64,000 nt of DNA, taken from assembly GCA_000434295.1 (NCBI GenBank), contig HF994935.1:638235-702234 (forward strand), read 5' to 3'. The notes beneath the pieces are model-generated. The model made no database searches, had not been told where the DNA came from, and saw only the letters and a program-made list of their open reading frames with translations. The stretch comes from Acetobacter sp. CAG:977 (GTDB lineage: Bacteria; Pseudomonadota; Alphaproteobacteria; CAAGCB01; CAG-977). Of the stretch, positions 1 through 64,000 are shown in pieces. Position numbers and translations under genes: made by a program. Numbering within the stretch: the first letter of the stretch is position 1; each line of letters opens with the position of its first letter.

Positions 1-1
1 G

Positions 2-394
2 GGGTTATACCGCAGACTGGCAGAAGTTTCGGATGTCAATGAAATCGAGGGATTGGCGGCGGAAATGGTTGATCGTTTCGGCACTCTTCCCAATGAAGTC
101 GAAAACCTTCTTGAAATCATAGCCGTTAAATCTTTGTGCCGTCAGGCAAACGTTGAAAAATTGGAAGCCGGTCCGAAAGGCGCGGTAGTAACTTTGCGCA
201 ACAATACATTTCCGAATCCGGCGGGATTGGTTAAATTTATTGCGCAAAATTGCGGAACGGCTAAAATCAGACCGGATCAAAAGATTGTTTATATGCGTGT
301 TTGGGATACGCCGAAAGATCGGATAAAAGGGATGCGCAAATTGATGGAAAAAATGGCAGCCCTTGCAAAAGAAAATCCTGAAAAAACAAAATGA
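2..394 (+). CDS. mfd: transcription-repair coupling factor Mfd, C-terminal fragment (5' end cut by window edge)
   Basis: Open frame from window start; C-terminal TRCF-type sequence ...AAEMVDRFGTLPNEVENLLEIIAVKSLCRQANVEKLEAGPKG... as in Mfd C-terminal domain; ends with stop at 394. Confidence 0.7.
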   Translation, partial: GLYRRLAEVSDVNEIEGLAAEMVDRFGTLPNEVENLLEIIAVKSLCRQANVEKLEAGPKGAVVTLRNNTFPNPAGLVKFIAQNCGTAKIRPDQKIVYMRVWDTPKDRIKGMRKLMEKMAALAKENPEKTK

Positions 395-428
395 TGTCAT
401 AATTTGTTAAAGTAATCGGAAAAGAAAA

Positions 429-1298
429 ATGCCTCAGGAAACCCATATTTTAACCATTGTCTGCCCCGATAAAACGGGGATTTCGGCACGCGTTTTCGGA
501 ACGGTCGCAAATGAAGGCGGCTTTGTCGTTGAAGCCGCTCAGTTCGGCGATCCGATGAGCGCATTGTTCTTTATGCGTATCGTTTTTACGACACAAAGCG
601 ATGAACCGTTTCGAGAAGCTTTTAAAGAACGTTTTCGCCCCGTTGCCGAAGAATTCGACATGGATTGGCACATTTACGATGCCGATCGTCCTGCACGGGT
701 AGTTTTGGCGGTTTCCAAAGAAAGCCACTGCTTGAACGATTTATTGCACCGTTGGAGAACGGGGCTGTTAAAGATAGATGTCGCCGCCGTCGTTTCCAAC
801 CATACCGACATGAAAGAATTCGTCGAATGGCACAAAATCCCGTATTATTATTTCCCGTTGCCGAAAGGGGCGTCTTTTGAAGAAAAAAGAAAACAGGAAA
901 ATCAAATTTTGTCCGTCGCGGATGATTTGCATGCCGATTTGGTTGTTTTGGCGCGCTATATGCAGATTTTATCCGACGAAATGTGCGATGCTTTAAAGGG
1001 GCGGTGCATTAACATTCACCATTCTTTTTTGCCCAGCTTTAAAGGTGCCCGCCCGTATCATCAGGCTTATGAACGCGGCGTCAAGCTGATCGGTGCGACG
1101 GCGCATTACGTTACGGCAAATTTGGACGAAGGTCCGATTATCGAACAGGCGGTCGAACGCGTTGACCACACAAATACGCCCGAACAACTGGTCTGTTTGG
1201 GGAAAGACTTAGAAAACATTGTTTTAGCGCGCGCAGTCAGCTATCATATTGAACGACGGGTGTTGTTGAACGGACACCGAACCGTCGTGTTTAAATAA
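429..1298 (+). CDS. purU: formyltetrahydrofolate deformylase
   Basis: 289 aa; N-terminal ACT-like domain followed by formyltransferase core with HHSFLPSFKGARPY and GATAHYV motifs. Confidence 0.85.
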   Translation: MPQETHILTIVCPDKTGISARVFGTVANEGGFVVEAAQFGDPMSALFFMRIVFTTQSDEPFREAFKERFRPVAEEFDMDWHIYDADRPARVVLAVSKESHCLNDLLHRWRTGLLKIDVAAVVSNHTDMKEFVEWHKIPYYYFPLPKGASFEEKRKQENQILSVADDLHADLVVLARYMQILSDEMCDALKGRCINIHHSFLPSFKGARPYHQAYERGVKLIGATAHYVTANLDEGPIIEQAVERVDHTNTPEQLVCLGKDLENIVLARAVSYHIERRVLLNGHRTVVFK

Positions 1299-1320
1299 GA
1301 AACCTAAAAGGTCGGCACTA

Positions 1321-2013
1321 ATGTTCAGAGCAGATTCTCTTCCGTTGTTTGAAGGTACTTCCGAAAGTTTTCGCAGGGAAATTGATAAAGTCCTGCGCTG
1401 GAAAAACGTCAACGCCGGACAGGAAATCATCAACAGAGAAGACAAAAATTCGGATTTGATTTTTGTTCAAAAAGGCAAAGTCCGCATTGTCGTTTACACG
1501 CTTTCCGGCAGAGAAGTAACACTTGACGATGTTGAGGCGGGCGGTTTTTTCGGAGAACTTGCCGCCATAGACAAAGAACCCCGTTCTGCGACGGTCTTTG
1601 CTCTGGAACCTTCGACGTTGGCTTTTTTGTCCGGCGAAAAATTTGAAGAATGCCTGAAAACGGAAGCCATGGTCGGCTTTCGGATTATGCAACGGATGTC
1701 TTTGATTATCCGTCAAGCCAGCACGCGCATCGTTGAATTAAGCACGCTCGGCGCAAACAACCGCATTCATGCGGAAATCTTAAGGCTCGGGCGGGAAAAA
1801 GGCGTCGAAAAAGACGGAAAAGTTTATATTACTCCCGTTCCCGTACATAACGAAATTGCCGGACGCGTCAGCACGGCCAGAGAAACGGTCGCTCGCGCAA
1901 TGAACGATTTGGCAAGAAAACATATCGTGACCCGCGAAAAAAGGACGCTGGTCATTCATGATATGAAAAAATTGGCAGACATGGTGCAAGATGTGCGCGG
2001 AGAAGAATCTTGA
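1321..2013 (+). CDS. Crp/Fnr family transcriptional regulator (cNMP-binding + C-terminal HTH)
   Basis: 230 aa; cNMP-binding-like beta-roll (GEIINREDKNSDLIFVQKGKVRIV...GGFFGELAAID) and C-terminal HTH (TRETVARAMNDLARKHIV). Confidence 0.75.
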   Translation: MFRADSLPLFEGTSESFRREIDKVLRWKNVNAGQEIINREDKNSDLIFVQKGKVRIVVYTLSGREVTLDDVEAGGFFGELAAIDKEPRSATVFALEPSTLAFLSGEKFEECLKTEAMVGFRIMQRMSLIIRQASTRIVELSTLGANNRIHAEILRLGREKGVEKDGKVYITPVPVHNEIAGRVSTARETVARAMNDLARKHIVTREKRTLVIHDMKKLADMVQDVRGEES

Positions 2014-2369
2014 CGGATAAGCGGCAGGTCTTGTTGGTCGAAGACAACGAATTGAACAGACGCTTGTTTTCCGACTTGTTAACGATTTTGGACGTCGGCG
2101 TTACGGCCGTTGAAAACGGGACGGAAGCGTTGCGGGTGTTCAAAGAAAGAAAGTTCGATTTGATTTTGACGGATATTTATCTTCCCGATATTTCCGGAGT
2201 TGAGTTGACGCACATTATTCGCTCAAACACGGACGGTCAGAAGGTTGTTGCCGTTACGGCGGCTCCGAATGTTAAGGCGGCCGAAGAGTTTTTATCGGAA
2301 TTCGATGCCGTGATTTATAAACCGATTGCCGTTGCCGATTTTATGGCAACGGTCAAAAAATTTTTGTAA
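2010..2369 (+). CDS. single-domain response regulator (CheY-like receiver only)
   Basis: 119 aa; VLLVEDNELNRRL...LILTDIYLPDISG receiver motifs with phospho-acceptor Asp; TTG start overlaps stop of upstream Crp gene by 4 nt (TTGA). Confidence 0.65.
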   Translation: MTDKRQVLLVEDNELNRRLFSDLLTILDVGVTAVENGTEALRVFKERKFDLILTDIYLPDISGVELTHIIRSNTDGQKVVAVTAAPNVKAAEEFLSEFDAVIYKPIAVADFMATVKKFL

Positions 2370-2382
2370 AGGGGTAAAGACT

Positions 2383-4005
2383 ATGAAAAAGCGTCTTACG
2401 GGTTTTGTTTTTTCGGCGGCATTGTTCGGTACTTTATTTTCCGGATCGCCTGCTTATGCCACGTATCAGGAGGCCGCAGACGCTTTAAAAGAAAAAGACT
2501 ACGTTTTTGCCATGGAAGAATTTACGCGCTTGGCGGAAAAGGAACAAAATTCCGAAGCCCGTTATCAGCTGGCTCGAATGATAGAAAACGGTTGGGGGAT
2601 TCCCGCCGATGAAATTCAGGCGTTGAAGGTGTATCGCAAGGCGGCGGAAGAAGGAAACGAAAAAGCCGCTTTGAAAGTCGGGAATGCTCACTATTCGGGC
2701 AAATTTGCCGAAAAAGATTATTCGCAAGCCTTAAAGTGGTTTAAAGTCGCTGCCGATAAAGGAAATTATCTGGCTCAGTATAATCTGGGGCTGATGTACG
2801 AAGAAGGGCTCGGAACGAAAAAAGATCCCGTCAAAGCATTTCAATTTTACAGCCAGTCAGCCGATCAGGGCTATCATACGGCTCAAGCGGCTTTGGGACG
2901 GATGTACGTCGGAGGTATCGGCACGCCGCAGGATTACGGTCGGGCGTTGCGCTGGTATAAGCTGGCTGCCGATCAGGGAGACGTTGACTCTCAAATGAAA
3001 CTGGCAGAGCTGTTTTCAAACACGGAAATTCGCGGTCTGCCGTTTAATCCCGTCGGCGCGCATATGTATTACAACCTGATTGCGGCATATGCGCCGTCTC
3101 CGAAAAGAGAGCAGGGGGCTGCTTTGCGCGACAAGATGGCTGAAAAAATGCGTCCCGAAGAAATTCAGGTTGCTCAAGCCAGCGCTCAGAAATGGCGCAA
3201 AAAGAAACGCGAAGAATCCATTCCGAATAAAAATCAAAATGATTTGTTACAGGTAGAGGACGGACAGCCCGCAACCAAGAAGGATGCCGCGAAAACGGAA
3301 AATAAAGAAGCGGAAAAGCCTCAGGAAATCACCGTTAAGACCGAATTGGACGCTTTGATCGTTGCGGCAGGCGTTAATCGCCGTATTTTAAACAAAGCCA
3401 TTCGTGAAAACAATTTTGCGGAAGTCCTGAAAATTCTGAAAGCCAAAGCGGAAAAAGGCGATGAATTGTCCATGATCGTTTTGGGCGATTTGTTTGTTTT
3501 GGGGCAGGGTATGGAAAGCAGCGATTATCAGGAAGCTTTTAACTGGTTTAAAAAAGCCGCTGACAAGAATAATGCCATAGCTTTGTTCCGTTTGGCGCCG
3601 ATGTATTGCGAAGGCAATCCAGTTCAGCCGGATTTGGCGGAATGCTATAAACTGTTTTTACTGGCACGCAAATTTGCAAACGAAGGTTCTGTTCCGACCA
3701 TTGACGAAACTATAAAAATGCTGGACAGCAATTTAGATCAGTCTATTCGTGACGAAGGTAAAAAATTGGCGGACAATTACGGGAAAGAACCCGAAAAAGC
3801 CAAAGATGAGGCAAAGGCCGACAAAGGCTTGATTTCAAGCTTTAAAGACCGTTTCTTCAGCGACGACGACGAAGACGACGATCTCGACGCTATCGAACGT
3901 CCCGAAGAAGAGCCCGCCGAAAAACAAGCCGAAGCGGAAGGAACAAAAGAAGAAGAAAACAAAACTCAAGACGTTCCCGCCGGGGATGATATTCCCTTAC
4001 TTTAA
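2383..4005 (+). CDS. secreted Sel1-repeat (TPR-like) protein with acidic C-terminal tail
   Basis: ATG at 2383 with RBS; signal peptide MKKRLTGFVFSAALFGTLFSGSPAYA; multiple Sel1 units (A.Y.LG.MY..G.G...D...A..W..KAA.QG); C-terminal D/E-rich low-complexity tail. Confidence 0.8.
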   Translation: MKKRLTGFVFSAALFGTLFSGSPAYATYQEAADALKEKDYVFAMEEFTRLAEKEQNSEARYQLARMIENGWGIPADEIQALKVYRKAAEEGNEKAALKVGNAHYSGKFAEKDYSQALKWFKVAADKGNYLAQYNLGLMYEEGLGTKKDPVKAFQFYSQSADQGYHTAQAALGRMYVGGIGTPQDYGRALRWYKLAADQGDVDSQMKLAELFSNTEIRGLPFNPVGAHMYYNLIAAYAPSPKREQGAALRDKMAEKMRPEEIQVAQASAQKWRKKKREESIPNKNQNDLLQVEDGQPATKKDAAKTENKEAEKPQEITVKTELDALIVAAGVNRRILNKAIRENNFAEVLKILKAKAEKGDELSMIVLGDLFVLGQGMESSDYQEAFNWFKKAADKNNAIALFRLAPMYCEGNPVQPDLAECYKLFLLARKFANEGSVPTIDETIKMLDSNLDQSIRDEGKKLADNYGKEPEKAKDEAKADKGLISSFKDRFFSDDDEDDDLDAIERPEEEPAEKQAEAEGTKEEENKTQDVPAGDDIPLL

Positions 4006-4021
4006 TCATTGAAAGGAAACC

Positions 4022-4786
4022 GTGGTGGAAGGATTTTTGGAAACTTCAAACGGACGTTTGTCGTATCGCCATATTGAAGGCAAAAAAAATTTAAACGTCG
4101 TCTTTATGCACGGAACCTTGTCTGACAAAAACGCTTCAAAGTCTTTGTTTTTGGAACAGACTTGCCGCGAAATCGGCGTATCTTTTACGGCGTTTGATTT
4201 TTTGGGACACGGAAAATCTTACGGCGTTTATACGGACGGAACCATCGGCAAATGGCTCCAAAACGCATTGGATATCATTGACCGCGTAACGCACGGCAAG
4301 CTGATTTTAGTCGGCAGCAGCATGGGCGGTTGGATCATGCTGTTAAGCGCTTTGGCTTGTCCCGAACGTATCTCGGGTTTAATCGGCATGGCTGCTGCGC
4401 CAGATTTCACCGTTGATTTATGGAATTCTTTTTCGGAAACGCAGAAAAATGACATAAAAACAAAGGGCGTTATCTATACTCCGAACGGTTGGACGGAAGA
4501 AGGAGACCCGTGGACGTTTGAGTTGTTCAACGATGCCGAAAAATATTTGCTGTTAGATAAAAAAACGTTGGATATCGTGAGCCCTGTCACACTTATCCAC
4601 GGAGGTAAAGACGATTGTGTCCCCGTCAAAACCTCTTTCAGAATAATGAATGCCGTCAAAAGCGATAACGTTAAAGTGATTGTTTTGAAAAATTCCGGAC
4701 ATCGCTTGTCCGAAGCGACGGATTTGGACATTTTGCGCTCTGTTTTGGAACTGCATGTCAAAGCGGCGGAAGATGACGTCGCATAA
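4022..4786 (+). CDS. alpha/beta-fold hydrolase
   Basis: 254 aa; GTG start; nucleophile elbow LVGSSMGGW (GxSxG), HGxxS-type oxyanion region VVFMHGTLSD. Confidence 0.7.
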   Translation: MVEGFLETSNGRLSYRHIEGKKNLNVVFMHGTLSDKNASKSLFLEQTCREIGVSFTAFDFLGHGKSYGVYTDGTIGKWLQNALDIIDRVTHGKLILVGSSMGGWIMLLSALACPERISGLIGMAAAPDFTVDLWNSFSETQKNDIKTKGVIYTPNGWTEEGDPWTFELFNDAEKYLLLDKKTLDIVSPVTLIHGGKDDCVPVKTSFRIMNAVKSDNVKVIVLKNSGHRLSEATDLDILRSVLELHVKAAEDDVA

Positions 4787-4789
4787 ATA

Positions 4790-4818
4790 AAAAGCTCCGA
4801 AACGGAGCTTTTTATTTA
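4790..4818. terminator. bidirectional rho-independent terminator between hydrolase (+) and motB (-)
   Basis: hairpin aagctccg-aaa-cggagctt followed by TTTTATTT. Confidence 0.6.
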
Positions 4819-5474
4819 TAAACGGGATCCATTCTGATCACGACGCGCCTGTTCCTTTCTTGATTATGCGGAATAGGAGCGCCGTAGGCATCCCGATTGG
4901 GAAATCTGGGCTGAATATCTGACATTCCGACAGCGCGCAGGCGGGTTTCATCAATGCCGTGGTTAATAAGAAAACGCGTTACGGCGGAAGCTCTTGCGGA
5001 AGAGAGTTCCCAGTTTGAAGGAAAACGTTCCGTGTTAATGGGGTTATCGTCCGTATGCCCCTGTACTTCAAAACGGAAGATGTTGTATTGCTTAAGTTTC
5101 AGGGTTGACGCCAATCTGGTTAAGATCGGAGTGGCTTCGGGTTTTAATTCGGCAGAACCGCTGTCAAAAAATGTGTTGGCGTTTAAATCCAGAACAACCC
5201 CCAAATGGTCGTCGCCCAACAAATTGTCGCGTTCGTCCAAACGGAGCGTTTTCAAATCATCGTTCAGGTCGGCGATCAGCAAAGTAATGGGCTGGTCGAC
5301 CTGCCTGTCCATAAATTCGCGTGCAATTCCCGTTCTGATTTGTTCAAACATCACGGCATCGACTTTGGAAGCGGCGACCAACATGACAAAGAAACACAGC
5401 AACAGCGTAACCATATCGCTGTATGTTGTCATCCATTCTTCAAGGTTTTCTTCCGGTTTTTTTTCAGGCATCAT
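4812..5474 (-). CDS. motB: MotB/OmpA-family stator protein
   Basis: 220 aa; N-terminal TM with conserved Asp (YSDMVTLLLCFF), C-terminal OmpA-like peptidoglycan-binding domain (FDSGSAEL...NRRVVIR). Confidence 0.75.
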   Translation of the reverse strand: MMPEKKPEENLEEWMTTYSDMVTLLLCFFVMLVAASKVDAVMFEQIRTGIAREFMDRQVDQPITLLIADLNDDLKTLRLDERDNLLGDDHLGVVLDLNANTFFDSGSAELKPEATPILTRLASTLKLKQYNIFRFEVQGHTDDNPINTERFPSNWELSSARASAVTRFLINHGIDETRLRAVGMSDIQPRFPNRDAYGAPIPHNQERNRRVVIRMDPVYK

Positions 5475-5492
5475 GGACGGGCAATCCCTTTA

Positions 5493-6293
5493 TCAGTTCA
5501 TGTCGCGGTCAATCAGGAAATGCTGAGAAGGATCAAGGAACGCGTTGACTTTGTCCTGAATGTATCGCGGGCTTTTTCTTTCTGCCAACAAAACCAGGCT
5601 TTCAACCAAAAGAAGATTCCTGAACAAAGAATTATCGGCGCGCTGAGTGACTTTATTTGCCGCCGGCATATAGAGCAATCTGGCGAACAAAATACCGTAC
5701 AGTGTCGTAATTAAGGCGACGGCCATACCGGTACCGATTGAATCGGGATCGCTTCCCATGGATCCCAACATAACGATCAAACCGATCAGCGTTCCGACCA
5801 TTCCGAATGCCGGAGTATAGGCGCCAAGCTGTTTTAAAACGTCAATGTGCTGAGTTTCGCGCTGATAGATGCTGAAGGCGGATTCTTTAAGAATTTCGCG
5901 GACTTCGTTACCTGTATATCCCGTAATGACCAAATCGACGCCGTATTTTAAAAAGGGGTCATTTCCGACGGAAGTCGCGGCATCTGTTTCCAAACCTTGC
6001 AAGCCGTTTTTTTGGACGATATAAGCCCATCTGACGATGCGTCCGACTTCGTTTTTATATGACAGGTTGGTGTCCTGATGTTGTTTAAAGACGGAAAGCA
6101 AGAGATGGTTTGAATAAAAGACGTCTTTGGCTTCAAATCCGATGAACATGGCGGCGTAAGAACCGAACAAGACAATAATCAGACTGGCCAAATCGATGAA
6201 AATGCCGACCTGTTCCGTAGACAGGCGAATAGAAGCGGCCACCAAAATCCAGCCGCCGATAAAACCGAAAAGAGAACCGCGGGAAACAGGCAT
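5493..6293 (-). CDS. motA: MotA/PomA-family proton-channel stator protein
   Basis: 266 aa, 4 predicted TM segments, MotA/TolQ/ExbB C-terminal channel region (AFGMVGTLIGLIVML...MAVALITTLYGILFA); immediately upstream of motB. Confidence 0.7.
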   Translation of the reverse strand: MPVSRGSLFGFIGGWILVAASIRLSTEQVGIFIDLASLIIVLFGSYAAMFIGFEAKDVFYSNHLLLSVFKQHQDTNLSYKNEVGRIVRWAYIVQKNGLQGLETDAATSVGNDPFLKYGVDLVITGYTGNEVREILKESAFSIYQRETQHIDVLKQLGAYTPAFGMVGTLIGLIVMLGSMGSDPDSIGTGMAVALITTLYGILFARLLYMPAANKVTQRADNSLFRNLLLVESLVLLAERKSPRYIQDKVNAFLDPSQHFLIDRDMN

Positions 6294-6491
6294 TTTAAAT
6301 CCTTTGAACCGATAATTTTGTATAAGTTATTCAAAAGTTTTAAGACAGACGGCCGAAAAAATCAATGTTTTGTTTTATTGGAAAAAAAATATGAGAAATT
6401 CAGTGAATTTCCTTTGATTTTTATCGTATATTTATTTAAATTTTAGGCGAAAACAGCTTCTTAGGAAGGGAGTTCTGTCCTGATTTCTATT

Positions 6492-8987
6492 TTGGAAAAC
6501 AATCTGAGTGCCGTCATGGAGATAGCCGGCGACGGCGTTATCGTTTCGGCGAACACGGCGGCGCATCGCCTGTTCGGCTATGATAACGGCGAGCTTTTGT
6601 CCCGTCAGGTACGCGTTGTTTTGCCGGATACGGGAGCTCCGGATACGCCGCTCGGCGTTTTGGCAAAGTTGATTGCAGCTCCGAATGATAATACGGCCGA
6701 AGCCGTCGGATTACGCAAAAACGACACCGAATTTCCCGTCGAAATCGTTATGACAAAGGTTGCGGCAAAAGACGGAGATGTCTTTGTTTGCCAAATGCGC
6801 GACATTTCGCGCCGCCAGCTGTCCGAAAGCATGGATGCCGTTTTGCATACGACGTTGCGCCGCGTGCTCAGAGGTCAGACTCATGAACAGTTTTGCGCTT
6901 ATATCTGCGATAAAATCGTTGATTTGCTGGGATGCCCGCTGGTCTGGATCGGCACAAAAGAAAATGACGGCAGAATCAGAGTATGCGCCGCTTCCGGAAA
7001 GCTGTCCGCAGGTTTCCCGCAAAAGCCCATCCGTTGGGATGACTTGACCGAAACTTTCGGGCCGACGGGGTACGCCGTAAGAACAAAACAAACCTGCATC
7101 GTCGAATTGGAAGGCGATAAAATTATCGATTCCGACGGCAGAGCTCATACCCGTCAGATTATCGTTTTCCCGTTGCTGTCCCATAACGGCATTGAAGGCG
7201 TTCTGGAAATCCATTCCCGCTTGGGGCGTTTGGATCAGGGAACCATCCAACGTTTGGAATCTTTTTCCCTGCGGATCGCCATGGCCATGCAAATCGCCGC
7301 CGACCAACAAAGCCTCCGTTTGCAACGCGCCGCAATGGCATCGGCTGCCAACGCCATTTTCATTACGGACGCCGAAGGTAATATTCTGTGGATTAATAAA
7401 GCGTTTTCCAGATTAAGCGGATATCGCGAAGACGAAGTCTTAAATCACCGTATTTCCATATTGAAATCCGGCGTACAAAACGACGCTTTTTATAAAGAAA
7501 TGTGGGACACCATTAACAGCGGCAAAGTTTGGCGCGGCGAATTGGTTGAACGTCATAAATTCGGTTCTTTGTACACGGTGGAACAAACCATTACCCCGAT
7601 TATGGACGGTAATACGCGCCTGTCGCATTTCGTCGCCGTCCATGATGACGTTACGGCCAGAAAAAATGCCGAAGGGCGCATCATGCATCTGGCAAATTAT
7701 GACCAGCTGACGGGGTTGCCGAACAGACGGTTGTTCCATGATCAGCTGACCGTCATCATGCGCCGCGCAAAAAGCCGCGGAACCAAAGTCGCTTTGATTT
7801 TTGCAGACCTGACAAACTTTAACAGGATAAACGATACGCTCGGTCATTCCGCCGGAGACAAACTGTTAAAAGTCATCGCCGAACGCCTGTCAAAAATGGT
7901 TTCTCCGAAAGATTTCGTCGCTCGTATCGGCGGAGACGAATTCGCAATTATATCCGAGGATCTGACCGGTATGGAAGCGGCAGCCATGCTGGCCAGAAAC
8001 ATGATAGAAACTATTTTGTCTCCGGTTATGTTGGAAAACAACGAAATCAACGTCGGTGCTTGTGTCGGCATATCAATATATCCCGATGATGACGAAGATC
8101 CGGATAAGCTGGTCAATTTTGCGGATATGGCTTTGCATACGGCCGTTCGTTCCGCGCCGAACAGCTATTTCTTCTTTTCTCAGGAAATGAACGAAGAAAC
8201 CGAAGACAGACTGGCTTTGGAACGTGACTTGAGAAAAGCCCTGATTCAAAACGAATTTGCTTTGTTCTTCCAACCTCAGCTGGATCTGAAAACCGGAAAA
8301 ATCAAAGCTTTTGAAGCCTTGATTCGTTGGTTCCATCCCACACGCGGGATGGTGTCTCCGATGCGTTTCATCCCGATTGCCGAAGATACGGGACTGATTA
8401 TTCCTTTGGGCGATTGGGTGTTAAAAGAAGCTTTACGCTATTTGAACGTCTGGGATGATATGGGATTGCCGAAAATATCGGTCGCCGTCAATCTTTCCGC
8501 CGTTCAGTTCCAGCAGGAAGATCTGGCCGCCGGCATTGAAAAGGTCTTGCTTGAAAAAAATATTGCTCCCGAACGGTTAGAGCTGGAATTGACCGAAAGC
8601 GTCGTTATGCAAGATGCCAGAAAAGCGGATAATATCTTGTCACGCTTGTCGCGCGTCGGCATCAAGCTGGCTATCGATGACTTTGGAACGGGCTATTCGT
8701 CTTTGAGCTATTTGAAACGTTTTGAAGTTGACCGTTTAAAAATCGACCAGTCGTTCGTTCGCGATATGACGAATAATTATGACGATGCGGAAATCGCTCA
8801 CGCGATTATTAATTTGGGACATACGTTGGGACTTGAAATCGTTTCGGAAGGCGTCGAAACGAAAGAACAGCTGGAGTTATTGCGGCAACAGGGGTGCGAC
8901 ATTATTCAAGGCTATTTTATCAGCAAACCCATGCCTGCCGACGAAGTCCCCGCTTTCTTGAAAAAAGCGGAAACAACAGTCTACTAA
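6492..8987 (+). CDS. PAS/GAF-GGDEF-EAL c-di-GMP turnover protein
   Basis: 831 aa; N-terminal PAS-like sensory region, GGDEF domain (RIGGDEFAI), EAL domain (EALIRW...DDFGTGYSSLSYL...EGVET); TTG at 6492 or ATG at 6516 as start. Confidence 0.85.
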   Translation: MENNLSAVMEIAGDGVIVSANTAAHRLFGYDNGELLSRQVRVVLPDTGAPDTPLGVLAKLIAAPNDNTAEAVGLRKNDTEFPVEIVMTKVAAKDGDVFVCQMRDISRRQLSESMDAVLHTTLRRVLRGQTHEQFCAYICDKIVDLLGCPLVWIGTKENDGRIRVCAASGKLSAGFPQKPIRWDDLTETFGPTGYAVRTKQTCIVELEGDKIIDSDGRAHTRQIIVFPLLSHNGIEGVLEIHSRLGRLDQGTIQRLESFSLRIAMAMQIAADQQSLRLQRAAMASAANAIFITDAEGNILWINKAFSRLSGYREDEVLNHRISILKSGVQNDAFYKEMWDTINSGKVWRGELVERHKFGSLYTVEQTITPIMDGNTRLSHFVAVHDDVTARKNAEGRIMHLANYDQLTGLPNRRLFHDQLTVIMRRAKSRGTKVALIFADLTNFNRINDTLGHSAGDKLLKVIAERLSKMVSPKDFVARIGGDEFAIISEDLTGMEAAAMLARNMIETILSPVMLENNEINVGACVGISIYPDDDEDPDKLVNFADMALHTAVRSAPNSYFFFSQEMNEETEDRLALERDLRKALIQNEFALFFQPQLDLKTGKIKAFEALIRWFHPTRGMVSPMRFIPIAEDTGLIIPLGDWVLKEALRYLNVWDDMGLPKISVAVNLSAVQFQQEDLAAGIEKVLLEKNIAPERLELELTESVVMQDARKADNILSRLSRVGIKLAIDDFGTGYSSLSYLKRFEVDRLKIDQSFVRDMTNNYDDAEIAHAIINLGHTLGLEIVSEGVETKEQLELLRQQGCDIIQGYFISKPMPADEVPAFLKKAETTVY

Positions 8988-8995
8988 ATTAGGAG

Positions 8996-9598
8996 GTGCT
9001 CATGAGGTTATGTGTTGCCGTTATGGCAAGCTTATTTATGACTTTTGATGCTTTTGCCCAAGAAGCCGTAAAATTGCCGGCTCCGGATTTAACGGGCGGG
9101 ATGCCGCTGATGCAGGCTATGAAAGAACGTAAGACAGAGCGTGCCTTTTCAACGGAAGCGTTGGACAATCAAACGTTAAGCGATATGTTATGGGCGGCTT
9201 GGGGGTATAACAGACCCGACAAACGGACTATTCCGACGGCAAGAAACCGCCAGAATATGGAAGTCTACGTTTTGAAAGCCGACGGCGCGTTCCGTTATGA
9301 TGCCCGCGCAAATTCTTTAATCCCCGTAACGGCTCAAGATTTGCGCCCGTTGGCGGCAAAACAGGATTTCGTTTTAAACGCTCCCGTGACGTTATTGTTT
9401 GTTGCCGACGAGGACGATAAATACGCCGGAATGCATGCGGGTTCGGCTTATCAAAATGTCGGTTTATACTGTGCTTCCAAAGGACTCTATAACGTCGTGC
9501 GAGGCATGATTGATCGGGATGCTCTGGCAAAAGCGCTGGGAATTGAGGATGAAGACGACATCATTATTTCCCAAACCGTCGGAAAACCCGCAAAATAA
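8996..9598 (+). CDS. nitroreductase-family (SagB-like fold) protein with N-terminal signal peptide
   Basis: 200 aa; signal-like N-terminus MLMRLCVAVMASLFMTFDAFA; nitroreductase-type motifs (KERKTERAFS, LWAAWGYNRPDKR, GMHAGSAYQNVGLY). Confidence 0.5.
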   Translation: MLMRLCVAVMASLFMTFDAFAQEAVKLPAPDLTGGMPLMQAMKERKTERAFSTEALDNQTLSDMLWAAWGYNRPDKRTIPTARNRQNMEVYVLKADGAFRYDARANSLIPVTAQDLRPLAAKQDFVLNAPVTLLFVADEDDKYAGMHAGSAYQNVGLYCASKGLYNVVRGMIDRDALAKALGIEDEDDIIISQTVGKPAK

Positions 9599-9604
9599 AA
9601 CAAA

Positions 9605-9634
9605 AAAGAGGGGAAAACTTCCCCTCTTTTTTTT
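9605..9634. terminator. bidirectional rho-independent terminator
   Basis: gaggggaaaacttcccctc hairpin + T8; between convergent genes. Confidence 0.65.
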
Positions 9635-10088
9635 AAACGGAAATCCGCATCCTGACCAAGTCTTTTAATTCAACGCCTTCGTCTATGATCGGAGAAGAAT
9701 AATGTTCGGGAAAATAATTTTCTTCAACGCAATAGACTTCGAAACCGCACGATTGATAAAACTTTTGCTGAAATGAATCTTTCCCCGTTGCGATTTCAAC
9801 CGTCTTCCAACCGTCTTCTTTGGAACGCGCCAAAGCGTCTTTGATTAAAATACGGGCATACCCTTGTCGGCGGTATTCTTTGGCTACGGCTAAATTTACG
9901 ATTTCCGCAGATTTGTCTTTTTTATTCGTCTTTAAGACATATTCCGCAATCAGTACGCCGTTTAAGAACAAACCGAAACAACGTCCTTTGTTTAAATACT
10001 TTTCAATCTTTTTTATGTCCGGATCAGCGTCCAACAATAAGGATAAGGGATAATCGCGCGTTACTTCTTTGATTTGACGGTCGGTCAT
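9633..10088 (-). CDS. GNAT family N-acetyltransferase
   Basis: 151 aa; acetyl-CoA binding motif A (VAKEYRRQGYARILI). Confidence 0.75.
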   Translation of the reverse strand: MTDRQIKEVTRDYPLSLLLDADPDIKKIEKYLNKGRCFGLFLNGVLIAEYVLKTNKKDKSAEIVNLAVAKEYRRQGYARILIKDALARSKEDGWKTVEIATGKDSFQQKFYQSCGFEVYCVEENYFPEHYSSPIIDEGVELKDLVRMRISV

Positions 10089-10143
10089 TTACGTCTCCTT
10101 TTTGCTTTATTTTAGGCAATTTGAATGAAAATACCATAAGAAA

Positions 10144-10180
10144 AGGCTCTGAATATTGATGTTCAGAGCCTTTTTTATGT
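10144..10180 (+). terminator. orphan terminator-like hairpin + T-run in divergent intergenic region
   Basis: perfect 9-bp inverted repeat ggctctgaa/ttcagagcc with 8-nt loop followed by TTTTTTAT; no plus-strand gene immediately upstream. Confidence 0.3.
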
Positions 10181-10386
10181 TTTTCTTTCCGCGAATAGAG
10201 TTTTTTCGATTTTACAATCCTCATTCGATATTTTCCGGACAATAACAATTCTTTTGCCATCGGATTTCGTTTTTTTCTTTTTAATTTTTTCATTTCATCC
10301 TCCTGAAAAAACGAAAAAAGATTAGAACCGAAAAAATACTTTTTGAAAAGAGACGTTTTTGTTACCGTTCAGAAAAGGAGAAAAAC

Positions 10387-10980
10387 ATGAAAGCATATAC
10401 ACAAGGCGAAATCGATTATTTTTGCGGCGTCTATGCCGTAATAAATGCCTGCCGCCAAATTTTAAAAGGAAAAAAATATTTTTCGTATAACGACGGCTGC
10501 CTGTTTTATCAGCATTTGATGCAATATTTGATTGATGCCGGTAAAATCGGAGAAGTTCTTCATCACGGCACGGATTATGATTTAATCCTGCGTTTGGTCG
10601 AGCAGGGGAGCGCCTATGCTTTTCAGAAATTCGGCGTTAAGATTAGCTATGAGCTTCCTTATGCTCAAACCGTCGAAAGCTTTGATGCGGCGTCAAAAGA
10701 GATTGACCGGCGCTTAAAAGAAGAAAACGCCTCTTGCATCATTCGGATCAATAATACAGAAGTCGGCGACCATTGGTCCGTTATGCTGCAAAAAACGTCC
10801 TCGGGAAAAATTAAGCTGTTTGACAGTTACGCTTATAACGGATTTTATTCAAGCCACGCCGTTTGGCTTCCCGAAAATCCGATTTTAAAAAAGACGGATG
10901 CCAATCCGACGGGCGTTCCAAAACCGCCGAAAGGAATAACATACGTCACAAAACACGGATTGATTTTTTTAAAAGCGTAA
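10387..10980 (+). CDS. stand-alone papain-like cysteine peptidase domain protein (C39-like Cys/His pattern)
   Basis: 197 aa; RBS aaggag; Q-x6-C (YTQGEIDYFCGVYAVINA) and downstream GDHWSVML resembling C39/BtrH-type catalytic Cys and His regions. Confidence 0.4.
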   Translation: MKAYTQGEIDYFCGVYAVINACRQILKGKKYFSYNDGCLFYQHLMQYLIDAGKIGEVLHHGTDYDLILRLVEQGSAYAFQKFGVKISYELPYAQTVESFDAASKEIDRRLKEENASCIIRINNTEVGDHWSVMLQKTSSGKIKLFDSYAYNGFYSSHAVWLPENPILKKTDANPTGVPKPPKGITYVTKHGLIFLKA

Positions 10981-10987
10981 ATAAAAA

Positions 10988-11020
10988 AAGAAGCCCCCGA
11001 AAACGGGGGCTTCTTCATTT
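10988..11020. terminator. bidirectional rho-independent terminator
   Basis: gaagcccccg-aaaa-cgggggcttc hairpin flanked by A/T runs, between convergent genes. Confidence 0.65.
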
Positions 11021-11026
11021 GTTTAA

Positions 11027-13183
11027 TTATTCTTTGATTGCCAAACGGGGCGTTCCCGGCGTATAGGGCTTCACAACGATACGGGCGTCAACGGCGACGG
11101 CTCCGTTTTCGTCAACCAGCAACGGGTTGATGTCCAGTTCGGTGATTTCATCAATGTCAACGACCATCTGCCCGATTTGAACCATCGTTTGAACGATGCC
11201 GTCAATATCGGCGGCGGGACGATCACGGTAGCCCTTCAACAGCTTATAAATGCGCGTCTGAGACAATGCATGCAAAGCCTGTTCTTTGTTGAGGGGGGGC
11301 AGGGCAATTGCGCTGTCTTTCATGACTTCGACAGCGGTGCCGCCTTGTCCGACCATGATGGCGGGACCGAAAATCGGATCCGTCGTTACGCCGACGATGA
11401 CTTCGTGCGGACGCGGTTTGGAAATCATTTCCTGAACCGTTACGCCGTCCAATTTCGCATTCGGCATGTTTTTGGCAATGCGCGTCAGCATTTCTTCCGT
11501 AGCGGCTGCAACTTCGTCAGGCGTTTTCAAGCCCAGCTTGACGCCGCCGGCATCGGATTTGTGCGTGATGTCGTTCGACAGAATCTTAACGGCAACGGTC
11601 GCATTGATTTCTTCGGCGATTTTACGGGCTTCTTCCGCGTTTTTCGCGATTTTCGTGCGAACGACGGGGATCTGGTAATAACCGAAGACTTCTTTTGCTT
11701 CGAATTCCGTCAAAATACTGCGCCCTTCAGCCATAACCTTGCGAATAACGGCCTGAGCGGCTTCTTTATTGACGGGTTTGACTTCGGGTTTAACGGCGTC
11801 GACTTTTTGACGCGTTTCGCGCAATTCCTGAGAATCGGCAACGGAAACGAACGCCTTAACGCCTTTTTCTCCGGATTCAAAGTTCGGCAGACCGAAGTTT
11901 TTGAACATTTCGATACCGGGCATAACGACATAACCGCCGACCCAGCAACCGAAGATACGGCCGGATTTGCGTTCGGCTTCAACGGCCAGAACTTTTTCCG
12001 CGACTTCTTCGCCGGAAGTCACGCCCGTCGGAACGTACATGACCAAGACGTCTTCAACTTCGGGAGCATCCAACAGGACTTTCAAAGAATCGGCATAACG
12101 TTTTCCCGGAGCGTCGCCAATGATGTCAACGGGGTTGGAATGAGACCATGTTGAAGGCAACACTTCGTTTAATTTCTGTTTTGTTTCGTCGGAGAGCTTT
12201 GTCAGCTTACCGCCGGCTTTAATCAAGCCGTCAACAGCCAAAACACCCGGGCCGCCGCCGTTTGTCAAGATAACGACGTTACGGCTTTGGACTTTTTCGC
12301 GATATGCCAAGAACTGCATGGCCGCGTACATATCTTCCAAATCCTGCAGACGGATAATGCCGGCACGTTCAAAAGCAGCATCATAAACATTATCGCCGCC
12401 TGCCAAAGCGCCCGTATGAGAAGCCGCTGCGGCGGTTCCTTCTGCGGAACGTCCGGATTTGATGGCGAACAGGGGTTTCTTTTTGGCGACGCGGCGAGCG
12501 GCTTTCATAAAGCCTTCGCGGTCTTTAACGGATTCGATATACATAAAGATCGCGTTTGTATCGGGATCGTCAGCCAAATAATCCAACATATCGGGGAAAC
12601 CGGCTTCCATAGCGTCGCCGATTGAAGAAAAATAAGAAAATCCGATATTTTTGGGTTTAGCCCAGTCCAACACGGAAACGCACAAAGCTCCGGACTGAGA
12701 AATAAAGGCGATTTTGCCGTCAATGGCGGGGGTCGTCGTAAAGCTGGCGTTCAAACCGATGCGGGGAACCAACGTGCCCAAGCAGTTCGGACCGACGATA
12801 CGCATTCCGTACTTTTTAGCCGTTTCGGCGACTTTCTTTTGGCAATTTTCGCCGGCGTCGTTTTCAATATTCAAGCCTGCGGCAATAATAATAGCGGCGC
12901 GCGTCCCTTTTTCGCACAGCATCTGAATGGAATCGGGAACAGCCAGAGGAGGAATGCACAAAACAGCCAAATCAGGAGTTTTGGGCAATTCCGGAATGCT
13001 TTTATAAGATTGGACACCGTGAATGAGCTCGCCCTTTGGGTTGACGGGCATGATATCGCCCTTAAAACCGCCTTCCAACAGGTTCTGCATAATCACGGAA
13101 CCGACGGACATCGCGCGGTTGGATGCGCCGATCAGGGCAACTGATTTCGGAGCAAAGAGCTTGTCAAGATTTTCTGTTGTCAT
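11027..13183 (-). CDS. ADP-forming acetyl-CoA synthetase / acetate--CoA ligase family protein (CoA-binding + ATP-grasp), no GNAT domain
   Basis: ATG at 13183 (MTTENLDK...) with RBS; N-terminal CoA-binding Rossmann (SVALIGASNRAMSVGS), succinyl-CoA-synthetase-like and C-terminal ATP-grasp regions. Confidence 0.75.
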   Translation of the reverse strand: MTTENLDKLFAPKSVALIGASNRAMSVGSVIMQNLLEGGFKGDIMPVNPKGELIHGVQSYKSIPELPKTPDLAVLCIPPLAVPDSIQMLCEKGTRAAIIIAAGLNIENDAGENCQKKVAETAKKYGMRIVGPNCLGTLVPRIGLNASFTTTPAIDGKIAFISQSGALCVSVLDWAKPKNIGFSYFSSIGDAMEAGFPDMLDYLADDPDTNAIFMYIESVKDREGFMKAARRVAKKKPLFAIKSGRSAEGTAAAASHTGALAGGDNVYDAAFERAGIIRLQDLEDMYAAMQFLAYREKVQSRNVVILTNGGGPGVLAVDGLIKAGGKLTKLSDETKQKLNEVLPSTWSHSNPVDIIGDAPGKRYADSLKVLLDAPEVEDVLVMYVPTGVTSGEEVAEKVLAVEAERKSGRIFGCWVGGYVVMPGIEMFKNFGLPNFESGEKGVKAFVSVADSQELRETRQKVDAVKPEVKPVNKEAAQAVIRKVMAEGRSILTEFEAKEVFGYYQIPVVRTKIAKNAEEARKIAEEINATVAVKILSNDITHKSDAGGVKLGLKTPDEVAAATEEMLTRIAKNMPNAKLDGVTVQEMISKPRPHEVIVGVTTDPIFGPAIMVGQGGTAVEVMKDSAIALPPLNKEQALHALSQTRIYKLLKGYRDRPAADIDGIVQTMVQIGQMVVDIDEITELDINPLLVDENGAVAVDARIVVKPYTPGTPRLAIKE

Positions 13184-13375
13184 TATCGCCTCTAGATAAC
13201 AAGTGAAAAAACAGACGTTTGGCCCTGTTTTAAAGGCGCCGCCCGTCAAAATATCTGATTCGTTCAGGGCTACTTTGTGTTATTTTATGTTTCTACGCAA
13301 CCAAAAAAGCGACTTGGCGGGATTATTTTTTATTCCTGCTGTAAATTTGAAAAAAAATATGCTAATCAAGACATC

Positions 13376-14431
13376 ATGAAAAAGTTTCGGTTTGTTTTTT
13401 TTCAGTGTCTGTGGACACTTTTTTTATGCGGCGCCGCAACGGCGCAGAGCATTGTCAATGCTGTCGTCGTCGCTCCGGAAGGCAGCTCTGCCGAACGGGA
13501 TATCGTTTTGGGCATTGAAAAAGCTTTTTCCGATGCGGAACAGAGCGTTTCCGTTCAAACAGTTAACGAAAGCTGCTCCTTTTTGAACGGGAAAAAACAG
13601 GCCAAAGAAATTGCGGCATTGTCGCCGGATTTTGTTGTCGGTTATACCTGTGCGTTGTCGGCGGTTTCCGCACAGAATGAGTATTTTAAAGCAAAAATTC
13701 CGTATTTTGCCGTTTTGGCGGTTGATCCCGAACTGACGGCGTTAAAGAACCGGAACGTTTTCCGTTTATCAATCAATACGGAAAAACAGTTCAAGCCTTT
13801 TGCCGACATGCTTGACGAGCAGTACAGGGGAAAACGCTTTTTGATTTTAAAGGACGGGGACGTTCGAGCAAACAGGTTTGCCGAAATGTTGGAAAAGACA
13901 TTGCCCGAAGGAAGCTTTCAAACTTTGGATCTGCCGACAAACCATCTGAACCAAAACATCAAAAAACTTGAAAAAGCATCTGATTTTAAAGCAGATTATA
14001 TCATTATCACATCTCTGTCTCCCAAACAAGCCGTCCGTCTGGTTTCCAGAGTCAGAGAAGCCGGATTAAAAACCCCGATTATCGGCTTGAATGTTTTAAA
14101 AACAGCGGATTTTAACCGTATGACAGGCAGTCTGAAGCATGAAATCTATTTTATGGACGCCGTCGGAGTGCGCCATCTGGCTGATACGGCAGCATTGATT
14201 GCTTCCATGCGCTTTTCGGGAACAGAACCGTCGGACACGCTTCTTTTAGCCTATGCCGCCGCTCAAATCCGAATGCAGATTCCAAAGGATAAACAAGAGC
14301 TTAATACAAGAAACACCCCCTTTGACACCATTGCGGGTCCCGTCGTTTTTGATGATTTCGGCGATATGGTCGAACTGCCGCCCCAGGCTCTGTACAAATG
14401 GCATGAAAACGCTTATAAGATTGCCGAATAA
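13376..14431 (+). CDS. periplasmic substrate-binding protein (type I PBP, Liv-like), orphan (no adjacent permease/ATPase)
   Basis: ATG at 13376; signal peptide MKKFRFVFFQCLWTLFLCGAATAQS; ~350 aa mature two-lobe PBP-like sequence. Confidence 0.5.
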   Translation: MKKFRFVFFQCLWTLFLCGAATAQSIVNAVVVAPEGSSAERDIVLGIEKAFSDAEQSVSVQTVNESCSFLNGKKQAKEIAALSPDFVVGYTCALSAVSAQNEYFKAKIPYFAVLAVDPELTALKNRNVFRLSINTEKQFKPFADMLDEQYRGKRFLILKDGDVRANRFAEMLEKTLPEGSFQTLDLPTNHLNQNIKKLEKASDFKADYIIITSLSPKQAVRLVSRVREAGLKTPIIGLNVLKTADFNRMTGSLKHEIYFMDAVGVRHLADTAALIASMRFSGTEPSDTLLLAYAAAQIRMQIPKDKQELNTRNTPFDTIAGPVVFDDFGDMVELPPQALYKWHENAYKIAE

Positions 14432-14538
14432 CATATTGATTTTTAATATATTTTTTTATTAAAAAATAATACTTCCTTTTAAAGGCGGTTCGGTGTAAAA
14501 AAGGATAATTCTCGTTTATCAATCAAAGGATTTTAATA

Positions 14539-15015
14539 ATGGCTGGAAGCGTCAATAAAGTTATTTTGGTGGGAAACGTCGGCAGAGACCCGGAAGTCCG
14601 CCAAACGTCGAACGGTCAAAAGATCGTTACCCTTTCTTTGGCGACAAGCGATACGTGGAAAGACAAAAACGGCGAACGTCAGGAAAAAACGGAATGGCAC
14701 CGCGTCGTTATTTTTAATCAAGGCTTGGCCGAAATAGCGGAACGCTACGTCCGCAAGGGGACGAAACTTTATGTCGAAGGCGCTTTGCAAACCCGAAAAT
14801 GGACAGACAACAGCGGACAGGAAAAATATACGACGGAAGTCGTCTTAGGAAATTATCGCGGCGAAATGACTTTGCTGGACGCTAAAAACAACGCCGGAGC
14901 CGACGCTTCGTTCGGAGCCGTTCCGATGATGGATTCTCCTGCATCGGGTTGGGATTCAAAGCCTGCACCTTCTGCCGGAGGGGCAGGGGCGTTTGATGAT
15001 GAGATCCCCTTTTAA
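14539..15015 (+). CDS. ssb: single-stranded DNA-binding protein
   Basis: MAGSVNKVILVGNVGRDPEVR... OB-fold, Gly-rich tail ending DDEIPF. Confidence 0.9.
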   Translation: MAGSVNKVILVGNVGRDPEVRQTSNGQKIVTLSLATSDTWKDKNGERQEKTEWHRVVIFNQGLAEIAERYVRKGTKLYVEGALQTRKWTDNSGQEKYTTEVVLGNYRGEMTLLDAKNNAGADASFGAVPMMDSPASGWDSKPAPSAGGAGAFDDEIPF

Positions 15016-15062
15016 GCACATCTCTTAATAAAATTTTCGTATCAACATAACGGATATAAATC

Positions 15063-17831
<2,769 letters not shown>

Positions 17832-17843
17832 CGGAGAGCGCAA

Positions 17844-18362
17844 ATGTCCGAACGTATCGGAATTTATCCCGGAACCTTTGACCCGGTGACCTACGGTCAT
17901 TTGGATATTGTTCGCCGCGCCGTTTCCGTTGTTGACCGATTGGTTATCGCCGTCGCCGTTAACGATATCAAACATCCTCTTTTTTCCCTGGAAGAAAGAA
18001 TGGATATGGTACGTTCGGAAGTCGACGCAATAGCACAGGAAACAGGAAAAACCATTGACGTCAAGCCGATGGATAATTTGTTGGTAAAATTCACGCGTCA
18101 ACACAATTCTCATATCATATTCAGAGGATTGCGCGCCGTATCTGACTTTGAATACGAATTCAAAATGTGCGTCATGAACCGCCGTTTGGCTCCGGAAATC
18201 GAAACCGTCTTCTTAATGGCGTCCGAACGCCATCAGTTTGTGTCTTCAATTTTCGTAAAAGAAATTTGCCGTCTGGGCGGCGATATTTCTTCTTTTGTTT
18301 CCGACGCGATCGCGGCGAAACTTAATGCCCGCTACAAGGAATTGGGAGAAATTTATGGCTGA
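17844..18362 (+). CDS. coaD: phosphopantetheine adenylyltransferase
   Basis: IYPGTFDPVTYGHLDIV nucleotidyltransferase motif. Confidence 0.9.
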   Translation: MSERIGIYPGTFDPVTYGHLDIVRRAVSVVDRLVIAVAVNDIKHPLFSLEERMDMVRSEVDAIAQETGKTIDVKPMDNLLVKFTRQHNSHIIFRGLRAVSDFEYEFKMCVMNRRLAPEIETVFLMASERHQFVSSIFVKEICRLGGDISSFVSDAIAAKLNARYKELGEIYG

Positions 18363-18822
18363 CACCAAAAAAAATAAGTTGCTGTTAGAATTAAAAGACG
18401 GCATCGTCGAAATTGAAATGCGCTCCGATCTGGCGCCGCAACATGTTGAACGCATCAAGGAATTGGTTAAGCAAGGTTTTTATAACGGCTTAAAATTCCA
18501 TCGCGTTATTGACGGATTTATGGCACAAACAGGTTGCCCAAACGGTACAGGGACAGGCGGAAGCGGAAAAAAACTTAAAGCCGAATTTTCCAAAGAACCT
18601 CATGTCCGCGGAACCGTTTCCATGGCCAGAGCAATGGATCCGAACAGTGCGGACAGCCAGTTTTTTATTTGCTTTGACGATTGTCCGTGGCTTGACGGAC
18701 AGTATACCGTTTGGGGAAAAGTCGTTAAAGGAATGGAATTCGTCGATAAAATCAAACGGGGTAGGGGAGCCAACGGTTCCGTTGACGATCCGGACATTAT
18801 CATATCAATGAAGCTGGCATAA
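18355..18822 (+). CDS. cyclophilin-type peptidyl-prolyl cis-trans isomerase
   Basis: ATG at 18355 overlapping coaD stop; FHRVIDGFMAQTGCP and cyclophilin core. Confidence 0.85.
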   Translation: MADTKKNKLLLELKDGIVEIEMRSDLAPQHVERIKELVKQGFYNGLKFHRVIDGFMAQTGCPNGTGTGGSGKKLKAEFSKEPHVRGTVSMARAMDPNSADSQFFICFDDCPWLDGQYTVWGKVVKGMEFVDKIKRGRGANGSVDDPDIIISMKLA

Positions 18823-18827
18823 CTGAA

Positions 18828-19835
18828 ATGCCAAAAGTTTCCGTTATCATTCCCGTCTATAATATGGAACGTTTTATCGGAGCCTGTTTGGATTCCGTTT
18901 TAAACCAAACTTTTTCCGATTTTGAATGTATTTGCATAAATGACGGTTCGACAGACGGAACTTTGCAAATTCTAAAGCAGTACGAGCAAAAAGATTCTCG
19001 AATAAAGCTGATAGATCAGGCGAATCAAGGCGGGAGCGCCGCAAGAAACGTCGGATTAAACGTTGCTCAGGGCGAATGGATATCCTTTTTGGACAACGAT
19101 GACCTTTATCATCCGCAATATCTGGAAATCCTATTAGGTTATGCCGAAAAATACGGGGCAGACATATCTGTCTGCAATTACGGCGTCTTTTTCAATGACG
19201 ATCCCGTGAATTTCGAAACCTATAATGCTCAACAGCTCAAAAAACCGAAGTTAATAACTTCAAAGCCTTTTTACGACTATGTCGTTCGTAAAAAGAAAAT
19301 TCATATGCTGATGTGGACGAAGTTATATAAAAAAGAGATTCTGGAAAACATTCGCTTTGCTCTGGCGTTACCGGCAATTAACGATATTTTGTTCAATCTG
19401 GAAACTCTAAGCGCATCAAAAAAAGTCGTAACCTGTCCGTACACGTTGATAACGCACCGCATTTTGCAAACGTCTCAGACAAGCTCCAAGGTTACGCCCC
19501 AAAAAATCTTGGAATATAAAGACTTAATTTATGCCGTTGAACGCAGCTTTGAACACAAGGAACTGACACAGAAAGAACGAAAATCTTTAAAAATTTTCAA
19601 CACCAAAAACGCTTTTTACAATTTTGTTTATTTAATGGTGAAGTTTAACGATCTGTCCCAAAATGCAGAAGTATATCATTTGATTTTGGAAACTTTGGAG
19701 CAATTGGAAGGAGAGGGGCTCATTCTCCCTTCGAAATTAAAATTCCAGGACAAGATGCTTTACAATGCTTTTAAAAGCGGAAATCTTCGTCGTGTAAAAT
19801 CGGTAATGCGATTTAGAGACCTGTTTACGCATTAA
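18828..19835 (+). CDS. family 2 glycosyltransferase
   Basis: VSVIIPVYNMERFIGACLDSVLNQTF...INDGSTDGT GT-A fold N-terminus, DxD-like region. Confidence 0.8.
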   Translation: MPKVSVIIPVYNMERFIGACLDSVLNQTFSDFECICINDGSTDGTLQILKQYEQKDSRIKLIDQANQGGSAARNVGLNVAQGEWISFLDNDDLYHPQYLEILLGYAEKYGADISVCNYGVFFNDDPVNFETYNAQQLKKPKLITSKPFYDYVVRKKKIHMLMWTKLYKKEILENIRFALALPAINDILFNLETLSASKKVVTCPYTLITHRILQTSQTSSKVTPQKILEYKDLIYAVERSFEHKELTQKERKSLKIFNTKNAFYNFVYLMVKFNDLSQNAEVYHLILETLEQLEGEGLILPSKLKFQDKMLYNAFKSGNLRRVKSVMRFRDLFTH

Positions 19836-19861
19836 ATGTAATAAATACTTTTGACAAACAT

Positions 19862-19890
19862 TTGCGGCTTTTAAAGCCGCTTTTTTTGTT
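19862..19890 (+). terminator. rho-independent terminator of GT2 gene
   Basis: gcggcttt-taa-aagccgc hairpin + T7. Confidence 0.65.
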
Positions 19891-20144
19891 TTTCTGTTTT
19901 CTGAATTTCTAATGTTTCGTTATTTTTCTTTTTCAAAAATTATAACAAAACAGATATTAACAAAAACAGATATTGAGTGATAAGCATTGTTTAAAAGCCT
20001 GTGTATCGTTCTGCGAATTCTTTTTAAAAGCCCTCGTATTCCTTTATCTAACGCCAATTTTATTTTAAAGAGTTATATATAATTGTCGCATAATGTATAT
20101 TATGTCAAATAACTCACATTCAAACAAGAAACCGCGTTTTGTGA

Positions 20145-20182
20145 TAGGCTTAAAAATAAGCCGTCAAAGCCCGCTGACGGAC
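20145..20182 (-). terminator. rho-independent terminator of MBL-fold hydrolase gene
   Basis: ccgtca-aagcccgc-tgacgg hairpin followed (minus strand) by CTTATTTTT. Confidence 0.5.
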
Positions 20183-20196
20183 TTTCTTCAGATTTT

Positions 20197-20973
20197 TTAT
20201 AATTCGATTTCCATGCCGTCGTATCCGGGTTCAATCCCTTCGGGCAGCTGACGGATTAACGTGTCATAATCCATGCCGATTGACATGTGCGTTAAAATCG
20301 TCCGCTTCGGCTTTAAAATATTCACCCATTCTTTGACGCGTTCAACAGAAGCATGACTGGGATGGTCTTTTTCCGACAAACATCCGACGACCCACACATC
20401 TATGCCTTTTAATATGGATAATGCAGAATCATATAAATGAACCGCATCCGTCGAATATCCGAAATTTTTTATACGAAAGCCCAAGCTCGTCGTCCATTCG
20501 TGATCCTGAGAAAACGGCGTAATCTTTAATCCGTTTATTCTTAACGGTTCGCCCGGCGTGATCAGGTTCGGTTCCAGCCATGGATGAAAAAACGGCTCTT
20601 TTTCAACGTTAATCGGTCGAAAAACATAGCCGAAACGCGCCTTTAAAACCTTTAAAGTCGCTTGATTGGCGTAAATGGGAATCCCCTTGCCCATCACTCG
20701 ATTGATTTCGCGCAAATCATCAATGCCGTGCGTATGATCGGCGTGTTCGTGCGTGTACAAAACAGCAGAAAGCCTGTCAACTTTTGCACAAAGAAGCTGT
20801 TCTCGCAAATCAGGTCCGGTATCAATTAATATATTGTCATCATTATTTCGTACCAGCAAAGATGTTCTTAAACGCCTGTTTTTCGGATTATTCGGATCGC
20901 ATTTTCCCCATCCGCGGCTGATCATCGGAACGCCGCCCGCCGAACCGCACCCTAATATTCTTATTTTCATCAT
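20197..20973 (-). CDS. MBL-fold metallo-hydrolase
   Basis: HEHADHTHG metallo-beta-lactamase motif. Confidence 0.75.
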   Translation of the reverse strand: MMKIRILGCGSAGGVPMISRGWGKCDPNNPKNRRLRTSLLVRNNDDNILIDTGPDLREQLLCAKVDRLSAVLYTHEHADHTHGIDDLREINRVMGKGIPIYANQATLKVLKARFGYVFRPINVEKEPFFHPWLEPNLITPGEPLRINGLKITPFSQDHEWTTSLGFRIKNFGYSTDAVHLYDSALSILKGIDVWVVGCLSEKDHPSHASVERVKEWVNILKPKRTILTHMSIGMDYDTLIRQLPEGIEPGYDGMEIEL

Positions 20974-21740
20974 TATACGGCCTTTCCGAACAAAGTTAAA
21001 AAGTTGCGTGTCGTTATTTCGCTAAGCTCTTCAACGCTTATTCCCTTTATTTCCGCCAGTTTTTCCGCCGTCTTGACGACATAAGACGGACGGTTTGTCT
21101 TGCCTCTGAACGGCACGGGAGAAAGATACGGAGAATCCGTCTCGACCAAAAGGCGTTCCAAGGGGATTTCTTTAAAAGTTTGGCGCAATTCTTCGGCTTT
21201 TCCGAAAGTAATAATCCCCGATGCCGAAACGTAAAACCCCAGCTTTAAGGCTTCCGTCGCCAAAAAAGCCCGCGAAGAAAAACAATGCAGTACTCCTTTT
21301 AAAGACGGCGATGCCTCTGATTTTAAAATTTCCAAAGTATCTTCTTCGGCATCTCTGGTATGGATAATAACCGGCAAACCCGTTTTTTTAGCCGCTTTCA
21401 GATGTATGCAAAACAAACGTTTTTGAGCCTCTTTCGTATCGGAATTATAATGATAGTCAAGCCCTGTTTCTCCGAATCCAATGACTTTGGGATGCTGCGA
21501 AGCCCGACAAAGGGCTTCGACGGTTGTCCCCTCCTCTTCTTCGGCGGCATATTCCGGATGAACGCCGACGGACGCAAAAACATTGGGATACTTTTCCGAT
21601 AAAAAAACAGGCGACGGGTCGGAAAGCTTTACGGAAACGGTTAACAGGCGTGTCACTCCCGCCTGTTCGGCCTCTTGTACGGCTTCATCGCTGTTTGTAT
21701 CGGGATAATCCAAATGGCAATGGCTGTCCGTTAAATTCAT
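20973..21740 (-). CDS. tatD: TatD family hydrolase (DNase)
   Basis: MNLTDSHCHLDYPD N-terminal motif, TIM-barrel metal-dependent hydrolase. Confidence 0.85.
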   Translation of the reverse strand: MNLTDSHCHLDYPDTNSDEAVQEAEQAGVTRLLTVSVKLSDPSPVFLSEKYPNVFASVGVHPEYAAEEEEGTTVEALCRASQHPKVIGFGETGLDYHYNSDTKEAQKRLFCIHLKAAKKTGLPVIIHTRDAEEDTLEILKSEASPSLKGVLHCFSSRAFLATEALKLGFYVSASGIITFGKAEELRQTFKEIPLERLLVETDSPYLSPVPFRGKTNRPSYVVKTAEKLAEIKGISVEELSEITTRNFLTLFGKAV

Positions 21741-22864
21741 TTCGTGCCTCGTTGCAATTTTAAACAGGCATTAACAAAAACCTGTTTTTGATCCAAGTAT
21801 ATGTCCGAAAAATCGGAACGGATTTCATCAATGATATCCATCAGTTTTAAAACGGGAATTAAGCTTGTGATTTTTTTTGTTATTTGTTCTTCGTCGCCGA
21901 CGAAATGATATGTTTGTCCCGATGCCGCTTGAATTGCCGCTTTTGTCAGGCGGATGAGCATCAGCTCTTGAACGGTTTTTAGTTTTTCTTTGTCTTTCAA
22001 TACCTTATCTGAAAAATCGTACAAAGAAGGTATGGAAAAATCAGGAAAAGCGGAAAACAAGGACAGCCAACTTTCAAACAAGTCGTTTCCTCCGTTTGCC
22101 GCAAGCTCCAAAGCTTTTCCGGGGCTCCCGTCCGCCAAAACCGTCAAAGAACGAGCATCTTCGTCCGACAAATCGGGATAAGCCTGCCTTAAGATTTTTT
22201 CAACGGTTTCATCATCGACGGATTTTAAATTCAGCCGACGGCACCGAGACCTGATCGTCGCCAACAATCTTCCGGGATTATGAGAAATCAAAAGCATCAA
22301 TGTTTTTTCAGGCGGCTCTTCCAACGATTTCAAAAGCGCATTCGCCGCTTCGACATTCATGTCATCGGCGGAATCAATAATCATCACCCTCCAACCGCCG
22401 TTCGCCGAAGTGCGCCGCAAAAAATCTTCCGCTTCACGAATATCGGAAACCCTTATTTCATCAAAGCGCTTTCGATTTTTTTCCGTTTCTTCGTCCAATG
22501 CTTTTCCGGCATTTAAAACGGCTTGGCGACTTTTTAACTCTTCTTCTTTTAAAGAGCGTTCGACAACCTTTAAATCGGGATGAGATTTTTGAGCAACGGC
22601 ATTAAAAACCGAAGTCCCCTCCCCCACGGATAAAGTATCCGCAGAAGGCAAATCAGAAAACAGTCCCTGCCCTTCATTATTTCCGTTATTCAAAATAAAC
22701 CGAGCCAATCGATAAGCCAATGTTGCCTTTCCGATTCCCTTAGGCCCGCAAATCAGCCACGATCCCGCCAGCGTCCCTTTATTCCATAAATCCAAAAGCC
22801 CTTGTTCAGCATGCTGATGTCCGAACAAAACGTTTTGTTCTTCCGGATTTCGGATTTCGGGCAT
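21737..22864 (-). CDS. holB: DNA polymerase III subunit delta'
   Basis: AAA+ clamp-loader N-terminus (LICGPKGIGKATLAYRLARFIL), conserved tmk-holB-tatD neighbourhood. Confidence 0.8.
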   Translation of the reverse strand: MPEIRNPEEQNVLFGHQHAEQGLLDLWNKGTLAGSWLICGPKGIGKATLAYRLARFILNNGNNEGQGLFSDLPSADTLSVGEGTSVFNAVAQKSHPDLKVVERSLKEEELKSRQAVLNAGKALDEETEKNRKRFDEIRVSDIREAEDFLRRTSANGGWRVMIIDSADDMNVEAANALLKSLEEPPEKTLMLLISHNPGRLLATIRSRCRRLNLKSVDDETVEKILRQAYPDLSDEDARSLTVLADGSPGKALELAANGGNDLFESWLSLFSAFPDFSIPSLYDFSDKVLKDKEKLKTVQELMLIRLTKAAIQAASGQTYHFVGDEEQITKKITSLIPVLKLMDIIDEIRSDFSDIYLDQKQVFVNACLKLQRGTK

Positions 22865-22867
22865 GGC

Positions 22868-23509
22868 TTATACTCTGCTTAACAAACGTTCATTCACGAC
22901 ATCCGTGATTTGAGCGCGAATATCGTCAACAGACTGATCGGCATTAATCACAACGCAACGTTTGGGGTCTTTTTCGGCGATCTTTAAAAAAGCGTCCCGC
23001 AAAGACTTATGAAAATCCATCCCCATCCGTTCGTATCTGTTTGAATTTGCGTCTCTGGACAAAGAACGCTCCAAACCTTTTTCAACCGGTAAATCCATGA
23101 TAATCGTTAAATCAGGCTTAAACGCCCCGACAACGATTTCATACAAACGTTCAATGTCTTCGGGAGACGGTGCCCCTTTATATCCGTACCCCTGATAAGC
23201 CATCGTTGAATCGGCAAACCGGTCGGAAATAACCGTTTTTCCTTCATTAAGAGCAGGCCATATCTTTTTTGCCAAATGGTCGCGTCTGGCCGCATACATC
23301 AAAAGCATTTCCGTAACGGCGTCCCAACGGGCGACTTCGCCTTTCACAACCAGATTTCTGATTTCTTCGGCGCCTTCGGATCCTCCGGGTTCCCGTGTCA
23401 AAACGCACGACAGCCCTTTGCTTTCCAGATATTCGGAAAGAAGGCGGGCTTGAGTGGATTTTCCTGTTCCCTCCCCGCCTTCAAAGGTAATGAAAAAGCC
23501 CTTTTTCAC
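22868..23509 (-). CDS. tmk: thymidylate kinase
   Basis: ITFEGGEGTGKSTQ P-loop, DRF motif. Confidence 0.9.
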   Translation of the reverse strand: MKKGFFITFEGGEGTGKSTQARLLSEYLESKGLSCVLTREPGGSEGAEEIRNLVVKGEVARWDAVTEMLLMYAARRDHLAKKIWPALNEGKTVISDRFADSTMAYQGYGYKGAPSPEDIERLYEIVVGAFKPDLTIIMDLPVEKGLERSLSRDANSNRYERMGMDFHKSLRDAFLKIAEKDPKRCVVINADQSVDDIRAQITDVVNERLLSRV

Positions 23510-23519
23510 GATTTATTCC

Positions 23520-24668
23520 TTAATTTATCTGCTTGAACAACAGATATTTGACGGTTTCTTTCATACGTCCGAAATATCCCAATTTTTTGATGTCTGCCGC
23601 TGCGATCAAATCAACGGTTACATCATCGCGTTCAGGAGCGGATATGGTGATTGAGCCGACTTTTTGACCTTTGGCAACGGGAGCTTTTAGCGGAGCATCA
23701 TATTTTACAAAAGCCGTAACTTTATTTTGCTCTCCTCTGGGCAAGGTCAAAACGACTTTTTCGGCGGGCACGGCTTCAACGGATTTTTGTTCGCCCAACC
23801 AAACAGGCACATCAACGACTTTTACGCCGTCTTTTAAGACGGTATAGTTATCAAATTCTCTAAAGCCCCAATAAATCAGCTTTTCGGCTTCTTCGCCGCG
23901 CTCTTTCATTGTTTTCAGCCCGTTGATAACCAGTATCAAACGCCGCCCGTCCTTCTTGGCGGAAGCCGTCAGACCGTAACCTGAAACGGACGTATGACCG
24001 GTTTTAATGCCGTCAGCCAGTCTGGGCATCTGGAACAGCAAAGGATTCCTGTTTTCCTGACGTATTTTGTTATAAGTAAACTCTTTTTCCGAATAAATGC
24101 CGTAATATTCGGGAAAATCCTGAATTAAACGGCGAGCCAGAATGACCAAATCATTCGGAGACATTTTATGTTTCGGATGCGGCCATCCCGTCGAATTTAC
24201 CAAATGCGTCTGTTTTAAGCCCATTTCTTTGGCTTTTTTATTGGCAATTTCAGCGAATTCTTTTTCCGAACCGGCGATATTTTCAGCCGCGACGATACAA
24301 GCGTCATTGCCCGACTGAACGATAATGCCTCTGAGCAAATCCTTTAATTTAACTTTGTCTCCGACGCGCAGGAACATTGTCGAGCTGCCCGTTTTGGCAC
24401 CGCCTTTTTTCCATGCGTTTTCGCTGACCGTAAAGACGTCATCGATCTCCAAACTGCCGTTTTTCAGTTTTTCAAAGATAATGTAAGCCGTCATCAGCTT
24501 GCTCATGGAAGCCGGAGCCATCGGTTTATCGGCATTTTTTTCGAACAGAACGGTTCCTGTTTCAAAATCTGCCAAGACGGCTTGTTTTGCCTTGGTATCA
24601 ATGGCAAAAGCCGAAGCATGGAAAGCCAAAACGAACGCGGCCGAAGCCAAAAGCGTTTTAGAGAACAT
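23520..24668 (-). CDS. D-alanyl-D-alanine carboxypeptidase (PBP5/6-like, S11)
   Basis: signal peptide; SxxK active site (ASMSKLMT), SGN and KTG motifs (KTGHTSVSGYGL). Confidence 0.85.
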   Translation of the reverse strand: MFSKTLLASAAFVLAFHASAFAIDTKAKQAVLADFETGTVLFEKNADKPMAPASMSKLMTAYIIFEKLKNGSLEIDDVFTVSENAWKKGGAKTGSSTMFLRVGDKVKLKDLLRGIIVQSGNDACIVAAENIAGSEKEFAEIANKKAKEMGLKQTHLVNSTGWPHPKHKMSPNDLVILARRLIQDFPEYYGIYSEKEFTYNKIRQENRNPLLFQMPRLADGIKTGHTSVSGYGLTASAKKDGRRLILVINGLKTMKERGEEAEKLIYWGFREFDNYTVLKDGVKVVDVPVWLGEQKSVEAVPAEKVVLTLPRGEQNKVTAFVKYDAPLKAPVAKGQKVGSITISAPERDDVTVDLIAAADIKKLGYFGRMKETVKYLLFKQIN

Positions 24669-24685
24669 TTTACCCCTCAGATTTA

Positions 24686-25855
24686 TCAGAATTCGTTATC
24701 CAAGCGCCGCCCGGCTGACGGAGCGACATTTTTTTCTTCAACCAGACGAGCGCCGGAAATTCCGGATTTTGTAACTCTGTCTATGGTTTCCAAAGCTTTT
24801 TTCGCACTGGCGGGACCGATCCGTACGCGATAAAGCGTCTTGCCGTTCACCGTAACCGGCGATGTGACGACCGAACCGAACGAAGCAACTCTGTCGCGCA
24901 TTTTTGCGGCATTTTCAGTACTGCCGAACGCGCCGACCTGGACATAATATCCCGGAGCCGTTTGTGTCGTAACATTCAAAGATTTCGGAGAAGCCTCAGG
25001 CTTTCGCGCTGTTTTCTTTTCTTTTTTGGGTGCCGGAGCCGGTTTCGGTTTGACTTCGGGTACGACAGGCGGCTGATACGTTTTTTCCGCCTGAGCCTTA
25101 GGCAAATCTTCATCCCAATCGTTATATTTCTGTGTCGTTTCCTGAGGAGCGCTCCCCGTAATCAACGGCGCATCCATGGCGGGTCTCGGATTTGCCAGAC
25201 GCGGGCGGTCGGGAGAAAAGCCCAAATCTTTCGGCGGAGCAACCGTTTGTGCCGCCGGTTCTTCAGCCGCAGCCCTTTCGGACGGAGCCGTTGCCGACTT
25301 AATGCCTGCCGCTGCGACGCCCGATTTTTCCAACGCCAGAATTTCATCGCGCAAAGCCTTGCTTTCTTCGGGCAAAATTTCGACCTGAACCTGCGTCGTT
25401 CCGTTATCTTTAAATCCCAACAACTGAGCCGCGCGCATAGAAACGTCAATAATTCTGTTGTTTACAAACGGACCGCGATCATTAACGCGCAACACCAAAG
25501 AGCGTCCGTTTTGCAAGTTCGTCACGCGAACAATGCTGGGCAACGGCAAAGTCCTGTGAGCCGCCGTTAATCCGTGCATATCGTACAATTCGCCGTTTGC
25601 CGTAATGCCGTTATGGAAATCCGCGCCGTACCATGAAGCAACGCCGATTTCTTTATAAGCGTAATCTTCCTTCGGATAATACCAAACGCCGGAAACCTGA
25701 TAGGGATTTCCTATTTTATAATAGCCGTCGGATTCGCCTGACGTTTGAACGGACAAATCCGTCGGAGCCGACGAAAACACCTGAGTGCTGTCCGAACACG
25801 CCCCCAAAGACGTAACGGCTGCAGAAATCATAAGCGTTTTAAAAAACAAATTCAT
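24686..25855 (-). CDS. rlpA: septal ring lytic transglycosylase RlpA (DPBB + Pro-rich linker + SPOR domain)
   Basis: lipoprotein signal LGAC; RlpA-like double-psi beta-barrel (ASWYG...HRTLPLPSIVRVTNL.NGRS), C-terminal SPOR (YYVQVGAFGSTENAAKM). Confidence 0.8.
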   Translation of the reverse strand: MNLFFKTLMISAAVTSLGACSDSTQVFSSAPTDLSVQTSGESDGYYKIGNPYQVSGVWYYPKEDYAYKEIGVASWYGADFHNGITANGELYDMHGLTAAHRTLPLPSIVRVTNLQNGRSLVLRVNDRGPFVNNRIIDVSMRAAQLLGFKDNGTTQVQVEILPEESKALRDEILALEKSGVAAAGIKSATAPSERAAAEEPAAQTVAPPKDLGFSPDRPRLANPRPAMDAPLITGSAPQETTQKYNDWDEDLPKAQAEKTYQPPVVPEVKPKPAPAPKKEKKTARKPEASPKSLNVTTQTAPGYYVQVGAFGSTENAAKMRDRVASFGSVVTSPVTVNGKTLYRVRIGPASAKKALETIDRVTKSGISGARLVEEKNVAPSAGRRLDNEF

Positions 25856-25926
25856 GACGTTTCATTCCGATATTTCGAGTTACAACAAACATAACGGGAT
25901 TGCCTTTTCAAATCAAGGCAGATTAC

Positions 25927-27666
25927 TTATGTTTTTTTCTCCTTATCCGCAGAGTTTTTCGTCTCAACCCCTTTTGCATTTTTCTTTACAGCGGCTCCGG
26001 GAACGGATGTCGACGGCTTTTGTTGATTTTTCACTTTACTTTCAACAGGTTTCACCGTCTTTTTCTCCTTTTGAAGCTTTAACGCTTTTTGACGTTCTTC
26101 GCGTTTACGTTCTTCTTCGCGGCGGCGACGTTCCATAGCTTTTTTACGAGCAAGCTCTCTTTTCTTTTTCATTTCTTCGCGCAATCTCAGCTCTTCGCGG
26201 CGGCGAAATTCTTTGACCAACGGATCGATTTCTCCGTTTTCCATGTTGCGCAGATGTTGGACTTTCATTTTTTCCAACAGTCTTCTGTCCGTTTTTTCGG
26301 AACGGATCCCGTAGACTTTTTTAAACAAGTCTATTCCCTGTTGCGTCGTCTTGCCCAACTTTCCGTCAATGGGACCTTTGTAATATTGCCCCTTGGACAA
26401 GATTTTTTGCAAATCGACAATCTCGTCAAACGTCAGCTCGCTTTGTTCGACTTCTCCGTTAATTACCAAACGCATAAATTCCAGCAAAGACGCATTTGCG
26501 TATCCGTCTTCGGGCAGATCGTACATTTTTTGAAAGCGGCGAACGGCTTCGCGACTGCGACGTCCCAGAACGCCGTCGATTTCCCCGTTATAAAGCTTTA
26601 ATTCCGCCAAAATCTTTTGAACTTCCATAGAATTTTCCATCGTGAACGGCGCCGTTTTTTCACGATATTTTTTCACAAAAGCGGACTTTCCCTGAATCCT
26701 GTCTGCCAAATGACCGACAGACACTGCGTAAAGCACGGATTTATTCCACTTCATAATGACGCGAAAGTTTGAATAAACCAAAAAAGCAGGCCCCTGTATG
26801 CCGGCAGGCAAAAACAATTCGGCAGGCGTCGTTTCGGGTTCTTCGATTTCTCCGGCAAAGCGGACGCCTTCTTTTTTCCATTCGGCGATTGTTTTTTTGC
26901 GTTCAATCAGCGTCCAATCAAATTTTTTGGGTAAAAAGACTTCCCTGCCCCACGGAAGCTTCGGATTCCAACCTTCCGAAGACAAATAATTTGCCGCCGA
27001 CGCCAAAGCATCCGGCAAACTGTTCCACAAATCTATATAGCCGTCGTTGTCATAATCGACACCGTATTCCAAATAGGTGGACGGCATAAACTGAAAATTC
27101 CCCATGGCTCCCGCCCAAGATCCCTTCATTTTTTCCGGAGGGATGCCTTTTTGTATCAGGCGGATTGCTTTCATCAGTTCGGTTCTGAAAAAATCGGGAC
27201 GACGCGTATCGTACGCCAACGTCGCCAAAGCATTGATAATGAAAAACCGCCCGAACGAATTTCCGAAATTTGTTTCCATTCCCCAAAAGGCCGCCAAATA
27301 CGGTGCGGGAACACCGTATTTTTTTGAAATTTCATCAAAGATTTTTTTATGTGTTTTCAGCAACCGCTGAGCTTTTTTAATTCTCAGCGAATTGATGGCG
27401 TTATCGATATAAGATTGAAAATCCTGACGAAATTCGGGCTGTTTACGGTCAAAAGAAATAACGGCGGGAACAAGTTTTACATCGAAAAAAGCGCTGTCAA
27501 GAATTTGAGCGGAAACACCGTTTTCAACGGCTTCACGTCTGAACTCTTCATACCATTCGTCGAAAGACAGACCTGCCCCTCCCGCGGCACAAGCGGAAAA
27601 CGGCATTAAAAAGGCACATCCGAACAAACATTTTTTTATTAAAGAGTTCATAAAAGACAACTTCAC
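25927..27666 (-). CDS. lytic murein transglycosylase (MltB family) with two peptidoglycan-binding domains and charged low-complexity C-terminal tail
   Basis: lipoprotein-like signal; MltB signature AAFWGMETNFG; two PG_binding_1-like repeats (GVLGRRSREAVRRFQ, GKLGKTTQQGIDLFKK); R/E/K-rich tail. Confidence 0.75.
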   Translation of the reverse strand: MKLSFMNSLIKKCLFGCAFLMPFSACAAGGAGLSFDEWYEEFRREAVENGVSAQILDSAFFDVKLVPAVISFDRKQPEFRQDFQSYIDNAINSLRIKKAQRLLKTHKKIFDEISKKYGVPAPYLAAFWGMETNFGNSFGRFFIINALATLAYDTRRPDFFRTELMKAIRLIQKGIPPEKMKGSWAGAMGNFQFMPSTYLEYGVDYDNDGYIDLWNSLPDALASAANYLSSEGWNPKLPWGREVFLPKKFDWTLIERKKTIAEWKKEGVRFAGEIEEPETTPAELFLPAGIQGPAFLVYSNFRVIMKWNKSVLYAVSVGHLADRIQGKSAFVKKYREKTAPFTMENSMEVQKILAELKLYNGEIDGVLGRRSREAVRRFQKMYDLPEDGYANASLLEFMRLVINGEVEQSELTFDEIVDLQKILSKGQYYKGPIDGKLGKTTQQGIDLFKKVYGIRSEKTDRRLLEKMKVQHLRNMENGEIDPLVKEFRRREELRLREEMKKKRELARKKAMERRRREEERKREERQKALKLQKEKKTVKPVESKVKNQQKPSTSVPGAAVKKNAKGVETKNSADKEKKT

Positions 27667-27763
27667 CCCTTTTTATTCAGAGTATGAAAAAGGCGTTATT
27701 TTTTCGTTAATCTTCATAAAAAAGGCGGCTTTTAAAAGCCGCCTTGTATTTTGCAAATCGGGT

Positions 27764-28405
27764 TTATTTACCCGTCAGCTCACGTAATTTTCTGTATAAA
27801 ACCAATGCCTTGCAATAACTTTCAATGCTCAGCAGGGGAAAACGGGCTTCTCCCATGTCGGTCAAAGCGGCAAAGCGCCCCGCCGTTTCGCCGCGCGGCG
27901 GTTGAAGGAAAAAGCCTTGAACCGACGTCAACGGATAAACGGTACAAGAATATTGTTCCGACACTTTTGAAAAGCATAACAGGCTTTTCGTCGTCAAAGC
28001 CAGAGCCGCCGTATCAGACGAAGCTCCCGACAGAATTTTATAAATCATCTGATCGCCTACGCACATATCCATCAGCATCGCTTCAACCAGAGGAGGCATT
28101 TGTTCGATCATTTTTCCGGACATCTTATGAAACAGCTCTTTCATCTGTTCCAAGGATATTTCTTCACGAGGTTGCGCAAAGTCCTCTGTTTTTCCGACGC
28201 TCAACTCGTTGGCTTTGTCTTTTGCTTCGCTGACCTTCTGTTTGGCTTTTTCCGCCAAATCCTTCATATCGATATTTTTGGCTTTTTCAGCAATTCCTCC
28301 TAAAAATCCGGACAGCTTTTTGCTGACTTCCTGTGCCTTTGCCGCCACTTCATCAGTTTGGTTTTCCGCGGCGTTTTCTTTTGCTTCATCACTCATTTGA
28401 CCCAT
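27764..28405 (-). CDS. hypothetical protein, N-terminal K/E/A-rich amphipathic helical region (phasin/apolipoprotein-like)
   Basis: ORF only; ATG at 28405 or 28396; no recognised catalytic motif. Confidence 0.4.
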   Translation of the reverse strand: MGQMSDEAKENAAENQTDEVAAKAQEVSKKLSGFLGGIAEKAKNIDMKDLAEKAKQKVSEAKDKANELSVGKTEDFAQPREEISLEQMKELFHKMSGKMIEQMPPLVEAMLMDMCVGDQMIYKILSGASSDTAALALTTKSLLCFSKVSEQYSCTVYPLTSVQGFFLQPPRGETAGRFAALTDMGEARFPLLSIESYCKALVLYRKLRELTGK

Positions 28406-28604
28406 CCTTTTGCAACAAACGAAAGATGTGTTATTATGCACTGCTTTTTATTATTCCTCTAGAAAAAATTAACGTCTCCTTAACTTTGTTGAAAGTCTTG
28501 ATTTAAAAACAACGTTTAAGTCTTTTTATAAAAAAGATATTATATTTTTTTATCATCTGCTCTTGCTTTTTGAAAAAAAATCTAACAAAATGACCGTGAA
28601 TTTC

Positions 28605-28694
28605 GGATGGGTGGCAGAGCGGTTGAATGCATCGGTCTTGAAAACCGACGACTCTTTACGGAGTCCGTGAGTTCGAATCTCACCCCATCCGCCA
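28605..28694 (+). tRNA. tRNA-Ser (anticodon TGA)
   Basis: 7-bp acceptor stem ggatggg/cccatcc, anticodon stem tcggt/accga with loop cTTGAaa, long variable arm, T-arm gtgag-ttcgaat-ctcac, encoded CCA; 90 nt. Confidence 0.9.
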
Positions 28695-28738
28695 AAACGG
28701 CTCCCATATAACGGGGGCTTTTTTTATCGGCGGGAAAA

Positions 28739-29218
28739 ATGCATAAAACAAACGCTTTGCGAATGCTGGATCAGGCAAAAATATCTTATCGGGTCATTGA
28801 ATACCAAATCAACGACGAAAAAATTGATGCCGTGTCCGTCGCCGCAAAAATCGGGCGTTCTCCCGATACGGTTTTTAAAACGTTGGTAACCGTTTCTCCT
28901 GCCCGCGAACACTTCGTTTTCGTTATCCCTGGCGCCAAAGAACTGGATTTGAAAGCCGCCGCCGTCGCCGCAGGTCAAAAAAGGATCGAAATGTTGCCTT
29001 TAAAAGAATTGTTCCCGCTGACCGGCTATATTCACGGAGGTTGCTCGCCCGTCGGAATGAAAAAGCCGTTTCCGACTTTCATTGACGAAAGTGCCCTTAC
29101 CCTTGATTCTTTTTGCGTCAGCGGCGGAAAAATCGGCATCAATATTGAGCTGGCGCCAAAAGTTTTGGCAAACTTTATCAATGCTTCTTTTGCACCGCTG
29201 ACCAGAAACAATCAGTAA
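28739..29218 (+). CDS. ybaK: Cys-tRNA(Pro)/Cys-tRNA(Cys) deacylase YbaK
   Basis: 159 aa YbaK/ProX editing-domain fold. Confidence 0.75.
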   Translation: MHKTNALRMLDQAKISYRVIEYQINDEKIDAVSVAAKIGRSPDTVFKTLVTVSPAREHFVFVIPGAKELDLKAAAVAAGQKRIEMLPLKELFPLTGYIHGGCSPVGMKKPFPTFIDESALTLDSFCVSGGKIGINIELAPKVLANFINASFAPLTRNNQ

Positions 29219-31746
29219 GGATAAAAGCGAAACATCTCGGAAACCGCTATTCCCGCCGTCGTCGGATGTATAACGGACGGCAACAGCATCCCTTGCGGAG
29301 CCGCCGGTCCGAAAATAATATTCGTCGGCAACGTGTATAATCCGGTATCTTTCAGAAAATCTTTCAGATACGGCGTGTTATACGGCGCCGTCATAATAAC
29401 CAGCTTGCCTTGCCGTATTGCAACAGTCCCGCCGAAATATAACATCGCAAGCCTGTTATAATGACAGGCAAGACAGGCATCTTCGGAAACGTTGACATAA
29501 ACGGCTTTACCTTCCTGAACGAATTTATGCAGGTCTTTTTCGTTAAACGGGTATGCGGCAAAACCCGAAAAATTTAAGGAATTCGGTAAAAACGGCACGA
29601 AAAGAATCATCAAAACGAGAAAAACGGCGAAAAGCTTTTTCTTCGTTGCCTGAGTTTTGCTGACATTTTTTAAAATGAAGTACGATGTGAGCGCGAAAAC
29701 AAAAACACCCAAAAAGATCCAACGTCCGCTTTCCGAACCGATAATCAGCCATAGCAAAAAAGCGTGCAAATAAGCTTGGAAAAACAAAGCGAATTTTAAA
29801 AAGCGGATTTTCTTTACGGGCAATTCCGCCGCAGGTTTGTAATAAATCAACGCCGCGGCAAACGGAAAAACAATGCCGAACAAGAAACAAATTCCGTACT
29901 CGACGGGAAACGGCTTGAGCAAAGCATACAAATCAAAGTACGTTGACAGCATCGGGGAAAACAACATCATCATTCCGACAATCAACGCCAACGACATACC
30001 CGCCTTTTGCCGACAGGACACCATCCCTGCCGCTTTGAACAGAGGATTGATTTTTCCCGTATATTTTTCGACGCACTTATCATCAAACAGCTTCATCATC
30101 CACACGGGCGCAGTCAGGAATAAAGCGCAAAGCAAAACGTTGAAAAACGGCGAATTCAGCTGTTGTCCCCAAACGAACGGCACGTTCGGGAAAAAGAAAT
30201 AAATGACAAACGCGGCTGAACAAACGACGCTTAGGAACAAAGCCAGCCCGTACCAAGCCCCTTGAGCAAAATCCAAAGTCGCTTGAGGATTTTTTCCGCG
30301 AACAAAAAGCATTTGATACAAAAACAGGCTCATCAGCAAATAAAGCGGCGTTAAGACAATAAACTTTATCCCTGACAAAAAAGACAGGAACATTTTAAAA
30401 ACGGACACGCTCCGTTCGGACAGGAAAACGTCTTTTAACGAAAGACTGACGGAAAATTCCGAAGCGCGGTTTAAATTGAAAACCGTCAAAACCAAATTTG
30501 CTTTTCCGATCTTCTTTAAATGTTGTGGATTAAGGACTTTTGAACGGAAAACGGCATCCCCGTCCACACCGACAAAGAACGGCGTTTCAAAGCGAAGACC
30601 GTTCGTATTTGCGACGTGCAAAACGGGCGTATCCATATTAACGGCAGGAATTTCAAATGATGCCAACAAATAGATATTTCCGTCTTTATCTTCTTTGAAA
30701 CCTGCTTTTTTAAAGTTCAGTCCGGACAATCCTCCGGCGGGAACCGTCATGGCGACTTCTCTCAAATCGGGGCAAACAGGCGTTTCCAAAAAGGGATCCG
30801 AAAAAAAAGAATACGTCAACGGTTCGGTCGTTTCATCTTTGCATTGTCCGTCCGCATCGCAAATTTTAAATGTCGCCGTCAGATCAAATTTTGCCGCACT
30901 GGCGGGAGTTTCAAATTCGACTTCAAACGGAAACAGAATTTTTCCGGAATAGCCGTAAGCTCTGTCGTTCCCGAGTTCGAAAACGGATGTCAACGGATAT
31001 TGCAGAGGCAATACGGATATTCCTTTTGATGTGGTAACCTGCGTTTTTACGGGAATAAAGGGCTCACCTTCCCGTTGGCGCAAAATTCTGTATCCCGGCG
31101 TCAACAAAGCGATTAAAGCCATGTGGACTTTTTTCTTGTTTTTTAAATTCGCGCAAGCCGCCAAACGAAATTGTCCGTACGGAGCCGTATAAATCTCAGA
31201 ATAGAAACGTTCGTCTTTGAATGACTGCAAAAAATCATCCAAAGATTTATCTCCGAAGGCAAAATAGCGAATATTTTTCCATGTGCTTTTATCTTCGGAA
31301 TTAATTAAATATTCTGTTTTCCCGGGGTATTTTTCCAATATGGCTTGGTTAATCTCATCAATGGTACGATGGTATCCCGCTTCCAAAGATTTAAGCTTTC
31401 CCTTTAAATCCGAAAAAACGGAAATCAATCCTCCTTCGTCGTCCAAACGCGTCATTTCCTGCAAAATTTGAGCATCCGTGACGTTTTTTTGTTTGTTTTT
31501 GACGTAATATTCGTACAAGAAGCTCAATTTATCCGAAAAATACATCGTTTTATATTTTTCGATTTCTTCTTGGGTCAGGGGAATGACCGGCACATAAGGC
31601 GTTATGGGCTCTACGGTCTCCGAGGAGAAATCATTTTCTTCAACATTTGCGGTTTCGGCGGCAACGGAAACGGAAAGCAAAGCCAAGCCTGAAAAAAACA
31701 AAAAAAATGCAACGTTTAAAAATTTTTTCCGTTTCATTTTTAACAT
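29212..31746 (-). CDS. dsbD: DsbD-like thiol:disulfide interchange protein with extended N-terminal periplasmic region
   Basis: 844 aa; signal peptide; N-terminal domain with C-x5-C (CDADGQC) like DsbD-alpha; ~8-10 TM central region; C-terminal thioredoxin-like region with CxxC (GKAVYVNVSEDACLACH). Confidence 0.5.
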   Translation of the reverse strand: MLKMKRKKFLNVAFFLFFSGLALLSVSVAAETANVEENDFSSETVEPITPYVPVIPLTQEEIEKYKTMYFSDKLSFLYEYYVKNKQKNVTDAQILQEMTRLDDEGGLISVFSDLKGKLKSLEAGYHRTIDEINQAILEKYPGKTEYLINSEDKSTWKNIRYFAFGDKSLDDFLQSFKDERFYSEIYTAPYGQFRLAACANLKNKKKVHMALIALLTPGYRILRQREGEPFIPVKTQVTTSKGISVLPLQYPLTSVFELGNDRAYGYSGKILFPFEVEFETPASAAKFDLTATFKICDADGQCKDETTEPLTYSFFSDPFLETPVCPDLREVAMTVPAGGLSGLNFKKAGFKEDKDGNIYLLASFEIPAVNMDTPVLHVANTNGLRFETPFFVGVDGDAVFRSKVLNPQHLKKIGKANLVLTVFNLNRASEFSVSLSLKDVFLSERSVSVFKMFLSFLSGIKFIVLTPLYLLMSLFLYQMLFVRGKNPQATLDFAQGAWYGLALFLSVVCSAAFVIYFFFPNVPFVWGQQLNSPFFNVLLCALFLTAPVWMMKLFDDKCVEKYTGKINPLFKAAGMVSCRQKAGMSLALIVGMMMLFSPMLSTYFDLYALLKPFPVEYGICFLFGIVFPFAAALIYYKPAAELPVKKIRFLKFALFFQAYLHAFLLWLIIGSESGRWIFLGVFVFALTSYFILKNVSKTQATKKKLFAVFLVLMILFVPFLPNSLNFSGFAAYPFNEKDLHKFVQEGKAVYVNVSEDACLACHYNRLAMLYFGGTVAIRQGKLVIMTAPYNTPYLKDFLKDTGLYTLPTNIIFGPAAPQGMLLPSVIHPTTAGIAVSEMFRFYPY

Positions 31747-31825
31747 CCTTTAATTTTTGTATTTTATTTTGTAAGAAAAGGATATCATAAAAAGAAGAGT
31801 TTTTTATTAAAAATAAAAGGAACGG

Positions 31826-32389
31826 GTGAGAAAGATGCCTTTTTTAAGCGGACAATGTCTGATTGCCATGCCGGGAATCGGAGACGCACGTTTTGAACAG
31901 GCCGTAATTTATATTTGTGCCCATACGCAAGAAGGAGCCATGGGATTAACGATTAATCGCCCGATCCGCGAAATTTCGTTTAACAATCTTTTGACCCAGT
32001 TGCACATGGAACCGGCATCTTTGCCGAAACAGCCCCCCATTTTGGCAGGCGGTCCCGTTGACGTCGTTCGCGGTTTTGTCCTTCATTCGCCCGAATATGT
32101 CAGCGAAGCGACTTTGCCGATGGGGGCTTTAACCTCATTGACGGTAACGACCGAAATCATTCGCGACATTTCAAAAGGCGCAGGACCTCAAAAATTTTTA
32201 ATCACGCTCGGCTATGCTTCGTGGGGCGCGGGTCAGCTTGAAGAAGAAATCAAACAAAATGCATGGCTTCCCGTAGAATCTTCCAACGAGCTTTTGTTCG
32301 AACAGCCGCCCGAACGAAAATGGGAAAATGCTTTGAAAAAGCTCGGCATTGACCCGCTGATGCTTTCTGCCGTTCAAGGAAAAGCCTGA
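31826..32389 (+). CDS. YqgE/AlgH family protein (UPF0301)
   Basis: GQCLIAMPGIGDARFEQAVIYICAHTQEGAMGLTINRP signature. Confidence 0.8.
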   Translation: MRKMPFLSGQCLIAMPGIGDARFEQAVIYICAHTQEGAMGLTINRPIREISFNNLLTQLHMEPASLPKQPPILAGGPVDVVRGFVLHSPEYVSEATLPMGALTSLTVTTEIIRDISKGAGPQKFLITLGYASWGAGQLEEEIKQNAWLPVESSNELLFEQPPERKWENALKKLGIDPLMLSAVQGKA

Positions 32390-32402
32390 CAGGAAAAAGC
32401 GT

Positions 32403-33344
32403 TTAATCTGCCAATCGCATATCAATCAGGTATTGCGACAGGCTTTCTTTTCCTTCATAGCACTCGGCTTTGTCTTCGCCTTTTTTGATAAAACAGCTGA
32501 CATGCATATTTGAAACGCGGCGGGATAACGTTCTATATGCTTCGACATTTTTGCCGGATTTTATGCGTATCCCCTTTAAACGGATGACTTTTCCGTTAAT
32601 TTTCAGAGCGTCACCTCCGACAACCGAAGCAATTCCTTCAACAAACGTTCTGTCTTCCCGCGCCTTTTGCGGACGGCGATATTGCGGCGCATTGTTTTGA
32701 GCAACAGCCGTTTCTCTGACAACGTTATCAAGCATTTTATCCAAAACCTCGGCACGGTTTTCGGCATGAGTGGGAACCATAACGACCGGAGCCGCTTGAA
32801 CGTTTTCGTCAACCCTGCTCCATTCCGGAGCCGGAACTCTTCTTTTGGGAGCCGACGTATTCTCAACGGGATGCGTCCGTTCTTTTTGCTTAAATTTATA
32901 TTCTTCTTTAGGCGCCGAGGGAGCAACGGGAGCCGCAGTTCCCTGAGTTTCGTTTTCTTTTCCCGTTTGGCGCCCCCATTTTACGGGCGCTTTCGGAGAC
33001 GTTACGAACAAAGGTTCGGGCTCTTTTACTTTTTCCGCTTCCTTCGTTTGTTCCGGTTCTTTTTTCGGAACGGACACGAAATCGGACACGGCATCCGTCA
33101 AGGGAGAAGCGGCTTTTTTCGTACGCATGGCAAATTCATCGACACGCGACGACACTGCGGGAACAAAAGTTTTTTTCCACCATTCGGGCAACTGTTTTGG
33201 CGGAATGCCGCACAAATAAAAAATACCGACGACAATTCCCGCCAACACCAGCAAATAGTGAGGGCGTTTAATGAAAATCATTCCCAAACGAAAGAAATCT
33301 CCGATTAAAGAAAAGGTTCCTTTTACGTATCCCAGAGCTTTCAT
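32403..33344 (-). CDS. membrane-anchored protein with Pro/Lys/Glu-rich linker and C-terminal SNase(thermonuclease)-like domain
   Basis: N-terminal TM; low-complexity linker; C-terminal VEGIASVVGGDALKINGKVIRLKGIRI... resembling SNase-like OB fold, catalytic residues uncertain. Confidence 0.35.
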   Translation of the reverse strand: MKALGYVKGTFSLIGDFFRLGMIFIKRPHYLLVLAGIVVGIFYLCGIPPKQLPEWWKKTFVPAVSSRVDEFAMRTKKAASPLTDAVSDFVSVPKKEPEQTKEAEKVKEPEPLFVTSPKAPVKWGRQTGKENETQGTAAPVAPSAPKEEYKFKQKERTHPVENTSAPKRRVPAPEWSRVDENVQAAPVVMVPTHAENRAEVLDKMLDNVVRETAVAQNNAPQYRRPQKAREDRTFVEGIASVVGGDALKINGKVIRLKGIRIKSGKNVEAYRTLSRRVSNMHVSCFIKKGEDKAECYEGKESLSQYLIDMRLAD

Positions 33345-33365
33345 AAACGCCTTCTCCTTATTTTG

Positions 33366-35072
33366 TTATTCCTGTTCGGGGTCGGCTCCGTAACGTGCAC
33401 ACAGTTCGGCAACGGTTTCGGGCATAATTTTATTGAAAAGCGGAGTCTGAGGAACATTAAAAGTATGTCCTGCCTTTAAAACCTGAAGCTGTTCCGCCGT
33501 ATCGCTTCCGATCCATGCCGTATCCGCAACGTCCAAATTCAACAACCTCATCATTTCTTTTGACGCATTCGGAATAACGGGAGCCGACAGAACGGCGTAT
33601 ACGCGAATCAGGTTCAAAGCCAAACGCAAAATCATTGCGGCTTTTTCCCTGTCTTCTTTAATGACCGTCCAAGGAGCCGCCGCCGTCAGATAGTTATTGC
33701 CTTCGACCCAAATGGCGCGCAATTCAACCATTGCTTTGCGGAATTCCATCGCCTGCATATATTTTGTGTAATCGGCGATACGTGCGGACAGAGTTTTGAC
33801 GAATTCTTTTTCCAAATCGCCCCACTGTCCGCCGTCGGGCACTTCGTTCGAGAACTTGCCAGCCGTCATTTTCAAGACACGGTTCACAAAATTTCCCAAA
33901 ACATCGTTCAAGTCTTTGTTAATCATGCCCGAAAACGACGTGAAGGTAAAGCTTGAATCCGAATTTTCCGGAGCATTCGCCATCAGCCAATAGCGCCAAT
34001 AATCCGCAGGGAATTCATCCAAAGCCTGATTTGTAAAGATGCCGCGTTTTTGGCTGGTCGAAAACTTTCCGCCGTAAAAAGTCAGCCAGTTAAATCCCTT
34101 GATATAATCGACTTTTTTCCACGGTTCTTTTGATCCCAACAGCGTTGCAGGGAACATAATCGTATGGAAGGGAATATTATCCTTTGCCATAAATTCGACG
34201 TAACGAACGTCTTTTGCGTCGTACCACCACGACTTCCAATCGCGTTTTTGCGGGTCTTTGTCCGCCCATTCGCGTGTTGCCGCAATATATTCGATCGGAG
34301 CATCAAACCACACATAGAAAACTTTACCGTCAAAACCGTCAACGGGAACGGGAATGCCCCATTTCAAATCGCGGGTAATGCAACGTTCACGCAAACCTTC
34401 TTTCAGCCATTTTCTGGCGATTGACGTCACGACAACGGGCCATTCGGCTTCGTGTTCGTCAATGAATGCCGAAATTTTGTTTTCCAAATCCGGCAATTTT
34501 AAGAACAAATGCTTGCTGTCGCGAATTTCCAAATTCGAACTGCCCGACACGGCGGAACGCGGGTTAATCAAGTCCGTCGGATCCAAAACGCGGGTGCAAT
34601 TTTCGCATTGGTCACCGCGGGCGGCTTCGTAACCGCAGTGCGGGCAAGTTCCGACAATATAACGGTCAGGCAGAAAGCGACCGTCGTCAACGGAATAGAC
34701 CTGTTTAATCGTCCGTTCTTCGATATAGCCGTTTTCCATCAGCTTTTTGCAAAAATGCTGAGTCAATTCCGTATTCTGTTCGGAAGACGACCGCCCGAAA
34801 TGGTCGAAAGAAAGACCGAAACGTTCGTAAATGGAACGTTGGACTTCATGTTGTTCGGTACAAAACGTTTCAACGTCCTGACCTTTTTCCAATGCGGCCA
34901 ACTCGGCAGGCGTTCCGTGTTCGTCCGTTGCGCAAATAAACAAAACGTCTTCGCCCTTTTGGCGCAAAAAGCGGGCATAAACGTCGGCGGGGAGCATTGA
35001 ACCGACCAAATTGCCCAAATGCTTGATGCCGTTAATATATGGAAGTGCGCTTGTAATCAGATAACGGGTCAT
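33366..35072 (-). CDS. metG: methionine--tRNA ligase
   Basis: ATG at 35072 preceded by GGAGGA; HIGH-type motif ([14 protein letters not shown]), KMSKS (KFSTSQ), zinc knuckle CPHCG...CENC. Confidence 0.9.
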
Positions 35073-35241
35073 AACTGTCCTCCCCAAAAAATAAAGGTGT
35101 TTTCTTTTAGAAGCTTTTTTACGTTAAAATTCAAGCTTAAAATACCAAAACGCCTTTGAATTCCGTTTTTTCTTTTGTATCTTAAATGCCGTTCGGATAA
35201 AAGCCGAAAATGAACAGTTTATATTAAAAAGGATAAAAAAA

Positions 35242-35778
35242 ATGCCAGTCATCTGCCGTACCGCCCTGCCCTCGGACATCGATGCCGTGATGCGCATTGA
35301 AAAAGAAAGCTTTTTACCCGGATTGCAAGAAGATAAAGACCTGTACTTAAAAAGGATATCCGCCTTTCCGGAAGGTTTTCTGTTGGCAGAAGACACGCAA
35401 ACAAAAGAAATCGGCGGTTATATTTGTTCCGAACTGTGGCGGGAAGACCGACCCGTTTGTGCCGAAACATTGGCTTTGGGGCACGATCCGAAAGAAGCCC
35501 ACTGCTATGACGGCACGCTGTTTTATATTACGTCTTTCGGAACTTTGACCTCGTGGAGAGGCAAGAAAGTCGGCTCTTTGCTGCTTGACACGCTTGAACA
35601 GAAAATCGCAAAAGAATACCCGCAGGCGACGCAAAGCGTCCTGATCGTTTCCGAAAAATGGCTTGCGGCACGTCGACTGTACGAAAAGCGCGGATTTAAA
35701 GAACGCGGGCGCATCATCGATTTTTTCACCCCCGACGATCTGCCTGCGGAAGACGCCGTTTTAATGATGAAACCTTAA
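35242..35778 (+). CDS. GNAT family N-acetyltransferase
   Basis: 178 aa; GNAT motif A region (WRGKKVGSLLL). Confidence 0.7.
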   Translation: MPVICRTALPSDIDAVMRIEKESFLPGLQEDKDLYLKRISAFPEGFLLAEDTQTKEIGGYICSELWREDRPVCAETLALGHDPKEAHCYDGTLFYITSFGTLTSWRGKKVGSLLLDTLEQKIAKEYPQATQSVLIVSEKWLAARRLYEKRGFKERGRIIDFFTPDDLPAEDAVLMMKP

Positions 35779-37175
35779 GGATACAATTCGGGAAAAACGT
35801 CTTTTTTCGGGGCGGGCTTTTTCTTTAAAGGCTTTTTGTTTTCAAAAGCCTTCCAAACTTCCGTTCCTATCGTTTCTTCAGACCGCTCAAACAGGATTTG
35901 CGAAAACTTTGTACGACCGTATAAACGGAAATTCAGTTCTTCCAAAACCCGAAGAAAATCTTCGTCTTCGCCGTTAATCACCCTTTTAACGTCCGACAAA
36001 TTCAGCACGGTCTGTTCGGAAATGCTGTCTGCCCAACGAATCAAAGCCTTTTCTATATCCTGCGGGTTTTGGGCGCGGCACGCTTCTTTAAGGTCGGCAA
36101 CCAAGGCACGCTTTTTTCTAAAGCTTCGCGAAAGCTTTGCTATTCCGAATATTGAAAAAACTGCCGAAAGGGTAAAAACGACAACGCAGAGCATCGTATG
36201 CGGCAAAGGAAAGACGGAAAAGATGTTTTTTAAACGCTTCTCAAAATCAAAAAAGGCATTATTGTTTTTTTTCGGTTCGGCTTCCGCCGTCCTTGTTTTT
36301 TGCGCCGCAGCGGCGGGGGTTATCTTAATTACGGCGGACGGCAAGAGTGCCGTTTCAATTTTTCCCGTCTGCGTATTGTACCAATCCGCTCTGATTTCCG
36401 GCAAAACAAGTTCCCCTTCGCTTTGAGGAATATAGACTTCGGTTTTTCTGATGCCTGCCAACAAATTTCTGCCCGAAGTCAAAAGGTTGCGTTCCAAGCG
36501 CCCTTCGTACGTTCTGGCATTTTCAGGCGCGGCGGACGAAATATCGGGCAGAAATCCCGGCAAAGTCCCCGCCGCCGTCAAAACGACGGAACGTTTTACG
36601 GGCATACCGACTTTTGCGACAAGGGAACGGGGCAGAATGCCCGATAAAAACTTGACATCGGTGGCGGGAAACAGCGGAGGCTTATGATCGGGAAGTTTGC
36701 GCACCGTAACGGAAAACGGCTCCGAACAAACTTTAAGCTCTTTGATTTTCTTGGAAAAAACGACGCGGTTATATGCCGACGTTTCTATTTTTGAAAACTC
36801 CCGCCCGAAATTGACGTTCCCCTGAATGATTTCTTCGGGCACTTTTGCCGACATACATAAAGACGGAAAACTTTGCGCGCCGTCGGTTTTTATGACAGCC
36901 CTTAAACGGACTTGAGTTACCTGATACGGCTTGCCGTTTTTGTTCATGACGCGTTCAAGGGTGTTTTTATCGGGGAAAACGTCAATGTTTTTCCAATCGA
37001 CCGGCATAAATCTGATTTCTGCCAATCCCAAGGAATCCCAAAGCCTTAGCCTGATTTCGAATTCTTCGCCGACCAAAACGTCTTTTTTGACGGGAAAGAT
37101 TTCGGCAAAGACCTCTTGGGCAAAAGCGCTTTTGCAAAACACGCAAAGCGAAACAAACAGAAAAAACCTTACCAT
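35775..37175 (-). CDS. batD: BatD-like protein (Bat/MoxR operon terminal gene)
   Basis: 466 aa; N-terminal signal peptide, large periplasmic region, C-terminal TM + basic tail; position after vWA/TPR genes. Confidence 0.5.
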   Translation of the reverse strand: MVRFFLFVSLCVFCKSAFAQEVFAEIFPVKKDVLVGEEFEIRLRLWDSLGLAEIRFMPVDWKNIDVFPDKNTLERVMNKNGKPYQVTQVRLRAVIKTDGAQSFPSLCMSAKVPEEIIQGNVNFGREFSKIETSAYNRVVFSKKIKELKVCSEPFSVTVRKLPDHKPPLFPATDVKFLSGILPRSLVAKVGMPVKRSVVLTAAGTLPGFLPDISSAAPENARTYEGRLERNLLTSGRNLLAGIRKTEVYIPQSEGELVLPEIRADWYNTQTGKIETALLPSAVIKITPAAAAQKTRTAEAEPKKNNNAFFDFEKRLKNIFSVFPLPHTMLCVVVFTLSAVFSIFGIAKLSRSFRKKRALVADLKEACRAQNPQDIEKALIRWADSISEQTVLNLSDVKRVINGEDEDFLRVLEELNFRLYGRTKFSQILFERSEETIGTEVWKAFENKKPLKKKPAPKKDVFPELYP

Positions 37176-38914
37176 TCCGCCCCCTGCAAGCTTTCGGGGG
37201 GATAACGCCCGCTGAGATGTTGGAATAAAATTTTCTGTTTTAACAACAAAGACGGGTCATCGGGGATTTTCGGTGCACCGCCGCCTTGCCCCTGCCCTTC
37301 GGACGGAGTGTTTGAAGGTTTGTTTTCAAAATTTCCTCCTTGTCCGTTATCGGAAGCCCCTGAGGCTCCGCTCGATGCTTCTCCTTTATTTTCTTGAGGA
37401 CTGTTTTGGTTGTCATTTTGTTTATTATCAGTATGTTGTTTGTTGTTTTTATTATTTTGGTTTAAGTTGTTTTCCTGATTTTCAGAATCCCCTTCGCCGT
37501 TCCCGCCGCCCGCAGAAGGCGCATCGGAACCGCCCGTACCATTATCGGAATCGCCTTCGTTATTTCCCGAAGAATCTCCGTCGCCTTTTGAATCATCGTT
37601 CTTGCCTTGTCCCCCGTCAGGAGGCGGTTCGCGGTTTCTTAACCGTTCGGCAATCTCTAAATTGACTTGCGCATCTTCGGAATTCGGATTTTCAAAAACG
37701 GCGGCTTTTAACATCTCTACCGCGGCATCATAGTTTTCCATCCGTATCAGACGCGTCCCCGTATTATAATACGTTTTAAAGTCTTCCGCATCGCGGGCAA
37801 TCCGTAACGCTTTAGAAACATCGCCTGATTTCAAGGCTTTTTCGGCACGGGCTGGAGCATTCAAAAATAAATCCGAAGCATTTGCGGGAACCGAAAAAAA
37901 TCCGAATATTAACAGCACGCTCAAAGCGCCTCTGCCCGCCAAAAAAGGAAACACCAACAAAGCGGGAAATAAAAACATCCACCCTATATCCGTCGTGCGA
38001 GGATCGTTTTTAACATTGATTTCCGATGCGTCGGCATCCTGAAACAAACGGGCATATGACCGCATTAAAAAAGCCGTATCAGACCCGTCCGCCGACACAG
38101 AAGCATAAGCTCCGTTCCCTTTCAAAGCGAGCTTTTTTAAAAACTCTTCTTTTAACCTGTGGTGTACGGGATTTCCAAGTCTGTCCGTTATCGGCGTATC
38201 GTCTTTTTGCATTAACGGCGCCCCCGCCGTCGTCCCTATGCCCAAAACGAACAGACGACCGCCGCTTTTAGCAAAAGATTCCGCCGTTTTCAAAGCATCG
38301 TCCTGTTGAGCGAGGACCTCTTCTCCCCCGTCGGTCAGCAAAAAAATATCCCCGCCTTTTGCTCCCGTTGATTTTAACATTCTTACGGCTTCCGCCAAAG
38401 CACGGTCTATGCGCGATCCTTGAGCCGGAACCAAATCGAAATTCAACAACGGCAATATATTTTCAATAACGCTTTTATCCGTTGTCGTCGGCAGCAAAGA
38501 ATACGGTTCGTTTGCAAAAATTCCGAAACCGACGGGCATGCCTTTTAAACCGTTTAAGATGTCATACGACTTGAACTGCAACGCGCTGAAACGGTTCGGA
38601 AATACGTCTTTTGCCCGCATCGAAAGCGACAAATCTGCCATAATCATGACAGGCGTTTTCGGAGCGTAAAGCGTCCCGTTTGTTCGTTGAACGCCGACCC
38701 CGACCATTGCCAAAACCGCACAAATCGAAGCAAAAAAAGATAAAATCGGCAAAATCCTTTTTTGCCCGCCACTCCCCCGCGACAAAAAAGGCAACAAATG
38801 CGAATCAACTGCCCTTCCCCATGCTTCGGACGTTCCGAACGCCCGAAAACAAAACAACAATGCCGGTATCAAAAACCAAAAAGCCCACGGGCGTAAAAAG
38901 ACAATTTCGTTCAT
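37169..38914 (-). CDS. vWA + TPR fusion protein (BatB/BatC-like) with G/N/D/S/Q-rich low-complexity C-terminal half
   Basis: ATG at 38914 (ATGA overlap with batA stop); TM helices, vWA MIDAS (ADLSLSMRAKD), TPR block, then long low-complexity region (NQENNLNQNNKNNKQ...GDGDSSGNNEGDSDNG). Confidence 0.6.
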   Translation of the reverse strand: MNEIVFLRPWAFWFLIPALLFCFRAFGTSEAWGRAVDSHLLPFLSRGSGGQKRILPILSFFASICAVLAMVGVGVQRTNGTLYAPKTPVMIMADLSLSMRAKDVFPNRFSALQFKSYDILNGLKGMPVGFGIFANEPYSLLPTTTDKSVIENILPLLNFDLVPAQGSRIDRALAEAVRMLKSTGAKGGDIFLLTDGGEEVLAQQDDALKTAESFAKSGGRLFVLGIGTTAGAPLMQKDDTPITDRLGNPVHHRLKEEFLKKLALKGNGAYASVSADGSDTAFLMRSYARLFQDADASEINVKNDPRTTDIGWMFLFPALLVFPFLAGRGALSVLLIFGFFSVPANASDLFLNAPARAEKALKSGDVSKALRIARDAEDFKTYYNTGTRLIRMENYDAAVEMLKAAVFENPNSEDAQVNLEIAERLRNREPPPDGGQGKNDDSKGDGDSSGNNEGDSDNGTGGSDAPSAGGGNGEGDSENQENNLNQNNKNNKQHTDNKQNDNQNSPQENKGEASSGASGASDNGQGGNFENKPSNTPSEGQGQGGGAPKIPDDPSLLLKQKILFQHLSGRYPPESLQGAEW

Positions 38915-39894
38915 TTGCCCGTATTCCTTTTTATTTTTGACCAAAGCCCGAAGCTTAAGCCTTTTAGGACGTTCACGCTCAACAAAACCAGACAAACGAA
39001 CAAAGGATACGGATACAGTTCTTTTTGAGGCATCAGATAAACGTCGGTTTGAGACAACGGTTCCGCATCTGAAATTTTTTGATAAGCTTCTTCCAACCCC
39101 TTCGGGTTGTCCACGGAATAGAAATGTCCGCCCGTTTCCTTGGCTATTTTTCCCAACAGCACGATATCTATGCTTTCCGCAGGATTGGCAGACGGTTTCC
39201 CGACACCGATTGTATAAACTCTGACATTTTCGGAAACGGCTTTTTTCAAAGCATCGGGAGGCATCAGGCTTCCCGCGTTATTAACGCCGTCCGTCAATAA
39301 AACGACCACTTTTTGCGCAGTTTCGGATTTATTTAAATAATCCGCCGCCATCCCCAAAGCATCCCCGATTGCCGTCATGCCGCCCAAAAGCCCGACCTGA
39401 ACGGAAGAAAGCATTTCTCTTAAAGTCAGGTAGTCAACGGTCAACGGAACATACATTGACGCCTGCCCCGCAAACAAAATAATGCCGATCCGGTCTCCGC
39501 TTCGGGTGCGGACAAACGTATCTGCGGCAGCTTTGACGGCACTTAAGCGGTCAAGAGCCTCACCGTTTTCGGAAATAAAATCTTTTTGTTGCATTGATCC
39601 TGAAATATCCAATATCAGGATTAAATCCCGAACAGGCGCGACATAGCTTTGAATCCCCGCGGGCGTTTGCGGGCGAGCCGCCGCAAGCAGCAAAAAAATC
39701 CAAGCCGCCTGCATCATAAAAGCCCGCCGAAAACGAAACGAACGGGGCATTTTTGAAGATATTGCCTTGACTTCGTAAAAAAACGGCACCTTAACGGCTT
39801 TGGAAAGCTCCCCTTCCTTTCCTGTCGAAAACCGCCGTACCAAATACGGCAACGGCAATAAAAACAGCAAAAAAGGGAAAGCGAAATGAATCAT
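38911..39894 (-). CDS. batA: vWA domain protein BatA-like
   Basis: two N-terminal TM + vWA domain with MIDAS (LILDISGSM). Confidence 0.65.
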   Translation of the reverse strand: MIHFAFPFLLFLLPLPYLVRRFSTGKEGELSKAVKVPFFYEVKAISSKMPRSFRFRRAFMMQAAWIFLLLAAARPQTPAGIQSYVAPVRDLILILDISGSMQQKDFISENGEALDRLSAVKAAADTFVRTRSGDRIGIILFAGQASMYVPLTVDYLTLREMLSSVQVGLLGGMTAIGDALGMAADYLNKSETAQKVVVLLTDGVNNAGSLMPPDALKKAVSENVRVYTIGVGKPSANPAESIDIVLLGKIAKETGGHFYSVDNPKGLEEAYQKISDAEPLSQTDVYLMPQKELYPYPLFVCLVLLSVNVLKGLSFGLWSKIKRNTGK

Positions 39895-40370
39895 GCGTGT
39901 TCAATAATCCATTCTTTGGCGGACTTTGCCAAATCCGCCGCGTCTTTGACCGTTACGGCGCCTTTGGGGACATACATGACCGTTTCAAGGATTTCTGCCG
40001 ATTTTCCGTTAAAAAGAGGCTTTTTAGACGTTTTTTGCAAAAACTCTCGCCACTGTTTTCCGTAAGCACCCGCAACCTGTTCCCGAGGAAACCTGATCAG
40101 CGCCACGCGCTTAAGCAACAAAGACAGCTCGGACGCCAAACGGTGAGGATCTTCGGCGTATTTTTGGCAAAGGCTGTCGATTTCGCGCAAAGCGTACTTT
40201 TTGGCGTTCATCCGCCTTTTTTTCATCAAAAGCCAAACGGCAACACAGATCAGCACCGCAATGCCCGCCAAAGCCCACCATCCCCAGGCAAGAGGCCATA
40301 CGGAAGGCAACGGCGGCAAATGTATGTCGCGCAATCCCGACAAATCAATTCCCTGTCCCGTCGGATTCAT
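39891..40370 (-). CDS. DUF4381-like small membrane protein of Bat/MoxR operons
   Basis: 159 aa, single TM (WWALAGIAVLICVAVWLL), conserved operon position. Confidence 0.45.
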   Translation of the reverse strand: MNPTGQGIDLSGLRDIHLPPLPSVWPLAWGWWALAGIAVLICVAVWLLMKKRRMNAKKYALREIDSLCQKYAEDPHRLASELSLLLKRVALIRFPREQVAGAYGKQWREFLQKTSKKPLFNGKSAEILETVMYVPKGAVTVKDAADLAKSAKEWIIEHA

Positions 40371-40381
40371 GGTTTCCTCCT

Positions 40382-41356
40382 TTAAGCCCGTTCTGCCGTC
40401 AAAACGCCTTTTCGTACGGTTTCGGCAGGATTTTGATCCGTACGCAACGCAATGTAGATAATGTTGCGGCTATGGCAAAAGTTTTCAAGTTGGCGGCGGG
40501 GTTCCAAAAAAACTTTTTCGTATTCCGCCCGCCATGCCGGATCATCCGTATGAATGGTCGTTGTTTTTTTACCGTCGCTGATGCGGTAGCTTCCCGGCGG
40601 AGGCGGCGTTTCTTCCAATGGATCAAAAACTTGGATGCACACGACATCGCAATGTCTGGAAATATACGTTAAATGTTTTTTCGATTCTTCGTCAAAATCG
40701 TGAAAATCGCTGATAATATAGACGCGCCCGCCGTTTTTGGAAACACGCCGTAACTCTGCCAAAGCTTCGTGCAGGTTTTTGCCTTTTTCGTCGGCATCGT
40801 CGTTCGCCGCTTCGACAACGGCGGTAAAGACCTCCATCAAACGGCGCATCTGGCGGTGCGGAGCAATCTTGGCATAGCGGGATGCCGACATGATAATTGC
40901 GCCGATCTTGTCTCCGTTTTCCCGTGACGCCCAAGCCAAAGCCGCCAAAATACGCGCCGCAATGACGGATTTAAAAGCTACGCGCGTCCCGAAACGCATG
41001 GAAGACCTGAAATCGCCCAAAAACAAAACGGGACGGTCACGTTCTTCACGATACAGCTTTGTATGCGTCTTACCCGTTCTTGCCGTAACGCGCCAATCGA
41101 TCATGCGGATATCGTCGCCCGGATGATAAATCCGGACTTCGTCGAATTCCATGCCGCGCCCTCTGAACGGAGAACGGTGCAAACCTGCCCCTTCCGTTCT
41201 TGAAAAGCCCAAAGAATCAAATGACAAAAGCGGGACAAAACGTCGCTGAGCCAGCAATTCGCCCAGCGTCGCATGCACACCGTCGCCTTCGGTGACAGCT
41301 TGCGCTTTTTCCGAAGAAGACCCCGTTGTTATCAAAGATTTTAATTTCTTCAGCAT
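40382..41356 (-). CDS. DUF58 family protein (vWA-like, MoxR partner)
   Basis: 324 aa; directly downstream of and overlapping moxR by 1 nt; DUF58-like core (IDWRVTARTGK, VYIISDFHDFDEE). Confidence 0.6.
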   Translation of the reverse strand: MLKKLKSLITTGSSSEKAQAVTEGDGVHATLGELLAQRRFVPLLSFDSLGFSRTEGAGLHRSPFRGRGMEFDEVRIYHPGDDIRMIDWRVTARTGKTHTKLYREERDRPVLFLGDFRSSMRFGTRVAFKSVIAARILAALAWASRENGDKIGAIIMSASRYAKIAPHRQMRRLMEVFTAVVEAANDDADEKGKNLHEALAELRRVSKNGGRVYIISDFHDFDEESKKHLTYISRHCDVVCIQVFDPLEETPPPPGSYRISDGKKTTTIHTDDPAWRAEYEKVFLEPRRQLENFCHSRNIIYIALRTDQNPAETVRKGVLTAERA

Positions 41357-42339
41357 TACGGCATCGGTACCCTGTTCAACAAAACATCAAGAAAGCTGTC
41401 GGGCGTAATGCCTTCGGCTTCGGCTTCAAACGTCAAAATGACGCGGTGGCGCAAAACATCATGAACAACGGCATGAATGTCTTCGGGAAGGACGTAATCC
41501 CGCCCTTCAAGCCACGTTTTTGCCCGAGCGCAACGATCCAAAGCTATCGTCCCGCGCGGGCTTGCCCCGAACGCGACCCAACGTTTGAATTTGTCGCCGT
41601 ACGCTTCGGGGCGGCGCGTCGCCATAACCAGCTGGACGATATATTCTTCCAAAGACGGCGACAAATGTACGCCCAAAGCTTCTCTTCTTGCTTCAAAAAC
41701 GCGGGTTTGCGGCACGGCTTCAAAAGTCAACGGCGCGACTTCCAACGCTTCGTCGCGAACCAGCTTTAAAATGCGGCGTTCGGATTCTGCATCGGGCTGA
41801 CCGATTTTCACATACATCAAAAAACGATCCAATTGCGCTTCGGGCAAAGGATACGTCCCTTCCTGCTCAATCGGGTTTTGAGTCGCCATAACCATAAACA
41901 GTTTCGGCAGCTTGTACGTTTTCCCGCCGACGGTAACCTGACGTTCCGCCATGGCTTCCAATAAAGCGGACTGTACTTTTGCAGGAGCGCGGTTGATTTC
42001 GTCAGCCAAAATCAGATTATGGAAAACAGGTCCCGGCTGAAATTGAAAAGTCCCCGTTTCGGGACGGTAAATATCGCTGCCCGTAATGTCCGAAGGCAAA
42101 AGATCCGGCGTAAATTGAATACGCTGGTCATCGCCTTCCAATGCTTCGGAAAGTTTTTTGATGGCTTTCGTCTTTGCCAAGCCCGGAGCACCTTCCACCA
42201 ACAAATGACCGTCCGCCAGCAACGCTATCAGCAACCGGTCAACCAATTCCGACTGGCCGACGATGCAGGAATTCATATATTCGCGCAATTGCATAAAACT
42301 GCGCCGCGCATTCGTCATTGTTTGATTTTCGGCTTGCAT
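41356..42339 (-). CDS. MoxR-family AAA+ ATPase
   Basis: Walker A GAPGLAKT, Walker B LILADEINRAPAKVQ, MoxR length (327 aa). Confidence 0.85.
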   Translation of the reverse strand: MQAENQTMTNARRSFMQLREYMNSCIVGQSELVDRLLIALLADGHLLVEGAPGLAKTKAIKKLSEALEGDDQRIQFTPDLLPSDITGSDIYRPETGTFQFQPGPVFHNLILADEINRAPAKVQSALLEAMAERQVTVGGKTYKLPKLFMVMATQNPIEQEGTYPLPEAQLDRFLMYVKIGQPDAESERRILKLVRDEALEVAPLTFEAVPQTRVFEARREALGVHLSPSLEEYIVQLVMATRRPEAYGDKFKRWVAFGASPRGTIALDRCARAKTWLEGRDYVLPEDIHAVVHDVLRHRVILTFEAEAEGITPDSFLDVLLNRVPMP

Positions 42340-42416
42340 AAAAAACTCTCCTTTTTTTCAAGAAAACCTGTTACAAGTTAATATACTGATTTTTTTCCTA
42401 CGGGTTAATAGGATTT

Positions 42417-43196
42417 ATGGTCATATTGCCGCTTTATCAAGTCGTCTTTGCCGTTCAAGAGCAAAAATTTTCAAAAACGCGCTTCTTTGCTTTGATGCAT
42501 GACGGGCAAATCAGGGAAATGGGAATGCCTGATTTAAGATATCCGTCTTATTGCGCGTCAAACGGAAAAATTTGCGGCGTCTTTTACGACGATCAAAAAG
42601 GCTTTATCGCTTTGTCCGACCTGAAAATTACCGAAAGCCCCTTGCCGGAATTGGTCTTTACTCTTTCAAAACATCAAATCGCGTACCCCGTCGTTTCTCC
42701 CGACCGGCAAAAAATCGCCTTTATCGAATACGGCGAAGATGAAACCTCCCCCGTCTTGCGTCTGATTTTACGCGAAGAATTCGGTTGGTTTCCCGTCCAG
42801 CTTAAAATCAATGCCGCTTTTTCACCCGTGTGCTGGGGCGGCAAAGACGCTTTGATTTATACGGGACGAAACAACGAATTGATGATGATTTCCGCTTCCC
42901 CTTCCAAACGCGGAACCGCAAAAATCGACACAAACGCAAAATTGCCCGCCTATCATCAACAAAGCGGCAGACTCGCTTTTGTCAAAGACGACAACATTAT
43001 CCTGAAAGGAAAAGACAACCTTTCTTTTGAAGCGGATTCTCCGGACATGTTAAATTTTTCAAATGACGGGGAAAGCCTTTATTTTACGGCATTTAAAAAC
43101 GGAAATTACTCTCTATGCCGCTTTTCGATTGAAAAAAGAGAAGCAACTCGCCTGTGCGAATCCGATGCCCGCATCGTATGGGCGGCGGAAATTTAA
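42417..43196 (+). CDS. hypothetical protein with TolB/PD40-like beta-propeller repeats
   Basis: repeated blades (SPDRQKIAFIEYGED..., SGRLAFVKDDNIILKG, DGESLYFTAFKNGNYSLCRF). Confidence 0.35.
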   Translation: MVILPLYQVVFAVQEQKFSKTRFFALMHDGQIREMGMPDLRYPSYCASNGKICGVFYDDQKGFIALSDLKITESPLPELVFTLSKHQIAYPVVSPDRQKIAFIEYGEDETSPVLRLILREEFGWFPVQLKINAAFSPVCWGGKDALIYTGRNNELMMISASPSKRGTAKIDTNAKLPAYHQQSGRLAFVKDDNIILKGKDNLSFEADSPDMLNFSNDGESLYFTAFKNGNYSLCRFSIEKREATRLCESDARIVWAAEI

Positions 43197-44368
43197 AACG
43201 AACGTTCGCGACAAACAAACGCCAATCCCGCCGCTATCACGGGAATGACGGAAAATCCGAATGACACCGCAAAAAACGGATCCGCATACGGAGCCAGAAA
43301 AACCGACAAAAGCACCGCTTTTTCAAATATTCCCGAACCTCCCCTTTCGCGGACATCACAGATCAAGAATGCGGAAGAAGCACATAAAACGGCGTATTGA
43401 GCCGCTTCAAACATCGGAAAGCACAAAGCCACGGCGGCACAGAAAAAAGCGTTTTTAACGTTTTCTTTCGCCGTTTTCCTTTTAAAAATTCCGAATGCGG
43501 CAACAACCGTCAAAACAATCGCAAAAATCTGAAAAACCAACGCCAAAACAGGCGACGCGCTGGAACAAGCCGAAGCGCCGATGACGGAAGCAAAATCGCA
43601 AGGATTTTCTTTCAAAGCCGAAATGCCGCCTTCAAACGCTTCTAAAAATCCGCCCGCGCCGTAACGGGAAAAAGCCCCCGCAACGATAAAACCACCGAAC
43701 GCCAGCGCCACAAAAGCCGCCGCTTTACATTTTTTCAGGAATAAAGCAACCACGCACGCCGAACCGTAAAACGGCGAAACAAAGCTTAATCCGCCGATGA
43801 AACCTGCCGTTTTCGGAAACTTGTTCGCTTTTGTCAGCAAAAAAATCAACGCCGCCGCATAAAACAACCCGCCGCCGCCGAAAGAAAACGCATAAAACAA
43901 AGCAGGAAAAGCAAACGTCAGCAAAACGGCCTGAATAAAGGGAAACAGCAAAAGCAGCGACGCCGAAAAGAAAAACAGCCCCCACGTCAGCCACATTGAA
44001 TAAAATTCGCCGTAAGCCAATTCGGCAAAAGGCACAATCACCAAAGGCAATGTCGGAGCCGAAAAAGAACGAAAAACGCCGTTCGCCCCCGTAACATTCT
44101 TTACAAAATCGGTTTGAATTTCGGGATTATAAACTTCTTCGGGACTTTTCCCGCTTTCAAACAAGCGCAATAACGCATACGATCCCGCAATATTTTCTCC
44201 TGAAATTTTTAATGTGTCGTTTTGTATTCCCGCGACGGGCAAACCGTCTTCGTCATAAAACGACGAACGCGTCAAAACCGTATAAAACATCGCAAATGCC
44301 AATAATGCGGCAAAAAAATATTTTAACAGAAGCTTTTCTTCTTTTCCCATGAATGCCCCGCTTTTCAA
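43193..44368 (-). CDS. polytopic membrane protein (possible DUF2029/GT87-like glycosyltransferase)
   Basis: 391 aa, ~10 hydrophobic segments; weak family assignment from memory. Confidence 0.3.
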   Translation of the reverse strand: MKSGAFMGKEEKLLLKYFFAALLAFAMFYTVLTRSSFYDEDGLPVAGIQNDTLKISGENIAGSYALLRLFESGKSPEEVYNPEIQTDFVKNVTGANGVFRSFSAPTLPLVIVPFAELAYGEFYSMWLTWGLFFFSASLLLLFPFIQAVLLTFAFPALFYAFSFGGGGLFYAAALIFLLTKANKFPKTAGFIGGLSFVSPFYGSACVVALFLKKCKAAAFVALAFGGFIVAGAFSRYGAGGFLEAFEGGISALKENPCDFASVIGASACSSASPVLALVFQIFAIVLTVVAAFGIFKRKTAKENVKNAFFCAAVALCFPMFEAAQYAVLCASSAFLICDVRERGGSGIFEKAVLLSVFLAPYADPFFAVSFGFSVIPVIAAGLAFVCRERSF

Positions 44369-44475
44369 ACCGCTTAAACTATAAAAGAAACAGCTTCGAT
44401 AAAAAATAAAAAATTTCCCTGACGTCGGAGAAACGGATAATGTTATGATTAAGAAAAACTTTTTGGAGGCTTGAT

Positions 44476-45855
44476 ATGGGAATTTGTTTAAAAGGCGGAA
44501 CTGTCGTCAATGACGACAGGTCGTTTAAAGCCGACGTCTATTGCGAAGGCGGAAAAATTTGTGCCGTCGGAAAAGACCTGGATTTGCCCGCGGGAACGGA
44601 AATCTTTGACATTTCGGGCGCTTACGTCATGCCGGGCGGCATCGACCCCCACACGCATATGCAGTTGCCGTCCATGGGAACCGTGTCCAGCGACGATTTC
44701 TTTACGGGAACGGCCGCAGCAGCCGCCGGCGGAACAACAATGATTATTGATTACGTCGTTCCCGACAAAAATGCCCCGATGACTCCGGCATATCAGACTT
44801 GGCGCGAATGGGCGCAAAAATCGGCGGTAGATTATTCTTTTCATATCAACGTTACCGCATGGAACGAAGGTATCGCCGAAGAAATGCAAAAATTAACGGA
44901 AGAAGAAGGTGTCAACACTTATAAATTCTTCCTGTCTGCCAAAGGATCGTTGATGTTGCCGGATGAAAGCCTGTTGCCGGCGTTCGCTCATTGCCGCAAA
45001 ATCGGCGCCATGCCCGAAGTCCATGCGGAAAACGGCGATGTCGTCGAATATATGCAAAAAAAGCTCCTTGCCGAAGGGGTAACGGCTCCCGTCGGGCACC
45101 CGATGTCCAGACCGCCCGTCGTTGAAGGAGAAGCAACAAACCGAGCCATTATGCTGGCAAAAATGGCCGACTGTCCCGTCTATATCGTTCATATGTCCTG
45201 TCGCGAATCAGTCGAAGCCGTCAGACGCGCCCAAGCAAACGGACAACGCGTTTTTGGAGAAACCGTTCCGGGTTACTTAATCATTGACGATTCCGTGTAC
45301 TCCAGTCCGGATTTCACATTTGCCGCCGCTCATGTCCTCAGCCCTCCGTTCCGTCCGAAGGGAAATCAGGAAGTCTTGTGGAACGCGTTAAATGCAAAAA
45401 CCGTTTCTGTTATCGCAACAGACCACTGTCCGTTTAAAAACGAACAAAAACGTTTGGGAAAAGATAATTTTACAAAAATTCCGAACGGATGCGGCACGGT
45501 CGAAAACCGTATGGAAATCTTGTGGCATTTCGGCGTAAATGCGGGTCGGATGACACCGAACGAATTCGTTGCTCTAACCTCGACAAATGCCGCGAAAATT
45601 TTCAACATCTACCCCAAAAAAGGGCGCATTGAAAACGGAGCCGATGCAGATATCGTTGTTTGGGATCCTCAAAAACAAAAAACGATCTCCGCCAAAACCC
45701 ATCACATGAACGTTGATGCCAATATCTTTGAAGGCATTACCGTCACGGGATCTGCCGTCTATACCCTGTCACACGGCAAAATCGTCTTTGCCAATGGCGA
45801 ACTGAAAGCCGAAAAGGGAAACGGACAATACGTCAAACGTCCGAAATACTCTTAA
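44476..45855 (+). CDS. dihydropyrimidinase / D-hydantoinase (cyclic amidohydrolase)
   Basis: 459 aa; metal ligands GGIDPHTHMQLP, TDHCPF; amidohydrolase fold. Confidence 0.8.
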   Translation: MGICLKGGTVVNDDRSFKADVYCEGGKICAVGKDLDLPAGTEIFDISGAYVMPGGIDPHTHMQLPSMGTVSSDDFFTGTAAAAAGGTTMIIDYVVPDKNAPMTPAYQTWREWAQKSAVDYSFHINVTAWNEGIAEEMQKLTEEEGVNTYKFFLSAKGSLMLPDESLLPAFAHCRKIGAMPEVHAENGDVVEYMQKKLLAEGVTAPVGHPMSRPPVVEGEATNRAIMLAKMADCPVYIVHMSCRESVEAVRRAQANGQRVFGETVPGYLIIDDSVYSSPDFTFAAAHVLSPPFRPKGNQEVLWNALNAKTVSVIATDHCPFKNEQKRLGKDNFTKIPNGCGTVENRMEILWHFGVNAGRMTPNEFVALTSTNAAKIFNIYPKKGRIENGADADIVVWDPQKQKTISAKTHHMNVDANIFEGITVTGSAVYTLSHGKIVFANGELKAEKGNGQYVKRPKYS

Positions 45856-45856
45856 T

Positions 45857-45896
45857 AAGGAAAGCCCCGTCTTCGGGGGCTTTCCTTTATTTTTCA
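45857..45896 (+). terminator. rho-independent terminator of hydantoinase gene
   Basis: 12-bp perfect stem aaggaaagcccc/ggggctttcctt + TTTATTTTT. Confidence 0.7.
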
Positions 45897-46354
45897 TCTT
45901 CTTTGGCATAAAACTCTGCCAATAAATCCAACGTTTCGCATAAGGCCTTATAAACAGCTCGATACGTCGTCACGCTGGCTTCGTTTAAAACGGGATGTTT
46001 AAAAATAAACGAACGGACGTTTTCTTCGTCTCTTAAAAAATGCAAAACATAAACGCCGTATTTCCCGACGTATTTTAAAGCATCCAAATATCTCTGAGCC
46101 GCCGCCTGTCTGCCGCCGCACCATTCTTCCGAACCGTGACGACCTGAACGGATAAATGCCGTTTCGTCATAAGAAGACGTGATTTTCGGAACAAATGACG
46201 AAAATCTGTAATCCTGCATTAACCGCACCCCTGCCCTGAAACGGTCTAAACATAAAGGATAACGCCCCAGCTTACCGCTGCGAAACATTTTGACCAGTAC
46301 TCCGCATTCTTCTTTACCGTCAGTCTTTGTTCGTTTTTTTTCAGGTTTTGCCAT
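45887..46354 (-). CDS. hypothetical protein (no recognised domain)
   Basis: 155 aa ORF in low-GC islet; function unknown. Confidence 0.4.
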   Translation of the reverse strand: MAKPEKKRTKTDGKEECGVLVKMFRSGKLGRYPLCLDRFRAGVRLMQDYRFSSFVPKITSSYDETAFIRSGRHGSEEWCGGRQAAAQRYLDALKYVGKYGVYVLHFLRDEENVRSFIFKHPVLNEASVTTYRAVYKALCETLDLLAEFYAKEDEK

Positions 46355-46497
46355 TTTATCCTCTCGATTTAAAAATTTTTAATAATGTTATTATTATCAC
46401 AATAAGATATAACAATCAAGCTCAAAACGTTTATTTAACCCTGTGATAAAGTATGCCAATATGACACATTCCAACTTTGATAAAGGATTGAACGGTT

Positions 46498-46887
46498 ATG
46501 ATTGGAAAACGCTTACAGGAAAAATTGTCCCAGCTGGGGCTGACCCAGCAAAAAGCGGCTGATCGGCTGGAAATCAGCCAAAGCCGGCTGAACCAATACT
46601 TAAAAGACAAACGCGAACCGGACAGCGCCATGTTTTGCAAAATTTGCGAAGCTTTTGAAGTCACGCCGAACTGGCTGTACGGTTTTGACAGCGACAGCCC
46701 CGCCGTCAACAAAGCCGCTTTGGAAACTGCTCTATTGTTTTTGAAAAAATACGAAGACAAAAACAAAAAAGCTTTTTCTCCCGAAAAAGAAGCCCGCATC
46801 GTTTCCGTCATTTATGACATTATTTTATCGGAATCCGAAGAACGGGCACAAAAAACCATTGAATGGGTAATTGAGGCCGTCGCATGA
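46498..46887 (+). CDS. XRE-family HTH transcriptional regulator with C-terminal extension
   Basis: HTH_3 motif LSQLGLTQQKAADRLEISQSRLNQYLKDKREP; 129 aa. Confidence 0.7.
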   Translation: MIGKRLQEKLSQLGLTQQKAADRLEISQSRLNQYLKDKREPDSAMFCKICEAFEVTPNWLYGFDSDSPAVNKAALETALLFLKKYEDKNKKAFSPEKEARIVSVIYDIILSESEERAQKTIEWVIEAVA

Positions 46888-47147
46888 TCAAACAAGATAA
46901 CAGATCTCCCATTTCCGACGAAACAGACGAAAAAATCCGCCGTCTCAAAGAATTGTTGGACGCTCCGGACGGACAGGAAAATACCGACAAATCAGACAGT
47001 TCGGAACAAAAAAATGTTGCACAAACCGTAACCGTCAACGGAAACGGAAATGTCGTGTCTACCGGAAATTCAAAAGTCGTTTTGATAAAAACACATGAAA
47101 AATCAGATGTTTTCAAAACCTGCCTTTTGTGTTTTCTCTTTTTTTAG
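46884..47147 (+). CDS. hypothetical small protein, 4-nt overlap with XRE gene
   Basis: 87 aa ORF, ATGA overlap; Asp/Glu-rich then Cys/Phe hydrophobic tail. Confidence 0.35.
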   Translation: MIKQDNRSPISDETDEKIRRLKELLDAPDGQENTDKSDSSEQKNVAQTVTVNGNGNVVSTGNSKVVLIKTHEKSDVFKTCLLCFLFF

Positions 47148-47404
47148 CGCTCCCTTCCATCTCAAGATTTAGCGATTCTCCGCACACGTCTAAAAGTTGT
47201 TTTATTTCACACAACGAAATCGAGATGCTGAGAAAATATGTTAAACAAACCGCTCTAAAAGAAAAAATTCACATCAACACCGTTTGGGCTCGTTTAAAAC
47301 GAAAATACGGATTTAAACGATATCGCCAAATCAGTTGCGATTTGTTTCAAAAGATTGTGCGTGATCTGCCTGAAATAACGGCTCAACATTCTCAGGCTCC
47401 GTAA
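47129..47404 (+). CDS. hypothetical small basic protein (possible DNA-binding)
   Basis: 91 aa; basic region WARLKRKYGFKRYRQIS. Confidence 0.35.
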   Translation: MFSLFLALPSISRFSDSPHTSKSCFISHNEIEMLRKYVKQTALKEKIHINTVWARLKRKYGFKRYRQISCDLFQKIVRDLPEITAQHSQAP

Positions 47405-47432
47405 GTTTTTCTGATGCGCTCCGCTTTTATTA

Positions 47433-47460
47433 TTGACAAAAAACAACAAAATGTTATAAA
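47433..47460 (+). promoter_or_regulatory. near-consensus sigma70-like promoter (TTGACA-N16-TATAAA) upstream of 47490 gene
   Basis: TTGACA at 47433-47438, 16-nt spacer, TATAAA at 47455-47460; flanked by 8-bp inverted repeat gcgctccg/cggagcgc. Confidence 0.4.
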
Positions 47461-47489
47461 CGTGTTTATGTCAATACGGAGCGCGGACA

Positions 47490-47735
47490 ATGAAAAAAGC
47501 TGAAGCGGATTATCTTATTTTGTGTGAAATTGACGCTCTTGTTTCGGCGTTAATCGGCGCCGTGCGCAAAAAATCCAAAAATCTGGAAGAACAAGACATT
47601 TCTTTTTTTTGCGAAGCATTGCAAAATATTTATGAAAACGATTTTTTTCCTGTTTTGGATCAATGCCGCCAAGATACGGGAAACGCCCCTTCAAGGGCGT
47701 TTTCTGACAAATATGATTATTTAGTGCGTACTTAA
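47490..47735 (+). CDS. hypothetical small protein
   Basis: 81 aa ORF downstream of strong promoter-like element. Confidence 0.35.
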   Translation: MKKAEADYLILCEIDALVSALIGAVRKKSKNLEEQDISFFCEALQNIYENDFFPVLDQCRQDTGNAPSRAFSDKYDYLVRT

Positions 47736-48124
47736 ACCGCCGTTGCCAAGGCGGGCGATTCGGGTTCCGTAACGGCGGGCAACGTATCGTCTTCGATTTT
47801 TGTAACCGAAATATCGTATTGGCGCACGATCTTTGAAGAATCTTCCGGTGTTTCCACAAAACGCACTTTTTCGGAACGTTGCAACAACGGCAAAAATTCT
47901 TCTGCAATCGAATCCAATGCAATCAGCTGACCGGGTTGGCGCAACAGCAACAAACGGCGATCGCCGTCGTACATAAACCTCGGATTATTCGGTGCCCCTT
48001 CGTATTCGTTCAGCGAAAAGCTTAGAATACCGTCGGCATCTTGGAATACAAAGCACAAGGTTTCTACTGCCATTTTTCTCATAATGTGACACTCCTCACT
48101 GTCTTCTACAGAAAAGTATGCCAA
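47732..48124 (-). CDS. hypothetical protein
   Basis: 130 aa ORF convergent with 47490 gene (4-nt overlap of ends). Confidence 0.35.
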   Translation of the reverse strand: MAYFSVEDSEECHIMRKMAVETLCFVFQDADGILSFSLNEYEGAPNNPRFMYDGDRRLLLLRQPGQLIALDSIAEEFLPLLQRSEKVRFVETPEDSSKIVRQYDISVTKIEDDTLPAVTEPESPALATAV

Positions 48125-48234
48125 AATACAATTAAGAAAAAATTATCATAAACCTTTCTGTCTATAAAAAATTATATCGCATTTTACCCTAAAAAAGCTA
48201 TACTTATTTATTGCTTTTCAGGAAATACAGCCGC

Positions 48235-48642
48235 ATGTCGTTAAAACTTCCCGTTATTTTCGCCGTTTCTTATCTGCTCCTTACGCTGGTGCAGCTTGTT
48301 GCAGCTTTGGACGGAATCATGTATTTCTTCGGACTGCATTGGATCTTTGCCTTTTTTGCGGCGTTCCTGCTCGCCCTTATTCCCGCAATCGGTCCGCTTG
48401 CCGGCGTATACGGCGCCGTTCAGGCATGGGGATGGCCGGCTTGGGCCGCCGTGTTACTGTTCTTTTGGCCTTATATCCTCTATGCCGTCATGCTGTCTTT
48501 GGGCATAACTTCTTCCTTCTTCTTTTGGAAAAAGGCGTTCAAGCCGTTTAAAGAAAAAAATGAAAACGTCATTGAACCAGAATTTACCGTTAAAGAAGAC
48601 TCTGACGAAAAAAACGATATCTTTTACATCGAACGAAAATAA
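48235..48642 (+). CDS. small integral membrane protein
   Basis: 3-4 hydrophobic helices, Trp-rich (AWGWPAWAAVLLFFWPYILY), charged C-terminus. Confidence 0.4.
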   Translation: MSLKLPVIFAVSYLLLTLVQLVAALDGIMYFFGLHWIFAFFAAFLLALIPAIGPLAGVYGAVQAWGWPAWAAVLLFFWPYILYAVMLSLGITSSFFFWKKAFKPFKEKNENVIEPEFTVKEDSDEKNDIFYIERK

Positions 48643-48649
48643 AGCCCGA

Positions 48650-49129
48650 TTAACCTTCGCGAAGAAGCTTGGAAAGACGGTCTAAAATGCCGTTCACAAC
48701 ACGAGATTCCGGTCCGTCGTAAAAACTGCGCGCAATATCAACGTATTCGCTGATAATTATCGGCGACGGCGTGTCAGGAAACGCCATCAGTTCGGAAACT
48801 CCCGCCTGCAAAATCGCTTTTAACGTCGGCTCAACGCGTTCCTTCGGCCAATCTTCCGTGAACGACGCGTTAACCATATCGTTTATTCTTTCGGCGTTGT
48901 CCGCATAACACGACATAATCCCGGAAAATAATGCCGGTTCCGCCGCAATAACGGGTACAAACGTTTCTTCTCCCGTTATTTCGTTTTCTTCTATGACTTC
49001 TCCGCCGACATTGCCGGACATAAAATCTTTGACAACCTGATCAATGGTCTTATCCCCCATCGCCAGACTGTATAACGCCTGAATCGCCGATAAACGCGAC
49101 GTGCTGCGGTTTGTTCTTACTTTAGACAT
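48650..49129 (-). CDS. nusB: transcription antitermination factor NusB
   Basis: [17 protein letters not shown] NusB signature. Confidence 0.85.
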
Positions 49130-49610
49130 CTTTATTCTCTTCTTGATCTTTTAAATTTGAAACGGCTTCCAGACTGCTGATAAAAGCTTTAAAATCTTTC
49201 GCTTCCCGAAAATCGCGGTACACGGATGCAAATCGAACGTATGCGACGGGATCTAATCCGGACAACGCTTCCATAACCATTTCGCCGATTTGTTTCGAAG
49301 GTATTTCGTTTTCTCCGGACGTTTCCAGCTGGCGTTGAATACCGTTCACAATCAGCTCAACCTGTTCCGGGCTGATCGGACGTTTGCGAACGGCTATGGA
49401 TATCGATCGCTGTAATTTGTCGCGATCAAACGGCATCTTGCCTCCGTCCTTTTTGATAACCGTCAGTTCGCGAAGCTGTACCCGTTCAAACGTCGTAAAA
49501 CGAGACCCGCACGCCGTACAAAAACGACGGCGGCGAATCGCCGAATTATCTTCGCTGGGACGAGAGTCCTTTACTTGCGTGTCTTCGTGGCCGCAAAAAG
49601 GGCAGCGCAT
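49122..49610 (-). CDS. nrdR: transcriptional repressor NrdR
   Basis: [17 protein letters not shown]...[17 protein letters not shown] zinc ribbon + ATP-cone. Confidence 0.9.
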
Positions 49611-49620
49611 CTTTTTCTCC

Positions 49621-50904
49621 TTAGACCATCAATCCTTCATAAATCGGAAAACGGGCACACAATTCCAAAACTTCGGATTTGGCTTTTTCTTCCGCCGCGG
49701 CATTGTCGTCAGGATGTGCCGACAGTCCGTCTAAAACATCGCCGATCAGCTCACCGATTTTTTTAAATTCGTCTTCTTTAAAGCCTCGCGTCGTTCCTGC
49801 CGGTGTTCCCAAACGGATGCCCGAAGTAACCGTCGGTTTTTCGGGGTCAAACGGAATGCCGTTTTTATTGCAGGTCATATGAGCGCGTTCCAAACTCTTT
49901 TCAGCAAGTTTCCCCGTTAAATGTTTGGGACGTAAATCGACAAGCATTAAATGCGTATCCGTTCCGCCGGAAACGATGTCAAGACCGCGGCGCTTTAAAG
50001 TTTCTGCAAGAGTTTTTGCATTCTTTACAATATTTTGGGCGTAAATCTTAAATTCAGGTTTTAACGCCTCGCCCAGCGCAACAGCCTTAGCCGCAATAAC
50101 ATGCATCAACGGTCCGCCCTGCAATCCCGGAAATACCGCAGAATTGATCTTTTTGGCTATATCGGGATTGTTCGTCATAATCATCCCGCCGCGAGGGCCG
50201 CGTAACGTCTTGTGCGTCGTCGTCGTAACAATATCCGCATACTTTAACGGACTGTCGTGTACGCCCCCCGCAACCAAGCCCGCAAAATGAGCCATGTCAA
50301 CCATAAACAATGCGCCGACTTCGTCCGCTATTTCTCTGAATTTCTTGAAATCTATCGCTCGCGGATAAGCCGAACCGCCCGCGATAATCAGTTTCGGGTG
50401 ATGTTCGCGCGCCAAACGCTCGACTTCGTCAAAATCAATCAAAGCGTCTTCTTGGCGAACGCCGTACTGAACGGAATTAAACCATTTCCCCGACAACGCC
50501 GCTTTTGAACCGTGAGTCAGGTGACCGCCCGCAACCAAAGACATTCCCATCATGGTATCACCGGGCTTTAAAAACGCTAACAAAACCGCGCCGTTCGCCT
50601 GAGCCCCCGAATGAGGTTGAACATTTACGTATTCGCATCCGAACAGTTTCTTGGCTCGTTCTATTGCAAGACTTTCCGCAATATCAACAAATTCGCATCC
50701 GCCGTAATAACGCGCTCCGCAATAGCCTTCCGCGTATTTGTTCGTCAAAATAGAGCCTTGCGCTTCTAAAACCGCTTTGGAAACGATGTTTTCGGAAGCA
50801 ATCAATTCGATTTGATCCTGCTGGCGGCGCAATTCCTTGCAAATCGCGTCATAAATATCCGGATCCGCCTCTTTCAAGCTCTTTGAAAAAAATTCGTTCG
50901 TCAT
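49621..50904 (-). CDS. glyA: serine hydroxymethyltransferase
   Basis: PLP site [14 protein letters not shown]; 427 aa. Confidence 0.95.
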
Positions 50905-50919
50905 TGTTGCCAGCCCCTT

Positions 50920-51363
50920 TCAGCAGGAAAGATGTGATAATTTTTCAACACGGCGCGCATGGCGACCGCCCAAAAAATCCGTCGTCAAGAAAATACGGGC
51001 ACAATCAAACGCGACTTCCGGTCCCGTCGTACGACCGCCCAAGACCAAAACATTCGCGTCATTATGTTCCCGACACAAACGGGCACCGAACGCATCATGA
51101 ACCAACGCCGCACGAATAAACGGAAAGCGGTTCGCCGCTATGCTGATGCCTATTCCCGTCCCGCACAGCAATATTCCCTTTTTTACCGTTCCGTTCTTGA
51201 TTTCTTCCGCCATCTTTTGCGCAATGTCGGGATAATCTACCGACGCCGGCGTATGTGTTCCCAAATCCAAAACGTCATACCCCGCGGCTTTTAAATGTTC
51301 CGACAAGGCATTTTTTAATTCAAAACCGCCATGATCCGAAGCTATCGCTATCTTTTCTGCCAT
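50920..51363 (-). CDS. rpiB: ribose-5-phosphate isomerase B
   Basis: MAEKIAIASDHGGFELK, GTGIGISIAANR motifs. Confidence 0.85.
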   Translation of the reverse strand: MAEKIAIASDHGGFELKNALSEHLKAAGYDVLDLGTHTPASVDYPDIAQKMAEEIKNGTVKKGILLCGTGIGISIAANRFPFIRAALVHDAFGARLCREHNDANVLVLGGRTTGPEVAFDCARIFLTTDFLGGRHARRVEKLSHLSC

Positions 51364-51608
51364 TGCACACTCCAAAATAAAATCCGTTTGGTTCGTTTAG
51401 TACCACATTATTATGCGGTTTGACTATTGTTTATTTTTATTCATCACATAAGCCAGTTTCTTCTTTGCCGCAGCTTTTAAAGAAACCAGCGGCGTATTCG
51501 CCGGCGCCATCAGCGAAATTTCCGTTCCCGTAACTTCGTCAACGGCAATAACTTTCACGGCATTGCCTATCCTGATGATTTGAAATAAAACGCCGCCTTC
51601 CGTTTCCA

Positions 51609-52871
51609 TCAATCCCTCGCCAACATATTCGCAACGGATTCGTATGAGGGAACATTCCCTGACGGACCTAAAACAGCCAGTGTCGGCGTTCCCGTAAAAA
51701 CGCGTTCGCATAAAGACAAAATGTCTTGGGTCGAAACGGCTGCGATTTTCTCTAAAATCTCGTCTTTTCCCAAAACTTTGCCAAAGACCAGCAAATGTCC
51801 CGCATTCTGCTCGCTGCGCGCGGAAGGATGTTCCAAAGACATTAAAATTCCTGCCTTGAGCTGAGCCTTTGCTCTGTTCAGTTCTTCTTCCGTTACGCCG
51901 TCGTAAAGCCGTTTAATTTCCCGACATACCGCAGGAAGGACTTCGGCAGCTTCCTGTTCGCCGGTACCCGCATAAACACCGATCGTACCGCCCGTCGAAT
52001 ACGACGACGAAAAAGAATATATCGAATAAACAAGCCCCTTCTTTTCCCGAATTTCCTGAAACAGGCGCGAAGACATCCCGCCCCCGAACAACGTCGAAAA
52101 AAGCTGTGCCGTATAATAATCTTTGTCGTAAAACGAAACTCCGGGAAACCCCAGTAACAAATTAACCTGTTCTATATCCCTGTTTTCCCTGTGTTCACCG
52201 CCGCAATAAACCGCAGGATCCGCCTTTAACCCTTCCGCAGGCTTTAAGTCTCCGAATGAACGAAAAACAAGCTTCACAAACGATTCATGATCAACATTCC
52301 CGCTAGCCGAAACAATCATGCGCGAAGGCGTATAATTCGTTTTCATAAAATGATCCAGCGTTTCTCTCGTTACGGCATTAACGGTCTCTGCCGTCCCCAA
52401 AATCGCACGGCCGATCGCTTGGTCTGGATAGGCTTTCGATTGGAAATAATCGAAAATAATATCATCGGGAGTATCCGCAGATTGGCTGATTTCTTGCAAT
52501 ACCACCGTCTTTTCACGAGCAAATTCTTCCGCATCAAAGGTCGAATTTTGCAAAATATCCGACAGAATATCGACAGCCAAAGGAACGTCTTCTTTTAATA
52601 CCTTGATATAGTATGACGTCGTTTCGCGTGCCGTACAGGCATTGATATAACCTCCGACGTCTTCTATTTCCTCTGCTATTTTCCGAGCCGATCGCGTCGT
52701 CGTTCCCTTAAACGCCATATGTTCCAATAAATGAGAAATGCCGTTCAAGTCTTTCGGTTCGTACATCGCGCCGACACCGACGTAAACGCCCAAAGAAACG
52801 CTTTCAAGCTCAGGCATCGCATCCGTAACAACCCTCAAGCCGTTCGGAAGAACCGATACTAATGCCGTCAT
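51609..52871 (-). CDS. M16 family zinc peptidase (inverzincin)
   Basis: HxxEH motif HLLEHMAFKGT and downstream Glu region; 420 aa. Confidence 0.8.
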   Translation of the reverse strand: MTALVSVLPNGLRVVTDAMPELESVSLGVYVGVGAMYEPKDLNGISHLLEHMAFKGTTTRSARKIAEEIEDVGGYINACTARETTSYYIKVLKEDVPLAVDILSDILQNSTFDAEEFAREKTVVLQEISQSADTPDDIIFDYFQSKAYPDQAIGRAILGTAETVNAVTRETLDHFMKTNYTPSRMIVSASGNVDHESFVKLVFRSFGDLKPAEGLKADPAVYCGGEHRENRDIEQVNLLLGFPGVSFYDKDYYTAQLFSTLFGGGMSSRLFQEIREKKGLVYSIYSFSSSYSTGGTIGVYAGTGEQEAAEVLPAVCREIKRLYDGVTEEELNRAKAQLKAGILMSLEHPSARSEQNAGHLLVFGKVLGKDEILEKIAAVSTQDILSLCERVFTGTPTLAVLGPSGNVPSYESVANMLARD

Positions 52872-52883
52872 GTCTTTTATCCC

Positions 52884-54278
52884 TTACCCCTTGCGTACAT
52901 GCGTCTGAATAAAATATTTCACCGCATCCAAAGAATTCGGCAAAACCGTAAACACTTCCTTGCGCGTCAACAAATCTGACAAACGGGACGGCAAAGACGG
53001 CGTAATGCCCGTCGCTTCGCGAACGGGAACGGGAAACTTTGAAGGATGCGCCGTCGCCAAAACAACCGTCGGCGTCTCTTTTTCAAGATATGCCTCTGCC
53101 GCCGCCGCGCCTATCGCCGAATGCGGATCCAAAAGCTCTCCGGAACCTTTGTATATGCGACCGATTTCCGACTTTGTTTCGTCGTCGCTGCAACGAACAC
53201 CTGAAAAATCCCCCTTGATGCGGGAAAATATATCCGCAGGAACTTTATAAACGCCTTCGTATTTAAACGTCTCCATCAAATGAGACACCGTTTCGGCATT
53301 ACGATCGGAAGCCTCAAACAGCAAACGTTCGAAATTCGATGATACCTGTATATCCATAGACGGGCTGATCGAAGGCTTTACTTCCCGTTTTTCCATGATG
53401 CCGCCGTCCAAGAAACGCGGCAGGATGTCGTTTTCGTTTGACCCTAAAATCAAGCGTTTGACGGGCAATCCCATTCTTTTTGCAACATACCCCGCAAAGA
53501 CGTTGCCGAAATTTCCCGTCGGCACGGCAAACGAAACTTCTCTGTCAGGCGCGCCTAAAGACAATGCCGCCCTGAAATAATAAACAACCTGAGCCATAAT
53601 GCGCGCCCAGTTAATCGAATTAACCGCAGAAAGAGCATACTCCGTTCGAAAATCATGATCAGCAAATAACGCTTTAACAACGGACTGGCAATCATCAAAC
53701 GTCCCTTCCAAAGCGATATTAAAAACGTTCTCCGACAAAACCGTTGTCATTTGACGGCGTTGGACTTCGGAAACGCGATTGTGAGGATGCAAAATAAAAA
53801 CGTCCAGACCGTTTCTGTCTTTGCAGGCTTCAATCGCGGCCGATCCCGTATCGCCGGACGTCGCGCCGACAATGGTAATCCGCTTGCCTTGACGGTGCAT
53901 TACTCTGTCAAACATCAATCCGACAAGCTGCAAAGCATAATCTTTAAACGCCAGCGTCGGACCGTAAAAAAGCTCCATAACCCACAAGCCGTCTTTTATC
54001 TGTTTTAACGGCGCAACGGCGTCATGGCTGAAATTGCCGTACGCCGCGGATGCCATCTCTTTCAATTCGGCTTCGGAAAAGCAGCCTTTCGTAAAAGGAG
54101 CCATAACTTTGACCGCCAAATCGGCATAATTTAAAGCCCGCATTTCATACATTTCCCGCTTTGAAAAAACAGGATATTCCTCAGGAACGTATAACCCGCC
54201 GTCTTCAGCCAATCCTGCCAGCAAGACTTCTTCAAAGTTTAAAACAGGGGCTTTTCCCCGCGTGCTGACGTATTTCAA
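52884..54278 (-). CDS. thrC: threonine synthase
   Basis: 464 aa; PLP lysine region FYGPTLAFKDYALQ, long-form ThrC. Confidence 0.85.
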   Translation of the reverse strand: MKYVSTRGKAPVLNFEEVLLAGLAEDGGLYVPEEYPVFSKREMYEMRALNYADLAVKVMAPFTKGCFSEAELKEMASAAYGNFSHDAVAPLKQIKDGLWVMELFYGPTLAFKDYALQLVGLMFDRVMHRQGKRITIVGATSGDTGSAAIEACKDRNGLDVFILHPHNRVSEVQRRQMTTVLSENVFNIALEGTFDDCQSVVKALFADHDFRTEYALSAVNSINWARIMAQVVYYFRAALSLGAPDREVSFAVPTGNFGNVFAGYVAKRMGLPVKRLILGSNENDILPRFLDGGIMEKREVKPSISPSMDIQVSSNFERLLFEASDRNAETVSHLMETFKYEGVYKVPADIFSRIKGDFSGVRCSDDETKSEIGRIYKGSGELLDPHSAIGAAAAEAYLEKETPTVVLATAHPSKFPVPVREATGITPSLPSRLSDLLTRKEVFTVLPNSLDAVKYFIQTHVRKG

Positions 54279-54385
54279 GAGCCTCTCCCCGCACTAAAAA
54301 ACAGTTTATTGAGTATGTTTTACGCTTATTGTATATAATTACAACAGAAAGTTTTTTCCGCAATCATTATAAAAAGGATACTTAC

Positions 54386-55045
54386 ATGAACTCAAAAAAA
54401 ATTGCCGTACTGCTGGCCGGATGCGGTGTGATGGACGGTTCCGAAATCCATGAAGCCGTCACCGCCATGCTTGCCATTCAACAACAAGGTGCCGATTATG
54501 ACTGCTTTGCTCCCGAAGGCGACCAAGGCGTAACCATCAATCACCTCACAAAGCAGCCGGAACCGCAAAAACGAAGAATGCTGGTTGAAGCCGCACGTAT
54601 CGCACGCGGCGAAATAAACACTTTAAAAAACTTTAAAGCCGAAAATTACGATGCTTTGCTGATCCCCGGAGGAATGGGCGCCGTTATGAACCTGTGTGAC
54701 TTTGCCCAAAAAGGTCCCGACTGCTCGGTTCATCCCGACGTCGAACGCGCCGTCATAGAAATGCATCAGGCGCATAAGCCCATCGTCGCCCTTTGCATCG
54801 CTCCGGTTCTGGTTGCCAGAATATTAAAAGACGTTACCCTCACCATCGGAAACGATCCCGAAACCGCCATGGCTTTAAAAAACATGGGCGCAAATCATCA
54901 GGTCTGCTCTGCCGCAGAAGTCTGCATCGACAGGAAAAACAAAATCATATCAACGCCCTGTTACATGTTGGACAGAACTCTGCGCGACGTTGCCGTCAGC
55001 ACGTCAAACGCCGTCAAAGATTTAATGAACCTTTTAAAAGAATAA
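54386..55045 (+). CDS. class I glutamine amidotransferase-like protein (ElbB/DJ-1/PfpI family)
   Basis: ATG at 54386 (MNSKKIAVLLAGCGVMDGSEIHEAVTAM); nucleophile-elbow Cys (VALCIAPVL). Confidence 0.7.
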   Translation: MNSKKIAVLLAGCGVMDGSEIHEAVTAMLAIQQQGADYDCFAPEGDQGVTINHLTKQPEPQKRRMLVEAARIARGEINTLKNFKAENYDALLIPGGMGAVMNLCDFAQKGPDCSVHPDVERAVIEMHQAHKPIVALCIAPVLVARILKDVTLTIGNDPETAMALKNMGANHQVCSAAEVCIDRKNKIISTPCYMLDRTLRDVAVSTSNAVKDLMNLLKE

Positions 55046-55057
55046 TTTTGAACATAA

Positions 55058-55090
55058 AAAACGGGGGAAAATGTTCCCCCGTTTTTTTCG
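55058..55090. terminator. bidirectional rho-independent terminator (ElbB-like + / secF -)
   Basis: aacgggggaa-aatg-ttcccccgtt hairpin + T7. Confidence 0.65.
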
Positions 55091-55103
55091 TATCGTTCGC
55101 GAC

Positions 55104-56036
55104 CTAACCGACGTGGTCGTACGGACTGACGGGAGCTTTGCTGTTTTCCATCGTCTTGCGAACGTCCAAATACATCAACAACGGCATTGCGACATAAACC
55201 GAAGAATACGTTCCGACGATAATGCCGAACAGCATCGCAATGGCAAAACCTTCCAAAGCTTCACCGCCGATCAACAGCATAACAATCAACGCCAAAATCG
55301 TCGAAATACCCGTCATAATCGTTCTGGGCAACATATCGTTTGCCGTTTTGTTAATCATTTCGGGAATGGGCATCTTGCGATATTTATGCAGATTTTCGCG
55401 CATACGGTCATAAGAAACGATCGTATCGTTTGTCGAATACCCTGCCAACATCATCAAGCCTGCGACAATCGTCATATTAAAATCCAGCCCGCATACCGAA
55501 AACAGACCGAGCGTAATTAAAATATCATGGACGATTGAAATCATAACGCCCAATGCGAATTCCCATTCGAAACGCATCCAAATGTAAATCGAAATAACCA
55601 AAGCGCCTAAAATAACGGCTATGATACTGTTGCGTATCAATTCGCTGCCGACGCGGGGACCGACCATTTCCGTGCGACGAACGGAAAATTCATTGCCCAA
55701 TTCATCACGAATGACTTTGACGATTTTCATTTGTTCCTGTTCCGTCGTCCCCTGCCCCAAAGCCGTAATCAAAACTTCGGTGCCGTCTTCTCCGACAGGC
55801 TGCAAGTCAACATTCAATCCCGCCAGTTTTTCGCGGATAATTTTCATATCCACGGACTGTTCGGATTGGACTTCCATCAAAATGCCGCCTTTAAAGTCAA
55901 TCCCGTAATTCAAGCCCTTTGTTGCCAAAGACACGATCGAAATCAATACCAAAAGACCGGAAAAGAAGAACGCATATTTGCGCAAACCGATAAAATCGAT
56001 ATTCGTCGATTTTGTAAACAGAGAAATCAGCCTCAT
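55104..56036 (-). CDS. secF: protein translocase subunit SecF
   Basis: 310 aa, 6 TM, SecD/SecF family C-terminal region. Confidence 0.9.
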   Translation of the reverse strand: MRLISLFTKSTNIDFIGLRKYAFFFSGLLVLISIVSLATKGLNYGIDFKGGILMEVQSEQSVDMKIIREKLAGLNVDLQPVGEDGTEVLITALGQGTTEQEQMKIVKVIRDELGNEFSVRRTEMVGPRVGSELIRNSIIAVILGALVISIYIWMRFEWEFALGVMISIVHDILITLGLFSVCGLDFNMTIVAGLMMLAGYSTNDTIVSYDRMRENLHKYRKMPIPEMINKTANDMLPRTIMTGISTILALIVMLLIGGEALEGFAIAMLFGIIVGTYSSVYVAMPLLMYLDVRKTMENSKAPVSPYDHVG

Positions 56037-56047
56037 AAACGTTCTCC

Positions 56048-57607
56048 TTAAACATTCAAAGATTTAGGCTTGGCTATTTTAACCCATGCCAAAATCAAAA
56101 CACGGGTAACATAAACCGCCGTAAAGACCGACGTCAAAACGCCCAAACTGGTCGTTACGCCGAAACCGCGAACGGGTCCCGTGCCGAACCATATCAAAAT
56201 CAAGCTGGTGAACAAACTGGTCAAATTTGAATCGAAAATCGCCGAAAACGCATTGCTGAAGCCGGCTTCTATCGTATTCAGGACGGAACGACCCAAAGCC
56301 TGTTCTTCGCGCATACGTTCGTAAATCAAAACGTTCGCATCAACAGACATCCCCATCGTCAAAGCGATACCCGCAATACCCGGCAACGTCAAAGTGCATT
56401 CCAAAATACTCATCAAGCCTATCAGCATGACCATATTCAGAACCAACGCGATATCGGCAAAAATTCCGAACAAACCGTATGTTGCCAACATAAACAGCAA
56501 CACCAAAGCCATACCGATGCCGCATGCCAGCTTTCCGGCGTTAATCGAATCCGTTCCCAATCCGGGGCCGACAACACGTTCTTCGACGACATCCAAAGGA
56601 GCCGGCAATGCGCCTGAACGAAGCATCATCGCAAGTTCGCTGGCCGATTGTGTCGTAAAGCTGCCAGATATAATGCCGCTGCCGCCCGTAATTGCCGTTT
56701 TGACTTCGGGAGCCGTAATAACTTTGCCGTCCAGAACAACGGCTAAACGGCGACCGACATTTTCTCTGGTCGCATTGCCGAAACGTTTGCCGCCAAACGC
56801 ATTAAAGCGGAAACTGACAACGGCTTCGCCTTCCTGAAAATCGGCTCTGGCATCGGTCAAGTGTTCGCCGCCGACAATGGCTTTGCGTTCAATGACATAA
56901 TAAGCCTGAGACGCGGCTTCATCACCCGGAACGACCTTGGATTCCGGAGAAATCTTACCGCGGCGCGCATCCGCTATCGACGTCTTTTCATCAACGAAAT
57001 GAAACGACATCTTCGCCGTCTTACCCAACAGTTTCTTGACTTCGTTCGGATCTTCAACCCCCGGAAGCTGAACCTGAATACGGTCAGAGCCCTGGCGCAT
57101 AATCGAAGGTTCACGCGTTCCCAACTGGTCAATACGGCGGCGAACGATTTCAATCGACTGGTCTACCGCCGTCGTCTTCATACGAATTAACGCCGGATCC
57201 GTAAAAGATACCGTCAGTTCGTCTTCTTTTTCCGAAACGTCCAAATTGCCTTTATCCGTTTTGCGGATTAAATCTTTTGCCTTCAGTATGTCGTTGTCAT
57301 TGACGATACGGACTTTTAATTTGTCGCCTTCCTGCGTCAAACCCGTATAGCGAATGCCTTTTTCACGCAACGTATTACGAACGGCATCCTGTACCGCACC
57401 CATCTGATCTTTGACAACCTGATCCAGATTGACCTGCAACAATAACTGAGAACCGCCTTGAAGGTCTAACCCCAATGTCAGAGGTTTCCACCATTCGGGC
57501 AATTTTTCCTGTTGAGCCTGCGGCAAAAAATTCGGAACGCAAAAGAATACTCCAAGCGCCGAAATTATACCGATCAGGACAATTTTCCATTTCGGATAGT
57601 TGAACAT
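56048..57607 (-). CDS. secD: protein translocase subunit SecD
   Basis: 519 aa, large periplasmic P1 domain, conserved TM core. Confidence 0.9.
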   Translation of the reverse strand: MFNYPKWKIVLIGIISALGVFFCVPNFLPQAQQEKLPEWWKPLTLGLDLQGGSQLLLQVNLDQVVKDQMGAVQDAVRNTLREKGIRYTGLTQEGDKLKVRIVNDNDILKAKDLIRKTDKGNLDVSEKEDELTVSFTDPALIRMKTTAVDQSIEIVRRRIDQLGTREPSIMRQGSDRIQVQLPGVEDPNEVKKLLGKTAKMSFHFVDEKTSIADARRGKISPESKVVPGDEAASQAYYVIERKAIVGGEHLTDARADFQEGEAVVSFRFNAFGGKRFGNATRENVGRRLAVVLDGKVITAPEVKTAITGGSGIISGSFTTQSASELAMMLRSGALPAPLDVVEERVVGPGLGTDSINAGKLACGIGMALVLLFMLATYGLFGIFADIALVLNMVMLIGLMSILECTLTLPGIAGIALTMGMSVDANVLIYERMREEQALGRSVLNTIEAGFSNAFSAIFDSNLTSLFTSLILIWFGTGPVRGFGVTTSLGVLTSVFTAVYVTRVLILAWVKIAKPKSLNV

Positions 57608-57618
57608 CAGTTTTTCCT

Positions 57619-58044
57619 TTATTTCTTCGTCAAAAGCTCTTTCAAGCCTTCGCTGCCTTTTTTATCCGTCGTAAATTCTTCTTCATTTTCATTAGCGGCG
57701 TCTTTTAATGAAGACGGCACATTATCCGCCATCCGCTTACCCGCTATGCGATCACGGACAACCGTAACTCGGACACCGTCCGCAATTTCCACAAGCAAAT
57801 CTTCTTCGTGACTGCGAATGACTTTGCCGACGATCCCGCCTGTCGTAACAATTATATCGCCTTTAGAAACACCGGCCTGCATGGCTTGATGTTCGCGAAG
57901 CCGTTTCTGTTGCGGACGAATCAGAAAAAAGTAAAAAACTACAAAAATTATAAAAAACTGGAACAATATCCTCGCCGGATCTCCTGCGGGGACTTGCTCT
58001 GCCGCCGCGGCAGCTTCCTGAGCAATTGCGGGATTGAAAATCAT
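57619..58044 (-). CDS. yajC: preprotein translocase subunit YajC
   Basis: FLIRPQQKRLREHQAMQAGVSKGDIIVTTGGIVGKV signature. Confidence 0.85.
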   Translation of the reverse strand: MIFNPAIAQEAAAAAEQVPAGDPARILFQFFIIFVVFYFFLIRPQQKRLREHQAMQAGVSKGDIIVTTGGIVGKVIRSHEEDLLVEIADGVRVTVVRDRIAGKRMADNVPSSLKDAANENEEEFTTDKKGSEGLKELLTKK

Positions 58045-58214
58045 CGGGATTCTCCTGAAACATAAAAAACAAAAAAGGAGTATAACGCCATCTTTTCAGG
58101 ATGCAACACTTAGAATCTTTCTTTTCCGAAAAAAAGTAAATTTTTCCTTAAAATCCGTCAAAATTCAAAAATACAATAAACCTTTAAGATATTATTGATA
58201 AAAATCTCAAAAAT

Positions 58215-58250
58215 CCTTGAAAAAAGAAACCCCGCTCCAAAAGCGGGGAA
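58215..58250 (-). terminator. rho-independent terminator ending the paralog array
   Basis: minus-strand hairpin ccccgct-ttgg-agcgggg followed by TTTCTTTTTTC. Confidence 0.6.
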
Positions 58251-58254
58251 TTTC

Positions 58255-59145
58255 TTACCTTGACGACAAACGCCCCAGCCGGGCGGCCATGTTTTGAACC
58301 GTCATCCGTTGCATTTGCGGATAGCTCCTGTCCAACGGCGGCGTAACTTTGCCGTCTGATTCTTTGACATACATTGTATCCAATGAAGTCCTCTTGACCT
58401 TGCGCGATGACGGCATCTTGTCCGTCTCTATCTTACGCGCCGCATCATAAACTTCGCGATTCATCGTATTGGCTTCTTTAGAAGCAAAAAAATCCTTATC
58501 ATTGCGCATATAAGGACACAAATTCATAACCAAATCTCTGTCCGAAACCGAACGCAAAGAACGGCTGGGACTGTAATGTTTTTTCATAAAGCACGCAACA
58601 TCATGATCATAGCTGTCAACGTACTTCTCATCCGAATACCATGCCTTAAATGCAGAGCTTAAAGCCTTTTGCGTATCTTTACTGGATTTTATTTCCGCCT
58701 CATACGCCTTGGCTATAAGCGGATGCTTCCCTTTAAATTCGGAAAATATCGCGGGATCGCTTATCCGCATTTCAAAAGCAGCTGCACATTGAACCGCCAT
58801 CGCATCGGCTTCCATCGCGCGATTCACTTTAATCGCCGATTCAATCGTATTCGTTGATGTATAATATACGCTTTGATCCGAATGACGCGCTTCATGAACC
58901 AATGTCGTCATTAAAATTTCGTCAGACATTTCGGGATTTAAAAAAATGCTCCGCTTGGCGTCGTCATACGTCCCTATCGCATCCATGCCGGACATCATGG
59001 ATATCTTTATTCCGTTATTCACGGCTTGTTCCAATATCCGTTTGGCAATCGGGCTGGTTTCCGAAGCACGATCATACAATTCCTGTACGCGCCGGTCTTG
59101 TTGCCGGTGTATGTCCTTTCTGTTGAAAAAATCAAAAACACCCAT
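58255..59145 (-). CDS. zincin-like HExxHxxQ protein, tandem-array paralog 1 (unrecognised family)
   Basis: start MGVFDFF at 59145; LVHEARHSDQ, NRAMEADAMAVQCAAAFEMR, AFKAWYSDEKYVDSYD; C-terminal basic tail ...ARLGRLSSR. Confidence 0.6.
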   Translation of the reverse strand: MGVFDFFNRKDIHRQQDRRVQELYDRASETSPIAKRILEQAVNNGIKISMMSGMDAIGTYDDAKRSIFLNPEMSDEILMTTLVHEARHSDQSVYYTSTNTIESAIKVNRAMEADAMAVQCAAAFEMRISDPAIFSEFKGKHPLIAKAYEAEIKSSKDTQKALSSAFKAWYSDEKYVDSYDHDVACFMKKHYSPSRSLRSVSDRDLVMNLCPYMRNDKDFFASKEANTMNREVYDAARKIETDKMPSSRKVKRTSLDTMYVKESDGKVTPPLDRSYPQMQRMTVQNMAARLGRLSSR

Positions 59146-59206
59146 AAAACGTCCTCCCGCCATTAGACAAATTTATCAGTTTTTTCTCTAATCTTCAAGA
59201 AAAGAC

Positions 59207-60109
59207 TTAACGTTCCAGCCGTTTCCTTAAATTAATTGCCGTCGAAACAATCAAACGTTCGGGCGTTTTAATCTCTCCGTTCGGCATGCGGACATACATC
59301 AGCGATAACGACGTTTCTTTCGGCTTGCGCAAAAAATGACGTATATGATGCTTTTCTATCTCTGCCCCTCGCTGCGCCGTCGAATAAGATACCGTTAAAG
59401 CTTTTGAAGACGAAAAAAATGATGCGGGCATATAGCTTTTCCCGAAAAACGAACAAACCTTTTCCGATACTTCCAAAGCAGGACGCTCATATTTATAAGC
59501 TCCGCGATATATTGACCCCAGCGACATAAAATTCAAAACTGCCGCATCGTATTGATTAACGTATGCTCCGTTCTCGTACCAGGCTTCAAACGCTTTACCC
59601 AATGCTTTGAACGGGTCTTTTGACGCAGAAAGCTCTTTTTCATAACAATCCGTAATCACGGGATGATGAGTTTTAAATTCTTTATACGCTCCGGGTTCCG
59701 ACGTCTTCATTTCAACAACGGCCGCACATTCAAAAGCCATCGCATCGGCTTCCATCGCGCGATTGACCGTAAGCGCCGATTTTACGGTGTCCGAATGCGA
59801 ATACCCGTGCGGCTGCAATGAATGTCGGGATTCGTGAACCATCGTTGCCAAAAGAATATCGTCAGACATATTTGAATTTAAAACAATCATCCTCGTTGCC
59901 GGAATATAGGCGCCCGATTTATTGCCCATGTCGGTATCCGTACAAAAAACAATGCCTTGCTTTATCGCCGCATCAACAATACTCTTGCCCAATGTTCCGG
60001 ATTTGGACAGCTTTTCCCTTAACTGCTTTATGCGGGAATCCGATATTTCGGATGTTTCCTGTTGAGGGCCGTTCTTTATTAAATCAAAAAGATCTTTTAA
60101 TGTTCCCAT
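59207..60109 (-). CDS. zincin-like HExxHxxQ protein, tandem-array paralog 2
   Basis: MGTLKDLF start; MVHESRHSLQ, NRAMEADAMAFECAAVVEM, AFEAWYENGAYVNQYD; ends ...NLRKRLER; start ATG overlaps stop of paralog 3 by 1 nt (TAATG). Confidence 0.6.
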   Translation of the reverse strand: MGTLKDLFDLIKNGPQQETSEISDSRIKQLREKLSKSGTLGKSIVDAAIKQGIVFCTDTDMGNKSGAYIPATRMIVLNSNMSDDILLATMVHESRHSLQPHGYSHSDTVKSALTVNRAMEADAMAFECAAVVEMKTSEPGAYKEFKTHHPVITDCYEKELSASKDPFKALGKAFEAWYENGAYVNQYDAAVLNFMSLGSIYRGAYKYERPALEVSEKVCSFFGKSYMPASFFSSSKALTVSYSTAQRGAEIEKHHIRHFLRKPKETSLSLMYVRMPNGEIKTPERLIVSTAINLRKRLER

Positions 60110-61014
60110 TAAATGCAGATCCTCCCTTTCGTTCGCAAAGCCGCTTTTATAATTTCAGTCTCTTCGGATGAACGGCGTTTCGGTTTATGCACGGTTCCGT
60201 CTTCGTTCCTGAGGAAAAAATAATCCGTCGAACAGTTTTCTTTGCCTCTCAGAATCCCGAACAAGCCTTTCTTTTCTAACAGTTCCGCACGCTTAGCTAT
60301 ATCTGCGTGAACGGTCGTCGCTTTTTGACTGCCCAAAAAAGCAGCCCCTATATACCGTTTTCCGTTAAACCTGCATAAAGCGTCCGCTATATCCTTTTCC
60401 GGAACATTTTGTGTAAAAGCGCTTCTTTGAGATTTACCGATACGCATAAAATCGACTGCTCTTTCGTCATATGAAGAAATGTAACGGTCATTTTCATACC
60501 AGCTTTTAAAAGCTCCTTCTATACCGGCATCCATACTGTGCGTTTTTTCGTAGTTTTTCTGGAAACCCCACATAATATAATTATATTCGGTTGAAAAATC
60601 CAAAAAGGCATCCGGTTCCGAACGACGCATTTCAAATGCCGCCGCACACTGAACAGCCATGGCATCGGCTTCCTGAGCCCGATTAATCTGAATTGCCGAC
60701 TTCAGGTCTTGAGAAAAATCCTTGCGTAATTTTTGCGTTGCGTGTCGGCTTTCATGAACAATCGTCGTCAAAAGCGTTTCATCCGACGCCCGTGATGAAA
60801 GACAGACCTTTTTAAAAAGAGGGTTATACGCGCCAACGGCATTTTTCATCCCGTCGTCAAAAACAAAAGACACTCCGTTGTCTTGGGCTTTTTTTAAAAC
60901 GTCTGCTGCGATCGGAGACGCTTTTGTCGCCCGCTCTATCAAAGAATTTATCCGTTCGTCTTCGGCGTTTTTTTCCTGTTTGCTTTTACCGAAAATCGTT
61001 TTTAAAAGCCCCAT
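60109..61014 (-). CDS. zincin-like HExxHxxQ protein, tandem-array paralog 3
   Basis: MGLLKTIFG start with AGGAGAGG RBS; IVHESRHATQ, NRAQEADAMAVQCAAAFEMR, AFKSWYENDRYISSYD. Confidence 0.6.
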   Translation of the reverse strand: MGLLKTIFGKSKQEKNAEDERINSLIERATKASPIAADVLKKAQDNGVSFVFDDGMKNAVGAYNPLFKKVCLSSRASDETLLTTIVHESRHATQKLRKDFSQDLKSAIQINRAQEADAMAVQCAAAFEMRRSEPDAFLDFSTEYNYIMWGFQKNYEKTHSMDAGIEGAFKSWYENDRYISSYDERAVDFMRIGKSQRSAFTQNVPEKDIADALCRFNGKRYIGAAFLGSQKATTVHADIAKRAELLEKKGLFGILRGKENCSTDYFFLRNEDGTVHKPKRRSSEETEIIKAALRTKGRICI

Positions 61015-61025
61015 TTCGTCCTCTC

Positions 61026-61874
61026 CTACCTGCCGTCGTCGCGGGGAGCCAAAAACGCCGCCGCTTTGGCCGCAAAAGAATTCTTTTTTATTTCACGAAC
61101 ACCGTTGCCGCACAATTTCGGTATCTTAAAATCATAAAAAGATTTGTCCTTAATCGGCAACCCTGCCAAGCGCAATCTGAACGCCGTACCGCGTTTTACA
61201 GTCAATGCCCTGTCCGTTTTTAAAAAAGAACTGTCGACATATACCCCCTCTTGCGAACCGGAGCAGACCGATTTCATTATACGGATCTCGGAAACTTCCT
61301 TTAAATCGGGGCGGGCTCTTCCCATAACCCCCAAAACGGCGTCGGAATCATAGCGGTCGACATAGTCGCGATCGTCAAACCAAGCTTTAAATGCTTCGCC
61401 AAGTGCGGCTTTACGACCTTTTTCTGCTTCTTTCTCATAAGCGGAAGCGATCTTTTGACTTGAGCGTTTAAAGCTTTCCCACACTTTGGGATATGCCTTT
61501 CGCATTTCAAATGCCGCAGCACATTGAAAAGCTTTTGCATCGGCTTCTTGAGTTCTGTTAATCAACAGCCGGCTTTTTAAATTTCCGCCTTCAATATGAC
61601 CTTGCAACGAATGGCGCGCTTCGTGAACCAGCGTACTGCACAAATCTTCGTCAGAATAACGCGCATTCAAAGAAACCGTATTTAACGATGGAATATATAC
61701 GCCCAAAGGCAATATATCGTCCGCAAAAACAAATTGTGTCCGTTTTTCGTTTAATGACTTTTCCAATATGCTTTTGCCTGTCGGGCTGTTCTGGCACACC
61801 CTTTGTATTAAAGCGTGCATACGTTCCGAAGGATGGAGAGGCAGTTTTTTTTGACCGAATGCTTTTGATATCAT
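61026..61874 (-). CDS. zincin-like HExxHxxQ protein, tandem-array paralog 4
   Basis: probable start MISKAFGQ at 61874; LVHEARHSLQ, NRTQEADAKAFQCAAAFEMR, AFKAWFDDRDYVDRYD; ends ...PRDDGR. Confidence 0.55.
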   Translation of the reverse strand: MISKAFGQKKLPLHPSERMHALIQRVCQNSPTGKSILEKSLNEKRTQFVFADDILPLGVYIPSLNTVSLNARYSDEDLCSTLVHEARHSLQGHIEGGNLKSRLLINRTQEADAKAFQCAAAFEMRKAYPKVWESFKRSSQKIASAYEKEAEKGRKAALGEAFKAWFDDRDYVDRYDSDAVLGVMGRARPDLKEVSEIRIMKSVCSGSQEGVYVDSSFLKTDRALTVKRGTAFRLRLAGLPIKDKSFYDFKIPKLCGNGVREIKKNSFAAKAAAFLAPRDDGR

Positions 61875-61887
61875 AAAAAGCCCCCCG

Positions 61888-62778
61888 TCAACGACCGTTA
61901 TTGCGAATTTTCGCCACAAAATAATTTTTGCTTTGAAACGTCAAATCCTTGCCGTCGGAAGGACGGGGCACCAAATCATAGACCGAAGCATCAAAATTGC
62001 CGTAGAGCATTTCTTTTTTGCGAGCCAACAGCTTGGATTGAGCCAATACGCTTTCGCTGATTCCCAAAGCCCGTTCCGAAGACAAAAAATCAGGATCGTT
62101 TAAATATCCCTTGCCGTGATGCGTACAGAACAAACCGGATATTTCCTGAGGCTGCATATTTCCCGTTAAAAACTTTTTACCTGCCCGTTTTGACTGAAAA
62201 GACAAATATTTTATAACATCACAGTCATATTCGGACACATAGCCGATGTCGTCATGCCAAGCCTTAAAAGCTTCTCCGATGGCGAAATTTCTGTCCCCGC
62301 TTTGTTTGATTTCCCGTGCATATGCAACGGCAATCTGAGGATGTTCCTTTTTAAACAAATGCCACGCTTTCGGATAATTATACTGCATTTCAAACGCCGA
62401 CGAACATTCAAAAGCCATTGCATCGGCTTCCTTGCTTCTGTTGATTTGCAAATTCGTCCTGATATTTTTATCGGCGGACAACAGACAGTTCGGCTGAACG
62501 GCATGGCGGCTTTCGTGAACCAATGTCGTTACCAGTTCATCGTTTGAAAGCATGACGTTCAAGCAAACGGAATTGGTTCGGGCGTCATAAAAACCGACAT
62601 AACCGTCTATACCGCTCATAAAATCATAACGGCATCCCCTGCTTTGGGCGTCATCAATGACTTCTGCCGCCGTCGGGCTGAATTTCGATGCGCGTTCAAG
62701 CAAACGGTGCATCCGCCCCGACTTGTCATTTGGCAAGCGGTTTTCAAAATATTCCGGTATGTCTAATCCGCCGTTCAT
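61888..62778 (-). CDS. zincin-like HExxHxxQ protein, tandem-array paralog 5
   Basis: probable start MNGGLDIPEY at 62778; LVHESRHAVQ, NRSKEADAMAFECSSAFEMQ, AFKAWHDDIGYVSEYD; ends ...KIRNNGR. Confidence 0.55.
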   Translation of the reverse strand: MNGGLDIPEYFENRLPNDKSGRMHRLLERASKFSPTAAEVIDDAQSRGCRYDFMSGIDGYVGFYDARTNSVCLNVMLSNDELVTTLVHESRHAVQPNCLLSADKNIRTNLQINRSKEADAMAFECSSAFEMQYNYPKAWHLFKKEHPQIAVAYAREIKQSGDRNFAIGEAFKAWHDDIGYVSEYDCDVIKYLSFQSKRAGKKFLTGNMQPQEISGLFCTHHGKGYLNDPDFLSSERALGISESVLAQSKLLARKKEMLYGNFDASVYDLVPRPSDGKDLTFQSKNYFVAKIRNNGR

Positions 62779-63989
62779 CTGGCTTTGTCTCCTTTGAACC
62801 ATGCGGCTAAAACAGCGCCGACCTTCTTTCCTGACGATATTATACTTCTTTTTTCGGGCCATGTACAGAAGGCTTCCGCACTTTTGTCCATTTTTTCGCC
62901 AAATGCGGAATTCGAACGGGAAAGCTTTTTCAATTTTGAAAGAATGTCCGAATCCATTCTCAATGCTTCATCACCGCTGACATACCCAGAAGCCGAAAAA
63001 GAAGCCTTACTGCCCGGAACGTAAAAATTACACTTCCCGATCCCGAAGCGCTGCAGACTTCCGTTTAAATTTTGCCTTTGTGCTCCGTATCCGACCCCCT
63101 GCAACACACATTCGTCGCTGCGGCGAACGGCTTTCCTGTCCCCGTAAAAAGCTTTAAACGCCGCCTCATAAGCCATACCCGCATCCGAAAAACGTTGTCT
63201 GGATCTGGCGTACGCAACAGCCTGAGACGGATTTTCTTCTTTAAACCATCTCCACAAATCGGGGTTCTTTCTGCGCAACTCATAACAAACCGCGCCCAAA
63301 ACGGCTCCCTTGTCGGCACAAAAAGCCCGATGCGCCGAAACGGCATCGCCGACACCCAAAAACCGCCCTGCCGCAAGATCACGCCCCAAAGTTCCGCTTT
63401 CTCTGATCTTGATAACAATATCTTTCAGTGCTTCGTTGTCCGAAGCGTCCGCAGAAATAAAAACAGAAAACGGTTTCTCCGTACTTTTTTGCTCTGCCCG
63501 TTTCGGAGACGCAAAAATTATCCGTCCCCCTTCAGATTCAAAATCCGCAATCAATGCCGCGGCCGTCGGACTGAACGACAGCGCTTCTTTCGCCGAAGAA
63601 AGCTTTTGACTAAAAACGCAAGGCTTTATTTTTCCCGTTTCAGAAATGACGGAAAACGAATACAAAGAATAATCGCGCCCGATTTTGGGATATAACAACG
63701 CCCCTTCGGCATTCTTTTTTTCATAAATGCCGTAGACATCCCGAGAAACCGACATTATGCGTTCCGTTTCCAAAAAATCAGAATGTTTCGACATATATCC
63801 GCCGTCGGATCCCCAACGGCAAATCGATTCCAATATTTCCGATGACGGCAAAAACCCTTTTTCTTCTTTTATATATGAAGAATGAATATATTTGGATTGC
63901 AGCAAATCATAGCGGTTAACGTATGACCGATCGTCAAACCACGCTTTGAACGCTTCCCGTATGCACGCCGCCCGATCCTGCGTTTCCAA
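62775..63989 (-). CDS. array paralog 6 (HExxH degenerate) fused in-frame to C-terminal half of a further upstream copy; 5' end beyond window
   Basis: N-terminal visible part = ...EAFKAWFDDRSYVNRYD + ~110 aa tail (C-half of copy 7); then FSPTAAALIADFESEGG... with IVIKIRESG replacing VHExRHS, retained ...DAVSAHRAFCADKGAVLGAVCYELR and AFKAWYGDRKAV blocks. Confidence 0.45.
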   Translation of the reverse strand: METQDRAACIREAFKAWFDDRSYVNRYDLLQSKYIHSSYIKEEKGFLPSSEILESICRWGSDGGYMSKHSDFLETERIMSVSRDVYGIYEKKNAEGALLYPKIGRDYSLYSFSVISETGKIKPCVFSQKLSSAKEALSFSPTAAALIADFESEGGRIIFASPKRAEQKSTEKPFSVFISADASDNEALKDIVIKIRESGTLGRDLAAGRFLGVGDAVSAHRAFCADKGAVLGAVCYELRRKNPDLWRWFKEENPSQAVAYARSRQRFSDAGMAYEAAFKAFYGDRKAVRRSDECVLQGVGYGAQRQNLNGSLQRFGIGKCNFYVPGSKASFSASGYVSGDEALRMDSDILSKLKKLSRSNSAFGEKMDKSAEAFCTWPEKRSIISSGKKVGAVLAAWFKGDKAR

Positions 63990-64000
63990 AGCCGCATCGG

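Follow-up and report, generated by a model that had tools for sequence, protein, structure and literature searches.

At one end of the window, by which we mean the whole 64,000-nucleotide stretch of DNA that was analysed, a series of minus-strand reading frames encodes proteins of about 300 residues with an HExxH motif. The source organism, catalogued under the name Acetobacter sp. CAG:977, is an uncultured alphaproteobacterium of the human gut. The locus raises the question of what such a set of proteins does, namely whether they belong to a described family, whether they are likely to be active metallopeptidases, and where they would act.

Organization of the array

Six consecutive open reading frames lie on the minus strand (58255-59163, 59207-60109, 60109-61014, 61026-61919, 61888-62862 and 62775-63989). 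All six match one Pfam family. They can also be aligned along their full length, as the initial annotation had stated. It had also counted at least six consecutive paralogs of about 300 residues that run past the window edge. The array is real and five of its genes are complete in the window (282-301 aa), but the sixth frame is part of a 555-aa two-domain gene, most of which is contained in the window. This frame stays open to the edge, and the array does continue beyond it. In the public contigs of the source genome the complete tandem array comprises 9 genes with 10 domains, bounded by an amidohydrolase gene on one side and yajC-secDF on the other. Every gene inside it is DUF6782 according to public gene calls, and the window holds its downstream two-thirds. 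The features of the region are as follows.

55104-56036, minus strand: secF, Pfam SecF match, after secD
56048-57607, minus strand: secD, Pfam SecD match, next after yajC
57619-58044, minus strand: yajC, Pfam YajC match, conserved downstream neighbour
58230-58248, minus strand: intrinsic terminator, stem CCCCGC...GCGGGG (8 pairs, 6 of them G-C), then TTTCTTTTTT; directly 3' of the last array gene
58255-59145, minus strand: array gene 9 (copy 1), 296 aa, MGVFDFF start; HEARHSDQ, RAMEAD; C-terminus ...ARLGRLSSR; DUF6782 E 5.2e-43, 147.5 bits
59207-60109, minus strand: array gene 8 (copy 2), 300 aa; HESRHSLQ, RAMEAD; C-terminus ...LRKRLER; DUF6782 E 6.5e-39; weak phrog_87 metallo-protease match, E 9.9e-6
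60109-61014, minus strand: array gene 7 (copy 3), 301 aa; HESRHATQ, RAQEAD; C-terminus ...RTKGRICI
61026-61874, minus strand: array gene 6 (copy 4), 282 aa, MISKAF start; HEARHSLQ, RTQEAD; C-terminus ...PRDDGR; DUF6782 E 1.2e-38
61888-62778, minus strand: array gene 5 (copy 5), 296 aa, MNGGLD start; HESRHAVQ, RSKEAD; C-terminus ...IRNNGR; DUF6782 E 6.4e-37
62775-63570, minus strand: array gene 4, degenerate C-terminal DUF6782 domain, from the alignment, the hmmsearch domain match and the full gene sequence; upper boundary approximate
63571-64000, minus strand: array gene 4, C-terminal half of the intact N-terminal domain (...EAFKAWFDDRSYVNRYD...); frame open to the window edge, lower boundary approximate

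For copies 1, 4 and 5 the likely starts are internal to the reading frames, at 59145 (MGVFDFF), 61874 (MISKAF) and 62778 (MNGGLD), in agreement with the public gene calls, in which the 296-aa gene 9 and the 282-aa gene 6 are both present. Therefore the MG start that had been ascribed to all intact copies is found in only three of the five, and copies 4 and 5 begin otherwise. In gene 9, whose cluster is labelled 'putative uncharacterized protein [Acetobacter sp. CAG:977]' (CCZ23095.1), GGAGGA stands 6 nt upstream of the ATG. The HEARHASQ motif and the start codon of gene 4 are beyond the window edge; in locus L067 this gene occupies 6574-8241 (555 aa), with HEARHASQ at residue 83.

The last base of gene 7 is the first of gene 8, and genes 5 and 4 overlap by 4 nt. 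Because stop and start codons overlap or sit close throughout, the array looks like one operon. The array had been described as adjoining the Sec machinery, and it does lie upstream of yajC-secD-secF on the same strand. As a functional clue, however, this adjacency is unsupported, because an intrinsic terminator of its own closes the array and the adjacency is one of conserved synteny, the site next to yajC recurring in many genomes. The terminator is placed about 190 nt upstream of yajC and splits the array from yajC-secDF, which is a separate transcription unit.

Family membership and distribution

The family had at first been taken for an unrecognised one. This view had to be abandoned, since the five complete copies score 147.5, 134.0, 147.9, 133.2 and 127.5 bits against PF20573 (DUF6782, "putative metallopeptidase"), for which the curated gathering score is 27 bits. 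The copies cover nearly the whole 241-position model, and the partial two-domain frame scores 46.2 bits. Judged by profile score, the array proteins clearly belong to PF20573/DUF6782, an unstudied family of the Pfam catalogue. The Pfam model contains the same HExxH motif as the window copies, and it is this motif that gave the family its label; the model spans only about the first 220-250 residues and omits the conserved post-domain region and the terminal tag.

DUF6782 is a small family, with 950 representatives among 1.84 billion proteins, and within the scans made it was seen only in gut and rumen Alphaproteobacteria MAGs. No mention of the family was found in the literature searched, from which its tandem arrays, fast evolution and portable tail are likewise absent. 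Relatives had been suggested among DUF4157, M48, M78 and M91. In a Pfam scan of the window copies at E up to 1, none of DUF4157, M48, Peptidase_M78 and M91 gave a match, and the matches were solely to DUF6782, plus weak ones to DUF3920, Aspzincin_M35 and MCM_C. The HExxHxxQ spelling is the sole resemblance to the DUF4157 zincin modules of polymorphic toxins and eCIS effectors.

Active site and modelled fold

The blocks HE[AS]RH[SA]xQ, RxxEADAxA and AF[KE][AS]W...Y..YD are present in all five intact window copies, with the Glu of RxxEAD 24 residues downstream of the second His. The claim that every copy shares them was too broad, because the second domain of gene 4 is without HExxH and xxEAD: VIKIRES stands there for VHExRHxxQ and AFCAD for xxEAD, with Glu replaced by Cys, and the domain ends ...WFKGDKAR. 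HExxH occurs in five of five complete window genes, and motifs are intact in 9 of the 10 domains of the full array; the fused gene 4 with its single HExxH is kept in a sister species. One degenerate domain has lost the motif and all the others have retained it, which speaks for a functional motif. Across the family, HExxHxxQ is found in 141 of 150 representatives (about 94%) and E[AS]D in 142, and the H, E, H, Q, E and D are each at least 90% conserved among 93 diverse sequences.

Two AlphaFold models were confident (pLDDT 89.4 and 90.5, the latter for array gene 5). They consist of a three-stranded sheet, then the HExxH helix, then a helix with the conserved Glu of RxxEAD. The folded core has about 260 residues, and beyond it the chain extends flexibly at both termini. 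The modelled fold is zincin-like, as had been proposed, with HExxH on one helix and a candidate Glu ligand on the next. From sequence and models together, the array proteins are predicted to be active Zn-dependent gluzincin-type endopeptidases whose substrate specificities have probably diverged. The minimal gluzincins (selecase, projannalysin and proabylysin) and Wss1/SprT have a total length of about 110 aa, to which DUF6782 adds some 170 residues. In the models the tail is disordered and undocked from the cleft, which gives no support to a zymogen-style self-inhibition by the C-terminus.

Evolution of the array

The five intact copies are 32-39% identical to one another in pairwise comparison, within the 30-45% first estimated by eye. 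At the DNA level, repeats are confined to motif-coding blocks (60-77% identity, at gene-length spacing), and the comparison revealed no recent amplification or gene conversion within the array. The sister species has retained the same nine genes one-to-one, and the bit scores of locus L067 against L072 follow strict positional orthology. This comparison shows the array to be older than the split from the sister species, and the initial reading of an old and diversifying expansion without recent amplification is supported at the sequence level. Between the two species the array genes are 48-72% identical (dN 0.19-0.50) and the flanking genes 79-97.5% (dN 0.01-0.14). The array proteins evolve at about five times the rate of the flanking housekeeping genes, a comparison in which relative dN alone is usable, since dS is saturated and dN/dS is unreliable. 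Copy number at the syntenic site is 9 here and in the sister species and 4 in other species, and some genome loci give a single match.

The C-terminal tag and the N-terminus

The basic, Arg-containing tails pointed out in the initial annotation proved to be real, family-wide and portable. The last 12 residues or so form a conserved tag, made up of a short hydrophobic stretch, K/R-rich positions and a terminal [G/S]-Arg. Among 150 representatives these 12 residues contain on average 3.2 K+R against 0.33 D+E; the C-terminal residue is Arg in 123, and 57 end in GR. The tail is predicted to be disordered, and residues 278-295 of the gene 5 model are below pLDDT 50 and not docked.

A matrix derived from the 12 C-terminal residues of family members picked 20 of 760 non-family neighbour proteins, against 0.76 expected, and in the controls it picked none of 57 other window genes and none of 74 genes on two control plasmids. 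The non-family carriers include a GlgX-like isoamylase, a PepF-like M3 peptidase, an Elm1-like protein, an AAA_33 kinase-like protein and an esterase, and they share solely the tail with DUF6782 and no larger C-terminal domain. These unrelated enzymes come from the same group of genomes as DUF6782, and the distance from tail-bearing genes to DUF6782 genes is no shorter than for other neighbours.

At the other end of the proteins the expected lack of signal peptides, and so of a Sec signal, was confirmed. A signal-peptide-like N-terminal hydrophobic stretch was seen in 1 of 93 representatives, and a transmembrane-like 19-aa window in none of the 93. Of the 150 representatives, 15 have Gly at position 2, 42 have Ser and 16 have Thr. 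The N-myristoylation pattern once proposed (Gly2 with a small residue at position 6) is matched among the window copies only by copy 3 (MGLLKT), and it is unsupported because Gly2 is not conserved.

We infer that the tag is a portable targeting signal, most probably for Sec-independent export or delivery to a defined site. GlgX-like and PepF-like proteins belong to families that are normally cytosolic, and because of such carriers the tail could be a localisation signal or degron and not an export signal. In addition, the gene for one DUF6782 subfamily, with proteins of about 430 aa, begins 4 nt downstream of secY-adk; this hints at a cellular role and counts against export. The explanation that we prefer, and to which we would give about an even chance, is that the array encodes a diversifying set of metallopeptidases, predicted to be active, that carry a portable C-terminal targeting signal.

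Alternative explanations and site of action

The proteins may instead work inside the cell as site-specific regulatory or conflict proteases, much as ImmA/IrrE/CapP do, with each paralogue cleaving one cytosolic target, for example phage or mobile-element proteins, and the tail serving as a localisation element or abundance-limiting degron; we regard this as rather unlikely. The only sequence-level and the best-identity structural links of DUF6782 point to ImmA/IrrE-type zincins (MEROPS M78, COG2856; including PprI, CapP and the PrpR N-domain). Both have a zincin core with a strand-turn-HExxH helix, and in both the Glu ligand sits on the next helix, about 25-28 residues further on. The sequence matches are weak and sub-threshold, to PDB IrrE over the strand-plus-HExxH region (E 0.36 and 0.65) and to phrog_87 'metallo-protease' (E 1e-5 to 3e-3). 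The nearest characterised relatives by these signals (ImmA/IrrE, PrpR, CapP) are intracellular regulatory proteases. The lack of a signal peptide and of nearby secretion genes also favours this reading, and fast evolution with tandem paralogy is compatible with defence too. However, Peptidase_M78 was not matched even at E up to 1, PADLOC gave no match to known defence systems, and no family member turned up on viral contigs. ImmA/IrrE proteases usually have an HTH/Xre-type protein as their substrate, and no such partner gene is evident in the array, the flanks being the amidohydrolase gene and yajC. Furthermore, a degron or localisation role does not obviously account for the tail on an isoamylase, an M3 peptidase and an esterase.

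Less probable still is that these are VirB/VirD4 T4SS effectors, sent into eukaryotic host cells by their positive C-terminus and in some copies N-myristoylated there. The initial annotation had drawn this link from the tails. The Agrobacterium T4SS signal is a net-positive, arginine-rich C-terminal peptide, and like it the DUF6782 tails are hydrophilic to amphipathic, net-positive, unstructured, uncleaved and able to sit on unrelated proteins (PMC8525350). The host lineage is alphaproteobacterial and gut-associated. A Sel1-repeat protein is encoded in the window and hints at host interaction. Unlike the Agrobacterium tails, the DUF6782 tag runs from a short hydrophobic stretch through K/R to a [G/S]-R terminus that hardly varies. 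Scored with the matrix for the family tail, the C-termini of Agrobacterium VirD2, VirD5, VirE2 and a VirA/G-regulated VirE2-neighbour protein (probably VirE3) reach -14.7 to 0.9 against a family median of 8.4. Phmmer searches with A. fabrum queries found no homologue of VirB4/6/8/9/10/11/D4 in 1.43 Mb around family members (the window and 114 loci, about 31 genomes). The scarcity of Gly2 and the presence of the tail on GlgX-like and PepF-like enzymes also count against this link, which is unsupported.

It is highly improbable that the proteins are non-proteases, in which HExxH binds iron in an alpha-ketoglutarate-dependent oxygenase (as in aKG-HExxH peptide hydroxylases) or which are non-catalytic binding modules: one copy matches TIGR04267 mod_HExxH weakly (E 0.17) and the Arg of HExRH is invariant among the 12 closest sequences (T or Q in other representatives), but the best TIGR04267 score is 11.8 bits against a curated cut-off of 40, the candidate third ligand is the Glu of RxxEAD on the next helix, as in gluzincins, with no third His among the positions at least 90% conserved, and the motif loss confined to one degenerate domain argues for a functional motif.

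If the explanation by metallopeptidases with a portable signal is right, the DUF6782 array proteins would act as Zn-dependent endopeptidases with differing substrates, and the C-terminal tag would direct them to Sec-independent export or to a defined site. The observations are compatible with export. If exported, they would form a diversified protease set for substrates beyond the housekeeping proteome of the organism, for example proteins from the host, the diet or competitors. As to possible routes, no HlyD or GspD/E/F homologue was found in the same 1.43 Mb. ABC exporter pairs adjoin family genes in two genomes, being generic MsbA-like and below every curated cut-off, and in the source genome a TolC-family gene above cut-off is located 1.2 kb from another DUF6782 member.

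Gene array and family assignment

In the present study, every copy of the array was found to match Pfam PF20573 (DUF6782, "Putative metallopeptidase family") with E-values of 1e-37 to 1e-43. Hence the family, which the initial annotation had called unrecognised, is already catalogued, and the claim of novelty was lowered for this reason. The region 58255-63989 is occupied by six long minus-strand ORFs, five of them complete genes (copies 1-5) with ORF-list lengths of 297-324 aa. The probable start is internal in three array ORFs, and the corrected lengths of copies 1-5 (296, 300, 301, 282 and 296 aa) agree with the public gene calls. The sixth ORF is an open frame without a stop up to the window edge. 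In the source contigs, which are 99.6% identical to the window, it extends to a two-domain member of the family, 555 aa long. Of this protein the window holds the whole second domain, in which both HExxH (VIKIRES) and the Glu (AFCAD) are lost, but only the C-terminal half of the first, intact domain. The six-gene array first described thus stands in its six minus-strand ORFs, with its last member corrected to part of a two-domain gene. Two-domain genes resembling it (array gene 4) were also seen at L003, L012 and L029, L numbers denoting loci around family members in the source and related genomes.

Features of the array in the window
59145, minus strand: start of copy 1 (MGVFDFF), probable internal start, Shine-Dalgarno GGAGGA 6 nt upstream
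61874, minus strand: start of copy 4, probable internal start
62778, minus strand: start of copy 5, probable internal start
62775-63570: inactive DUF6782 domain behind an intact one, HExxH and Glu lost; also kept in gene 4 of the sister species (L072)
58230-58248: strong intrinsic terminator after the last array gene

The complete array comprises nine genes with ten domains (312, 320, 312, 555, 296, 282, 301, 300 and 296 aa), and HExxHxxQ and RxxEAD are intact in nine of the ten; if the motif matters, an exception of just this kind, with the degenerate copy joined to an intact one, would be expected. It is flanked by a divergently transcribed amidohydrolase gene on one side and by yajC-secD-secF on the other. 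Adjacent genes overlap by 1-4 nt or are separated by 11-61 nt, and because the strong terminator follows the last gene, the array forms its own transcription unit outside the yajC operon. Since this terminator intervenes, the Sec neighbours, earlier offered as a functional clue, were not read as a functional link. Pairwise identity is 32-39% among intact copies, in keeping with the 30-45% estimated by eye, and 23-32% against the degenerate domain; DNA-level repeats are confined to the motif-coding blocks (60-77% identity). With genes, motifs and flanks confirmed, the initial observation was essentially right, with these corrections, and the array is a genuine, well-delimited set of DUF6782 zincins.

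In the public record the array proteins go under "putative uncharacterized protein" or "unknown", with Acetobacter sp. CAG:977, a metagenomic species of the human gut, as their source. NCBIfam is without a model for DUF6782 and gave no match above any cut-off, a PADLOC search returned nothing, and no mention of DUF6782 or PF20573 was found in the literature searched. The families suggested as candidates beforehand (DUF4157, M48, M78 and M91) were absent from the Pfam matches even at E up to 1.

Two AlphaFold models were obtained with high confidence (pLDDT 89.4 and 90.5; pTM 0.86 and 0.88). Both predict a three-stranded sheet, the HExxH helix, a next helix with a conserved Glu 24 residues past the second His of HExxH, and then a helical C-terminal half, so that the active-site helix and downstream Glu which the initial annotation wished to see modelled are both present in the predicted structures. 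The structure matches were the ChlH HExxH domain (7.2), Wss1 (7.0), BoNT/A light chain (6.6), the minimal zincin 3e11 (6.6) and PprI/IrrE (6.5; highest identity, 19%), followed by PrpR, CapP, BepA and M1 aminopeptidases. In Foldseek searches of PDB and BFVD no match reached an E-value of 0.001, and the hits, to selecase, IrrE and SprT, were confined to the core. Among 93 diverse members, G61, H87, E88, H91, Q94, E116, D118, F170, W173, Y183 and the C-terminal Arg are at least 90% conserved and A117, A119 and Y224 are invariant, a pattern in keeping with a gluzincin-type active site.

Divergence and distribution of the family

All nine genes, fusion included, recur in unchanged order in the sister species, with strict one-to-one positional orthology by bit scores; therefore the array predates the split and every paralogue has been kept. 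The array orthologues are 48-72% identical (dN 0.19-0.50), against 79-97.5% (dN 0.01-0.14) for the flanking set of the amidohydrolase gene, yajC, secD, secF, the DJ-1-like gene, thrC, the M16 peptidase gene and rpiB. Because dS is saturated, the rate claim uses the approximately five-fold excess in dN and not dN/dS. Other species have four copies at the same site, and some genome loci gave only one match. As far as sequence comparison can tell, this pattern is the signature of diversifying pressure on the family with function retained. The old, diversifying expansion proposed at the outset is borne out by the age of the array and by the restriction of DNA repeats to the motif blocks.

HMMER, run over all 1.84 billion cluster representatives, gave only 950 members at E ≤0.001 and 417 at E ≤1e-10, and the genome scan gave 66 loci in 31 assemblies. 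As this subfamily was the source of the search patterns, more distant members elsewhere may have escaped detection. All but one of the 31 assemblies are labelled Alphaproteobacteria, Rhodospirillaceae/Rhodospirillales or Proteobacteria, and those with a named source come from human gut, rumen or faeces; every metagenome contig whose name gives a source is from a human-gut assembly, the others having accession-style names only. The exception, assembly CAVCSV (L008, L051), titled Limosilactobacillus gorillae, has the same alphaproteobacterial loci as other MAGs (secY-adk, DUF6782, GlgX-like) and is probably a mislabelled or contaminated bin. No DUF6782 member was found in viral contigs. Tandem arrays are found repeatedly, as are two-domain fusions; a single locus has up to 8 domains, and the recovered fragments of a genome contain at least 17-22, and yajC-secDF adjoins family genes in at least 15 genomes.

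A second subfamily is a single, better-conserved gene of about 430 aa (74-95% identical, versus 85-99% for SecY), which starts MGILDEAREEL... and ends ...RG or ...SR. Its place is within the ribosomal-protein gene cluster, ahead of rpoA. In four loci it follows secY-adk after 4 nt, and in the others its distance from adk ranges from some hundred bases to several kb. A third, longer DUF6782 form follows a tailed isoamylase (see below) just upstream of rpsL-rpsG; at L004 and L009 a 631-aa OEP (TolC-like) gene comes next after the isoamylase instead. That family genes repeatedly lie next to highly expressed core operons is curious; expression level or tolerance of insertions may account for it.

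Loci of the other DUF6782 forms
L044, L045, L048 and L050, at about 9870-11212; also L035, L038, L039, L040, L042 and L051: ~430-aa subfamily
L041 4347-13264 and L061 3249-13151: conserved order rmlA-rmlC-rmlD-rmlB, tailed GlgX-like isoamylase, ~500-aa DUF6782, GNAT, rpsL-rpsG

The C-terminal tail

A transmembrane-like 19-aa window was found in none of 93 representatives and a signal-peptide-like N-terminal hydrophobic stretch in one, in agreement with the lack of signal peptides noted before. The proteins end in a basic tail: the last residue is Arg in 123 of 150 representatives, as the Arg-containing C-termini of the initial annotation had indicated, and 57 of 150 end in GR. The tail is K/R-rich at -6 to -3 and A/L/V/I-rich at -12 to -7, and acidic residues are nearly absent. 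In the deeper (93-sequence) AlphaFold model the last 18 residues have pLDDT <50, therefore the tail is predicted to be a flexible appendage outside the fold. Self-inhibition by a tail docked in the active site, as in projannalysin and proabylysin, was considered and, given these low values, finds no support in the model.

A weight matrix built from the last 12 residues was then applied to the C-terminal ends of 760 proteins that do not belong to the family but whose genes neighbour its members. Twenty exceeded the 99.9th percentile of internal 12-mers (expected 0.76), with none among 57 other window genes or 74 genes of two control plasmids. These tail-bearing neighbours belong to about nine unrelated families, including GlgX-like isoamylase, PepF-like M3 oligopeptidase, AAA_33 kinase-like, Abhydrolase_2 esterase, an unknown family and Elm1-like proteins, one of the last being encoded in the source genome beside another DUF6782 gene (L108). 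Examples of non-family tails are ...SVLAQMKNKHFSR, ...SLIHKSKSAGR and ...AAMLNKQKAGR.

Tail-bearing non-family genes (locus and coordinates)
L041 7700-9919
L061 7736-9937
L008 1054-3261
L009 1566-3773
L004 1006-3204
L001 13033-14886
L108 3985-5256
L006 10652-11917
L058 14917-15456
L062 14029-14940
L013 948-1646
L013 14280-14999

A shared C-terminal domain was rejected, as HMMs of the last ~100 or ~40 alignment columns matched only DUF6782 fragments among the neighbours; thus the short tail alone is common to them. Clustering of tail-bearing genes near DUF6782 was likewise rejected (median distance 3.1 kb in both groups, Fisher's exact p = 0.36), and a few percent of all proteins in these genomes probably carry the tag.

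Export machinery and proposed role

The array proteins are very probably DUF6782 zincins and are predicted, with good probability, to be active peptidases; their export is a prediction that we regard as possible if somewhat doubtful. In the mechanism that we favour, active, diversifying metallopeptidases would be sent by the C-terminal tag to a Sec-independent destination, which is predicted most likely to lie outside the cytoplasm. That the tag, which consists of a short hydrophobic stretch, K/R-rich positions and a final [G/S]-Arg, marks cargo of an undescribed Sec-independent export or sorting pathway of uncultured gut Alphaproteobacteria, with the fast-diversifying DUF6782 zincins as main cargo, is a tentative proposal which we consider rather unlikely. 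Under this proposal isoamylase, M3 peptidase, esterase and other enzymes would be fellow cargo, and DUF6782 and the tailed enzymes would form a secreted hydrolase arsenal against host, dietary or competitor molecules.

The main rival is an intracellular ImmA/IrrE-like role. Weak sequence matches to PDB IrrE (E 0.36, over the strand-plus-HExxH stretch) and to phrog_87 "metallo-protease" (E 1e-5) point in the same direction as the structural matches.

The surroundings of family members (1.43 Mb, the window plus 114 loci) were searched for export machinery. Homologues of E. coli HlyD and GspD/E/F were not found there, and the HlyB query matched only generic MsbA-like ABC exporters, all below curated cut-offs. 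Pairs of MsbA-like half-transporter genes lie beside DUF6782 in two genomes, where no curated NCBIfam cut-off was reached and an HlyD-type adaptor was not found; the L022 pair immediately follows the gene of a 370-aa coiled-coil protein that bears the tail.

MsbA-like ABC exporter gene pairs
L006 6245-9771
L022 12324-15970

A TolC-family gene lies 1.2 kb from another family member in the source genome, and in two genomes the gene next after the tailed isoamylase is of the OEP family. TolC, though, does not serve protein export alone. Literature searches on RF32 secretion systems and on C-terminal arginine signals found nothing.

Agrobacterium effector tails also form a net-positive, Arg-rich C-terminal peptide, a general property in common with the tag (PMC8525350). 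By the tail matrix, however, they are unlike it, and A. fabrum VirB4/6/8/9/10/11/D4 homologues were absent from the same 1.43 Mb; the T4SS link first suggested is unsupported within this DNA. Amphipathic membrane-targeting helices, as in MinE and SecA, were rejected for the N-terminus (MGLLKTIFGKSK, MGVFDFFNRK) and the C-terminal helix, whose hydrophobic moments of 0.33 and 0.26 are unremarkable against internal 11-mers (median 0.28, 90th percentile 0.50). N-myristoylation is unsupported, as Gly2 is unconserved (15 of 150 representatives) and the idea depends on one copy.

CAG-977 and its relatives, though uncultured, are frequent members of the human and animal gut flora, and the literature found on them consists of abundance-association studies only. 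A protease family that is confined to one lineage, has expanded heavily and evolves fast gives a concrete clue to the interaction of these bacteria with their surroundings, and the terminal tag is a simple sequence handle to list co-targeted proteins and to search for whatever machinery recognises it. In annotation terms, a series of "hypothetical proteins" becomes DUF6782 zincins. New here are the syntenic nine-gene array with one-to-one orthologues and five-fold accelerated divergence, the inactive fused domain that has been retained, and the C-terminal tag with its portability. The conserved region past the Pfam domain, the tag, the inactive fused domains and the syntenic arrays are all features absent from the Pfam entry.

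Other genes of the window

Some further genes of the window were annotated. The only Pfam signal of the 844-aa ORF is a sub-threshold DsbD_N match (E 4.7e-5, 23.8 bits; cut-off 25). Sel1 repeats, found in the 559-aa protein (E 6.8e-48), are frequent in host-associated bacteria. The 831-aa protein would be a cyclic-di-GMP signalling protein. The VWA/DUF7939 run resembles a Bat/aerotolerance-type operon; its annotation covers 35775-39894, and same-strand ORFs adjoin up to about 42339.

2326-4005, plus strand: 559-aa Sel1-repeat protein
6492-8987, plus strand: 831-aa GAF-PAS-GGDEF-EAL protein
29212-31746, minus strand: 844-aa ORF
35775-39894, minus strand: run of VWA-domain genes (VWA_2, VWA/DUF58) and a DUF7939 gene
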